Source: Macrostomum lignano
Taxonomy: Eukaryota
Length of the DNA stretch: 64,000 nucleotides
NCBI GenBank assembly: GCA_002269645.1
Contig: NIVC01001387.1
Location: forward strand, 128,136 to 192,135
Direction of reading: 5' to 3'
Shown here: piece after piece, positions 1-64,000 of the stretch
Layout: each line of letters begins with the position of its first letter
Position numbering within the stretch: the first letter of the stretch is position 1
Made by a program: the position numbers and the translations under genes
The notes under the pieces: generated by a model
Seen by the model: only the letters and a program-made list of their open reading frames with translations
The model's database searches: none
What the model was told of the DNA's origin: nothing

Positions 1-966
1 ACCTAGTGCATTATAGATGGAAGAAATAAAATTGACGATATGTATTATAACAAACTTAAATACCTTACATGCGAAATAAAACTACATTTTATTTTACCAC
101 AATCCCAATTCAATCTCGCAAATTAGTTTAACTAATTCAACGGGAGGTTAAAGAAGCTCAGAAGCCTCTAACTGTCTGCTGCTTCATGTCTGCCAGCCAC
201 CTCCCTCCCCCTCCATAGTCTGCTTTGGAGCACAGGAAATTAATTTCTTGCCAGCAGTAGCAGAAGAAGGCGCAAATTGCAAAAGCACCGAATTCTGCGG
301 GGGAAAACCAATTGGAATTGTTTCTTGAGAGAAGGGAGTGGGAAGAGAGTAGCAGTGGAACTTTTGCAGATTCAGAGATTAGACCATGGACTTCTAGACA
401 TTGGATAGAACCTGGAACGGACACTTTCCAATCCAGATTCTAGATGTAAATTTACCATGGCATAGAATATTTTATTCCAGATTCTATATTAGGATTATCA
501 TAGACTTATGTCAATAGTACTCCATATCCAGTCCAAGCCTGGAGAGTTCAGAAGGGGGAAATTGGGAGTCTAAAAATGCGAACAGAGCACACACGGCTTT
601 CCCAACGCGCAGACTGCTGTCTGTCAGTAAGTACAGTGGCTGAAATTACAGCAGCCACTGCTAGCAGGGGTATTAGAGTATGAGCAAGCCGACTCTCTCA
701 CCCATCAGCTTTGATGAGCTGCCAGCCATCAGATCCGATCCCAAATCTACAGAAATAGCAAATTCACTTTCACAAACATCCCACTGAGTGTGCGTATTAT
801 GTATTATGCATTAATTCCTGTTTGGCTAAAAGTAACAAAGACGGAGAATTAGAAAGCCTTATATATTCCTTGTTGGTATAACTGCATGTGATTGAATTTT
901 GCGAGGCAAAGACCGAGATTAAGGGCTTATTGAGTCGCTTATTGAGATTATATTGAGTCGGAGGCC

Positions 967-2479
967 GAAGGATCGGAGGTAGGGGCCTGAAGGATCGGAG
1001 GGTAGGGGCCTGAAGGGTCGGAGGGTAGGGCCTTGAAGGATCAGAGGGTAGGGGCCTGAAGGATCGGAGGGTAGGGGCCTGAAGGGTCGGAGGTTAGGGC
1101 CTTGAAGGATCGGAGGGTAGGGGCCTGAAGGATCGGAGGGTAGGGGCCTGAAGGGTCGGAGGGTAGGGCCTTGAAGGATCAGAGGGTAGGGGCCTGAAGG
1201 ATCGGAGGGTAGGGGCCTGAAGGGTCGGAGGGTAGGGCCTTGAAGGATCGGAGGGTAGGGGCCTGAAGGATCGGAGGGTAGGGCCTGAAGGATCGGAGGG
1301 TAGGGGCCTGAAGGATCGGAGGGTAGGGCCTGAAGGATCGGAGGGTAGGGGCCTGAAGGATCGGAGGGTAGGGGCCTGAAGGATCGGAGGGTAGGGGCCT
1401 GAAGGATCGGAGGGTAGGGGCCTGAAGGGTCGGAGGGTAGGGGCCTGAAGGATCGGAGGGTAGGGGCCTGAAGGATCGGCGGGTAGGGGCCTGAAGGATC
1501 GGAGGGTAGGGGCCTTGAAGGATCGGAGGGTAGGGGCCTGAAGGATCGGAGGGTAGGGGCCTGAAGGATCGGAGGGTAGGGGCTTGAAGGATCGCAGGGT
1601 AGGGGCCTGAAGGATCGGAGGGTAGGGAATGAAGGATCGCAGGGTAGGGGCCTGAAGGATTGGAGGGTAGGGCCTGAAGGATCGGAGGGTAGGGCCTGAA
1701 GGATCGGAGGGTAGGGGCCTGAAGGATCGGAGGGTAGGGGCCTGAAGGATCGGAGGGTAGGGGCCTGAAGGATCGGAGGGTAGGGGCCTGAAGGGTCGGA
1801 GGGTAGGGGCCTGAAGGATCGGAGGGTAGGGGCCTGAAGGATCGGCGGGTAGGGGCCTGAAGGATCGGAGGGTAGGGGCCTTGAAGGATCGGAGGGTAGG
1901 GGCCTGAAGGATCGGAGGGTAGGGGCCTGAAGGATCGGAGGGTAGGGGCTTGAAGGATCGCAGGGTAGGGGCCTGAAGGATCGGAGGGTAGGGAATGAAG
2001 GATCGCAGGGTAGGGGCCTGAAGGATTGGAGGGTAGGGCCTGAAGGATCGGAGGGTAGGGGCTTGAAGGATCGAAGGGTAGGGGCCTGAAGGATCGAAGG
2101 GTAGGGCCTTGAAGGATCGGAGGGTAGGGGCTTGAAGGATCGGAGGGTAGGGGCCTGAAGGGTCGGAGGGTAGGGGCCTGAAGGATCGCAGGGTAGGGGC
2201 CTGAAGGATCGCAGGGTAGGGGCCTGAAGGATCGCAGGGTAGGGGCCTGAAGGATCGCAGGGTAGGGGCCTGAAGGATCGGAGGGTAGGGGCCTGAAGGG
2301 TCGGAGGTTAGGGGCTTGAAGGATCGGAGGGTAGGGGCCTGAAGGATCGGAGGGTAGGGCCTTGAAGGATCGGAGGGTAGGGGCTTGAAGGATCGGAGGG
2401 TAGGGGCCTGAAGGATCGGAGGGTAGGGGCCTGAAGGGTCGGAGGGTAGGGGCTTGAAGGATCGCAGGGTAGGGGCCTG
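967..2479. repeat. 23-bp G-rich minisatellite (GGAGGGTAGGGGCCTGAAGGATC)
   Basis: About 65 tandem copies; includes an internal duplication of about 365 bp. Confidence 0.97.
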
Positions 2480-2927
2480 AACAGAACATATTCGGGGAGT
2501 TCCAGCGCAATAAATATAAACTTAGAAAGAATTCCCAAGGATTTTCTTACTGCAGCTTTCGCATTATAGCAGTCTGTCTAAGAAGTAAATTTCCATTGAC
2601 CATTGGACAGTAATTGACACGGACTGACGACAGACTGCAGGAAAAATTGGCGTAGGAGGGAAGGACAGGACAGACTGCCAGACTGCCTGCCTGACTGACA
2701 GGCTGATGCGCGTGATGGCACACAGAAATAATGAAAGTTTGTGGATGGACGAAGCACACAGAGAGAAGAAGACACAAATTGATATCCCTGTGTACCGCTG
2801 CAGGGCAAAATAGAAATGATGATGCAGGCTACAGGGTAGTTTTTCTTTTGTCAACAACCAGCCAGCAGCTGCCGCAGAATAAGCTGAAGGAGAGAGGAAG
2901 TGGGATTAGAAATGATTGCTACAAGAA

Positions 2928-3833
<906 letters not shown>

Positions 3834-4659
3834 ACCTAAAAGTCTATCTATCATCTTATTAACTGGGCCATTCATCGATGTAAATATCTCTATCCAATGA
3901 CGCAAACACAACATATGCATACATTATTGAATGGCCAGTCGTTATTTCCACAGTTCCTCAGTCGCAAACACGCAATGCACGAAAAACAACTGTGCGGCTC
4001 CTCTGGGTTGTGCGAAGCCGATACAGACCCACCATAAATGCATTAATATTAGCTCAGTGTTCTCCAGCAATCTCTAGGCTCACTAAGCTAAGCCGAGCCA
4101 AGTCCGCACTGGCAGATGGCCAGTTGCCACCCATGCAGTAGGCGAGGGATTTTAGCGAGTCTCTGCGCATCCCATTTCTGTCTCATCCGGGGAAAAAAAT
4201 CCCCGGATTGGTGGGGGGAGAGAAAAATAATGATTGACAGGTCGCCCGTTTGCCGTCCTGAATAAGTGCAGAGAGCTGGATTCCTATATTAATAATTTCA
4301 CTTGTTAATCCAAAGATTGCCGCTTATACAGAAGTACACGATAACAATGAATTAGCGAATAAAAAATCAGGATACGGTAAAAGTGCACTAGAAGAGCAGG
4401 CCTGAGATCCATCAAGCAGACAGGTGGGTAAGCTGGGTGAGCCAGAGCAGCAGGGCCTCTTAAGGACACAACCGAACTGAACCGCTTCGTGTAATGTGGC
4501 GTGTGGCACATCGCACTGAAGCAGAGCTGGAAACCATTAAGGACAAGAAAACACGATCGAAGTTCGCGAAGGACCTCTGGGTGCCTGGTTTGAAAGCTGT
4601 GTTTCACAAGCTAACACTTTCTAAGCAGCTGTCTGCGTTTGAGAAGTACATGGGTCTAG

Positions 4660-5233
4660 ATTGTGAATAGTATGGTTTGTGAATACTCTAGTTAGTGAAT
4701 TGTCTAGTTTGTGAATTGTCTAGTTTGTGAATTGTCTAGTTTGTGAATTGTCTAGTTTTTTAATACTCTAGTTTGTGAATTGTTTAGATTGTGAATTGTC
4801 TAGTTTGTGAATTGTCTAGTTTGTGAATTGTCTAGTTTGTGAATTGTCTAGTTTGTGAATTATCTAGTTTGTGAATTGTCTAGTTTGTGAATTGTCTAGT
4901 TTGTGAATTGTCTAGTTTGTGAATTGTCTAGTTTGTGAATTGTCTAGTTTGTGAATTGTCTAGTTTGTGAATTGTCTAGTTTGTGAATTGTCTAGTTGTT
5001 TGTGAATTGTCTAGTTTGTGAATTGTCTAGTTTGTGAATTGTCTAGTTTGTGAATTGTCTAGTTTGTGAATTGTCTAGTTTGTGAATTGTCTAGTTTGTG
5101 AATACTCTAGTTATTTATTTTTTTATTTGTCTGTCTGTCTGTCTTTTTGTGTCTGTCTGTTGGTCTACCTGTCTGTCTGTCTGTCTGTCTGTCTTTTTGT
5201 GTCTGTCTGTTGGTCTACCTGTCCGTCCGTCTA

Positions 5234-5323
<90 letters not shown>

Positions 5324-5325
5324 TC
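4660..5325. repeat. 16-bp minisatellite (TTTGTGAATTGTCTAG) followed by (TGTC)n
   Basis: Array at about 4660-5110; microsatellite at about 5126-5325. Confidence 0.95.
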
Positions 5326-6051
5326 TGATGTGTATTGATCAAACAAAGTAGGCTACCACAAGACATCAAGTTCTGAAATAAAATTCAACCAGTTAAGCAG
5401 GCAGACAGACAGACAGGATTAAACATTTGCTTGCACTACGAGTATTTACAATTCACCAATAGGCAAATATTTCTGACTAATAATGTTTCCGAAAATATTG
5501 CTGCATAGCAGAAACATCCCGATGAAAGTTGCAATAAAAGTTACAAACTATTCACTGTGCAGTTAGGACTACTTTTCCCCTACAAAGGCGGGCAAATATC
5601 AGGTAAGACAGGAATGAAATATTATTTAGATACATAAAAAGTCTGAATAGAAGAAGAAGCTCTACAGAGAAAGTATTGAATGTCTTGTAATAAACTATTT
5701 ATTATACATAGACTTGGCGCTGCGTATTAGAGGCTTATTTGGGGGTAGGGAACTGCACAGAACAATCATGCAGATTTTCTCTTTCTATTTTCCTTAATCC
5801 TCTGTAGAATCCCAGTAACTAAAATATGAATATAGTCTAGAAAATAAATGGAACAAGGCTACCAATTACTACTGAAGATTCAGGCAAATATATGAAATAC
5901 AAGAAGAAATGAAAAAGATGGTAAAATGTTTTTATGCGTTGAAAAATAACCGAACAAACAACATTCATAATAAAAATTGTTTCCCTCTAGGAATGCAAGT
6001 GCGGATATAAACACAGAACAACAGCCAGTTTTACAAAATATTGATTCGAGC

Positions 6052-6745
6052 CTGAAGGATCGGAGGGTAGGGAATGAAGGATCGGAGGGCATGGGCCTGA
6101 AGGATCGGAGGGTAGGGAATGAATGATCGGAGGGTAGGGAATGAATGATCGGAGGGTAGGGAATGAAGGATCGGAGGGCATGGGCCTGAAGGATCGGAGG
6201 GTAGGGAATGAAGGATCGGAGGGCATGGGCCTGAAGGATCGGAGGGTAGGGAATGAAGGATCGGAGGGTAGGGAATGAAGGATCGGAGGGTAGGGAATGA
6301 ATGATCGGAGGGTAAGGAATGAAGGATCAGAGGGTAGGGAATGAAGGATCGGAGGGTAGGGAATGAAGGATCGGAGGGTAGGGAATGAAGGATCGGAGGG
6401 TAGGGAATGAAGGATCGGAGGGTAGGGAATGAAGGATCGGAGGGTAGGGAATGAAGGATCGGAGGGTAGGGAATGAATGATCGGAGGGTAGGGAATGAAG
6501 GATCGGAGGGTAGGGAATGAAGGATCGGAGGGTAGGGAATGAAGGATCGGAGGGTAGGGAATGAAGGATCGGAGGGTAGGGAATGAATGATCGGAGGGTA
6601 GGGAATGAAGGATCGGAGGGTAGGGAATGAAGGATCGGAGGGTAGGGAATGAAGGATCGGAGGGTAGGGAATGAAGGATCGGAGGGTAGGGAATGAATGA
6701 TCGGAGGGTAAGGAATGAAGGATCAGAGGGTAGGGAATGAAGGAG
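6052..6745. repeat. 22-bp minisatellite (GGAGGGTAGGGAATGAAGGATC), sister of the 967-2479 array
   Basis: Tandem copies; unit variants shared with the first array. Confidence 0.96.
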
Positions 6746-6985
6746 CTGAAGGAGAAAGAATGGCTCACTAAAGTACATCGAGTACTTTAATATTTTCAAC
6801 AGCAAGCCCATATGTCTTTTGCTATCTAAATGTCATCAATCTACAAGGTAATAATGCAGAGTACAACAAACACAAGCAAGGAACAGCACAGTCTATTTAG
6901 GAAACAAAACACCAAATTCAAGCATGCACAGCTACCAGCATTCGATAGCATTTAAATTGCCAATTAACAGTGATAGTATCGTTAC

Positions 6986-7019
6986 CCGGATAACTTCAGG
7001 ACAAGCGTAGTGTGGAGAG
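6986..7019 (-). CDS. BRSK1/2: BRSK kinase exon 5, 34 nt (SPHYACPEVIR)
   Basis: TTTCAG acceptor and GTAAC donor; continues the frame into subdomain VIII. Confidence 0.9.
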
Positions 7020-7234
7020 CTGAAAGCAAAATTTCAATTGTTTAACAGCCTAATAAGTTAAAGAATTCAAACTTCACGATAACTGAATGCACTTTCAGAG
7101 CATTAATAGAATGCGTAACCTCATTTATTAATATTTATCTATGAAGCGATTAGTGAATAAAAACATGATAAATTAAAACTGTTCAAATTAAAATTGTATC
7201 AAACAATTGTCACAATTGTTCTATTGAACCGGTA

Positions 7235-7828
7235 AAGACCTCAGATACTGAGTAGACAAAGACCTCAAATACTGAACTGAAAAAGACCTCAGAGCCTACT
7301 GAATAGACAAAGACCTAAGCTATTGAACAAAGACCTCAGCTACTGAACAGACAAAGACCTAAGCTACTGAACAAAGACCTAAGCTACTGAACAAAGACCT
7401 AAGCTACTGAACAGACAAAGATCTAAGCTACTGAACAAAGACCTAAGCTACTGAACAGACAAAGATCTAAGCTACTGAACAAAGACCTAAGCTACTGAAC
7501 AGACAAAGACCTCAGCTGCTGAACAGACAAAGACCTCAGCTACTGAACAGACAAAGACCTCAGCTGCTGAACAGACAAAGACCTCAGCTGCTGAACAGAC
7601 AAAGACCTCAGCTACTGAACAGACAAAGACCTCAGCTACTGAGCAGACAAAGACCTCGGCTACTGAAAAGACAGACATCAACTACTGAACAGACAAAGAC
7701 CTTAGCTACTGAAAATACAAAGATCTCAGCGCTACTGAATAGACAAAGACATCAGCTACTGAACAAACAAAGACCTCAGCTACTGAATAGACAAAGACCA
7801 TATCTGCTCAATCGACAAAGACCTCACA
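7235..7828. repeat. 24-25-bp minisatellite (GCTACTGAACAGACAAAGACCTCA), BRSK intron 4
   Basis: Tandem copies ending 15 nt from the donor. Confidence 0.95.
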
Positions 7829-7843
7829 GGGCCCAGCACTCAC

Positions 7844-7960
7844 CCGCAGCTGGTCTCAAGCATTGAGCCCTCAGGCTGCAGCGAAGCCATACCAAAGTCT
7901 GCAACACGGATGTTGTGCCTCTCATCTAGCAGCAGATTCTCCGGTTTCAAATCTCGATGA
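7844..7960 (-). CDS. BRSK1/2: BRSK kinase exon 4 ([38 protein letters not shown])
   Basis: Catalytic loop [11 protein letters not shown] motif and activation-loop Thr (LETSCG); canonical splice sites. Confidence 0.95.
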
Positions 7961-8049
7961 CTGAAAGTTCATTATTCCAACAAAGTCGTTATGAAAAACA
8001 ATTTTGAAGTTGAATTAATTGTTATTCAAACAGCTTGAAAGTCTCTCAC

Positions 8050-8190
8050 CAGATGCAGTGCTTGTGGCAAAAGTCCAAAGCCGATATAATTTGCTTGAAG
8101 AAACGGCGCGCTTCTTTTGGCGTCAGTCGGCCTTTGCGCACGAGATAGTCGAACAGCTCACCGCCGGACACGTGCTCCAGGATCAGGTAG
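8050..8190 (-). CDS. BRSK1/2: BRSK kinase exon 3 ([46 protein letters not shown])
   Basis: Diagnostic BRSK sequence; canonical AG and GTGAG boundaries. Confidence 0.95.
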
Positions 8191-8219
8191 CTGAGACGGG
8201 ATAGGAATGGGGAGCTTTG

Positions 8220-8600
8220 TTGAGATTATCGGGTGAGATTAGAGATCGTTGGATGAGATTGGAAACGATCAGGTGAGATTAGAATTATTTGGATTAGATT
8301 GGAGATTATCGGGTGAGATTAGAGATCGTTGGATGAGATTGGAAACGATCAGGTGAGATTAGAATTATTTGGATTAGATTGGAGATTATCGGGTGAGATT
8401 AGAGATCGTTGGATGAGATTGGAAATGATCAGGTGAGATTATCATTCTTTGGATTAGATTGGAGATTATCGGGTGAGATTAGAGATCGTTGGGATGAGAT
8501 TGGAAACGATCAGATAAGATTAGAATTCTTTGGATTCGATTGGAGATTATTAGATGAGATTAGGAATCTTTGGACGCGATTGTAGATCTTTGGTTGAGAT
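8220..8600. repeat. About 80-bp GAGATT-based repeat, BRSK intron 2
   Basis: Three to four near-identical 80-bp units, then decay. Confidence 0.9.
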
Positions 8601-8729
8601 TAAAAAACTAATCTATAGATATGAGATTATGATATGAGATTATGACATGAGATTATTATGATATGAGTAAGATATGAGATTAAATATTCAAATCAGGGCC
8701 AAAATTGCACCCTTGGAATGTCTACTCAC

Positions 8730-8910
8730 AGAAATTTTTTATTGTCATAAACATCGTAGAGTCCCAGTACATTGGGGTGCTCAATTAGTTTCATGATGGC
8801 AATTTCCCGCTCCACTTTTTGCAGGACACTTTCTGAGAGTTTCTCTCTGTTTACAATCTTAATAGCCACTTTTCGACTAGAGATGCAGTGGATGCCCAGC
8901 TTCACAAGAC
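8730..8910 (-). CDS. BRSK1/2: BRSK kinase exon 2 ([60 protein letters not shown])
   Basis: Near-identical to BRSK subdomains II-IV; AG acceptor at 8911-8912, GTGAG donor at 8729; phases join. Confidence 0.95.
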
Positions 8911-9754
8911 CTGTAGTGTAATTTTAAACAAATTAGGAAGCTAAATAACAAAAAAGGGACAAGGCACAGTATAATTTGAAAATAAGATTATAATTTGCAT
9001 TTACTGCTAAAAATAGACTATGTTTATCTGATTCTTAGAATTTCTTAAATATTAAAAAAATAACATTTTTTTGAATAGATAGTTTTATACAAATAAAATT
9101 TCAAAAAACCCAAAAATCTTGAGCATTGAACTAGATTCTAATGTGAGTCAAAATTTTGAATCAGTTGGCTCTATAATAGAATACACTTATTAGTATCCAT
9201 TTAGTATATGGACATAAAAACACTTAATTAAAAACTTTTTTCAAAAAGTAAAAAGCTTGAATCTATCATTAAGTTAGATTTTATACAAGATTTGAGAAGT
9301 TTTTAAGAATTTATAAAGAAATTTAATAGATCATAGATAAATTAGACAAAATATAATTATTAACCTAGTTACCTAACTATATTATATATATACTAATTAT
9401 TTATATAAAAAATAAGCAATGCAAAATGCTTTTGTTGAAGCTAGTGTTTCAACATTATAAATGTTCAACAAAAAATTGATTATTCAGATTTAAAAGCCAA
9501 AGCTGATGGAGTTGGGTGCTGACAATCCGCCTACAGTATCATTACTTAATAGTTTTATCTCTAAATTATGATAGTAGTTATCTTTTTGCTTTCCAGAATA
9601 AGACTAAGGCATGTAAATAGCCGCGGTCAATGGAGATAAGTATTTGCCAACGTGTCATCTAAATGAAGTAAGACATTTACTACATAACTGCAACTGGATG
9701 TAATAATGCCTTAAGCTTAACCTATAAATGCTTTAAAATGCTTATTTAACTTAC

Positions 9755-9887
9755 CTGTTTGACCTTTCCCTAATGTCTTTTCCAGTCTATAGGGACCAAT
9801 ATACTGGTCTTCTTTTGGTGTATGATTCGAGACCATCTTGTTTGCAATTTTACCATTGCTGTTGTTGCCAATTACAGTGTCCTTCAT
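9755..9887 (-). CDS. BRSK1/2: BRSK/SAD-family Ser/Thr kinase, coding exon 1 (MKDTVIG...YIGPYRLEKTLGKGQT)
   Basis: Manual translation gives the BRSK glycine-loop sequence YIGPYRLEKTLGKGQTG; GTAAG donor at 9754; 133 nt, phase 1. Confidence 0.9.
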
Positions 9888-11825
9888 AGTTGCGCATGAC
9901 TGTCAAAGGATTTCCGTCATAATTTTCATTTTAATTTACAAAAGCAAGAAAATTTACTAAATAAACCACCGTAATTAGAAGCAGAATAAAATTGATTTAA
10001 ATTACTAATACAATACGATATTATATAAAACAATTACTTAAAATTTCACTTAGCTACAAAAAGCCGAAAAAGGCAAAATAAATGACTATGAAAAATTATT
10101 TATTAAGAAAAATGATAAAAAATTGTAAAGTCGAAATGCAGCATAAACGCTTAAACAGATAAAACAAAAATAATGTCAACTTAGAAGGACATAAATAACA
10201 ATAACTTTTTATATGTTTAGCAAATAAAAATAAAAAAGATTCTTTTGCAGCACGCTTTCGTAAGTATGAACAAACTACGACAAATATCTGATCAATATAG
10301 CAGTGGTCTATTGACTACTCGGAATGTACGTATTTCAACTTTTCTTGTAGATACAATATTAATTAATGCGTTTTATAAATCTGTACATTTTACTCATGAT
10401 TCTAAGCCCGTATAATTCTTGGCAAAATTAGACAGCATCACTCGTACCATCGTACGTTGTTCGTACGTGCGTACGTTGAAAGAAATGACTGAAAACTATA
10501 GCATCAATCTTAAAGATTACCGTGTTAGAAATTTGCTGCGTGAGAAACCATGCAATCAGAGTTAAACAAGCACAATATATTTATATCATTGTATACACAA
10601 GCTTATGCAGAGATATATAAACAGAAAATTTGTATGATTTGACAAAGCACACATACATGTACAGTATCGAATAGAACGGGGTAAGAAAATTGCATTGGCG
10701 TAGCAAATATGTGTATGAACTGGGTCTCTTCAACAGGTATTCTCCTGTTACTATATCTTAAACAGTCTCAGCTTTCAATCTAACGACTAGTTAAAATACG
10801 AATAATATTAAAAACGCTATTAAATTCCAAGACAGTCGATGCACAGGAAGAGTTCAGTCTTCAGAGGGTCCCTATCCCTAGTTCGTTTTCTGTAGCCTAT
10901 GCAAGCGCGCCGCACACAGCCACACACAAAAGAAAAGCGGGAACAGAGAAATTAAACAGGGAAGCAACTTGAAGTACAATAGAATCCAAGAGCTACAATC
11001 TAAACATAATCTACTACTGCAAGTAGTAGTTTGCTCGTAGTATCCAAGTTTTTACTAGCAGGGTTTGAGTCACTGAGATTGCTCGGTCGCGCCAAATGAA
11101 CAGAAAAAGATAAGATTACATTTCAAAGGATTTATACAATTTAATCACTTGTTTCACACCCCGAGTTGACGAAAAAAACTAAATACTATCTATTAATATA
11201 ATAGCCAGTCATAAATTAAGTTACAACTATTCTTATTTTATTACTAGTAGTGAAATCATTGGACCCTATCGACTTTTCCACGTTGAAAAAACATTTTAAA
11301 TTACAAGAGAAATTAAAAAGCATTTCTTTCTACTTTCCAGCAAATTAATAACCGATTTGTAATTACACTGGTATAAGCAGTATAAAATATGCAACAAGGA
11401 TACAATGAGTAGTATATTGCGATTGTCAAATCCTGAAAATTATTTGATAGAGAAGATCAACCTGCGTGTAAAGAGGTAAAGCGGTTTTATCCATTGATTC
11501 TACATAGCACGGATAGCAACCGACAGGCAAAGATGCAGGCTCATAATAACACAAGTAACGGCACAGCAATCAGGTAGCTACAACTACAAAACTCGTAAAA
11601 GCGGTTTGCACTGGTGTAGCAATCGCATAGTAGCGTAAAAATGGCTGGTGAGGAGATGGGGTGAAGTGTGGAGCGACCTTATCTATGCATTTAAAGTTAG
11701 ATAAATAAAACAATAAAAGTATTGGGCAATTCAAACGGGATTGGTTTAAAAATACAACTGGCTTTTATTGATTAAAATAACTGGAACTGATTATTAAATT
11801 TATGAGTTACAATGTTTATGGCCTA

Positions 11826-12345
11826 ATCTACAGTTTATAACTCCTGTCTATGGCACAATCTGCAGTTTATAACTCCTGTCTATGGCACAATCTGCAGTTT
11901 ATAACTCCTGTCTATGGCACAATCTGCAGTTTATAACTCCTGTCTATGGCACAATCTGCAGTTTATAACTCCTGTCTATGGCACAATCTGCAGTTTATAA
12001 CTCCTGTCTATGGCACAATCTGCAGTTTATAACTCCTGTCTATGGCACAATCTGCAGTTTATAACTCCTGTCTATGGCACAATCTGCAGTTTATAACTCC
12101 TGTCTATGGCACAGTCTGCAGTTTATAACTCCTGTCTATGGCACAATCTGCAGTTTATAACTCCTGTCTATGGCACAATCTGCAGTTTATAACTCCTGTC
12201 TATGGCACAATCTGCAGTTTATAACTCCTGTCTATGGCACAATCTGCAGTTTATAACTCCTAATTGTCCATGGCCCAATCTGCAGTTTATAACTCCTGTC
12301 TATGGCACAATCTGCAGTTTATAACTCCTAATTGTCTATGACCTA
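11826..12345. repeat. 32-bp minisatellite (TTTATAACTCCTGTCTATGGCACAATCTGCAG)
   Basis: About 15 near-perfect copies. Confidence 0.96.
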
Positions 12346-13279
12346 ATCTTGAGTCGAAAACTCTAAACTGTCTATGGCCCAATCTAGTTTATAGCTTTAA
12401 ACTGGCTATGGTTTCGAGGCCCAACTTCACAAATGCTAACATAAATTCTGCTAGGCCAATACTAAAAGTGCAAACGCACTTTAGCCTCGCTGATAATCGA
12501 TAAAACTATAACAATTAACTTTCCCCATTAATATTAAATATGCTAGAATTTTTGTACATTATAAAAACATGATTACAATATTAGACAGACTAGATGATAT
12601 AATTATGTTGGGCAATAATATACAGAAGTAATCATAAAACAAAAGGCAGCATTATCACTGGGCAGAAAGGTTTGCGCGCAGGGGAAAAATGATTGTACTT
12701 TAATAGTACTTATTTTATAGAAAATTATAAAAAACGCGCCAAGTTCAAAGTGGAGAAAAGCAGCATTCGCTGGGCGTTAAAATTAGTGCTCTTTTTAATT
12801 AAAAACAGATACTATACAAAAATTTGGTGATTAGGAAAAAAATGGATAGAATTTAAACATTTTTTACCAAACTAACTAGACAGTGAAACCCAAGTTTACT
12901 AATATAGACATACTACTAACAGTAGAAGATTCGCATTACTATCAGACTTGAAACAAAAGTGGGACATGGGCTCAACATACAGTAATTAATAAAAACTTAT
13001 TAAACTAAGACAAAGCGAAGAAATAGAAACAAAGGTTACAATAAAAAAACGGAGAAGGCTTAAAATGTGATTTTATTTAACAATAGTGCAGCAGTAAGTG
13101 CATATCCAGTCTGTACTAATTAAAATTAGTCATCAAATAGCTAAAAATAGAAAACAAGTTCAAGCGATCCGATTAATTTTACATATAAAGCTTGTCAAAG
13201 AAGCGAAACTCCAAGCAGGGCTGAGCAGAACGGAACAGAAATTCGAACCCCGTACTTCAGTAGATTTGACTTAAACAAC

Positions 13280-14110
13280 TTGTCAGGATTCAAACTCGGG
13301 ACCTTAGTTGTTGAATTACGCAACTTTATCAAGACTCAACTATCAGGACAATATGAGTGAGGATTCGAACTCGGGACCTTAGTTGTTGAATTACGCAACT
13401 CCATCAAGACTCAACTATCAGGACAATATGAGTGAGGATTCGAACTCGGGACCTTAGTTGTTGAATTACGCAACTTTATCAAGACTCAACTATCAGGACA
13501 ATATGAGTGAGGATTCGAACTCGGGACCTTAGTTGTTGAATTACGCAACTCTATCAAGACTCAACTATCAAGGCAATATGAGTGAGGATTCGAACTCAGG
13601 ACCTTAGTTGTTAAATTAAGCAACTCTATCAAGACTCAACTATCAAGGCAATATGAGTGAGGATTCGAACTCGGGACCTTACTTTTTGAATTAAGCAAAT
13701 TTATCAAGACGTTAACTATCAGGACAGGATTCGAAGCCGGGACTTTTGTTTTTGATTTACGCAACTTTATCAAGACTCAACTATCAGGACAATATGAGTG
13801 AGGATTCGAACTCGGGACCTTAGTTGTTGAATTACGCAACTCTATCAAGACTCAACTATCAAGGCAATATGAGTGAGGATTCGAACTCAGGACCTTAGTT
13901 GTTAAATTAAGCAACTCTATCAAGACTCAACTATCAAGGCAATATGAGTGAGGATTCGAACTCGGGACCTTACTTTTTGAATTAAGCAAATTTATCAAGA
14001 CGTTAACTATCAGGACAGGATTCGAAGCCGGGACTTTTGTTTTTGATTTACGCAACTTTATCAAGACTCAACAATCAAGACAATATGAGTGAGCATTCTA
14101 ACCCGGGACC
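13280..14110 (-). repeat. 75-bp tandem repeat carrying tRNA-like A/B boxes, probable PSD 3' UTR
   Basis: GGATTCGAACTC recurs at 13361, 13436, 13511 and onward; minus strand shows GAGTTCGAATCC (B box). Confidence 0.9.
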
Positions 14111-14151
14111 CCGCGCTCAGACTCCATACTATACTAGAAGAAGCAAATCTG

Positions 14152-14817
14152 TCAAACAATCTCGTAAAGCTCCGCAGACGCCGGCGCACTGCCGAGGCTG
14201 TCAGACGCAGCCTGCTGAGTTGAGGAAGAGGAGGAGGTCGTAGTCGCCGTCGTAGTCGGAGGTCGAAACGCACCGCCGCTACTAAAAGTTGGCGACTCTA
14301 ACAGACTGTGCTCGGGCGTTGCCGGGGAATCTTCGAATAGCGTCGATTGCGGCATCTTAGCCGATGTTGCAGTTGGCAACTGTTGCAGCTGTTGCAGTTG
14401 TTGCAATTGCTGCAACTGCAGTTGCTGATATTGCAACTGCTGCAGTTGCTGTTGGTAGTGCTTCTGCTGTTGCTGCTGCTGCAGATCCAGGGTAGCGGCA
14501 GTCATGAGCTCCAGCAGCCTGGCGTAGGTCTTATACCGGATTGCTTCGTTCTGCAGGAAGGACACGTGTCTCGCGTGCTCACTGCTAGACTGGCCGCCAG
14601 ACGAGGAACCGGAAGCGCCGCTGCCGCTACTTCCGGTGGAATTTTGACGACGCAAATTAGCTGGCGAAGGAGTGGCCGCTGGACTGGAGGAGTTGTCGCC
14701 TGATGCAGCTGCTGCCGCCGCAGAGCCGCTCACATTGTTGTTGTCTTTGTTAGCTGGGCTGCTGCTGCCTGCGACGTCTCCGCTGAGAAATTGCAGCTCT
14801 CGCTCGATTTGCAGCAC
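14152..14817 (-). CDS. PSD: PSD/EFA6 homolog last exon (coiled coil EAIRYKTYARLL, polyQ, stop)
   Basis: CAG acceptor at 14818-14819; EFA6-like E..RY.TY..LL motif; TGA at 14152-14154. Confidence 0.88.
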   Translation of the reverse strand: MLQIERELQFLSGDVAGSSSPANKDNNNVSGSAAAAAASGDNSSSPAATPSPANLRRQNSTGSSGSGASGSSSGGQSSSEHARHVSFLQNEAIRYKTYARLLELMTAATLDLQQQQQQKHYQQQLQQLQYQQLQLQQLQQLQQLQQLPTATSAKMPQSTLFEDSPATPEHSLLESPTFSSGGAFRPPTTTATTTSSSSSTQQAASDSLGSAPASAELYEIV

Positions 14818-14988
14818 CTGAGGGGCGTTTGATGAAGCCAGTTATTAAATATGAGTTGGATTTGGCAGCTGCGCAACAGATAAGTTCAGTCGGGAGTAAA
14901 AAAAAGAGAGTATTGAAACATTTATGGAGAAGTGACTAAACAGATTAAGATCAAGATTAATTTAATAACAGGGTTTCCACTAGGGAAG

Positions 14989-17590
14989 AATAACAGGGTT
15001 TCCACTAGGGAAGAATAACAGGGTTTCCACTAAGGAAGTAAATGGTTTCCATAAGCAAAGAAGAATGTTTTCCACTAAGGAAGAAAAATAGTGTTTCTAT
15101 TAAGGAAGAAGAATAGGGTTTCCACTAGGGAAGAAGAATAGGGTTTCCACTAGGGAAGAAGAATAGGGTTTCCACAAGGGAAGAAGAATAGGGTTTCCAC
15201 TAAGGAAGAAGAATAGGGTTTCTACTAGGGAAGAAGAATAGGGTTTCCACTAGGGAAAAAGAATAGGGTTTCCACTAGGGAAGAAGAATAGGGTTTCTAC
15301 TAGGGAAGAAGAATAAGGTTTCCACTAGGGAAAAAGAATAGGGTTTCTACTAGGGAAGAAGAATAAGGTTTCCACTAGGGAAAAAGAATAGGGTTTCCAC
15401 TAGGGAAGAAGAATAGGGTTTCCACTAGGGAAGAAGAATAGGGTTTCCACTAGGGAAGAAGAATAGGATTTCTACTAGGGAAGAAGAATAGGGTTTTCAC
15501 TAGGGAAGAAGAATAGGATTTCTACTAGGGAAGAAGAATAAGGTTTCCACTAGGGAAGAAGAATAGGGTTTCCACTAGGGAAGAAGAATAGGATTTCTAC
15601 TAGGGAAGAAGAATAGGGTTTCCACTAGGGAAGAAGAATAGGATTTCCACAAGGGAAGAAGAATATGATTTCCACTAAGGAAGAAGAATAGGGTTTCGAC
15701 TAGGGAAGAACAGGGTTTCCACTAGGGAAGAAGAATATGATTTCCACTAAGGAAGAAGAATAGGGTTTCCACTAGGGAAGAACAGGGTTTCCACTAGGGA
15801 AGAAGAATATGATTTCCACTAAGGAAGAAGAATAGGGTTTCCACTAGGGAAGAACAGGGTTTCCACTAGGGAAGAAGAATAGTATTTCCACTAAGGAAGA
15901 AGAATAGGGTTTCGACTAGGGAAGAAGAATAGAGTTTCCACTAGGGAAGAAGAATATGATTTTCACTAAGGAAGAAGAATAGGGTTTCGACTAGGGAAGA
16001 ACAGGGTTTCCACTAGGGAAAATAGGATTTCTACTAGGGAAGAAGAATATGATTTCTACTAGGGAAGAAGAATAGGGTTTCCACTAGGGAAGAACAGGGT
16101 TTCCACTAGGGAAGAACAGGGTTTCCACTAGGGAAAAATAGGATTTCTACTAGGGAAGAAGAATAGTATTTCCACTAGGGAAGAAGAATATGATTTCCAC
16201 TAAGGAAGAAGAATAGGGTTTCCACTAGGAAAGAACAGGGTTTCCACTAGGGAAGAACAGGGTTTCCACTAGGGAAAATAGGATTTCTACTAGGGAAGAA
16301 GAATATGATTTCCACTAAGGAAGAAGAATAGGGTTTCCACTAGGAAAGAACAGGGTTTCCACTAGGGAAGAAGAATATGATTTCCACTAAGGAAGAAGAA
16401 TAGGGTTTCCACTAGGGAAGAACAGGGTTTCCACTAGGGAAGAACAGGGTTTCCACTAGGGAAAAATAGGATTTCTACTAGGGAAGAAGAATAGTATTTC
16501 CACTAGGGAAGAAGAATATGATTTCCACTAAGGAAGAAGAATAGGGTTTCCACTAGGAAAGAACAGGGTTTCCACTAGGGAAGAACAGGGTTTCCACTAG
16601 GGAAAATAGGATTTCTACTAGGGAAGAAGAATATGATTTCCACTAAGGAAGAAGAATAGGGTTTCCACCAAGGTAGAACAGGGTATCCACTAGGGAAAAA
16701 TTAGGATTTCTACTAGGGAAGAAGAATAGTATTTCCACTAAGGAAGAAGAATAGGGTTTCCACTAGGGAAGAACAGGGTTTCCACTAGGGAAGAACAGGG
16801 TTTCCACTAGGGAAAAAATAGGATTTCTACTAGGGAAGAAGAATAGTATTTTCACTAGGGAAGAAGAATAGTATTTCCACTAGGGAAGAAGAATAGTATT
16901 TCCACTAGGGAAGAAGAATAGTATTTCCACTAAGGAAGAAGAATAGGGTTTCCACTAGGGAAGAAGAATAGTATTTCCACTAGGGAAGAAGAATAGTATT
17001 TCCACTAAGGAAGAAGAATAGGGTTTCCACTAGGGAAGAACAGGGTTTCCACTAGGGAAGAACAGGGTTTCCACTAGGGAAAAAATAGGATTTCTACTAG
17101 GGAAGAAGAATAGTATTTTCACTAGGGAAGAAGAATAGTATTTCCACTAGGGAAGAAGAATAGTATTTCCACTAGGGAAGAAGAATAGTATTTCCACTAG
17201 GGAAGAAGAATAGTATTTCCACTAGGGAAGAAGAATAGTATTTCCACTACGGAAGAAGAATAGGGTTTCCACTAGGGAAGAAGAATAGTATTTCCACTAG
17301 GGAAGAAGAATAGTATTTCCACTAGGGAAGAAGAATAGTATTTCCACTAGGGAAGAAGAATAGTATTTCCACTAAGGAAGAAGAATAGGGTTTTCACTAG
17401 GGAAGAAGAATAGTATTTCCACTAGGGAAGAAGAATAGTATTTCCACTAGGGAAGAAGAATAGTATTTCCACTAGGGAAGAAGAATAGGGTTTCCACTAG
17501 GGAAGAAGAATAGTATTTCCACTAGGAAAGAAGAATAGGGTTTCCACTATGGAAGACAAAGCTTCCACTAGGGAAGACCAATAGGGTTTC
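14989..17590. repeat. 24-bp minisatellite (TTTCCACTAGGGAAGAAGAATAGG) filling PSD intron 3
   Basis: More than 100 tandem copies. Confidence 0.97.
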
Positions 17591-17644
17591 CAATGAATAA
17601 CGATAGCTTCCAGCACGAGTAAAGAGATGGGTATTAAAGCAAAC

Positions 17645-18583
17645 CTGTTCCTGATGCCTCTCCAGCTGTTCAGCCGGTCCAAAATGGCTGGGCACGCTGG
17701 GCAGAAGCGGCCTGGCGTAGGCCGAAGCTGGCTGACTGCCAACCGGCGGTGGCAGAGCCGGAGACGACAGCAACGCCGCGGCCCGGTTCACCGCCACCAC
17801 CCATTCGTCCAGCTCCTCGGCTGATTGGCACTGCAGCAGGTATTCCGCACCGTTTGCTAGTCGAAGCCGCCACACGTGACGTCGTTTAGCGTAGTCGCCG
17901 GCCGGACTAGCCAGAGAGTGATGCACTCGCAGTTCGTCCTGCACACCTGCAGTTGGCTGTTCGCTAGTTGCTGCCGCAGCTGCCGCCGATTCGTCTTTGT
18001 GCAGCAGCAGGCGCAGGTCGACCAATACGCAGTAGATTCGGCGCCAAGCTCGCCGGCCTTTGCGAGTTCGACGACCGCCGGCGTCCAGAATCTGCTTTCG
18101 GGATAGATAGCCTCGACGGAATTCGAACCCGGGACCTTGCTGTTGTTGTTGTTGCTGTTGCTGCTGCTGCTGTTCGTCTTGAAGATTCGAGGACAGACTG
18201 GAATCGTAAGGGCCGTTGAAGACGCCGCCGGCGTGCTGAGGCGTCGGTCGTAAGACGCAGACGCCGCCGCCGCCGTTGCCAGCCGGCTGCTGCATCAGCA
18301 GATGCTGCGGCACAATAGGACCGCTAGCCGGCTGTAAAATCGGTTGCGCCTTAATCGCTTGGTAAAGAGATTTCAACACCTCCCTAGGATAATTGTCGCC
18401 TTCGTTTAGATTGGCCAGATTGTCGATAAACTGCTGACTGGTCATTCGCTGGCCGGTCATGCCGTGCAGGTCTTTGTTCAGTAATAGCAGAGCGCAGGCC
18501 AGGGTGTGGCAGGAGTCGGCGCTCGGGTAGCTGGCCGGGTTGCAGCGCAGGTAGGACTTGGCAAAGTGAAGCAGTACTCGCTC
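17645..18583 (-). CDS. PSD: PSD/EFA6 homolog exon 3 (C-half of Sec7 plus PH domain)
   Basis: ERVLLHFAKSY, LLLNKDLHG, MTSQQFIDNL; PH motifs GYLSRK...GRRAW, HHSLA...DYAKRRHVWRLR, RPLLPS; 939 nt in frame. Confidence 0.93.
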
Positions 18584-18669
18584 CTGCGTTTTAGTTGCCA
18601 AGGGATTATAATAGGATAGGATTAGAATGCATCATTTTTTACAGGAGCAAGAAGAAATGGCAGATACGA

Positions 18670-19570
18670 TAGAGATGGGATAGAACACGAGGAACATGTA
18701 TGATGGAATACATAATAGAGCGGGGATAGAACACGGAATAGAAAAAGGATAGAACAAGGATTAAAACGGGGATAGAACACGGAATAGAAAGGGGATAGAA
18801 CACGGATTAGAGCGGGGATAGAACACGGAATGGAAAGGGGATAGAACACGGAATGGAAAGGGGATAGAACACGGAATGGAAAGGGGATAGAACACGGAAT
18901 GGAAAGGGGATAGAACACGGAATGGAAAGGGGATAGAACACGGAATGGAAAGGGGATAGAACACGGAATGGAAAGGGGATAGAACACGGATAAGAACGGG
19001 GATAGAACACGGAATGGAAAGGGGATAGAACACGGAATGGAAAGGGGATAGAAAACGGAATGGAAAGGGGATAGAACACGGAATAAAAATGGGGATATAA
19101 CACGGAATGGAAAGGAGATAGAACAAGGAATAGAAAGGGGATAGAACACGGAATAGAACGGGGATAGAACACGGATTAGAATGGGGATAGAACACGGAAT
19201 ATAAAGGATATAAAATATGGAATAGAAAGGGGATAGAACACGGATTAGAACGGGGATAGAACAAGGAATAGAAAGGGGATAGAACACGGAATGGAAAGGG
19301 GATAGAACACGGAATGGAAAGGAGATAGAACACGGAATGGAAAGGGGATAGAAAACGGAATGGAAAGGAGATAGAACACGGAATGGAAAGGGGATAGAAC
19401 ACGGAATGGAAAGGAGATAGAACACGGAATGGAAAGGGGATAGAACACGGAATAAAAATGGGGATATAACACGGAATGGAAAGGAGATAGAACACGGAAT
19501 AGAAAGGGGATAGAACACGGAATAGAACGGGGATAGAACACGGATTAGAATGGGGATAGAACACGGAATG
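18670..19570. repeat. 23-bp minisatellite (GGGATAGAACACGGAATGGAAAG) filling PSD intron 2
   Basis: Tandem copies. Confidence 0.96.
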
Positions 19571-19630
19571 AAAAGGAAAATACAAATCAGAAATAGAAGC
19601 CATGATGAAGCATTCAAACTCCTAGTTCAC

Positions 19631-20209
19631 CTGGTCGGCGGTGTCCCCAAGCAGACAGAAGCGACTGAGAAACTTGCGCAGCGCTGCGTCAAGCGTATCG
19701 CCGGTGAAATCAAAATTATTTGCGTACTCCTCGCCAACAATAGTATTGAAATCGTTCTTCCTAGACAGGTGCTTGGCCACGTCGGTAAATTTGAAGCCTT
19801 CCAGCAGGTACAGCCGACGCGCCAGACGAGCGGCAGCCTCGCGATCCGCGGCCTTTGGCGGCTGATGATAGATGCTCTCGGGCAGGGACTCGGTGTCCGA
19901 GCCGCCGTCTGGGGGACTGCGCAATCCGCCGTCCTCCTGACAGGAGCCTTCGGCGCCTTCAGCGTCTCGCAACGGCAACCGCAGGCGATCGGTTTCGACT
20001 GAAGCCTCATTACGCGGTTGGTCATCGTCGATATTATCATCATCGTCAACTTCGCCGACTTCAATGCCTGGCGTCGGAGCTACAGATGACCAATTTAGGT
20101 TAATGCCTTTGCGTTGGATTACCGGTGACAAATTGTTGCTGCCGCTGGTGCCCAGACCGCCGTTGACTGCGGCGCTAGGTTGGTCCGATAGTAGTCTCTC
20201 CAGTAGTAA
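19631..20209 (-). CDS. PSD: PSD/EFA6 homolog exon 2 (N-half of Sec7 domain: AARLARRLYLLEGFK...LRKFLSRFCLLGDTADQ)
   Basis: EFA6-type Sec7 motifs; AG acceptor at 20210-20211, GT donor at 19630; 579 nt in frame. Confidence 0.9.
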
Positions 20210-20289
20210 CTGACGGGTGTTTGCAGAATTTTTTGCTTTGTAAAGTTCATTTTGTTTGAAATTATTTTATGAACACCTGTCTAATATTG

Positions 20290-21600
20290 AGCCTTCAGTG
20301 ACTCCATCTACACCCTCTCTGAGCCTTCAGTGACTCCCTCTACACCCTCCCTGATTCTTTAGTGATTTTATCTACATCCTCCCTGATTCTTAAGTAACTC
20401 CATCTACACCCTCCCTGATCCCTTCAGTGACTTCATCTACACCCTCCCTGATCCTTCAGTGACTTCATATACACCCTACCTGGTTCGTTAGTGACTCCAT
20501 CTACACCCTACCTGGTTCGTTTGTGACTCCATCTACACCCTCCCTGATCCTTCAGTGACTCCATCTACATCCTCCCTGATCCTTCAGTGACTCCATCTAC
20601 ACCCTACCTGGTTCGTTTGTGACTCCATCTACACCCTCCCTGATCCCTTCAGTGACTCCATCTACACCCTCTCTAATCCTTCAGTCAGTTTATCTACACC
20701 CTCTCTAATCCTTCAGTCAGTTTATCTACACCCCATCTGATCCTTCAGAGACTTCATCTACACCCTCCCTGATCCTTCAGTGACTCTATCTACACCCTCC
20801 CTGATCCTTCAGTGACTCCATCTACACCCTCCCTGATCCTTCAGCAGTAGCTTATAGTGAATTCAATAATGCACTTATAAAGGTCAGTTACGCTCTTAAA
20901 CCAGAAATATTTAAGCAGACTTTGAGTCACGAGCAAGGCGTTGGGGGTAGGCAGATCAATTAGTTTGTTGCAGTGCATTAAATCACTTGACAACTATGCT
21001 GTGGCTCCACATTAAAAAATTCTTTCGTGATTATATATTTTTATTAATTTAGAAGTCTGCTGAGAGTATAAGAGGTGGACATACTAGACCAAAATTTGCA
21101 TATTCATTTAATTATCACTAAGAACTATGGCTGGCAATTGGCATTGCATTGTGCAGGGTAAAATAAAATTCAATTGCGTCTTTACTTTGGTAAATGTTGA
21201 GCTGCACTATTCAAGCTAAGGCTAGGCACCGCAGTGCTATTGTTTGCCCACGACTTTGAATGGGAACACACCACTTTGTACCCACCCTGATCCTTCAGTA
21301 CACCCCTTTGTACCCACCCTGATCCTTCAGTACACCCCTTTGTACCCACCCTGATCCTTCAGTACACCCCTTTGTACCTAAACTGATCCTTCAGTACACC
21401 CATTTGTACCCAAACTGATCCTTCAGTACACCCATTTGTACCCAAACTGATCCTTCAGTACACCACTGATCCTTCAGTACACCACTGATCCTTCAGTACA
21501 CCAGTGATGCCTCAGTACACGAGTGATGCTTCATTTTACATCCCTGATGCTTCAGTACACCCCTGATGCTTCAGTACACCAGTGATGCTTCAGTACACCG
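20290..21600. repeat. Two CCCTGATCCTTCAG-core minisatellites in PSD intron 1 (20290-20845 and 21275-21600)
   Basis: Units of about 32 bp and of 33/22 bp. Confidence 0.92.
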
Positions 21601-21645
21601 CAGCCCTATAGTAAAAGTACACACAGAGACGCCAGACCCTCTCAC

Positions 21646-21939
21646 CGAGCTGTCCGGCTTCACCCGATGCCCGACAATCTCATCAAACCGCTGCCGCTGC
21701 TGGATCTGCTGATAGCGCCAAGCGGCATCTGCAGCATCCGCCTCATCGTAACTATCTCGCTGATTTGTTGACGCTCCGTCAAAGACGTCTTCGCCAACAT
21801 CGCGGGACGAATCGCTGCTACTGTCGTCCATGAAGGACAGATCTTCGCCAGCTAGAAGATCTTCAATACTGCGACGTTCCAACTGCTGACTGCATGAAGT
21901 CGGGCTCAAGCCGCCTCCGCCACCATTGGTGGTGGCCAT
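21646..21939 (-). CDS. PSD: PSD/EFA6-family ARF-GEF homolog, coding exon 1 (low-complexity N-terminus)
   Basis: ATG at 21939; GC-rich open frame ending in a GTGAG donor at 21645; 294 nt, phase 0 joins the next exon. Confidence 0.7.
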
Positions 21940-23287
21940 GCCTGATGACCTCAACCAGCTAGTTGACGATTTTATTTATAATTTTTTGACTTATTTGTTC
22001 AACTAAAAATATTGAATCTTTAAAAATCTATAGAATTCTTGGTCAGCTACTGCTAAGGGTAGAAATTCATGTGCTACATTAGCAAACTATTTAATAGTTG
22101 TATGTTTGTCTTGCCAATTGCCAATTATTACAGCTGGAATGTATTGTTTGCTTTGAGATAAAAAAATGTATGCTAAAATATTTAAAAAATTTCAGCAATG
22201 CTTTAATAGAGCCATAGAAAAGCAAAAAGCAAAGCTTTATAGATACTAATAAATTAGTTTGAAAATGTTCTTTTGCAAATTAATAACTGCAAAATGAGGT
22301 AGTGCTCCTTTTCTACTATTTGTTTATAGTAATAATACTACAATTATAGTTTTTTGTTTCTTAGAAATACTGTATGCAAATTTTCTGCTAAAATAATTTG
22401 TTTAAAATGTGTTTCTAAAATGGAATAAATAGAATTCAAATCTGAGAAAAGCAAGACAACTTGATTTTCAAAAAGCTACTAATATACTTAATTACTAATA
22501 TATTAATTATAAATTAACTATAAAAACTTTTTAGATAAAGATGATCACTGTGCTTAAAAGGGGCCTAGGCAAAATACATTGTTTTGTAAATTTTAAATAC
22601 AAAAAGCATTATTAAATTTTGATTATAAAGCTAATTTTTTAAATTAAGTTTATTCAACTTAGCAAATAAGACGTATCAAATAGAAAAAGATACTGAAAAA
22701 TCTTTTTTAGAATCTTACTAAAGGGACACAAGGAACTTTACTGCTTCTAGGCTGATGATCATATTTTTATACCTAAATTATAATTTTAGATTCTTTATGT
22801 TTCAATAATATTTAATTTTTTACAATTGCAAAAAAACCTATACATATAAACCTTTTGGAGTTGTACTAGTTTGCTAGAAATGTATAAATAAGTACATAAG
22901 TTTTGTACAAAAATTCCATCCTAAAGGAGAAAATTCTGGAAGGTAAAGCCCAAGGCCAAGGAGGGAGGCCATTTGGTCCCTTTATATATTTTTAAATATC
23001 TGCCAAAAGAGAACCATCTATGAAATACAAGAGCCCCTGTTTTTAAGATTGTCATAGGTTTTTTAAATAGACAATCATTATTTGCATGGTAACTAAAATA
23101 AAAAAGACCTTATATTTTATAAATAGTTATCTTATTAGAGACTACTTAATATTTATCTCTGTATCTTTTATTTTCCTAATGACTTTCAATTTAAACTAAC
23201 TACAGCCAATACATAGAGTTTAGGCCTAATTTGTGTGCTTATAGCTGATTATTTTTTATTAGCTTATACTTTTTATAATGCAAAGTA

Positions 23288-24593
23288 CAAGGGTTGTTTG
23301 GAAAGTCCGCGATCAAACATGCTGCATTTTTTAAAACATGCATATCTTTTTTTGAGTCACTACTTTGTCTTGAAACTTTATACCATAGATAAATATCATA
23401 CCCTGAATGTTTTAAATCAAGAGTGGTCTTGTTTGGGCCAGGAATTTCCTTCTTGCAGTGCTTTTAGTCACACACAAATTCCATCACTATGCTGAAAAAC
23501 GAAGAAGCAAAGTGAAGTGTCATTTGGTTTTTGTGAAAACAAGGAAAGCAACAGGCAGAAATTCTTTGCAAGTTGCAAGCAATGTATGGCAAATGTGCAC
23601 CATCAAAAACAATGGTCAACAAGTGGGTGCAGCATTTTGTAGACAGCTGGGAGACAGTCAATGACCTTCCACGGAGTGGCCGGCCTGCCACCATGGTCAA
23701 CAGGTCAAACATTGAGCTTGAGCATTATGCTCTAGATGTTGACTGCCGAGCTACAGTGTGAGAGTTGTCAACCATTACTGGCATCTTATCAATGGCCATT
23801 CATTCAATCATGATGGTTGAGCTCGGTATGTCACGAGTTGTTGCTCATTGGGTCCCAAAACTTCTGACTGACCAGCAGCAGCAATAGCGGGTCCAGGTGT
23901 GTTGGCAGCTCCTCCAGTCATATTGCACTTATCCCAACTTTTTGGACCGGATTGTGACTGGGGATGAATCCTGGTTTCATTATAGTGAGCCAGAGTCCAA
24001 GATGCAGAGCAGTGTGTGGAAGGCCAGCCATGACTGCACCTTCAGCTGGCAAACAAATGACCACTGTCTTCTAGGACAAGGAGGGTATTCTGCTCATCGA
24101 ATGGCTTCCTCATGGTGCCACAATAAACAGTGAGTACTATATCCAAGTCCTGCAGAAGTTGTGTGAAGCCATCAAAGCCCAGCAGCATGGCAAGCTGAGC
24201 CGTGGCATCTTGCTTCAGCATGACAATGCCAGGCCGCATACCAGCCAGGCAACAATGGTTGCCATTTCAGACCTGGGCTTTAAGGTGCTGCCATACCCGC
24301 CCTACTTGCCAGACCTCGCACCCAATGACTTCTGGCTGTTTGGAGAGGTGAAAAAACCCTCTAAGGTTGCCAGTATAGCTCTCTACAGACCCTGGCATCA
24401 GCCATCAGCCAGTGGGTCAGGGGGTCACCTGCTGATTTCTATGCTACCGGCATCGAGAAGTTGCCTGAGAGGTGGCACAAGTGCATAAGCCTCAAGGGTG
24501 CCTACATTGAGAAGCAGGAAGAGTAGCATTACATTTGTTCAATCTATTAAACTGCTGGACATATTTGATTGCAGACTTTCTAAACAACCCTCA
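23288..24593 (+). mobile_element. Full-length but decayed mariner (DD34D) transposon, 1306 bp
   Basis: About 34-bp imperfect TIRs (CAAGGGTTGTTTGGAAAGTCCGCGATCAAACATG / CATATTTGATTGCAGACTTTCTAAACAACCCTCA); TA duplicated at 23286-23287 and 24594-24595. Confidence 0.95.
23489..24526 (+). pseudogene. Mariner transposase pseudogene
   Basis: Motifs SGRP, WVPKLL, TGDESW, HDNARPH and PDLAPNDFWLF, interrupted by several in-frame stops and frameshifts. Confidence 0.93.
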
Positions 24594-24687
24594 TACAAAG
24601 GGTGTTTCAAAAGAAACAAACAAGAATATAACTCATTTGCCTTAAAAGGATAGATTTATGGTCAGTTAAATATAACTGGACTATAGC

Positions 24688-27576
24688 TAGGGACTTCAGT
24701 GAGATTTTCAAAGTTTACTTTTTTCATATTTTTGATATATACATTTGATAGAAGAAAGTGTTTGAATTCTAAAATGGCCTTTTTTGTCCAATTTGATCAA
24801 AGAATAAAAAAGTTATAACATTTTTGTGTGAAAAATGGCACTTTTTAGATAGGAAAGTAAATACACTACAGGTTGGTGCCTTTTGAGTGCTATATCTCTT
24901 TGGTCATATCTCTCTTAATATTTAACCTACAGTATTCATCTAAGTGTCATTTTAAAGATAAAGAAGTTTTATACAATAGTAATATAATTGTTTGACACAA
25001 TCAATGACAACTATTGTGTGAGCAGGCTTTGAAAATAAAAAACATACACTTTTTGTATGCTGCTAGGGTCAATTTTTCTTGTTGTAAATGTCTACTGTTT
25101 GTAGTTTTCAATATATCTTGATAATTTTTTGCTTCCTTTCAAACACCTAGTAGAATGTATCTAATCATAGTTTTTTACTTTAAAATTGCTTGGTTTAAAA
25201 AGTTCACCAATTTTGTGTCTTTTTTGCTATAAGAATTTGATGGCATGTTTTTGACTTGAAATGCATTGAAAGAATGCTAGAGAAAAGTCAACTGACTAAA
25301 TTTCAATTCTGATAAAGATTACATCACAAGTTGAAAACAGTGTCGAAAAATGCACACATGACTTGATTGAAATTGTGTAACCATATTGCTTACTTAAAAT
25401 GAGACTGATACTGGCTGACTGAGAAATTGATTATGTCATAACATTTTACTCTAACCAACTTGCTATAAATATAGAATTATAAGGGCCACAATTCATGTTC
25501 TCCAATTGAAAAGAGATAGCCTAGATACAAACAGACTGGACTGCTAATGTGGCAACCTGGTTTCAAATCTTAGTAGTGCAAAATAATTAAAGAGCCACTA
25601 TGTCAAACATTAAAGAGCTACCATGTCAAACATAAAAGAGCCACCATGTAGAACATAAAGAGCCACCATGTCAAACAATAAAAAGCCACTATGTCAAACA
25701 TAAAGGAGACATCATTTCAAATATGAAAAGAAGCATCATTCCAAACTTAAAGGAGCCACTATAAAGCTAGGGATATTGTTGCACTAGCTACTTGTTGTCT
25801 GGTAGATGCTTGCTATCTGAGGGATGTTTGCTATCTGAGTGATGCTTGTTATTGGGGGGATGCTTGCTATTGGAAGAATGCTTGCTATCTGGGGTAACTT
25901 GCTATTGGGGGATGCTTGCTCTTGGAGAGTACTTGCTATCTGAGAGGGGGTTGCTAGCTATCTATAAGGATTCTTTGTATCCAGGGATGCTTGATATCTA
26001 GGGGATGCTTGCATGCTGTCTGGGAATGCTTGCTATCTGGGGGATGCTTGCTATCTGGGAGATGCCTGCATACTGTCTAGGGATGCTTGCTATCTGGGGA
26101 ATTCTTGCTATCTGGGGGATTCTTGCTATCTGGGAGATGCTTGCTATTGGGGGATGCTTGATATTGAAGAGGCAAAAGGCTTGCTCTTGGCGGGAGGCTA
26201 CTTGCTATATTGGGAGAAGGAGTTTTTCTATCTGGGGAGTGCTTGCTATCTAGGGAGATACTTGCTGTCTTGGGATGTTTTCTTTTTAGATGGATTGTCT
26301 ATTGACTTTGTGAAAGCTTTATTTTGCTGTCTTTTTGTTACTTTTAGAGAACAGATATTCTATCTAGATGTCCCCCATTAGGGGCAAAGATTGCTAGTAT
26401 TGTACCTAAAATTGTATTGTGAAATTGCTTATTAAGCATACAAATTAAATAGACCATCTCTTACAAAGTTCAGTTAATTTTAGGAGTTTGCACTGCAGAC
26501 CAAGTCAAGTTTAGTGCATTCCAGGGGTCACTTGTTGGGGTTGCAATTGCTATACCCCAATAAGCTGGAGCAAGAATTAGTTTTAAATTTCCTATAGTAA
26601 AAGTCCTTCTTTTTAGTTAAGAAAAGCTATAATAATCCACTTTTTATATAAGTAGCATATAAGTAGTATATGTGTACATATTTTTCAAAAAAGAACTCAC
26701 AATTGCATGTTTTAGACACAAAATAGGAGACTACTAACTTTGTCAAATTGTTATCTATGTATAAGTGAATCGAATGCAGTAAAGAAATGGCATGTAGAAC
26801 AAAGCTATATTTTTTGTGCATAAGTAGTTTGTAAGTAGTTCAAATGCTCACCAAAATAAAAAATTGTTATTGCATAGAAGTGAGACATGCAAAATGAAAG
26901 TGGATATTGCTAAAGATTGCATTTATACCATTTTCTTAAAAACAATACATAAAAAGTCTATGAAATGAAGTCATCTATAAAAAATGCAATTTTCAGTTCT
27001 AGGGTAAAAATACATTGCAGAGATGGCAAAAAATGAGCCTAAAGAAAGCTTGATAAATTTTGAGTGAGAAGAGATATAAACAAACAATTATTCTATGTGT
27101 TCATTTGACATTTTCATAAAGGTGCATAAAAAACACTATTTAGAATTGCGTGAAATCTAATAAAAAAGTTATTCAACTTTAAACTTTTACATAGGCCAAA
27201 AAAACAATTTTTTTGCAAAAGCACTTTTTTGGACCTTTAACTATCTAACTATTAATATCATTACTATCATTAAACTTTGTTTAAATAGCCCATTTAGCAT
27301 GAAAAATGAATCTGTTTAAAATTGTATTTTGTTGCTGTAGCACCAATTTATATGTATTACGAAAAATTTACAATGTTTGAACAACTGCTCTTAGAATATT
27401 TAATATTTTCATTTAAGAGTTATTTTATTAGAAAGATATATTTTTCTAGTTTCCTTATACATATTTTGGATTTTTATAAAACCAGTTCAATATTTAGTAT
27501 TTGGATTTTTAAGTTTTAGGAATTTTTGTTTTTTTCTGCATCATTTTCAACTTTTAAAATCTCACTGAAGTCCCTA
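24688..27576. mobile_element. Old non-autonomous TIR element (about 2.9 kb) with TAGGG termini, hAT-like
   Basis: TAGGGACTTCAGTGAGATTTT(C/A)AAAGTT inverted at both ends (27 of 28 match); no coding remnant seen; TSD not clean (CTATAGC / CTATAAT). Confidence 0.6.
25590..26270. repeat. Degenerate arrays (AGAGCCACTATGTCAAACAT; GGGATGCTTGCTATCTG) inside the 2.9-kb TIR element
   Basis: Visible decayed tandem units. Confidence 0.8.
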
Positions 27577-30429
27577 CTATAATTATAAATACTATTAGTA
27601 TATAAAACCAGTATTTATTTTAGTTAACATGCAAATAACAAAAGCACTTAACTTAGTCCTAGGCCTAATTATATGATATTGTGCAAAATAACAAGTGCCC
27701 TTTGAAAAAGCCATTATACTAGAAAGATGTTATTATATTATTATTAGCCTTAGTCTTAGACCTACTTATTATTAGCCTATTATCCTAATTAAAACAAATT
27801 AAATATGAAATTCAAAAAAGTTTTTTCTATGACAAATTTTTTTCTCTTTAGGTTAGGCCTATATTTGCTTTTTTAAATATTATATAGTATCCCAATTCAG
27901 CCAATTGCGAGGTTAATTATTTGCAATAAGAATTTTCTAAATTTTACTTGTAGGCCTAGGGCAGCCTCCATCTTTCTTATCCATGGCTATGCATAATGCA
28001 TAGTTTTATTGGCATGTTATGAGTCATACTTAGGAAGGTGTAAGCTACATTATAAATAGTGGAAAACTTTAGTGCACATAAATACAAAGTATGTAGAAAT
28101 TTAGTCTAGGCCCTAATTACCAACTAAGTCTAAATTTATAATAGAGGAAATAAAATAAAAATATAAGTGATGATAGCTAGTTATCAAGATTAACCTTATC
28201 ATACCTGGTTGCCTGCCAAAATGGTTGGGTTGTTAAAAGAATTGTTCATTGCATAATTCTGACTAAATTATGCAATACCCCCCTGTATATGTATATGATA
28301 ATGTATATGAAACACCCCCCTGGCCTACCCACCTGGCACCTAGCTAGGTGACAGTCTAGTCTCAGTTGTTACTGAAATTGACTGTTATTAATTATTTCAA
28401 GAACTATTATAGGCCAAAACTGCAAAAGAAACGTTAACAGAGTCATATCAATTCATCGGGTTTAAGGAAGTAATACTAAGGTTTGTAGTATGGATTAGTC
28501 ATCTAATCGTTTTAGTACCAACTATAGAAAGTACTGCTCATTCATTTACTCAGCCATTATTAATTATTTCTCGCACAAAATAACGTAGCAAAGTCAAGCA
28601 GCCAAATTCGATCAAATAAATTACCTGCAGTTATATTTTATAAATGATTAAACTTTATAAATAAATATACCGTGACTGCTTTTAACGTCACGTTATCAAA
28701 TGTTTTGTTTATCTGAATACTAATACAAAAAAATTCTCCGGTTTACTAAAATTGATAAACGGGCCCAGTGGTCAAGGTTTTTTTTATTATATTCATAGCC
28801 CTTACAGGCTGATGCCTTGTACTACATTTGTGTCTTTGTCTTTCTTCTTACCAAAGACGTATAAGTAATCATACTTCGGCGACCTCACGCAAACTAGAAG
28901 TTTGTCTCACTTTCGTTACATGTACAGCTAATTAAAAGATAATAGGTACTTACTTGTAATGCTAGAAAGCTCGTACCTACTTGCACTGTTCTGCGTTGAC
29001 GTCTCGTTCACGAGACGCGTAGAGCTATAATTATGTCAGACTATGCGAGCAATTTCAAATTTACGTATCAGAGAAGCTTCTTTTCTAAATTAACGAGTGC
29101 ATTTTGATGCATGATAATATTTGTACCAATTTGCCTTAAATGTGCATGAATATAAAAATCCAAATTTTATCTTCAATATTTCTTGTCACATTAATAAAAT
29201 TAAAAAACAGAAATAAGTTATTTTAGAACGTTTAGCACGCACCTGATTTGTTTTATTAGATTTCAAATTCATTGTACCGCGTTTTAAGGAATACAACTCC
29301 CAGAACAATTTTAAGACAAAAAGCGGCAAAGAAAAATGTCGCTACAGATAAGAGATGGTCACATGTCTGTTTAAGTCGGTACAGCCTGATTCTCCTAAAT
29401 ATGATTAAGGCTTAGTTGCATTATCACTTATCAGAGTTACGAGCTACCTGCAAGAGAACAAAATGCAATTCTCTCGATGTTGCTAGCACGTGAATCCGAT
29501 ATTGTTGCACTAATAATAATGGGACAGGTTGCATAGAAACCGCTGAGCAGTAAGTATCATGCACAATGTCTCGCAAATTTATTAAATATACATTGAGCGG
29601 ACAACTAGCTGTTAGATTTTATTAGAAGTTTCATTTTCAAAAAACAAGATTCGCGCCGAGTCGAGATGCGGACAAAAAGATGACAGCGAAAAAAGGCGAA
29701 TACCAAAGCAATAGGCTCGCATTTATCCACTCTGAATAGATAGAGACATCGAGAAGCTAATCCTCTTACGAAATGCAAAGCGCTGACGGGGTACACACAA
29801 TTATTTTTAGACTTTATAGATCCTTTTTATTAAAAATGTTTACCCATTGAATTGTTTTGATAGGACATGTTAATTGAGAAGTTTTCTAGCTTAATAGTGC
29901 CTAACACTATGCTGCTTTCGAGTAATAATTGAAGTATAGGAAACCTTATTTATTTTGTACGGCTAAATCTCGTTGACCAACGGAAAAATAGTACTGAAAA
30001 ACTAGGAAAAAACAGCTAGCATCTAGAAAAACACAATCCAGAGCAAAACAGATTTTAACTTGAAAAATTGAAAGTAAAAAATCTGGAATCAAAATAGCAT
30101 ACCGCCAGTACAGTACGTACTTAGTTACAGAAGAAAATACCAACATTCCACAATTACAAACTTGAATAGACATGGCATAGCAACTCAATTTTAATCAAAA
30201 CAACGCATGCTACTTTACGAAACTTGATGTTCGTAACACAACCTACGACTATCTGAACATTCCATCACATATGTTTCTATTTGAGTTTAAATAGTTGCTT
30301 CTTTTGAATAATTATATTAAGGTAATATTCAAATCGTCCACTGCGCACGACTACTAGTAGGCTAGTAGGGCAGCGAAACCATGCTATAATTACACAATTA
30401 ATCATTCAATCAATATTACTGAAGATTAG

Positions 30430-30607
<178 letters not shown>

Positions 30608-30665
30608 CAAAGACACAAAGACAGGCTGGCAGACAGAATAGGCACAGCTAAAGGTCAAAAGCAGC

Positions 30666-31163
30666 TCAGCTAGGCGCGTGATGCATCTGCTTGCTCCTGT
30701 TCAGCTTCATGTGACTGGCCACCAGTTCCTGATTGGCCAGAGCCGCTAGCAGGGAGATCTCGGCGCACAGGACGCCGGCGCAGATCACCTGTGCCAGACA
30801 GGCGGCCGGCTGGTCCTCCGGCAGGCCAACCAGCCGCAGGCAGGCCCGCTGAGTTGGCAGATGCGTGCCGCCGCCAACTACGCCAACCTCCAGACAGGGC
30901 ATGGTGACGCTGGCGTACAGATCTCCGCTGCCATCGTCCAATACTTCTAAACAGGTGATGGCCTGGCTGGCCTCAACCACCTGGGCCGGGTCCTGGCCGC
31001 AGGCGATGAACACGGCGGCTGCCAGGTTGGCTGCGTGGGCGTTGAATCCGCCGACTGTGCCAGCCAATGAGCTGCCCTCCAGATTTTTGGCTTGGTTCAA
31101 AGCCACCAGGCTGGCTGGTGAGACGCGAAGTGTCGATCGGACTAGAGACTCGGGTAGGCGAGT
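30666..31163 (-). CDS. HMGCR: HMG-CoA reductase last exon (KNL.GS, FNAHAAN, CGQD, GGGT, SHMKLNRS, stop)
   Basis: Catalytic Asp (CGQD), catalytic His and the AMPK-site Ser (HMKLNRS) are retained; TGA at 30666-30668. Confidence 0.96.
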   Translation of the reverse strand, partial: TRLPESLVRSTLRVSPASLVALNQAKNLEGSSLAGTVGGFNAHAANLAAAVFIACGQDPAQVVEASQAITCLEVLDDGSGDLYASVTMPCLEVGVVGGGTHLPTQRACLRLVGLPEDQPAACLAQVICAGVLCAEISLLAALANQELVASHMKLNRSKQMHHAPS

Positions 31164-31264
31164 CTGCGGTCAGTTAACGAGTTTATTAGTAATTTAAATT
31201 ATTGAAGTCTACTAATAGTAAAACATGAATCATTTAGGCTTTTCTGAATGTTTCCAAATGCCAA

Positions 31265-31715
31265 TTCACACCGGAAGTGAATTCCTAGAAATTGCGCACC
31301 GGTTGTTTTTAGGAATTTTGTATTTGATTTTCCTAGAAATGTCACAACGGAAGCTCTCAGAAGCCTCACACCGGAAATTCTTAGAAATATCACACCGGAA
31401 GTTTACAGAAATGTCACATCGGAAGTTTACAGAAATGTCACACCGGAAGTTTACAGGAATATCACACCGGAAGTTTACAGAAATGTCACACCGGAAGTTT
31501 ACAGGAATATCACACCGAAAGTTTACAGAAATGTCACATCGGAAGTTTACAGGAATATCACACCGGAAGTTTACAGGAATATCACACCGGAAGTACACAC
31601 AAATATCACACCGGAATTTCACACAAATATCACACCGGAAGTTTTTTACAGAACATTTCACAGGAAGCTATCAGGAATATCATACCGGAAGCTGTTAGAA
31701 AAATCACACCGGAAA
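31265..31715. repeat. 24-bp minisatellite (CACACCGGAAGTTTACAGAAATGT), HMGCR intron 4
   Basis: Tandem copies. Confidence 0.95.
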
Positions 31716-31770
31716 TTCCAAGAAAACCCCAAACCATATAAAGCCCCCCCCCTACCCAAACCGGACTCAC

Positions 31771-32028
31771 CTCGCACACAACGGACTTGCCCCTGCCCAA
31801 TATCCAATTGACAGCCGTTGGCTTCTTATCCGAGCAGGCGTTGCCGGACAGGCTGACTAGCCGGGCCTCTGGAAACCGGGACAGCAACGAGGAGACGGCG
31901 GCTTCGGCCCCCTTGGACAGCATGTTCATGCCCATTGCGTCGCCAGTCTCGGCGCAGTAGCGCAGATGAAGCCGACGGCCGGACAGAAAGCAGGCTAGCG
32001 AGCGTAGGCGGCAGTGACCCGAGGTGGC
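31771..32028 (-). CDS. HMGCR: HMG-CoA reductase exon 4 (TGDAMGMNMLSKG, SGNACSDKKP, GRGKSVVCE)
   Basis: NADPH-binding and DKK motifs; 258 nt; GTGAG donor. Confidence 0.96.
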
Positions 32029-32185
32029 CTGAGATGAAACAAATTTTTTCATAGATTTTTACCTCAGCAAGTTTCTAGTTTATAAGAACACCATCTGTAA
32101 TCTGTCCAAATTACAGTAAAAAGTCGTTTCATAAATCCCATATTCCTAGAAATAGCGTTTTTACCTTCCCTATTCTAAAAAACTA

Positions 32186-32855
32186 TAATAATAAGAGCAG
32201 ATGTGCAACCGACAGCTCAGCCGCAGCTATTGCGCGGCGCATCTGAAGGCTGCGTACGGCTGTTCAGTCCAAGGACTGGAGGGGGGTCGCCACACACAGC
32301 CTCAATTACACAGCTAATGCTGGCACCCATTTTACAGCTGGGTGAACTGAAGGGCCACAGCTACGTCTCTCTGACCCATCAGTGACCCACAACTACCATC
32401 ATCTCTCTGACCCATCAGTGACCCACAACTACCATCATCTCTCTGACCCATCAGTGACCCACAGCTACCATCATCTCTCTGACCCATCAGTTACCCACAG
32501 CTACCATTATCTCTCTGACCCATCAGTGACCCACAGCTACCATCATCTCTCTGACCCATCAGTTACCCACAGCTACCATTATCTCTCTGACCCATCAGTT
32601 ACCCACAGCTACCATCATCTCTCTGACCCATCAGTGACCCACAGCTACCATCATCTCTCTGACCCATCAGTGACCACAGCTACCATCATCTCTGACCCAT
32701 CAGTGACCCACTGCTACCATCATCTCTCTGAGCACTGAAGCAATGCAATGTTAAGTGTCTTGCTCAAGGACACAAATTGTTCCAGTCGGATCAGGAATCG
32801 AACCCCCAACCTTCAAGTCGTGTGTCCGACTCTCTAACCACTAGGCTACAACCCC
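32186..32855 (-). mobile_element. tRNA-derived CORE-SINE in HMGCR intron 3, interrupted by a minisatellite
   Basis: Box A TAGCCTAGTGG and box B GGTTCGATTCC; MIR/CORE-like block (plus strand CCCATTTTACAGCTGGGTGAACTGAAG...GTTAAGTGTCTTGCTCAAGGACACA); (TTA)n tail. Confidence 0.8.
32353..32733. repeat. 36-bp minisatellite (GACCCATCAGTGACCCACAGCTACCATCATCTCTCT) inside the SINE
   Basis: About 10 copies flanked by an ACTGAAG direct repeat. Confidence 0.95.
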
Positions 32856-33032
32856 ATAGTACGAAACAGCAACTCTCAACTTCTTAAACTTCTACATATT
32901 CCTAGAAAATACGGCAGCACTCTGGCGCAACGCATTCAACGGCATCGTCCCGCGACACCAACGCTCATACAGGGTGTACAGCGGTCCTTTGACTTTCTAA
33001 TTCTGTCAGGCATGTACATACTAGCTACAAAC

Positions 33033-33338
33033 CTCAAAGGCGCTGGCGGCCAGGGTCTGCCCGGCCTCGGATTCGGCAAACTGCATACACCGGACAGCCT
33101 GTACAGCGCTGGGAAACTCCAGCAATGGAGCCCTGGTCATGCCGTCCCGGTACACGCTGGCCCGACAGCCGCCTGCGGCTCTGAGAACTGCACAGCCGCG
33201 ATTCACCGAGGCCACCAGGCAGCCCTCCGTGGTGGCGAGAGGCAGCCGGTGCTCCATGCCGTTCACTAGCAGAGGCCCGACCAGGCCGAGTGGCAGCGTT
33301 GCCAAGCCGATCACCTCTTCGCAGCAGCGGCCGGTTAC
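33033..33338 (-). CDS. HMGCR: HMG-CoA reductase exon 3 (CCEEVIG, PLATTEGCLVAS, DGMTRAP)
   Basis: Class I HMGR motif containing the catalytic Glu (TTEG); canonical splice sites; 306 nt. Confidence 0.96.
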
Positions 33339-33431
33339 CTGAATTGAGTATATTTCAATATTAGATTGCTAATAAGTGCTTGCCTACTAACAAGTAGCCG
33401 GTAGAGAATGCAAAGGGATTAATACGCGAGG

Positions 33432-34270
33432 GGAATTTCGAGCTTTGGTGAATATTCGAGCTCTGGTGAAGATTCGAGCTTTGGTGAAGATTCGAGCTTT
33501 GGTGAAGATTCAAGCTTTGGTGAAGATTCGAGCTTTGGTGAAGATTCAAGCTTTGGTGAAGATTCGAGCTTTGGTAAAGATTCGAGCTCTGGTGAAGATT
33601 CGAGCTCTGGTGAAGATTCGAGTTTTGGTGGAGATTCGAGCTTTGGTGAAGATTCGAGCTTTGGTGAAGATTCAAGCTTTGGTGAAGATTCGAGCTTTGG
33701 TGAAGATTCAAGCTTTGGTGAAGATTCGAGCTTTGGTAAAGATTCGAGCTCTGGTGAAGATTCGAGCTCTGGTGAAGATTCGAGTTTTGGTGGAGATTCG
33801 AGCTTTGGTGAAGATTCGAGCTTTGGTGAAGATTCAAGCTTTGGTGAAGATTCGAGCTTTGGTAAAGATTCGAGCTCTGGTGAAGATTCGAGCTTTGGTG
33901 AAGATTCGAGTTTTGGTGGAGATTCGAGCTTTGGTGAAGATTCGAGCTTTGGTGAAGATTCAAGCTTTGGTGAAGATTCAAGCTTTGGTGAAGATTCGAG
34001 CTTTGGTGAAGATTCGAGTTTTGGTGAAGATTCGAGCTTTGGTGAAGATTCGAGCCTTGGTGAAGATTCGAGCTTTGGTGAAGATTCGAGCCTTGGTGAA
34101 GATTCAAGCTTTGGTGAAGATTCGAGCTTTGGTGAAGATTCGAGTTTTGGTGAAGATTCGAGCTTTGGTGAAGATTCGAGCCTAATTGAAGATTCGAGCT
34201 TTGGTGAAGATTCGAGCTTCGGTGAAGATTCGAGCTTTGGTGAAGATTCGAGCTTCGGTGAAGATTCAAG
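33432..34270. repeat. 18-bp minisatellite (TTCGAGCTTTGGTGAAGA), HMGCR intron 2
   Basis: About 46 copies. Confidence 0.97.
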
Positions 34271-34413
34271 CTCACACAGAGAAGGAAACAGGAACAGCGT
34301 TTTATAGAACAAAAACAGCTTCATAAAATTTCGAGCACACCTTGAACCAGACAAGCACACTTGCTTCAATTTGAAATTTAGTGCTAAAAAACACTAAAAA
34401 AACGGTAGCCCAC

Positions 34414-35460
34414 CTGTTTCCAATCGTAGTCCTGAAATGGTATGTGCGTCAACACGGTGCCAGCAGACACCAGGGTGCCAGCCAGGTGCAGCCGGCGTAG
34501 CTCCACAGCCCGATTCGGGCAGCCAGTCAGGCCCTCCAACTGTCGGGGCTTCACGTGTCCGGCCTGCATCAAGTTCAGATAGTCGGCGTTACTAAGGCAA
34601 CCGGCAACGGATCCACCGTCTCGACGTAGAAGCTGAAGCGCCTCCTCTAGAGAGCGCTGGCGCTGAGCGGGAGCTGGAGCAGGCGCCGACAGCTGCTGGC
34701 GCAATTGAGTCTGGCGCGAGAATGGCGCCAAGCCACTGGAGGACGATTCCGAAAGAACCCGTTTGCGCCACTGCACCGGCTCTCTTGTTTCACCATTCGC
34801 GTCGCTTTCGCCGCCTCTGGCGCCAATACTGACATCGCCAGCTGCGCCAATTAATTTGGCGCCAACTTTGTCGGCGCCAATATTAGCATCGGCGCTATTA
34901 TCTATGGCGGCGCGAACTTTGACGGCGCCACCATCAGCTTTGGCGCTAAAAATAGCACCACAATCGCCGGAATCAGGCTGAGAAGCAGCTGGATGCTGTT
35001 CGCAGACGGCAAATTGAATGCACAAATAGATGCAATAGGGCAATGCTAGGCACAGATCCCAAGCAGGAGAAGCCAGCCAAGAGCACAGGCGGCCAATAAG
35101 ATTGTCACTACCAGCGGAAGAGGCCGCGCCTCCGCCTAGCGACTGCAACAGCAGCACCCCGGCAACCATCATGGCTTTGATCTCCTGCTTCCTACTGCCA
35201 TAGTATTGATAGTAGTAACTGGCAGCGGCGTCTACGAATTTCGGCCGCATGCCTGGCGGCCCGCTGCTGGCCAACCTGACCAGATAGCCGGGTAGCAGGA
35301 CAAGGTGCAAGCAGGCGCAGGTAATTAACGTCAGGGCCATTGTGTGACAAACTTGGCGCAGTTCGGGAGATAGATTGGCCGCCACTCGGCCGCCAATAAA
35401 AAATCCGGCACCTTTGATAGCGTAGCCAGTTGCCATGGAGAGGACTGGACCGGCGATTGC
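34414..35460 (-). CDS. HMGCR: HMG-CoA reductase exon 2 (sterol-sensing-like helices, linker, start of catalytic domain)
   Basis: AIAGPVLS resembles AILGPTFT; LEGLTGCPNRAVELRR...IPFQDYDW matches the catalytic N-domain; 1047 nt in frame. Confidence 0.88.
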
Positions 35461-35564
35461 CTGTCAATCAGTTAATTAAAAAATAAATTACTGCATGTAA
35501 ATAAATATGGTGAAATAAAAGTACAATACGCACTTTCAGTTGATGACTTCTTAATGTATATCTA

Positions 35565-37110
35565 GGAGAGAGACCGCGGAGTCATAGAGTGGCCAATGTA
35601 CATCAAAGGTAGAGAGAAACTGCGGAGTCATAGAGTGGCCAATGTACATCAAAGGGAGAGAGAGAAACTGCAGAGTCATAGAGTGGCCAATGTACATCAA
35701 AGGGAGAGAAACTGTGGAGTCATAGAGTGGCCAATGTACATCAAAGGGAGAGAAACTGTGGAGTCATAGAGTGGCCAATGTACATCAAAGGGAGAGAGAG
35801 AAACTGCGGAGTCAAAGAGTGGCCAATGTACATCAAAGTGGAGAGAGAGAGAAACTGCGGAGTCAGAGTGGCCAATGTACATCAAAGGGAGAGAAACCGC
35901 GGAGTCATAGAGTGGCCAATGTACATCAAAGGGAGAGAAACTGCGGAGTCATAGAGTGGCCAATGTACATCAAAGGGAGAGAAACTGCGGAGTCATAGAG
36001 TGGCCAATGTACATCAAAGGGAGAGAGAGAAACTGCGAAGTCATAGAGTGGCCAATGTACATCAAAGTACATCAATGTACATTAAAAAATAAATTACTGC
36101 ATGTAAATAAATATGGTTGAATAAAAGTACCAAACGCTTTTTCAGTTGATGACTTCTTAATGTATATCTAGGAGAGAGAGACCGCGGAGTCATAGAGTAG
36201 CCAATGTACATCAAAGGGAGAGAGAGAAACTGCAGAGTCAAAGAGTGGCCAATGTACATCAAAGGGAGAGAAACCGCGGAGTCATAGAGTGGCCAATGTA
36301 CATCAAAGGGAGAGAAACCGCGGAGTCATAGAGTGGCCGATGTACATCAAAGGGAGAGAAACTGTGGAGTCATAGAGTGGCCAATGTACATCAAAGGGAG
36401 AGAGAGAACTGCGGAGTCAAAGAGTGGCCAATGTACATCAAAGGGAGAGAGAGAAACTGCGGAGTCAGAGTGGCCAATGTACATCAAAGGGAGAGAAACT
36501 GTGGAGTCATAGAGTGGCCAATGTACATCAAAGGGAGAGAAACTGTGGAGTCATAGAGTGGCCAATGTACATCAAAGGGAGAGAGAGAAACTGCGGAGTC
36601 AAAGAGTGGCCAATGTACATCAAAGGGAGAGAGAGAAACTGCGGAGTCAAAGAGTGGCCAATGTACATCAAAGTGGAGAGAGAGAGAAACTGCGGAGTCA
36701 GAGTGGCCAATGTACATCAAAGGGAGAGAAACCGCGGAGTCATAGAGTGGCCAATGTACATCAAAGGGAGAGAAACCGTGGAGTCATAGAGTGGCCAATG
36801 TACATCAAAGGGAGAGAGAGAAACTGCGGAGTCAAAGAGTGGCCAATGTACATCAAAGGGAGAGAGAGAAACCGCGGAGTCATAGAGTGGCCAATGTACA
36901 TCAAAGGGAGAGAGAGAAACTGCAGAGTCATAGAGTGGCCAATGTACATCAAAGGGAGAGAGAGGAACCGCGGAGTCATAGAGTGGCCAATGTACATCAA
37001 AGGGAGAGAGAGAAACTGCAGAGTCATAGAGTGGCCAATGTACATCAAAGGGAGAGAGAGAAACTGCAGAGTCATAGAGTGGCCAATGTACATCAAAGGG
37101 AGAGAGAGGG
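35565..37110. repeat. About 40-bp minisatellite (GAGTCATAGAGTGGCCAATGTACATCAAAGGGAGAGAAACTGCG), HMGCR intron 1
   Basis: Two blocks separated by a duplicated unique spacer of about 95 bp. Confidence 0.96.
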
Positions 37111-37143
37111 AGTCCCAAACTCGGCAATAATCAAGCAACGAAC

Positions 37144-37737
37144 CTTATCTAATCGACTATAACCTGAATCCTTGTCCTCAGCATCAGCAGTTCCAACAGC
37201 TGCGGCAGAAGCGGCAGCCCGAAACAAACAATTCAAATCCAACAGTAGCACATAATAGGCCGCTAGCTCAGTCGGTCTACACAAATAATTCGAATTAGAC
37301 GATTCAGTAGAACTGCTGTTATTAATCCAAGGCAAGGCCAGACGCAGGCAGAACAGCGGACAGCAGGCCATCGTCAAAACAGCCGCCGGGCCAATCCAAC
37401 GATTGGCGCCCAGCCGACTCAGCCGACAACAGGCCTCATATAAGCGAGCCAGAGCAATGAGCTTTAAACAGCCAACAAGGAACATCTTTGCGGCATCTGC
37501 GGAGTCGTCAGATTTAGCAGCAATCAAACTGGTTGAGCTGGCCACGCTGAATAAAAAAGCTGCTAGGCAGATGAGCGCCAAGATAGAACCCACCCGCGTC
37601 AGTTCTGAGGCGTGTCGGCGCCAAAATGGACCGGCGCGACGCGCTAAAATTATTGAGAAAGCGCTGACGCGATCATCCCTATGATTGGTTGATGTCTGCG
37701 CTGCCGGCTGATTTATCGGCGATGCGAATTTAAGCAT
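37144..37737 (-). CDS. HMGCR: HMG-CoA reductase exon 1 (divergent membrane domain)
   Basis: Hydrophobic open frame from ATG 37737 to GT donor at 37143; 594 nt, phase 0 joins exon 2. Confidence 0.72.
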
Positions 37738-37964
37738 AGCTGTGTCCTGTGCCACAGTGCGTCCGTTGATAATATCTGCTGCAAATGGGATTCAAAATGA
37801 ATAGTCACGGCAATCTGCATGGCTTAAAGCCCTAACGAACTATCTATCTAGATTAGATAGATGATAGTTAGATAGATAGACAGACAGACAGACAGACGGT
37901 TAGATAGATAGATAGATAGTAGATAGCGAGAAAGAGCGAGCGAAGCGAGCTCTTTCGAGCTTGC

Positions 37965-38045
37965 TTGCCGCAGCCAATCAAGCTGAAAGCACGCACACAA
38001 GATCACCGGAAACGATTAAGGCAGCTGGAAAGCCAATGGGCGCGG
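37965..38045. promoter_or_regulatory. Two CCAAT boxes in CpG-rich DNA 230-300 bp upstream of the HMGCR ATG
   Basis: CAGCCAATCA at about 37971 and AAGCCAATGG at about 38030; identified by motif match only. Confidence 0.35.
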
Positions 38046-38244
38046 TAAGCGCTTTTATCCAGAGGAACTACCTGCTGGAACCAGCCATGCCGAACGAAAA
38101 TCAGACTACTTAAGTAGTGCAAAAGAGTACGTGCAACTACCGAGAAATCTAATTTTCGTAACCGCTCCGGTGCAGGTCCTGGCTATAGATAGTAGAAGAT
38201 AGCGAGAAAGAGCGAGCGAAGCGAAGCGATCGAAGCATATCTAT

Positions 38245-38274
38245 CTATTTATGGATAGATAGATAGATAGATAT

Positions 38275-38329
<55 letters not shown>

Positions 38330-38330
38330 T

Positions 38331-38387
<57 letters not shown>

Positions 38388-39190
38388 AGATTCCCCTATA
38401 TACTGTCTATATGAAGTCACAAAATTGTAGCTGCCAAGCGCGTCAAGGGTTACCAAGCGCGTCAGCCAAGTGCGTCGACTAGATTTTGGATTTCCCTCGC
38501 CTAATAGGATTTCCCTAGCCCATAGACCATAGAATATATGAACATCTATCACGCAGCACTATCGTGACAGATTTCCCCTATGCACATATACAAGCCATAG
38601 AGTGGTTGACGCGTTTGGCTGACGCGTTTGGCTGACGCGTTTGGCTGACGCGCTTGGCTGACGCGTTTGGCTGACGCGCTTGGCTGACGCGTTTGGCTGA
38701 CGCGCTTGGTTGACGCGCTTGGCTGACGCGTTTGGCTGACGCGCTTGGTTGACGCGTTTGGCTGGCGCGTTTGGCTGACGCGTTTGGCTGACGCGCTTGG
38801 CTGACGCGCTTGGCTGACGCGTTTGGCTGACGCGCTTGGCTGACGCGTTTGGCTGACGCGCTTGGCTGACGCGTTTGGCTGACGCGTTTGGCTGACGCGC
38901 TTGGCTGACGCGTTTGGCTGACGCGCTTGGCTGACGCGCTTGGCTGACGCGCTTGGCTGACGCGTTTGGCTGACGCGTTTGGCTGACGCGCTTGGCTGAC
39001 GCGTTTGGCTGACGCGCTTGGCTGACGCGCTTGGCTGACGCGTTTGGCTGACGCACTTGGCTGACGCGTTTGGCTGACGCACTTGGCTGACGCACTTGGC
39101 TGACGCGTTTGGTTGACGCGTTTGGCTGACGCACTTGGCTGACGCGTTTGGTTGACGCGTTTGGCTGACGCACTTGGCTGACGCGTTTGG
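38245..39190. repeat. (GATA)n (38245-38385) and 13-bp minisatellite TTGGCTGACGCG(T/C) (38600-39190) upstream of HMGCR
   Basis: Directly visible. Confidence 0.95.
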
Positions 39191-39350
39191 TCCATATATT
39201 AGATATTAGACAAGCAAATTAGACATAAAACTATGTAATGCGTGTTTCGTCGGTTTTATTAAATTGACAGACTATCAGATAATCTTTCTCTCCCTCTCTT
39301 GCATCTTCGCTGTCTTTTTATCGACTCATCTTTATGCTATAATCTTCGCC

Positions 39351-39890
39351 GGCGTCAATTAGGGTTAGGGTTACGTTAGGGTTAGGGCTAGCGTCAATTA
39401 GGGTTAGGGTTAGGGTTAGGGCTAGCGTCAATTAGGGTTAGGGTTAGAGCTAGCGTCAATTAGGGTTAGGGTTAAGTTAGGGTTAGGGCTGGCGTCAATT
39501 AGGGTTAGGGTTAGGGTTAGTGTTTGGGCTAGCGTCGATTAGGGTTAGGGTTACGTTAGGGTTAGGGCTGGCGTCAATTAGGGTTAGGGTTACGTTAGGG
39601 TTAGGGCTGGCGTCAATTAGGGTTAGGGTTAAGTTAGGGTTAGGGCTAGCGGCAATTAGGGTTAGGGTTAAGTTAGGGTTAGGGCTGGCGTCAATTAGGG
39701 TTAGGGTTAAGTTAGGGTTAGGGCTAGCGTCAATTAGGGTTAGGGTTAAGTTAGGGTTAGGGCTGTCGTCAATTAGGGTTAGGGTTAAGTTAGGGTTAGG
39801 GCTAGCGTCAATTAGGGTTAGGGTTAAGTTAGGGTTAGGGCTAGCGTCAATTAGGGTTAGGGTTAAGTTAGGGTTAGGGTTAGGGTTTGG
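39351..39890 (+). repeat. 39-bp telomere-variant array (GCTAGCGTCAA TTAGGG TTAGGG TTAAG TTAGGG TTAGG)
   Basis: About 14 units; a second, shorter array lies at 40904-41068. Confidence 0.95.
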
Positions 39891-41895
39891 TTAGGCTGGC
39901 TACTATCAGATAAGCTACCCTTAGACAGCAACAGGCGTTTCCCCAGATAAGTGATTCAAAACAGCAGCATACGTTTCATTAGTCGAAATGAAATAAAAAG
40001 TATTTTTTTAGCGCGAAAATTTTCTAAGTCAAAATAATTTTGACACTTAGAGAAATTTCACATTTCTCGGCGAGCGCAGCGGTCCCCCAGAATTAAACTA
40101 GGGTGTGACAGGTAAGTGGTTAAGGTTAGGGTTGTGAATAATTATTCAAGTAATAGGTAGGTAGATTGGGTGGGTTGGTTGGTTAGTTAGTTAGTCAGTT
40201 AGTCAATCGGTATGCTATATGAGTACTACTACTACTACTAGTGTTTATTGTTTAGCCAGTCAGCCAGTCAGCCATCGAACAAGATTTAGCTCTCCATTCG
40301 TTATTGTGTGTCTATTTATAGATGGTTTTTTACTATATGTAGCCGACTAATATATATTTATAGATGGTTTTTTACTATATATAGCCGCGGTTAGTCTATT
40401 TATTTCGTATTTATTACTATAAATAGCGTTTATGTTACTAAGTTTAAATGTTGTTACTAAAAATATAATTGCATACTCGTCCCTAAGAGATATAGACCTT
40501 ACACTCGCTAATATTCACTAGTTGTCTATGGGTCTAACCTATCGTATATATCATCAATCTCTATATCTCTTAGGGACGAGTATGCAATTATATTTTTAGT
40601 AACAACATTTATACTTAGTAACATAAACGCTATTTATAGTAATAAATACGAAATAAATAGACCAACTGCGGCTATATATAGTATAAAACCATCTATAAAT
40701 ATATAGTAGTCGGCTATATATAGTAAAAAACCATCTATAAATATGATAATGACGATGATGACGACGATGACGATGCTGACGATGACCGTTTGTACTGTCT
40801 ATTTATAGTAACATAAACGCTATTTATAGTAACAATACCCTACCCCTAACAATACCCTAACAATACCCTAGTTTTTTTCTGGGGACCGCTGCGCTTGCCG
40901 AGATATTAGGGTTAGGGTTAAGTTAGGGTTAGGGCTGGCGTCAATTAGGGTTAGGGTTAGGTTAGGGTTAGGGCTGGCGTCAATTAGGGTTAGGGTTAAG
41001 TTAGGGTTAGGGCTAGCGTCAATTAGGGTTAGGGTTAAGTTAGGGTTAGGGTTATTGTTAGGGTTAGGGCTGGCTACTCTCAGATAAGCTACACTCAGAC
41101 AGCAACAGGCGTTTCCCCAGATAAGTTATTCAAAACAGCAGCATACGTTTTATTAGACGAAATGAAATAAAAAAATTTTATGCGAAAATTTTTCTAAGTC
41201 AAAATAATTTTGACACTTAGAGAAATTTCACATTTCTCGGCCAGCGCAGCGGTCCCCCAGAAAAAAAAGAGGCTGTGACAGGTAAGTGGTTGGGTTTGGT
41301 GTTGTGAATAATGATAGTAGTAGGTAGATAAGCTGAGCTGAGCTTATCGCGCACTACTCTAATCTGTCTGTCTGTTATTAAGAAATCTTAATAAATTACT
41401 AAATATAGATGGTTACTATTTTGGGTATCAAATTGTTACCATAAATAGAATGTCATACTGCCCCTAAGAGATATAGAGATATAGTACTCATTTTAATGCC
41501 ATAGACACTCGTAGGTCTATATCTCTTAGGGGCAGTATGACATTCTATTTATGGTAACAATTTGATACCCAAAATAGTAACCATCTATATTTAGTAATTT
41601 ATTAAGATTTCCACTAGTGCCCATGCTGTATTTAAGTTATAACTTAACTAATTACACTAGTATCTTACACACGCACACACGCACACACACGCACGCACAT
41701 TTTTTTCTGGGGGACCGCTGCGCTCGCTCGGGTTAGCAAAATTATATAATTCTACCCTCCCCTCTCAATCAGCCCTCACTAACCCTAAACCTAACCCTAA
41801 CTCTAACAACAAACAAATTTTTTTCTGGGAAACTCTGTATGTGAATACTTTTATCCTGGGGAAGCCACCTGTTGCTGTCTGAGGGTAACTTATCT
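39351..41895. mobile_element. Two tandem telomere-repeat-bearing foldback modules of unknown family
   Basis: TTAGGG-variant arrays; duplicated about 200-bp core (39894-40093, 41067-41268); nested inverted repeats and long hairpins. Confidence 0.55.
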
Positions 41896-42469
41896 TGGGG
41901 GAAGCCACTCTCCCGATGCTTTCCTCTCCTCTCCATGCCATGGGCCGCTGCAATTCAAAATCACACCCGCCTATTTGTTTCTTCTATTCGTTTGTGACCG
42001 CGATTAAGAAAGTACAAGTTAAACTGTATGGGTTATAATATAGCATGCTGTTTGTACACACTCTAAACTCCCTTCTGGCTGAATACTCATTCTACTGCCC
42101 CTTTTTGCCATAGAATAAAAATTTGAAGTCTCCCTATCGATTTATCACTCTCGATACGTTGTTGCAGCCATAGACATAGATTGAGGCCGACCTGTCCATC
42201 TCGATGTTTTAAACCCTGACCATTTCGCTCTTGCTCAGTTGTAAGTAGAGCGGCGTCTTGCGCCCGGCTCCCTCGCTTGCCCTCTCTAGTATAGATAAGC
42301 ATAGCTACTACGTCCACCTTTCGCGTTTCTATCAAGTAAGTTGCAACTGTGCTTTTTTTATATGTTTTATTATATCACGAGTGGAGCTACGCCTTTGAAG
42401 GTGAAATAGTACGAACTCTCATCCTGGAACTTCTGAAGCGGAAGAACTCCCATTCACTTTTATAATCAT

Positions 42470-42870
42470 GTCAAAATTGCATTTTCACTATATGTAACAG
42501 GTCCCTTACATGCTGCATGTTTAGGTGGAGCAGCCTCTCTCTCTCTCTCTCGGATATGCTATAGCCCTTAACTACTATTGTTTCACAATTGCATTTTCAC
42601 TATATGTAACAGGTCCCTTACATGCTGCATGTCTAGGTGGAGCAGCCTCTCTCTCTCTCTCTCTCGGATATGCTATAGCCCTTAACTACTATTGTTTCAC
42701 AATTGCATTTTCACTATATGTAACAGGTCCCTTACATGCTGCATGTCTAGGTGGAGCAGCCTCTCGGGTATGCTATAACCCTTTAATTATTATTATTTCA
42801 CATTTGCACTATCACTATATATAACAGGTCCCTTACATGCTGCATGTTTAGGTGGAGCAATATGCTATAG
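42470..42870. repeat. About 112-bp tandem repeat with a variable (CT)n
   Basis: AATTGCATTTTCACTATATGTAACAGGTCCC recurs at about 42476, 42587 and 42702. Confidence 0.9.
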
Positions 42871-43374
42871 CACTTTAACTACAATTATCTAATGATCACA
42901 GTTTCGCTATACAACAGGTCTATTACATGATGCGAGTTCAGTTGAAGCAGCCTCTCTATTATAAGCCCTTTTTATTATAGCTAGCGTCTTAAAACAAGTC
43001 ATGTTTTCTTATGTGTGGAAAGGCATGGAAACTGTATGCGCTACTATTCTGGATAAATTGGGAATCTACTACAACGCACTGCTGGCTAATAACTTCAAGC
43101 GTTTGAATCTTCATATCGCCAATTCACATAGACTTTCTATCAGTAGCTTTGCAAGTTTTAATAAATATACTGACGCTGCTATTTTGACATTTGCAAACCC
43201 AACTGAATGGATTGGTTAATTGATGGACTTTCGTGTTTCATTATTGTCATCCAGGGTGACCGTTTGAACTTTTGATATCCAATGAAGGAAAAACAGCTGG
43301 ATTCATTTAGCGCAACTGCTTTTGATCGGTAATCGAGGTCAAATCACCAGTCTTAAGGGTCAAAACACCAGTAG

Positions 43375-44860
43375 AGGTCACATCACCAGTCAACATGGTC
43401 ACATCACCAGTCAACATGGTCACATCACCAGTCAGTCTGGTCACATCACCAGTCAACATGGTCACATCACCAGTCAGTCTGGTCACATCACCAGTCAACA
43501 TGGTCACATCACCAGTCAACATGGTCACATCACCAGTCAGTCTGGTCACATCACCAGTCATTAAGGTCACATCACCAGTCACCAAGGTCACATCACCAGT
43601 CATTAAGGTCACATCACAAGTCATTAAGGTCACATCGCCAGTCAACTGGGTCACATCACCAGTCAATCGGGTCACATCACCAGTCAGTCGGGTCACATCA
43701 CCAGTCAGTCGGGTCACATCACTAGTCAGTCGGGTCACATCACCAGTCAGTCGGGTCACATCACCAGTCAGTCTGGTCACATCACCAATCGACTTGGTCA
43801 CATCACCAGTCAATCGGGTCACATCACCAGTCAATCGGGTCACATCACCATTCAACTGGGTCACATCACCAGTCAACATGGTCACATCACCAGTCAACGT
43901 GGTCACAACACCAGTCAGTCGGGTCACATCACTAGTCAGTCGGTCACATCACCAGTCAATTGGGTCACATCACCAGTCAACATGGTCACATCACCAGTCA
44001 ACGCGGTCACATCACCAGTCAGTCGGGTCACATCACTAGTCAGTCGATCACATCACCAGTCAATTGGGTCACATCACCAGTCAATCGGGTCACATCACCA
44101 GTCAACGCGGTCACATCACCAGTCAACTGGGTCACATCACCAGTCAACGCGGTCACATCACCAGTCAACTGGGTCACATCACCAGTCAGTCGGGTCACAT
44201 CACCATTCAACTGGGTCACATCACCAGTCAACATGGTCACATCACAAGTCAACGTGGTCACAACACCAGTCAGTCAGGTCACAACACCAGTCAGTCAGGT
44301 CACATCACCAGTCAGTCGGGTCACATCACTAGTCAGTCGGGTCACATCACTAGTCAGTCGGGTCACATCACCAGTCAGTTGGGTCACATCACCAGTCAAC
44401 TGGGTCACATCACCAGTCAACGCGGTCACATCACCAGTCAACGCGGTCACATCACCAGTCAACGCGGTCACATCACCAATCAACATGGTCACATCACCAG
44501 TCAACGCGGTCACATCACCAGTCAACGCGGTCACATCACCAGTCAACGTGCTCACAACACCAGTCAGTCGGGTCACATCACCAGTCAGTCGGGTCACATC
44601 ACCAGTCAGTCGGGTCACATCACCAATCAAAATGGTCACATCACCAGTCACCAAGGTCACATCACCAGTCAACGTGCTCACAACACCAGTCAGTCGGGTC
44701 ACATCACCAGTCAGTCGGGTCACATCACCAGTCAGTCGGGTCACATCACCAATCAAAATGGTCACATCACCAGTCACCAAGGTCACATCACCAGTCCCTA
44801 AGGTCAAAACACCAGTAGAGGTCATAACACCAGTAGAGGTCACATCACCAGTCACTAAGG
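43375..44860. repeat. 21-bp minisatellite (GGTCACATCACCAGTCAGTCG)
   Basis: About 70 copies; source of the VTSPV/GHITSQ ORFs. Confidence 0.97.
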
Positions 44861-45754
44861 TGATGTGACCATCCAATCCAATTAAACGTAGAAACAATCA
44901 AACGAAGCGGAGACTGGGTGAAATGCGTGAAATGATCAAAACTCGCAAGCAAGAGAATAGCTAACTTAACTAACCATAGATTGAAGAATTGGCTGGCTGG
45001 CTGACTGACTTGCATTCTGCCTTCGATTGATGCTTGCGCGCGCGCATTTTTATCAGTTAGCGGGCTACCCCCACGCTTTCTATTTCGATACCAACGAGTT
45101 AAATATAAACGGGGGATGACCCTAGACAGTATACAAATGACCTTATCATCGGCCAATACAGAGCAGCGAAAACCAACCCCCATAAATACAAGCCAATAGA
45201 TGCGTAAAATTGATGCTAAAATTGGTGAGCATGGTATATCCTAGGGTCTTAGCTTTTTAGGAACAAAAAGAAAGGAAGTCGATAAGTGTAGTAGACCTTG
45301 CAATCATGAAACAGAAATAGCAGATAATTTAATCGCTATTTACTATATGGACAGTGGGGGTACATTGTAGCAGAAATACACACACAGGAGTATACATACG
45401 ACTTGAGACTTATTTAACTGGTTGTAGTTTGCGCACGTAAGTTCGGAGTAAACACACATTTAAAGGCCTATAACTTCAAAGCAAAATTGTGTTTTGTTGT
45501 TGAAGAAGTACAGACACTAGATGACACCAAAGGTCATCAGTGGAAACTGAATGCATAGTTAGGGCATACGAAGAAATACATAACAATTAATAAACGATGT
45601 CCTCATTTCTACTCCCCTCTTTGCGTATATTTGTTACTAAAAAAAACACTTGAAGAAACACAGAGTACCAGTTGACCATTGTAGTAGATCGTATTGAATC
45701 GGGGCTGCTTAAAGCCCGCGAGATTTGAGCACGCTGTCTGCTTTTATATCATAT

Positions 45755-46290
45755 CTGAGTATCTGGGAGGCTGGCTCAGCAACTCACACTCTCAGAGGCT
45801 GACCCAGCAACTGAGTATCTGGGAGGCTGGCTCAGCAACTCACACTCTCAGAGACTGGCCCTGGAACTGAGGATCTGGGAGGCAGGCCGCAACTGAGGAG
45901 CTGGGAGGCTGGCCTAGCAACTGAGGATCTGGGAGGCTGGCTCAGCAACTCACACTCTCAGAGGCTGGCCCAGGAACTGAGTATCTGGGAGGCTGGCTCA
46001 GCAACTCACACTCTCAGAGGCTGGCCCAGGAACTGAGGATCTGGGAGGCAGGCCGCAACTGAGGAGCTGGGAGGCTGGCCTAGCAACTGAGGATCTGGGA
46101 GGCTGGCTTAGCAACTGAGGATCTGGGAGGCTGGCCCAGCAACTGAGGATCTGGGAGGCTGGCCTAGCAACTGAGGAGCTGGGAGGCTGGCCTAGCAACT
46201 GAGGATCTGGGAGGCTGGCCCAGCAACTGAGGATCTGGGAGGCTGGCCTAGCAACTGAGGATCTGGGAGGCTGGCTTAGCAACTGAAGAT
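45755..46290. repeat. About 28-bp minisatellite (GCAACTGAGGATCTGGGAGGCTGGCCTA) 3' of PSMD13
   Basis: Tandem copies with higher-order variants. Confidence 0.93.
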
Positions 46291-46411
46291 CTGTAAGGGT
46301 TTGGTGGTGCAGAGGCATTTTCGTACAGCAAACATTCACATAGCTATCGTCCCTAAAAAGTACTTTCAAGTGCCCGGCCCAAGTCAAGCCAAAAGTGCAT
46401 GCAGGCAAAAA

Positions 46412-46654
46412 TCAAACAGCCATCAGGCCGTCTCCGGCGCTGCCCCGCATCATCTCCTCCATAGCGGCGGCCGAGGTCACCCAGGCGGTCAGTTTCCGCT
46501 GCACCGAGGCCAGCTGATTCACGTCCAGCACCCTGGGCTGCACCCAGGTCACGTGAACCAGTTTGTCAACTTCGTTGATTTTGCCGCGAATCAGGTCCAA
46601 GCTGAGAGCGCGCATGAGCAGGTATTCCACTTCTTCGACTGGAACCATGGTGGC
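46412..46654 (-). CDS. PSMD13: PSMD13 last exon (EVEYLLMRALSLDLIRGKINEVDKLVHVTWVQPRVLD..., stop)
   Basis: WVQPRVL PCI motif; TGA at 46412-46414. Confidence 0.95.
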   Translation of the reverse strand, partial: ATMVPVEEVEYLLMRALSLDLIRGKINEVDKLVHVTWVQPRVLDVNQLASVQRKLTAWVTSAAAMEEMMRGSAGDGLMAV

Positions 46655-46698
46655 CTGCGGACAGGAGCGTGGGAAATCATGAATTAGCGGTTGCAGAA

Positions 46699-46950
<252 letters not shown>

Positions 46951-46966
46951 CATGAATCATAATTAC

Positions 46967-47235
46967 CTGGCTAATCTCAGCAAACGGGATCTGTCGCTGA
47001 GTAGTGGGCCTCTTAAAAGCCAGTTCGATGAGGCACATCAGCGTCACCTTCTGCTTGAGAAACTGCTCCTGCTTGGCCAAATCCGGCTGTCCGCTCCAGC
47101 GCGGCCTCAGCTGAGCAAAGGCAGCGATGTCGCCTTTGTTGAAGGCATAGAGAAGCTGCACCAGCCAGGACTGCTCAGTGCCATCCAGCGAGGTCAGCAC
47201 CTCGTGCATCAGCAATTCGCCAAAGTTGTACACGC
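46967..47235 (-). CDS. PSMD13: PSMD13 exon 5 ([10 protein letters not shown]...PCI domain)
   Basis: NFGELL.H motif; GTAAT donor. Confidence 0.95.
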
Positions 47236-47295
47236 CTGAGGGAGTTGGAACTTGCTGCTAGATACTTGGTCCCTGTGACCCGCAGCTGCATTGAC

Positions 47296-47612
47296 TCTGA
47301 CCCATCAGTGACCCACGCCTACCATCTCTCTGACCCATTAATGACCCACACACACCATCTCTCTGACCCACTAATGACCCACACACACCATCTCTCTGAC
47401 ATATCAGTGACCCACATACCATCTCTCCGACCCATTAGTGACCCACACCTACCATCTTTCTGACCCATCAGTGACCCACACCTACCATCTCTCTGACTCA
47501 TCAGTGACCCACGCCTACTATCTCTCTGACCCATCAGTAACCCACACCTACCATCTCTCTGACCCAATAATGACCCAAGCTACCATCTCTCTGACCCATC
47601 AGTGACCCACGG
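47296..47612. repeat. 33-bp minisatellite (GACCCATCAGTGACCCACACCTACCATCTCTCT), PSMD13 intron 4; same family as 32353-32733
   Basis: The unit differs from the 36-bp unit mainly by a 3-bp indel. Confidence 0.93.
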
Positions 47613-47682
47613 CTATATTCTTCCTTATCGTTTAGTAACCAACTCAAAAACCCCAAGAAGGGATCTAACAGCAATAACGCAC

Positions 47683-47929
47683 CCTTTCCCAGCAGAGCGG
47701 CAACAGCTACGGTGCTAGCCCAGGCCCGTCGCTCTTCAACAGGCATATTCTCCAGCTTAGTGCAGCCCAGATAGCGCAGGGCTTCGCGATAATATTCAGC
47801 ATGATTTCCAAGCGTTCGATGGTAGGCTGAGGTCAACGCGAAGTAGCGGTCGTGCACCGGGGTGACGTAATCGAATTCTTGAAGCTTAGAGCCGGCCTCT
47901 TCCATTAGTTTCCGGGCAGCCGGGTTGTC
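47683..47929 (-). CDS. PSMD13: PSMD13 exon 4 (...GNHAEYYREALRYLGC...ALLGK)
   Basis: Conserved YY..ALR.LGC motif; canonical splice sites. Confidence 0.93.
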
Positions 47930-47949
47930 CTGTAGAGATTAGAGTAGGA

Positions 47950-48750
47950 ACTGTCTAATGGCCGATTCTTACGACAGCAACTGCCTGTCTAATGGCCGAT
48001 TCTCATGACAGCAACTGCCTGTCTAATGGCCGATTCTCATGACAGCAACTGTCTGTCTAATGGCCGATTCTCATGACAGCAACTGTCTGTCTAATGGCCG
48101 ATTCTCATGACAGCAACTGTCTAATGGCCGATTCTAATGACAGCAACTGCCTAATTAGCCGATTCTCATGACAGCAACTGTCTGATGGCCGACTCTCATG
48201 ACAGCAACTGTCTAATGGTTAGTTCTGATGACAGCAACTGTCTAATGGTTAGTTCTGATGACAGCAACTGTCTAATGGTTAGTTCTGATGACAGCAACTG
48301 TCTAATGGTTAGTTCTGATGACAGCAACTGTCTAATAGCCAGTTCTCATGACAGCAACTGTCTAATGGCCGATTCTCACGACAGCAATTGTCTAATGGTC
48401 GGTTCTCATGACAGCAACTGTCTAATGGTTAGTTCTCATGACAGCAACTGTCTAATAGCCAGTTCTCATGACAGCAACTGTCTAATGGCCGATTCTCACG
48501 ACAGCAACTGTCTAATGATCGGTTCTCATGACAGCAACTGTCTAATGGTTAGTTCTCATGACAGCAACTGTCTAATGGCCGATTTTCATGACAGCAACTG
48601 TCTAATGGCCGATTTTCATGACAGCAACTGTCTAATGGCCGATTTTCATGACAGCAACTGTCTGTTTGATGGCCGATTCTCATGACAACAACTGTCTAAT
48701 AGTCAGTTCTCATGACAGCAGCTGTCTAATGGCCGATTCTCATTACAGCA
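47950..48750. repeat. 30-bp minisatellite (CTAATGGCCGATTCTCATGACAGCAACTGT), PSMD13 intron 3
   Basis: Tandem copies. Confidence 0.96.
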
Positions 48751-48829
48751 ACTTTTTAACAATAATATATTTCCACGACAGTAGATCCCTTGTACCCGAT
48801 TTAGTAGTAATTGCATTCTGAATTTTTAC

Positions 48830-49063
48830 CTTACGATCCTCCAGGTAGAAGGTAGCTAGGGCAATGTTGCACAGAACAACAGCAACAGTACCATCCTTAG
48901 CCTTGGCTAGAACTTTATCGCGAATCTTCTCAACAAAGCCGGGAATAGCGTCCTGCTTGTCGGCCTGAGAGCGCATCTTCTTCACAATTACTAGCACCAG
49001 TTCGGACATGGCTAGCGGATTGATAATGTGCTCGAAATCCGATAGGAAATTCTCATAGAAACC
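48830..49063 (-). CDS. PSMD13: PSMD13 exon 3 (GFYENFLSDFEHIINPLAM...)
   Basis: Matches YENFISEFEHRVNPL of PSMD13; 234 nt, phase 0. Confidence 0.92.
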
Positions 49064-49569
49064 CTGGAATAGTGTGATAACGTAGGTGTGTTTCATCAGG
49101 ATAATAAGAACAGCAACACAATATGCGAGAAGTTGGAATTGGCTAAAACTATACTGAGGCAAGGTTGAAGTAAAAAAATGACTGCACTAAACGACTTTGA
49201 GAATGAAGTTTTTTGTGCATTTGACTTTCGAGCAGAAGCCTCATAATTAACAAATTACTTAGGAAGGGTTGAGAAAGAAAAACTGCTGACAGAAAAGCAA
49301 TGGAAGTTGAGTAGGCGTAGGACTATAAGGGAGGTGGCTCTAGGGAACTGAACCCTAAAGACACTGCATGGTTATTGTAAAGCAGGTGCTTTTTTCTAAA
49401 TAAAAAGGCCAAGGGCTGCCTTGCTGTGTAGGCAATGCTTAGCATATTGTCTAGATCTTCGCCTTGAGATAGTTTTATTCGTTTCTTAACTTTATTGATT
49501 GTACTCGTAGATAAATGCTTTACAGTAAAAACTGGCTGGCTTCAGTTGATTACAAACTTTGTCTCTTGT

Positions 49570-50860
49570 CCCCTGTCCCCTGTCTCTTGGTGAGCGCCCC
49601 TGTCTCTTGGTGGGCGCCCCTGTCTCTTGGTGAGCGCCCCTGTCTCTTGGTGGGCGCCCCTGTCTCTTGGTGGGCGCCCCTGTCTCTTGGTGGGCGCCCC
49701 GGTCTTTTGGTGGGCGCCCCTGTCTCTTAGTGGGCGCCCCGGTCTCTTGGTGGGCGCCCCGGTCTCTTGGTGGGCGCCCCTGTCTCTTAGTTGGCGCCCC
49801 TGGCTCTTGGTGGGCGACCCTGTCTCTTGGTGAGCGCCCCTGTCTCTTGGTGGGCGCCCCTGTCTCTTGGTGAGCGCCCCTGTCTCTTGGTGGGCGCCCC
49901 TGTCTCTTGGTGGGCGCCCCTGTCTCTTGGTGGGCGCCCCTGTCTCTTAGACGGCGCCCCCTGTCTGTTGGTGGGCGCCCCTGTCTCTCGGTGGGCGCCC
50001 CTGTCTCTTAGAGGACGCCCCCTGTCTTTTGGTGGGCGTCCCTGTCTCTTGGTGGGCGCCCCTGTCTCTTGGTGGGCGCCCCGGTCTTTTGGTGGGCGCC
50101 CCTGTCTCTTAGTGGGCGCCCCGGTCTCTTGGTGGGCGCCCCGGTCTCTTGGTGGGCGCCCCTGTCTCTTAGTTGGCGCCCCTGGCTCTTGGTGGGCGAC
50201 CCTGTCTCTTGGTGAGCGCCCCTGTCTCTTGGTGGGCGCCCCTGTCTCTTGGTGAGCGCCCCTGTCTCTTGGTGGGCGCCCCTGTCTCTTGGTGGGCGCC
50301 CCTGTCTCTTGGTGGGCGCCCCGGTCTTTTGGTGGGCGCCCCTGTCTCTTAGTGGGCGCCCCGGTCTCTTGGTGGGCGCCCCGGTCTCTTGGTGGGCGCC
50401 CCTGTCTCTTAGTTGGCGCCCCTGGCTCTTGGTGGGCGACCCTGTCTCTTGGTGAGCGCCCCTGTCTCTTGGTGGGCGCCCCTGTCTCTTGGTGAGCGCC
50501 CCTGTCTCTTGGTGGGCGCCCCTGTCTCTTGGTGGGCGCCCCTGTCTCTTGGTGGGCGCCCCTGTCTCTTGGTGGGCGCCCCTGTCTCTTGGTGGGCGCC
50601 CCGGTCTTTTGGTGGGCGCCCCTGTCTTTTAGTGGGCGCCCCGGTCTCTTGGTGGGCGCCCCGGTCTCTTGGTGGGCGCCCCTGTCTCTTAGTTGGCGCC
50701 CCTGGCTCTTGGTGGGCGACCCTGTCTCTTGGTGAGCGCCCCTGTCTCTTGGTGGGCGCCCCTGTCTCTTGGTGGGCGCCCCTGTCTCTTGGTGGGCGCC
50801 CCTGTCTCTTGGTGGGCGCCCCTGTCTCTTGGTGGGCGCCCCTGTCTCTTGGTGAGCGCT
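49570..50860. repeat. 20-bp minisatellite (GGGCGCCCCTGTCTCTTGGT), PSMD13 intron 2
   Basis: About 64 copies with higher-order blocks. Confidence 0.97.
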
Positions 50861-51076
50861 CCCGTCTATTGATGGGCTAAAAATCTTGCTAAATTGCTGT
50901 TTTTTACTTTAGTACACAGTTGAAAAATACATTGACATAATCAGGAAAAATTGATCAGGTAATAAAATACCTTATCGATAGAATGGAATGGAACTTAACT
51001 AGAACTCAAACTACACTTCTACTTGCAAGACGCTAGCACATACATTATGTATATACATTATTCATTTGAAACTTAC

Positions 51077-51155
51077 ATCAATCAAGACATTGGACTGGAA
51101 AACTGCTTCTTTGTTGACAAACTCCAATAGTTTCAGAGTTAGCTGATGCCATAGC
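51077..51155 (-). CDS. PSMD13: PSMD13 exon 2 (LWHQLTLKLLEFVNKEAVFQSNVLID)
   Basis: Diagnostic LWHQLT; TTTTTACAG acceptor and GTAAG donor. Confidence 0.92.
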
Positions 51156-53920
51156 CTGTAAAAAATTATGAAATATGATTAAATTGTAGCAGTTGTAATA
51201 TATCGCATAGCATGAAATATTTATAAATTTGATATTGGACCATGCCTTCTTTGATCTAATCTAAGTAGACTAGAAATACTCCGGACCAGTCTAGATTGTT
51301 GCTTATGCCAAAAAGTATCAATAAGTATTAGTAAGTATCAAGCTTATTTCTACAATGTTGTACAGTAGGGTGTCTGTCCGCACATTTTTCATTTCTAGAC
51401 TCTAAGTTTTTCCAGGTTTACTATGACCAAATGAATAAAGCAAATAAAGAAGTCACCCAGTGTTTGCCACTATCAAAGAAGGCAAGATTGCAAACAATTC
51501 AATAGGCTTTTGTTATCTAATCTTTTTTGGAACCAACTAAAAAGTAGGCTATTGTTTTCATAAAAACTCTTAATAAGCATTAAAGATTTTGTTACTTTGG
51601 TTACTTAAACATTACAAGATATGTAGGAGGGAAAGGGAAGATAAGAACATTAAAGAAAGGGAGAGAGAGAGAAGGGGATAAAAAACGAGAGGCAAGAGGA
51701 GAGAGGGAAAAGAAGAGAGGGGAAATAAGAAAGGGAAGAAAGGAAAAAAGAGAGAAGCAAAGGGAGGAAAAAAGAAGAGAAATGATAAAAAAAAGAAAGG
51801 AAAGAAAGAAGATGAAAAGAAAAGAGGAAAAGAGGAAAGAGAAGCCTATTGCAACCAAAGGCCATTATTGCAGACAATGACTAGCACAAATTGGCCTTCA
51901 ATATTGGCAGGTACAGTTTGGCATGGTGATGGGGTTTTGGCGCATGAAAGGGGAGTGTTTGGTGCAATTTAGACCTTGGCTGCAATAGGGAAAGAGAAGG
52001 AAAAAGAAGAGAAAATAGTCAAAAGATGATAAGTTAATAGATATAAAGCTATGCTTTATGCAATAAGGATATTATAGCATTGTGACTTTCCAAATTGCAA
52101 CTTGAAACCAGGCCTTGGATAAAATTTTCCATTTTAGTGCCAGCAAAAACATCAAGCCAGGTTTTTTACACTTCTAATTCAATAGAATTACTATATAACA
52201 TTTTGACTCTTCATATCATATCTAAGTCTTAGATATCTTAGACTAAGATTGGACTTTTTAGATAAGATTTTGTATTTTGGCATTAGCATTGAATATAGCT
52301 CATAGTGTACATTTTTCCTAAATGCATTTTTGCAACTAATTACTAATAGCAAGGAGTCCCAATGGCAATGCTATATCTATGATATTCTTACTAAGTACTA
52401 TTGGCTAATAGCATATTGTAACCATAGCAAAAAGCTAGGCAATGCTTATCCCTGTAGTACCATAAGAATAATTTGTCTTGTTCCTATAATACTATAGGAA
52501 TAATTTTTTGCTTAACTGTATAGCACACTAATGAGATAGCTGCCCTATCTTCTCCATACTCCAGATCATGTAATAAAAATCAACCAAATTATTTGCCAAA
52601 AATGGTCCATTATGCAATTCAAAAAAGTAATTTATTATATCCACATAAAAAGTCATTTATTGTCAATGTCACAACACTGGTGTAGTTTTGATAATGGGTG
52701 TGCACGCAATTTTTTGGCATGCATTTGTAATTATTCAATTTTTCTTCGGGTGTGCACTTAGCATGATTTGGACTATTGTATTTTCCATACAAGTGCAACA
52801 GTCGGCCGAGTTGGCCAATCCGGCCAACTGATTTGGTGGCCAACCAAGGAAGTTGCAAAAATGCCCACTCAAAAAACACACAAGTAGTAGTACTAAATAG
52901 CTGACGAGGCATTTTGGCTTAATAAGACAGTCATAGTTACTCCTGCCGTTTACCCAAAGTTGCGGTAATTTTGCTATAGAGTTTTTTACATGTAAGTCAT
53001 ATTTTTAGCCAAAAACTACATCGCATTTTTGTTAAAACTAAGTCGTACGGCCGACCGAATTTTGGAGGTTGCACATGTATGGTATCTTCTATATGGTTTC
53101 TATTTTTTTATTCTATAATATAAAACAAATGTTCAAGTAAAGTTATATTGTTGTACTGCAATGAAACTACAATTAAAAAACTGTAAACTATTCCTTACAG
53201 TATCTGTAGAAAGAGAGGATAGTCATTGTGATATATAGATAAGACATTAATTATTGGACTTTTTGAACTTTAGGTAATAGGTACATAAATTACTTCCAAT
53301 TTTCTGATTTTTCTGAAACTTTTGCCAGAGTATTAGAGGCTATCCAAAATGATATTAAAGCAAAAAACTGCAAAAAAAAACTTTTAGAGTTAACAAGAGC
53401 TTAATTTGTTAATCCCCATGTAATTAGTGATAATTTGATGCAAGCACTTTTGGAGAATTGTATATTTAAAAATTAAAACTTTTTTTAGAATCATGACTTA
53501 ATGTAAAATGTAAAATGTAAATATTTTTTCACAATTTAATGAACTTATTTTAAAAGAACATTTAGAGGGTTAGAATTTTAACTCCAATAAAAAGAGTGTC
53601 GATTGTAATTCTTCTTCACCAGTTTGCTATAATGCAACAAGAATGCCACTTTTAAATTGGTGTTTTTAAAAAATGCTAACCCACAGTTTACTACCACTTT
53701 CATCTCCCACTTTTGATTTGCTATCATTCTCTCATGATTGTGACTAGCTATACATTTTTACTTGTTTACCTATAGTCATTTCTACTAATCTGCATTGTTT
53801 ATCTATTCTAAAGGTAACTACAGCTGTTGATATCAATTAGTTTGATGGGATTATATTTTTTCTCCATGGAGGTATTTGATAACTTGCTGAATTTTTAATT
53901 TAAGCTTCATTACAATTCTC

Positions 53921-54230
53921 CCCTGGACCCCCTCAGTCTCCAAATTTATCTACCTAATCTACAATAGACGCCCATGCTTTTATTGAAGTTTAGGTACATA
54001 AAATCAATCCTTATGAAGATTCTCCATATCATAAAACCCCTCATTCCCTATGCCATAGTAGTTGGTAGTTGTCAACCACCCCCCCTTGCCCCCTTGACAT
54101 CAGCCTCCAAATTTATCTACCTAATCTTTAATAGACCTCCATGTCTCTATTGAAGTTTAGGTATATAAAATCATTCCCTATAAAGATTCTTTGTATCCTA
54201 AAAACCCCCATTTCCCATGCCCTAGTAGTT
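53921..54230. repeat. Two tandem copies of a 130-170-bp dispersed repeat, with an inverted copy at 57566-57691
   Basis: CTCCAAATTTATCTACCTAATCT...TATTGAAGTTTAGGTA occurs twice here and reverse-complemented near 57.6 kb. Confidence 0.85.
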
Positions 54231-55057
54231 GGCTTTAAGCTATAAAAAATGAAGCTCAAATTTGAAATCAGCACCATCAAAAACCCTTTATAGAGACAAA
54301 ACTATGATCCTATCAAAACTGCAACTATTTTATCTACCTAGGCCCTAAAGTTCAAGAAATCCTAATTATTCATTATAGTATCTACTAATATAAAATAGAA
54401 TAACTATCTTGTTAATAGGCCATGCAAATAAGCAAAAAAAATTATTCCAATAGTACCATAGCATAGTAAGACTAAGACAGTCCTAGGACTAGGACTAATA
54501 ACTATGATATATTATGAATAAGTACTGATAAAAAGTTATAATAAATTTATTAGCTATAGATATATAGATATTTCTATTGATTGGCTATAGAAAAAAATCT
54601 GAGTTATGCCTATGGATATGGATATAGGAAAATTTTGGTTATGACAAAATTCTAAACTATATAATAATATTATATTTATAATTAATTAATGGCAGTGACT
54701 ATTTGTCTAGTATTGGATAAATAAGGGCCTAATGTAACTATTATTTATCCAGTACTGGATAATGAAGTTATTTGTCCGGCACAGTATGGATGTGGATATA
54801 TAATAAAAACTTGTAAAATATAGGGAATACTCAAAAAAGTAGTGTACAGTTCACTTTTAGGCTAAAAGTAGAAAATATTTGTTATGATTAGATAGTGCTG
54901 TTTCTCAAAAATTCTAGAATTTTGGTAAAAAAATTTGGGCATAGTCTACATGTCATATCCCGATCCAGCAGTTTTAAATAATTTTTACCTTTACTATATT
55001 TTGTTTTATTCAAATCGGAATGGTTTCACAATAAACAGTAGTCATAGTACAGTCAAA

Positions 55058-55804
55058 CCCTATTGGAATAAGTTTTAAAAACCCGCAGACGCGCGACACG
55101 GGTGCCAAAATTGTGCCCTCAAAAGTGCGACGCGACACCAAATTTTGTTGACTGGGGGGCGGCGACGAGCGACACAACACCGATGTCTGTTGACCAAATG
55201 ACAGGGGGGGGGGGGGGAAGGACGCCACAGCAGCCACGTTGCAATTGACAATTCTTGTTCTGCCATTCACTCCCAACACCAAGACCATGGAGCGAGGGAC
55301 AAGAGTATTCCTTTCAATTTCGTGGAAAAAGAAATGAAATTTAAAAACAATAAACAGTAAAACAACAAAGGTACAACAGTTAGAAAAACAGCGCATGCAT
55401 TGTAACTAACAAGTAACCTTTCTAAAAATTATATTTGAAGTATTAGTTATTTTACTGTCAAAATAAAAAAGAACAATTCAAGAATTAGTTTTTATCAAAC
55501 ATGTTTGAAACATTTAAATACCGAGAAACAACCGTGAACATATTATTACAATGAAACACAGTTTGCGAGGTTTTGGCTGCAGATCTAGGCCGCAACACGA
55601 CACATGACAACACCAGCCACCAAGTTGCCACACTTTCGCATCTTGTTGTGTCATGTCGCGCGACACAACGCATGACAATACCAGGTTTCCAGTGTCGCAC
55701 GACGCAACACACCACTTGACACCACTGTCGCGCGATGCGACACCAGGAGAATCCAAAAATGCAATGGACGGTCGTCCACATTTTGTCAACTTATTTCAAT
55801 AGGG
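55058..55804. mobile_element. 747-bp non-autonomous DNA transposon in PSMD13 intron 1
   Basis: 17-bp TIR CCCTATTGGAATAAGTT / AACTTATTTCAATAGGG; perfect 8-bp TSD CAGTCAAA (55050-55057, 55805-55812); many GCGACAC subterminal motifs. Confidence 0.88.
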
Positions 55805-56464
55805 CAGTCAAATTTTATAATGACATTTGCTGCTGTATAACACAAATGCCAAAGTAAGGACTTAGAATTATTACAATAACACTTGGAGTTGTTACAATAA
55901 AAAAAGTGGAGTCATCACTACAGATTTAAACTCAGTACTGACTGATCATCAGGAAGACACTCTAATATCAAGCTAGTATACCTTCCAAATTAGCATTGCA
56001 AAAAGATGCCCAGAGTGGCATATATAAATTCACGTAGGCCTAGCTTAGCTGGTACAAGACAAATAACTTCACTGTTATTTATCCAGTACCAGACAAATAA
56101 CTTCACTTTTATTTATCTGGTACCGGACAAATGGTCACTACCTTAATTAATTTATTACTAATATATTTATCAACTTAATTTTAGGCTTCTCTTATATTAT
56201 CATATATTTTTGCATTATTATATTTATAAATATATTTTTATGTTTTGTACGCTATGCCAATGCCATTTAAGTGATGCATAGTTTTGCTAAAGAAATTGTC
56301 TGATATTCCAGCCTATGCTCTACTATAGCCTACTTATTATAGTTAGATGTTTGATATGATTTTGAAAAGCTGTTTTGAAATAACAGAGTTACTCTTTTGG
56401 TAAAACTAAGACAGCAAAATGAAATGCTGTATGTCATGCTACAATTTAAAAGTAAGCAACTTAC

Positions 56465-56574
56465 TTCTTCAGATAGTACTTTTCAATGATTTGCCAGTCC
56501 TCTGCAAAAATGTCATTGGAACGTTTTTGAACATCTAAGTAGTTCTCGGCTGCTGATTGGCTAGTCATTGTCAT
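56465..56574 (-). CDS. PSMD13: 26S proteasome lid subunit Rpn9/PSMD13 exon 1 (MTMTSQSAAENYLDVQKRSNDIFAEDWQIIEKYYLK)
   Basis: Aligns to the PSMD13 N-terminus (W..LEE.Y.KK); GTAAG donor; phase 2 completes KLWHQLT. Confidence 0.85.
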
Positions 56575-56746
56575 TGCTATTGATAATAATGCTGGATTTT
56601 GTTAATGAAAAAAATTAACTGACTACGTTTTTGTGGTGAATAATATGCAGTTCAGCCTGCCCAGTAGCTAAAAAATCAATATCGTAGCAAATTTTTGGAT
56701 TTTCAAGACAATTTCTCAGAAAGTCATTCAAATGTTTAAAGAAAAT

Positions 56747-57113
56747 CCCTAAAACACGCACCGCCCCGCCCCACAGCGCTACACGTTAAAACAAATTAGA
56801 CTATAACTGAAGACATTTAAAAATGCATTTTATGTTAAGCTTTAAGCTTTTATAAAATTTAGTTTTTTTACTGTGAAAAATTAAATTTGATGTATAATAA
56901 GTGATATTAATAATAATATTAATAAAATTAATAATAATTTAATTTAATAATGCAAACGAGAATATGAAAAATAATAATAATATTTTAGGTAATAAATAAA
57001 GTTAATTATTCTGTTACTCTTACAACAAATAGTTTTCTTTGCAAGCAAAATACTGCATTGACAAAAATGTTATAATGTGTAGCGGTCGGGGCGGTGCGGT
57101 GCGTGTTTTAGGG
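56747..57113. mobile_element. MITE-like element (about 370 bp) just upstream of the PSMD13 start codon
   Basis: TIR CCCTAAAACACGCACCGC / GCGGTGCGTGTTTTAGGG with further imperfect pairing and an AT-rich centre; no TSD evident. Confidence 0.65.
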
Positions 57114-57411
57114 AGACCCATGTTTAAATATTTGACTGTAAAGTAATCACCATATAAACAAAGCTAAAGCTGTAAGTTGTTGAATTTAAATATAGCATCT
57201 AGCAACAAACTAAATAAGCTTTTAAAAAATAAACAACTGGCTATTTCGTTATTTAAAAGTGATTTGACTTTGAAGTCTAATTCTTAAATTCGTTGTAACT
57301 TGTAAATCATGGAGTGGGTGAGTGACGCAAGTAGTTGATATGGGTGGGGTACAGGGAAACATATGAAAATAAATGTGAAAATAAACACAGATCAAGTTAG
57401 ATTAAATTATT

Positions 57412-57451
57412 CCAACGCGTTTCGGTCCGACGACAAGGGCCATCTTCAGGG
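57412..57451 (-). other. Penelope-type minimal hammerhead ribozyme relic
   Basis: Minus strand reads CC-CTGAAGA-T-GGCCC-loop-GGACC-GAAA-CGCGTT-GG; palindromic stem III; stem I only 2 bp. Confidence 0.5.
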
Positions 57452-57565
57452 TCTGATGTATTTTTCACTCACGCAACAAAACTACTTTTATAAGAGATAA
57501 ATAGAGAACATTAGCAGAAACAGAAAAGAAAAATATCCCTAGTAGTGACCAACCACCTACTAGAA

Positions 57566-57691
57566 TAAGGGGTTTTGGGGTAGGGAGAATCTAATTCATA
57601 GGGATTGATTTTATGTACCTAAACTTCAATAGAGACATTGGGGTCTATTGTAGATTAGGTAGATAAATTTGGAGACTGAGGGCGTCCAGGG
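57566..57691. repeat. Inverted copy of the 53921-54050 repeat
   Basis: Direct reverse-complement match by eye. Confidence 0.85.
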
Positions 57692-59496
57692 GGGGGGTTG
57701 TAATGTAAAAGCTGTGGCCAACTCGTCAGCTTATCTCCAAATTTGTGAACGGTTACATGGACTTCTTAATTTCCTAAAATCCGAAACTAACTTTTATTAC
57801 GTAAATTAATTTTTTTCATGTTTACACAGCGTTAGTGTAAATCCAGATTTTTTCTTCAAAGTCGCCAAAATAAGCGCCTGCGGCACTAAATGAGTATTAG
57901 ATCTTGCGGTAATCAAATCACTACAACATGTAACAAAACCATTTTTTAAGTAAATATTAGAATTTTTCTTTTAGATAGCTTTTGTCTACATGTGCATGTA
58001 AATTGAACGGCGGATTACCAATTCATATGGCACACAGAGCACCGTACTAAAAGCGGTGCTCATCCTACATGTAAAGCATAAAATCAGCATGCCTCCTAGC
58101 TTAAATGAAGAAGAAAATTACGAGTCAGCAAACGCTGCTACAGTGTGTACATGTATATTGTGGAAATTACATGTAGTAATGTACATCTACTCGATCATTA
58201 CATTTAAAATATGTTACTGTTTTATGTCAACCAATTAAATGCAATTTAAAATTCGCATTTGCAAATTGACATGCGCGTGTACATGTACATAATTCTAGCT
58301 GTATGATTCGATCATGCCCGGGCCACCATTCAGCCGAAACTTATTTCTGCTAGGATCGAATTCTTACATACATGTATGACTGCACATGTCTCAATAGGAC
58401 ATATCCAACCAACGAGCCCATATAGACGCATGGCTAGCTGAGAATTTGTTGTTCATATGGGCTTTGATTAGGTTGAGATGTGTAGTCCGTAAGTCTTTGT
58501 TTCAGTGCAGGCGATCAGCTACATGCTGCAACTTCTTGCTGAAAAATAATATTTTCCCTCAAGAAGATCAGTGCAAGCAGTACAGTGTAGATCGCGAAAA
58601 TCTAAATCAGAAATACAGAATTCAAGAAAAAAATTCTCCTAAAATTAATCTGCTACCAGATGTCCAGATCCCAAAAGGGGATTTTCGCTACAAAACGCTG
58701 CAGTTTTTGATGATTCAACGCTCATCAAGGACCATAGGAGAAGCCGCGGCGAGCAGAGATGCGGCTCCCATAACTCAAAACTCCCCAAGCAATTCCGAAG
58801 AGATTATAAACTATAAAATTAGCCTAAAGAGAGTTGGAGAAGAGCATATTTGAGAATGCGATTAAATGATCAGCATTGAATAGATCGAGTAGACTGGCAG
58901 GATTCTGCTGCAACCCTGCCGCGTAACTTCATTCATTCTGGCAGGGCTCGTTGACTCACCACTTCAATAAATTAGCTAGCATGTGTACATCACGTTACTC
59001 TGGTTCCTCTGTATTCATCATTTTTGTCATGCGAGATACGTTTTCCGCGCCGCACGGGACATTGTCCCAACTAAAGCTTTCATGGCTTATACATATATTT
59101 TGGCTTTGATAGGAGGCCAGCATATTTATAACTGCATATAAACAGGACTCAACCAAAAGCTATAAGACCCTCGGGAATGTGGATGCTGCATTGATTACGC
59201 GAGCTATGAGGTTGCTCGAACCTTCGTTGCTATACTGCATGCTAGCTTGTTGGCGATCGAGTGGGGCAGCTTTAGAGCGCGGTTGCGTCAGAGAGTCTTG
59301 CTGGCTCTCCCGGATTCTCGACTTGCCGTGCGTGCAGCGGCGCTCTTCAGAGATCAGCGCTGCTGATCGAAGATTGGAGACGATGATTTCTAGCTGTAGC
59401 AAATGAGATTTCGTTTCGCGTAGATATTTTGTGTGAGCTGTTTAGTTCAGGAGCGCCGAGGACGGGGCTTTCTATTGTGGCGGCGCGGCTTTCCGG

Positions 59497-60437
59497 GAGG
59501 GCGCCAGCACCAAGGGGCGCCAGCACCAAGGGGCGCCAGCACCAAGGGGCGCCAGCACCAAGGGGCGCCAGCACCAAGGGGCGCCAGCACCAAGGGGCGC
59601 CAGCACCAAGGGGCGCCAGCACCAAGGGGCGCCAGCACCAAGGGGCGCCAGCACCAAGGGGCGCCAGCACCAAGGGGCGCCAGCACCAAGGGGCGCCAGC
59701 ACCAAGGGGCGCCAGCACCAAGGGGCGCCAGCACCAAGGGGCGCCAGCACCAAGGGGCGCCAGCACCAAGGGGCGCCAGCACCAAGGGGCGCCAGCAACA
59801 AGGGGCGCCAGCACCAAGGGGCGCCAGCACCAAGGGGCGCCAGCACCAAGGGGCGCCAGCACCAAGGGGCGCCAGCACCAAGGGGCGCCAGCACCAAGGG
59901 GCGCCAGCAACAAGGGGCGCCAGCACCAAGGGGCGCCAGCACCAAGGGGCGCCAGCACCAAGGGGCGCCAGCACCAAGGGGCGCCAGCACCAAGGGGCGC
60001 CAGCACCAAGGGGCGCCAGCACCAAGGGGCGCCAGCACCAAGGGGCGCCAGCACCAAGGGGCGCCAGCACCAAGGGGCGCCAGCACCAAGGGGCGCCAGC
60101 ACCAAGGGGCGCCAGCACCAAGGGGCGCCAGCAACAAGGGGCGCCAGCACCAAGGGGCGCCAGCACCAAGGGGCACCAGCATCATTTTATAGCGGGGACT
60201 TCAGTGCCGCTTCAGATTCAGTTTAGAGCGACTTCAGTGCCGCTTCAGATTCAGTTTAGAGCGACTTCAGTGCCGCTTCAGATTCAGTTTAGAGCGACTT
60301 CAGTGCCGCTTCAGATTCAGTTTAGAGCGACTTCAGTGCCGCTTCAGATTCAGTTTAGAGCGACTTCAGTGCCGCTTCAGATTCAGTTTAGAGCGACTTC
60401 AGTGCCGCTTCAGATTCAGTTTAGAGCGACTTCAGTG
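59497..60437. repeat. 16-bp array (CAGCACCAAGGGGCGC, 59497-60180) and 33-bp array (60197-60437)
   Basis: Directly visible; explains the overlapping ORFs in several frames. Confidence 0.96.
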
Positions 60438-61274
60438 CCCTTCAGTATCACATTCAGTTTTCATTGCAACTTTCAATGTGACCCCTTATGTACAATTTAC
60501 TTTTACAAATCTGGTTTGAATCAAAATTAATTGTGTTGTTTTCCCAATAAATTCAAATTAATTAAATCCGACAGCTCAGTGAAGGCTCACTCGGGTATTC
60601 AATTCACATCAAATCACTCGCTTGTTCTCTGGCTTGATGCTGCACTACAGAACCCATTCCCCTCAGGCTAGCCAAAATCCTTTTTTAAGGACGCGATTTC
60701 ATTGGCTCAGAGCTGGCCAGCCAATAGGAGTTGAGCCGTTCAAGAAGCCCCAATGCCAACCCTTCTCTCATCCAGCCTCGTTTGCTTGTTTCATCGCGTT
60801 TTAACTGAAGGGCAGTTCCTTACGATAGTTTTATCAAACGACTGGTCTGAACAGATAACCTGGGTCGACAGCGGCTTCTCTATGTACATCAGGTGCGCCA
60901 TTGTCTAGCATTCTCTGTCCAGCACAACCAGTTTCAATAATCCTGAGTCTGACGTGAACGACTAGAAAAAAATAGCAAAAAACTCACAGATAGACTGACA
61001 GACTGCAGGACTCAAATCATTTCTTATTGTCTTAGCAGAGAAACGGCTCATTTTACGTCTTTGGACTGTAGCCAAACCTGTCTCAGGTCTCAGCCTATTC
61101 CTCTCTGAGTAAAGTTCCACTTTGTATTTAAAAGCCTGACTTGTGGCCAGGTCTATCTAATACACAGCGCATTCTGTCAGGGGCACATTTGCTGCTTGTC
61201 TTCAGCACGGTATACAGCCGAGTCTGACTTGAACCGTAAGTTGAATTAAAGTTACCTTTGCTTGTCAACTTTTG

Positions 61275-61316
61275 TCTCAGTGTCTTTCTCAGTGTCTGTC
61301 TCAGTGTCTGTCTCAG

Positions 61317-61381
<65 letters not shown>

Positions 61382-61382
61382 G
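61275..61382. repeat. (TGTC)n microsatellite
   Basis: Directly visible. Confidence 0.9.
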
Positions 61383-62091
61383 CCTTGCAACTTACAAACT
61401 TTCTTCAGTCAAATAAGCTGTAAAACTCTTTTTTAATTGTTCTAAGCTGATCCGGTTTTAAATTTGGAGGTAAAATATTAGCAATTATCTAGCTAAGGTG
61501 TTTGTTCCGGGCAAACAGGTGCACAGCATAAAAGATGAACTGCTTGCTTAGGTTGAAAATATATCGTTTTTTAAGAAGGAAGTTTAGAAAATTCAAGAAA
61601 AACTTTTGCTAACATTATATGCAGTTTATCTGGAGGAATAGAATGGATTGCTAATCTATCTGACATCTTAATGAATATTCCCAGAAGTGTATTAAAACAA
61701 AAGCATATCATTTGGCAAGCCAAACTTACGCCTTTGACCCTGGTGTAGAAATATAGTGACGCAAAAGTTTTACGACGCTCAGTCTGTAGCTTAAATTTTA
61801 TTACATCAACGCGCGCAGTTCTAGACAGTTTTTGCTCCCACAATAGGACACTTGACAACAACGAAACCAAAGGTTCAGGTCGGAGAATAGCCGGTGTGCC
61901 TTCAATGAAATTATACTGGATGCTTGTTTTATAATAACAGGTGACTCACCAACTTTATGCGATGCCTATACTGTATGCTGAACGCAAGGACTCATGTAAT
62001 TACTCATGCTAAGATATACAAATTATTCATATAAAGCTTAGCAACTTATCATTGCTTCTATAGTAAAATATTAAAATTAATTAAGAGCTGG

Positions 62092-63022
62092 TTGTGAACA
62101 TTCTGATGTAATAATTAAAATTCTGGGGGTGATTGTGATACTCTAGAGAGATTGTGAACATTCTGAAGTGACTGTGAATATTCTTGAATGATTATGAACA
62201 TTATGAAGTGACTGTGAACATTCTGTAGAAATTTTGTGCACTCTGAAGTGACTGTGAACATTCTGTAGTGATTGTGAACATTCTGGAGTGATTGTGAACA
62301 TTCTGAAGTGATTGTGAACATTCTGGAGTGATTGTGAACATTTTGAAGTGATTGTGAACATTCTGGAGTGATTGTGAACATTTTGGAGTGATTGTGAACA
62401 TTCTGGAGTGATTGTGAACATTCTGGAGTGATTGTGAACATTCTGGAGTGATTGTGAACATTCTGGAGTGATTGTAAACATTCTGGAGTGATTGTGAACA
62501 TTCTGGAGTGACTGTGTACATTCTGGAGTGACTGTGAACATTCTGGAGTGATTGTGAACATTCTGGAGTGACTGTGAACATTCTGAAGTTACTGTGAACA
62601 TTCTGGGGTGGTTGTGAACATTCTGAAGTGACTGTGAACATTCTGAAGTGATTGTGAACATTCTGGAGTGATTGTGAACATTATGGAGTGATTGTGAACA
62701 TTCTGGAGTGATTGTGAACATTCTGGAGTGACTGTGTACATTCTGGAGTGATTGTGAACATTCTGGAGTGATTGTGAACATTCTGGAGTGACTGTGAACA
62801 TTCTGAAGTGACTGTGAACATTCTGGAGTGGTTGTGAACATTCTGAAGTGACTGTGAACATTCTGGAGTGATTGTGAACATTATGAAGTGACTGTGAACA
62901 TTCTGGAGTGGTTGTGAACATTCTGAAGTGACTGTGAACATTCTGGAGTGATTGTGAACATTATGAAGTGACTGTGAACATTCTGAAGTGATTGTGAACA
63001 TTCTGGAGTGATTGTGAACATT
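62092..63022. repeat. 20-bp minisatellite (GTGATTGTGAACATTCTGGA)
   Basis: About 45 copies. Confidence 0.96.
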
Positions 63023-63444
63023 TTGACAGACGTTAATTTAATGTTGGTGAAACATTGCGACGCTGATGAATGTTCATTTCATGATGAATGTTCAATTTAA
63101 GCTTGCCAGTTGCCATGTACGCGAAGTATTTTAAGCAGGTAGCTAAAAAATTCCAAGGAGAACAGCGGCCATGTGCGGTGCGCTTAAGCAGTGTTAGACC
63201 AGGAAGTATCGCTCACAGTGGATCACAGATCATCTGTCAAAACAGAGCAGCCCAGATGTGTCAATCAGCTGGGCTCTTCATTAATCAAGAAGCACAGAAG
63301 CATTAGAGAGCCACATTGAGACAATCGTTAAAAAGATGCAGCGCTTGATTTTTAAGTTTCGTCTCCCGTATTGACATTTGCCGTTGCTAAACTTTTAGGC
63401 CAGGTTTTACAAGACCCCTAAATTTCACAGTTCTGATGGAGTCG

Positions 63445-63880
63445 TAGGTCCGATGAAGTTTAGGTCCGATGAAGTTTAGGTCTGATGAAGTTTAGGTCTG
63501 ATGAAGTTTAGGTCTGATGGAGTTTAGGTTTTCTGGAGTTTAGGTTTGATGGAGTTTAGGTTTTCTGGAGTTTAGGTTTGATGAAGTTTAGGTCTGATGA
63601 AGTTTAGGCCTGATGAAGTTTAGGTCTGATGAAGTTTAGGTCTGATGAAGTTTAGGTCTGATCAAGTTTAGGTCTGATGAAGTTTAGGTCTGATGAAGTT
63701 TAGGTCTGATGAAGTTTAGGTCTGATGAAGTTTAGGTCTGATGAAGTTTAGATCTGATGAAGTTTAGGTCTGATGAAGTTTATGTCTGATGAAGTTTAGG
63801 TCCGATGAAGTTTAGGTCTGATGAAGTTTAGGTCCGATGAAGTTTAGGTCTGATGAAGTTTAGGTCCGATGAAGTTTACG
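63445..63880. repeat. 16-bp minisatellite (TCTGATGAAGTTTAGG)
   Basis: About 27 copies. Confidence 0.96.
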
Positions 63881-64000
63881 TCTTAATGAAAGTGGGTGTT
63901 TAATGCTTTCAGTCCATAAGAAATTTAGGTCCTGTGAAATCGACCTACTTTTAGACCGCCAATTCACATACGGACAGAGCGGAACTTTGTATCAAATCTT

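What the first reader, a model, noticed from the sequence alone, without database searches (positions are those of the whole stretch)
39351..41895. Telomere-repeat-bearing nested foldback modules of no recognised family
Seen: two head-to-tail modules share one order. Each has a TTAGGG-variant array, a conserved core of about 200 bp, GCGCAGCGGTCCCCCAGAA (40074; 41244), low-complexity DNA, a long hairpin, low-complexity DNA, and the inverted TTCTGGGG(G)ACCGCTGCGC (40877; about 41704). Module 2 continues with a CCCTAA tract and an inverted about 55-bp copy of the core start (41838-41895 versus 41082-41138), giving three nested levels of inverted repeat. There is no ORF. Inference: a non-autonomous element that carries telomeric repeats near its ends, analogous in concept to ciliate telomere-bearing elements or foldback elements. 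It could recruit telomere proteins, seed new telomeres or excise as a linear hairpin molecule.
Basis: partly seen in the sequence, partly recalled or inferred. Interest (0 to 1): 0.7.

Follow-up and report, generated by a model that had tools for sequence, protein, structure and literature searches.

The report
Foldback repeat embedded in telomere-like tracts
Upstream of the HMG-CoA reductase gene of a Macrostomum flatworm lies a real but non-coding 2.6-kb cluster of a hairpin-containing repeat unit, two full copies and one partial, separated by telomere-like repeats; it looks like telomere-associated repeat DNA multiplied by recombination, and nothing shows that it is a transposon carrying telomeres at its tips.

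Summary
Two head-to-tail units (U1 39894-40906, U2 41068-41727) share a 93%-identical core of about 270 bp. Each has a 19-nt motif that recurs inverted, and a long near-perfect hairpin (184-nt and 96-nt arms). Each is preceded by a 39-bp TTAGGG-based minisatellite. A third copy, inverted and internally deleted (41751-41907), supplies the "outer" inverted repeat and the CCCTAA tract. There is no ORF, no Rfam match, no other copy in the window, and no relative in any collection I could reach. The host is a Macrostomum flatworm; the cluster lies between PSMD13 and HMG-CoA reductase.

The telomere tracts flank U1 on both sides in the same orientation, as does the 7-nt GGGTTAG after U2. Overall polarity points inward, the opposite of a free telomere. 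No target-site duplication or terminal inverted repeats define U1 or U2.

Best reading (about 0.5): a block of telomere-associated repeat units. Each is an old fold-back duplication capped by telomere-type repeats. The units multiplied by exchange between flanking tracts, and the hairpin arms are kept identical by gene conversion. The main rival (about 0.3) is a non-autonomous mobile element that targets telomere repeats. A genome-wide copy census would decide between them.

The parts
39352..39893 (+). Array 1: 14 units of the 39-bp minisatellite CT(A/G)GCGTCAA-(TTAGGG)2-TTAAG-(TTAGGG)2, ending in degenerate TTAGGG repeats that abut the core.
39894..40906 (+). Unit U1 (whole): core, G/T-rich tract, hairpin 1, C-rich tract, inverted 19-nt motif.
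39895..40165 (+). Core 1. It contains c1 (39895-39964, with two AGATAAG motifs), the 19-nt motif c2 at 40074-40092, the sequence AATTAAA where the other copies have an A-run, and a conserved CAG|GTAAGT at 40109-40117.
40313..40743 (.). Hairpin 1: 184-nt arms, 97% complementary, 63-nt loop. Both arms carry 2.2 copies of a 42-bp sub-repeat. The tip reads CCCTAAGAGATATAGA / TCTATATCTCTTAGGG.
40836..40906 (-). Right arm of U1: a C-rich telomere-like tract (CAATACCCTAA repeats), T7, and the inverted c2 (about 35 nt, one-base deletion). It ends ...GCCGAGATA directly against TTAGGG.
   Evidence: (I21)
40905..41067 (+). Array 2: 3.8 units of the same 39-bp minisatellite, in the same orientation as array 1.
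41068..41727 (+). Unit U2 (whole).
41069..41327 (+). Core 2. It contains c1 at 41070-41138, c2 at 41244-41262, an A8 run, and CAG|GTAAGT at 41279-41287.
41382..41611 (.). Hairpin 2: 96-nt arms, 100% complementary, 38-nt loop. The inner 46 nt are 87% identical to the tip of hairpin 1; the rest is not alignable.
41694..41727 (-). Right end of U2: T7 plus the inverted c2 (exact 19-mer, about 28-nt inverted repeat), preceded by a (CACACG)n tract.
   Evidence: (I11)
41728..41750 (.). Junction between U2 and U3: GGGTTAG (telomere-type, + polarity) followed by a 12-bp AT palindrome, AATTATATAATT.
41751..41907 (-). U3: an inverted, internally deleted copy. Read on the minus strand it runs c1 (41907-41835), then a deletion of about 110 nt between two CAGCRG microhomologies, then a c2-like CAGAGTTTCCCAG, A7, and a G-rich telomere-like tract (41807-41771 on the plus strand). 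Homology stops exactly at the TGGCT that begins the core in U1 and U2.
   Evidence: (I4, I5, D4)

Best explanation
The cluster is a block of telomere-associated repeat DNA, not a transposon with telomeres at its tips. Its building block is a discrete non-coding unit U of 0.66-1.0 kb. U begins (C)TGGCTAC... and ends ...CTGCGCTYGC. It sits inside TTAGGG-type tracts in one fixed polarity.

**Shown**
- Three copies share the same left boundary.
- Both full copies abut telomere-type sequence at both ends, in the same orientation.
- Each full unit is an imperfect palindrome: c2, an A-rich heptamer or A-run, a G/T-rich tract, a hairpin, a C/A-rich tract, T7, and c2 inverted.
- The right arm breaks off about 30-35 nt into the core and is joined directly to TTAGGG.

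**Inferred history**
1. An ancestral segment next to telomere-like repeats underwent a fold-back (inverted) duplication. The truncated arm was capped by, or joined to, telomere-type repeats, as in inverted-duplication/terminal-deletion healing.
2. The resulting [telomere tract + U] module was duplicated in tandem by unequal exchange or break-induced copying between the flanking telomere-like tracts. This is how yeast Y' units multiply.
3. A further partial copy was laid down in inverted orientation.
4. Since then the low-complexity stretches have turned over by slippage. Arm-to-arm gene conversion has kept each hairpin 97-100% self-complementary even though the two hairpins diverged from each other.
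5. The 39-bp minisatellite spacer CTGGCGTCAA matches the first 10 nt of the core (CTGGCTACTA) at 7 of 10 positions. The array probably grew from the junction between the telomere tract and U.

No function is implied. The unit may act as a fragile palindromic site flanked by correctly oriented telomere seeds.
For: **Discrete unit**
- Homology of the inverted copy ends at TGGCT, the same nucleotide where arrays 1 and 2 meet the cores.
- The right arms of U1 and U2 end within about 4 nt of each other. Each is followed by TTAGGG-type sequence on the + strand: array 2 after U1, GGGTTAG after U2.

**Orientation**
- Both arrays have the same orientation.

**Palindrome architecture**
- All five c2 copies are followed by A7-8 (AATTAAA in one) and then tracts with 60-74% G+T, against 50% for the window.
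- Folding z-scores are -26 and -29.

**Divergence pattern**
- The cores are 93% identical while the interiors cannot be aligned, apart from the hairpin tip (87% over 46 nt) and c2.
- Each hairpin's own arms are 97-100% complementary, and the 42-bp sub-repeat is present symmetrically in both arms of hairpin 1. This fits arm-to-arm conversion, as established for large palindromes such as those of the human Y chromosome.

**No transposon signatures**
- No ORF.
- No homologues.
- No target-site duplication in the flanks read.
- The flanks are unrelated to the element.
- No ribozyme or known RNA family.

**Host context**
- The host genome is known to be about 15% simple and tandem repeats (PMC5730564).
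- Its telomere repeat is TTAGGG (PMC5068713).
Against: - Only one locus could be examined, so whether a dispersed family exists is unknown.
- Uniform neutral decay of a simple tandem duplication would not by itself leave a 93%-identical core next to interiors that cannot be aligned. I attribute this to slippage in low-complexity DNA, but selection or independent insertions of different family members would explain it equally well.
- A sharply shared terminus in three copies, plus telomere repeats at both ends of each full unit, is also what a target-specific mobile element produces.
- The locus is not at a chromosome end in this window. Genes lie on both sides. FISH saw no interstitial telomeric sites in M. 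lignano, though 0.5 kb is probably too short for FISH to detect.
- The fold-back-plus-healing step is inferred from anatomy alone.
Confidence: 0.5

Rival explanations
1. U is a non-autonomous mobile element that inserts specifically into telomere-type repeats, or is primed on them, in a fixed orientation. Known examples of this behaviour are SART/TRAS LINEs, Athena-type Penelope-like elements and the telomere-targeting Helitrons of Paramecium. On this reading U1 and U2 are insertions or a tandem pair, U3 is a truncated inverted copy sharing the invariant terminus, and the 10-nt spacers of the 39-bp array are extreme stubs of that terminus.
For: - One terminus (TGGCTAC...) is shared by U1, U2 and U3, and at 7 of 10 positions by the 18 array spacers.
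- Telomere-type sequence lies on both sides of each full unit in the same polarity.
- c2 followed by A7-8 and then TTAGGG-like sequence resembles a SART-type 3' junction.
- Two direct copies plus an adjoining inverted truncated copy is the typical Penelope-like layout (my own knowledge of that family).
- The conserved core next to hypervariable interiors is typical of non-autonomous families.
- Paramecium Helitrons show the same pattern of telomere repeats before and after each copy (PMC13085455).
Against: - There is no reverse transcriptase, endonuclease, Rep/helicase or transposase anywhere near the cluster. The only transposase in the window is an unrelated mariner remnant at 23.5-24.5 kb.
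- No hammerhead ribozyme.
- The A-run has a fixed length and lies inside U, not at its end.
- No Helitron termini and no target-site duplication.
- A 96-184-bp perfect hairpin is an awkward template for reverse transcription.
- No second locus was found in any collection I could search. Those collections do not hold this genome, so this is weak evidence.
Confidence: 0.3
2. The cluster is the scar of an end-to-end chromosome fusion, or of an internalised chromosome end. U units would be subtelomeric repeats of two former ends that meet head-to-head at 41728-41810, where GGGTTAG faces a CCCTAA-like tract. The genus is known for chromosome fusions after whole-genome duplication.
For: - The polarity is inward, TTAGGG on the left and CCCTAA on the right, with U copies in opposite orientation on the two sides.
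- Tandem [telomere tract + unit] modules resemble Y'-type subtelomeres.
- Macrostomum karyotypes evolved by fusions, with loss of telomeric clusters (PMC5704211 and PMC10733133).
Against: - The CCCTAA tract is explained equally well as the internal G-rich tract that follows every c2 copy.
- The prior for any one window containing one of a handful of fusion points is very low.
- Ordinary housekeeping genes lie within 2-5 kb on both sides, all on the same strand.
- No interstitial telomeric sites were seen by FISH.
Confidence: 0.07
3. The two units are paralogous non-coding RNA genes. The core would be a promoter plus a first exon ending at CAG|GTAAGT, and the downstream long hairpins would be precursors of endogenous siRNAs (hpRNA-type).
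For: - A perfect 5' splice-site consensus is conserved in both cores on the + strand.
- The hairpins differ in sequence between units but each remains perfectly self-complementary.
- A sub-threshold, hairpin-shaped Rfam match to a miRNA model has E = 0.03.
Against: - No expression data are available.
- 100% DNA-level complementarity without G-U pairs points to DNA conversion rather than selection on RNA structure.
- The arms match no other sequence in the window, so no target is evident.
- The Rfam score of 27.6 is far below the gathering score of 81.
Confidence: 0.06
4. The tandem and hairpin structure is an assembly artefact of long-read assembly in a repeat-rich, partly duplicated genome.
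For: The source genus is notoriously hard to assemble (PMC5730564). Hairpin 2 has perfectly identical arms.
Against: - U1 and U2 differ by 7-12% in the core and have different interiors, so they are not a duplicated consensus.
- Both hairpins have unique loops and homologous but diverged tips.
- Missed-adapter chimeras give kilobase-scale palindromes at read ends, not nested 100-200-bp arms.
Confidence: 0.03

Closest known systems
Foldback-type transposons (Drosophila FB, Galileo; sea-urchin TU elements)
   Same: Non-coding. Long inverted arms containing tandem sub-repeats (42-bp units in both arms of hairpin 1). Nested inverted repeats. Large length variation between copies, with conserved outer and inner parts.
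   Different: In FB-type elements the inverted repeats are the termini, and insertions are flanked by 7-9-bp target duplications. Here the two ends of U1 and U2 are not inverted repeats of each other, the hairpin is central, no target duplication is seen, and dispersal is unproven.
Subtelomeric tandem units separated by internal telomere tracts (yeast Y' elements; Chlamydomonas Sultan arrays)
   Same: Head-to-tail units, each bounded by short telomere-type tracts in a single polarity. Amplification by recombination between those tracts is the accepted mechanism for Y'.
   Different: This cluster is interstitial, with genes on both sides. The units are small, non-coding and palindromic. The telomere tract is a 39-bp higher-order variant. 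An inverted partial unit follows the two direct ones.
Telomere-repeat-specific mobile elements (Bombyx SART1/TRAS1; rotifer Athena Penelope-like elements; Paramecium telomere-capping Helitrons, PMC13085455)
   Same: Copies lie within telomere repeats in a fixed orientation, so internal telomere tracts of one polarity separate head-to-tail copies. The c2-A7-TTAGGG-like junction resembles the SART junction of poly(A) followed by TTAGG.
   Different: No reverse transcriptase, endonuclease or Rep-helicase gene. No hammerhead ribozyme. No Helitron termini. The A-run is internal and of fixed length. The central perfect hairpin has no counterpart in those families.
Ciliate telomere-bearing elements (Oxytricha TBE1, Tetrahymena Tel-1)
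   Same: Germline-internal telomere-type repeats lie next to a conserved element sequence.
   Different: In the ciliate elements the telomere repeats are the extreme inverted termini, with the polarity of a free telomere (C-strand 5' at each end), and the elements encode transposases and have target duplications. Here the tracts around a unit are direct repeats, the overall polarity is inward, and nothing is encoded.
Inverted-duplication/terminal-deletion rearrangements healed by telomere addition (fold-back inversions, breakage-fusion-bridge products)
   Same: The order is sequence, short spacer, inverted copy of the sequence truncated at a breakpoint, then (TTAGGG)n pointing outward. This is exactly the order c2...hairpin...c2' then array 2.
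   Different: Those products are usually large and terminal. Here the structure is sub-kilobase, interstitial and present as two diverged copies, so it would have to be an old event that was later duplicated.

Membership tests
Foldback (FB/Galileo-type) DNA transposons | Long inverted repeats that constitute the two termini of the element | tested here: not met
   U1 and U2 start with c1 (TGGCTAC...) and end with the inverted c2. The inverted repeats (c2/c2' and the hairpin) are internal. Only the composite U2+U3 has c1/c1' at its ends (88% over about 70 nt).
Foldback (FB/Galileo-type) DNA transposons | Tandem sub-repeats inside the inverted arms | tested here: met
   A 42-bp unit occurs 2.2 times in each arm of hairpin 1 (D5/D6). 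Hairpin 2 has none.
Foldback (FB/Galileo-type) DNA transposons | Target-site duplication of 7-9 bp | tested here: not met
   The flanks at 39351/41908, 39894/41908, 41069/41908 and around both hairpins share no direct repeat (sequence).
Foldback (FB/Galileo-type) DNA transposons | Dispersed multicopy family | not testable with these tools
   There is no other copy in the 64-kb window. The source genome is in none of the searchable collections.
Ciliate-type telomere-bearing elements (TBE1/Tel-1) | Telomere repeats as extreme inverted termini with free-telomere polarity | tested here: not met
   Arrays 1 and 2 are direct repeats on both sides of U1. The G-strand is on + at the left and the C-strand at the right, which is inward polarity.
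Ciliate-type telomere-bearing elements (TBE1/Tel-1) | Encoded transposase | tested here: not met
   No ORF with any homologue.
Telomere-specific non-LTR retrotransposons and their SINEs (SART/TRAS type) | Insertion within telomere repeats in one fixed orientation | tested here: met
   Both full units have TTAGGG-type sequence of + polarity on both sides. With only two units, this could equally be a tandem duplicate.
Telomere-specific non-LTR retrotransposons and their SINEs (SART/TRAS type) | Poly(A) tail at the 3' junction with the target repeats | tested here: inconclusive
   A7-8 (AATTAAA in one copy) follows all five c2 copies and is followed by G/T-rich tracts, telomere-like in three of them. 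However, the run has a fixed length and lies inside U, not at either end of U.
Telomere-specific non-LTR retrotransposons and their SINEs (SART/TRAS type) | RT/APE-encoding partner sharing the 3' end | not testable with these tools
   None is in the window.
Penelope-like elements (including endonuclease-deficient, telomere-attached Athena type) | Hammerhead ribozyme in the repeat (pseudo-LTR) | tested here: not met
   Rfam found none at the gathering threshold or at E<=5. No CUGANGA...GAAA motif occurs in 39.2-42.1 kb.
Penelope-like elements (including endonuclease-deficient, telomere-attached Athena type) | Partial tandem with an adjoining inverted truncated copy | tested here: met
   U1 and U2 are direct and U3 is inverted and truncated, all sharing the c1 terminus. 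This is a resemblance in layout only.
Helitron / Helentron non-autonomous elements | 5'-TC and 3'-CTRR termini (or short asymmetric terminal inverted repeats), a short subterminal 3' hairpin, and insertion at AT or TT without duplication | tested here: not met
   The ends read (C)TGGCTAC... and ...GCCGAGATA or ...GCTCGCTCGG. No short GC-rich hairpin lies within 20 nt of either end. The junctions are GGG|CTGG and ATA|TTAGGG.
Subtelomeric repeat units (Y'-type) | Tandem units separated by telomere-repeat tracts of telomere polarity | tested here: met
   The order is array 1, U1, array 2, U2, GGGTTAG.
Subtelomeric repeat units (Y'-type) | Location next to chromosome ends | tested here: not met
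   In this window the cluster lies between PSMD13 (46.4-49.2 kb) and HMG-CoA reductase (30.7-37.8 kb), with further genes beyond. Whether other copies sit at chromosome ends could not be tested.
Known structured RNA families (miRNA/hpRNA, snRNA, SL RNA, ribozymes) | Match to a curated covariance model or to the published Macrostomum spliced leader | tested here: not met
   No Rfam hit at gathering score; the best sub-threshold hit is 27.6 bits against a cut-off of 81. The SL sequence is absent from the window (sequence from PMC8629364).

The most novel reading that the evidence does not exclude
U is the first telomere-repeat-specific mobile element described in a flatworm, and of a new structural kind. 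It would be a non-coding unit with one invariant terminus that always abuts the C-strand of TTAGGG repeats. It would carry a self-renewing central foldback, and leave 10-nt terminal stubs that seeded the 39-bp telomere-variant minisatellite. Such a family would create interstitial, inward-facing telomere seeds flanking fragile palindromes. That is a ready substrate for the chromosome breakage, healing and fusion for which Macrostomum karyotypes are known.
Probability: 0.18. Interest if true: 0.7.

Novelty: new variant of a known kind. Interest (0 to 1): 0.38.

Why it matters
Interstitial telomere-type repeats and palindromes are both known hot spots for breakage and rearrangement. Here the two occur together, nested and in more than one copy, 1.6 kb upstream of an essential metabolic gene, in a genus whose chromosomes fuse and rearrange unusually fast.

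If the unit proves to be a family tied to telomere repeats, whether mobile or subtelomeric, it would give a concrete sequence handle on two questions:
- how chromosome ends are built in flatworms;
- how internal telomere seeds arise.

If it proves to be a single-locus rearrangement, it is an ordinary by-product of a genome that is about 15% tandem repeats.

Tried and rejected
**Searches for other copies**
1. Self-blast of 39200-42100 against the window found nothing outside the cluster. All-against-all blast found only shared simple repeats and minisatellites.
2. Exact scans of public DNA gave the following:
   - The 19-mer had 0 hits in viral contigs.
   - It had 2 hits in metagenome contigs, both chance matches limited to the 19-22 nt.
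   - The c1 29-mer had 0 hits in prokaryotic genomes.
   - A 30-mer from the array unit (GCGTCAA plus telomeric repeats) had 0 hits in viral contigs.
3. I translated the only two open frames of the array and core and used them as protein queries, hoping that gene callers had annotated other copies. There were no hits. The exhaustive HMMER search returned only unrelated low-complexity proteins.
4. I tried to fetch the orthologous locus through the only homologue found, the M. lignano UniRef protein P0001 (88% identity). It is not on record.

**Searches for known RNA features**
5. Rfam at the gathering threshold and at E<=5 found no family. ARAGORN found no tRNA.
6. A hammerhead motif scan found none in the region. 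The Macrostomum spliced-leader sequence is absent.

**Other tests**
7. Flip-flop orientation of the two hairpin loops rests on only a 9-nt match, p about 0.04, and is not convincing.
8. The flanks 39191-39351 and 41908-42470 show no similarity to the element or to each other above shuffled controls, so there are no further decayed copies and no duplicated target.
9. The bacterial promoter/terminator scan is not meaningful for this eukaryote.
10. A literature search for the sequence motifs, and for foldback or telomere-bearing elements in flatworms, found nothing describing this unit.
11. Repbase and Dfam comparison could not be done because they are not among the tools.
Full report
**Context**

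The window is eukaryotic and extremely rich in minisatellites; TRF reports 60 rows. An exon of HMG-CoA reductase is 88% identical to a Macrostomum lignano UniRef protein, the only hit in 5.8 billion clusters. The source is therefore a Macrostomum flatworm: either a species close to M. lignano or a diverged paralogue.

Pfam confirms the genes, all on the minus strand:
- a Sec7-PH gene at 17.5-20.3 kb;
- HMG-CoA reductase at 30.7-37.8 kb;
- PSMD13 at 46.4-49.2 kb.

The finding lies in the 8-kb intergenic stretch between PSMD13 and HMG-CoA reductase. It is 1.6-4 kb upstream of the first coding exon of the reductase. TTAGGG is the telomere repeat of this genus (PMC5068713). About 15% of the M. lignano genome is simple or tandem repeats (PMC5730564).

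Yes.

- *Arrays.* They are a 39-bp higher-order unit, CT(A/G)GCGTCAA-(TTAGGG)2-TTAAG-(TTAGGG)2. There are 14 copies at 39352-39883 and 3.8 copies at 40905-41051. All 38 TTAGGG dimers of the window are here, against 0.01 expected.
- *Cores.* They align from the array boundary for about 270 bp (39895-40165 versus 41069-41327), at 93% identity over aligned columns.
- *19-mer.* It occurs four times, twice on each strand, against 0.01 expected.
- *Hairpins.* The arms are 184 nt at 97% and 96 nt at 100%. They are the only long inverted repeats in 64 kb. The units bounded by the 19-mer fold as nested foldbacks with z-scores of -29 and -26.
- *Coding.* No ORF longer than 124 aa exists. The long frames are translations of the array.

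**Anatomy, refined**

I call the unit U. It starts at (C)TGGCTAC, which begins segment c1. About 180 nt further on it carries the 19-nt motif c2.

In all five copies of c2, on either strand, the motif is followed by seven or eight A (AATTAAA in one copy). Then comes a G/T-rich tract, 60-74% G+T against 50% for the window. In three of the five copies that tract contains TTAGGG motifs.

The interior continues with low-complexity DNA, the hairpin and more low-complexity DNA. It then mirrors the start: a C/A-rich tract, T7 and the inverted c2. The right arm stops about 30-35 nt beyond the A-run, within about 4 nt of the same position in both units. There it abuts TTAGGG-type sequence of plus polarity: array 2 after U1 and GGGTTAG after U2.

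It consists of:
- c1, 88% identical over about 70 nt;
- a deletion of about 110 nt between two CAGCRG microhomologies;
- a degenerate c2;
- A7;
- a G-rich telomere-like tract.

That last tract, read on the plus strand, is the CCCTAA tract at 41771-41807. U3's homology ends exactly at the TGGCT where the arrays meet the cores of U1 and U2.

The overall layout is array 1 | U1 | array 2 | U2 | GGGTTAG | 16-nt spacer containing a 12-bp AT palindrome | U3 inverted. The flanks outside 39352-41907 are unrelated to the element and to each other.

**What the pattern means**

1. *Telomere tracts are not inverted termini.* They flank U1 on both sides in the same orientation, and U2 has array 2 on its left and the 7-nt GGGTTAG on its right.
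2. *Overall polarity points inward.* The G-strand is on the left and the C-strand on the right. That is the reverse of a free linear molecule and of ciliate telomere-bearing elements. It is the polarity expected at a telomere-telomere junction, or at a break whose two sides could each be healed.
3. *Divergence is very uneven.* The core is 93% identical, the hairpin tip 87% over 46 nt, and c2 is exact, yet the rest cannot be aligned. Each hairpin remains 97-100% self-complementary, and hairpin 1 carries the same 42-bp sub-repeat in both arms. Arm-to-arm gene conversion in palindromes is established knowledge and explains the self-complementarity. Slippage in low-complexity DNA plausibly explains the rest.
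4. *The array spacer resembles the start of U.* The 10-nt spacer CTGGCGTCAA matches the first 10 nt of U (CTGGCTACTA) at 7 positions, including the first five. The minisatellite probably grew from the junction between the telomere tract and U.

**Best explanation (about 0.5)**

The cluster is a block of telomere-associated repeat units multiplied at the DNA level.

The order c2...hairpin...c2', truncated and followed by outward-pointing TTAGGG, is that of a fold-back inverted duplication whose broken arm was capped by or joined to telomere-type repeats. The [tract + U] module was then duplicated in tandem through the flanking telomere-like tracts, as Y' units are in yeast. A partial inverted copy was added later. 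These historical steps are inferred. The shared boundaries, the orientation and the palindrome architecture are shown.

**Rivals**

- *Telomere-repeat-targeting non-autonomous mobile element (about 0.3).* It explains the invariant terminus, the telomere tracts at both ends and the conserved core equally well. It is reminiscent of SART/TRAS, Athena and the Paramecium telomere Helitrons. Against it, every specific membership test I could run failed or was inconclusive:
  - no reverse transcriptase, endonuclease, Rep or transposase gene;
  - no hammerhead ribozyme;
  - no Helitron ends;
  - no target duplication;
  - an A-run that is internal and of fixed length.
- *Fusion scar (about 0.07).* It fits the polarity and the genus's history of fusions. 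It has a very low prior, and the CCCTAA tract has a simpler explanation.
- *hpRNA-type gene pair (about 0.06).* It is suggested by a conserved perfect 5' splice-site consensus, CAG|GTAAGT, in both cores. There is no other support.
- *Assembly artefact (about 0.03).* It is unlikely because the copies are diverged and the loops are unique.

**Limits**

The source genome is in none of the collections available to me. DNA pattern scans, three protein searches, the exhaustive representative search and a contig look-up all failed to retrieve any related locus. Repbase and Dfam were not available. The key question is whether U is a dispersed family, a subtelomeric family or a one-off. It is therefore open, and it could be answered by a single genome-wide blast.

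**Verdict**

It is not a telomere-bearing transposon in the ciliate sense. It is a new variant among telomere-associated or foldback repeats, and mobility is unproven. Interest is moderate.

Noticed in passing
window 23537-24485 (+): A frameshifted remnant of a mariner-type transposase. It has a DDE domain fragment (Pfam Transposase_1, E = 5e-10) plus upstream HTH-like frames. It lies in a low-GC stretch, is unrelated to the finding, and is the only transposase signal seen in the window.
   Followed up: partly
window 53920-54017, 54100-54184 and 57595-57692: A roughly 100-nt repeat is present twice in direct orientation and once inverted, 91-93% identical. It brackets about 3.4 kb of low-GC DNA whose ORFs have no Pfam match. 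It may be the ends of a decayed DNA transposon.
   Followed up: partly
window 13285-14110: A 75-nt tandem unit (11 copies, with a higher-order period of 291) contains GGATTCGAACTC, which resembles the complement of a tRNA T-arm. ARAGORN finds no tRNA. It may be a tandemly amplified tRNA-derived SINE fragment.
   Followed up: no
window 963-2481 / 6053-6744; 32366-32731 / 47295-47610; (GTCT)n at 2928-3833, 5128-5322, 30431-30637, 46694-46950, 61281-61382: The same minisatellite families recur at distant sites, including introns of different genes (HMG-CoA reductase and PSMD13), at 83-98% identity. This suggests that minisatellites are dispersed in this genome by some carrier or mechanism.
   Followed up: no
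window 30669-37791 (-): The HMG-CoA reductase gene is split by introns that consist almost entirely of minisatellite arrays with periods of 18, 24/48, 36 and 44/48 bp. Several arrays are open in multiple frames, producing long spurious ORFs.
   Followed up: partly
window 38603-39190: A 13-bp minisatellite (TGGCTGACGCGTT, 45 copies) ends 160 bp before the telomere-variant array. Its TGGCTGAC resembles the TGGCTAC start of the core and the CTGGCG of the array spacer. I did not test whether this similarity is meaningful.
   Followed up: no
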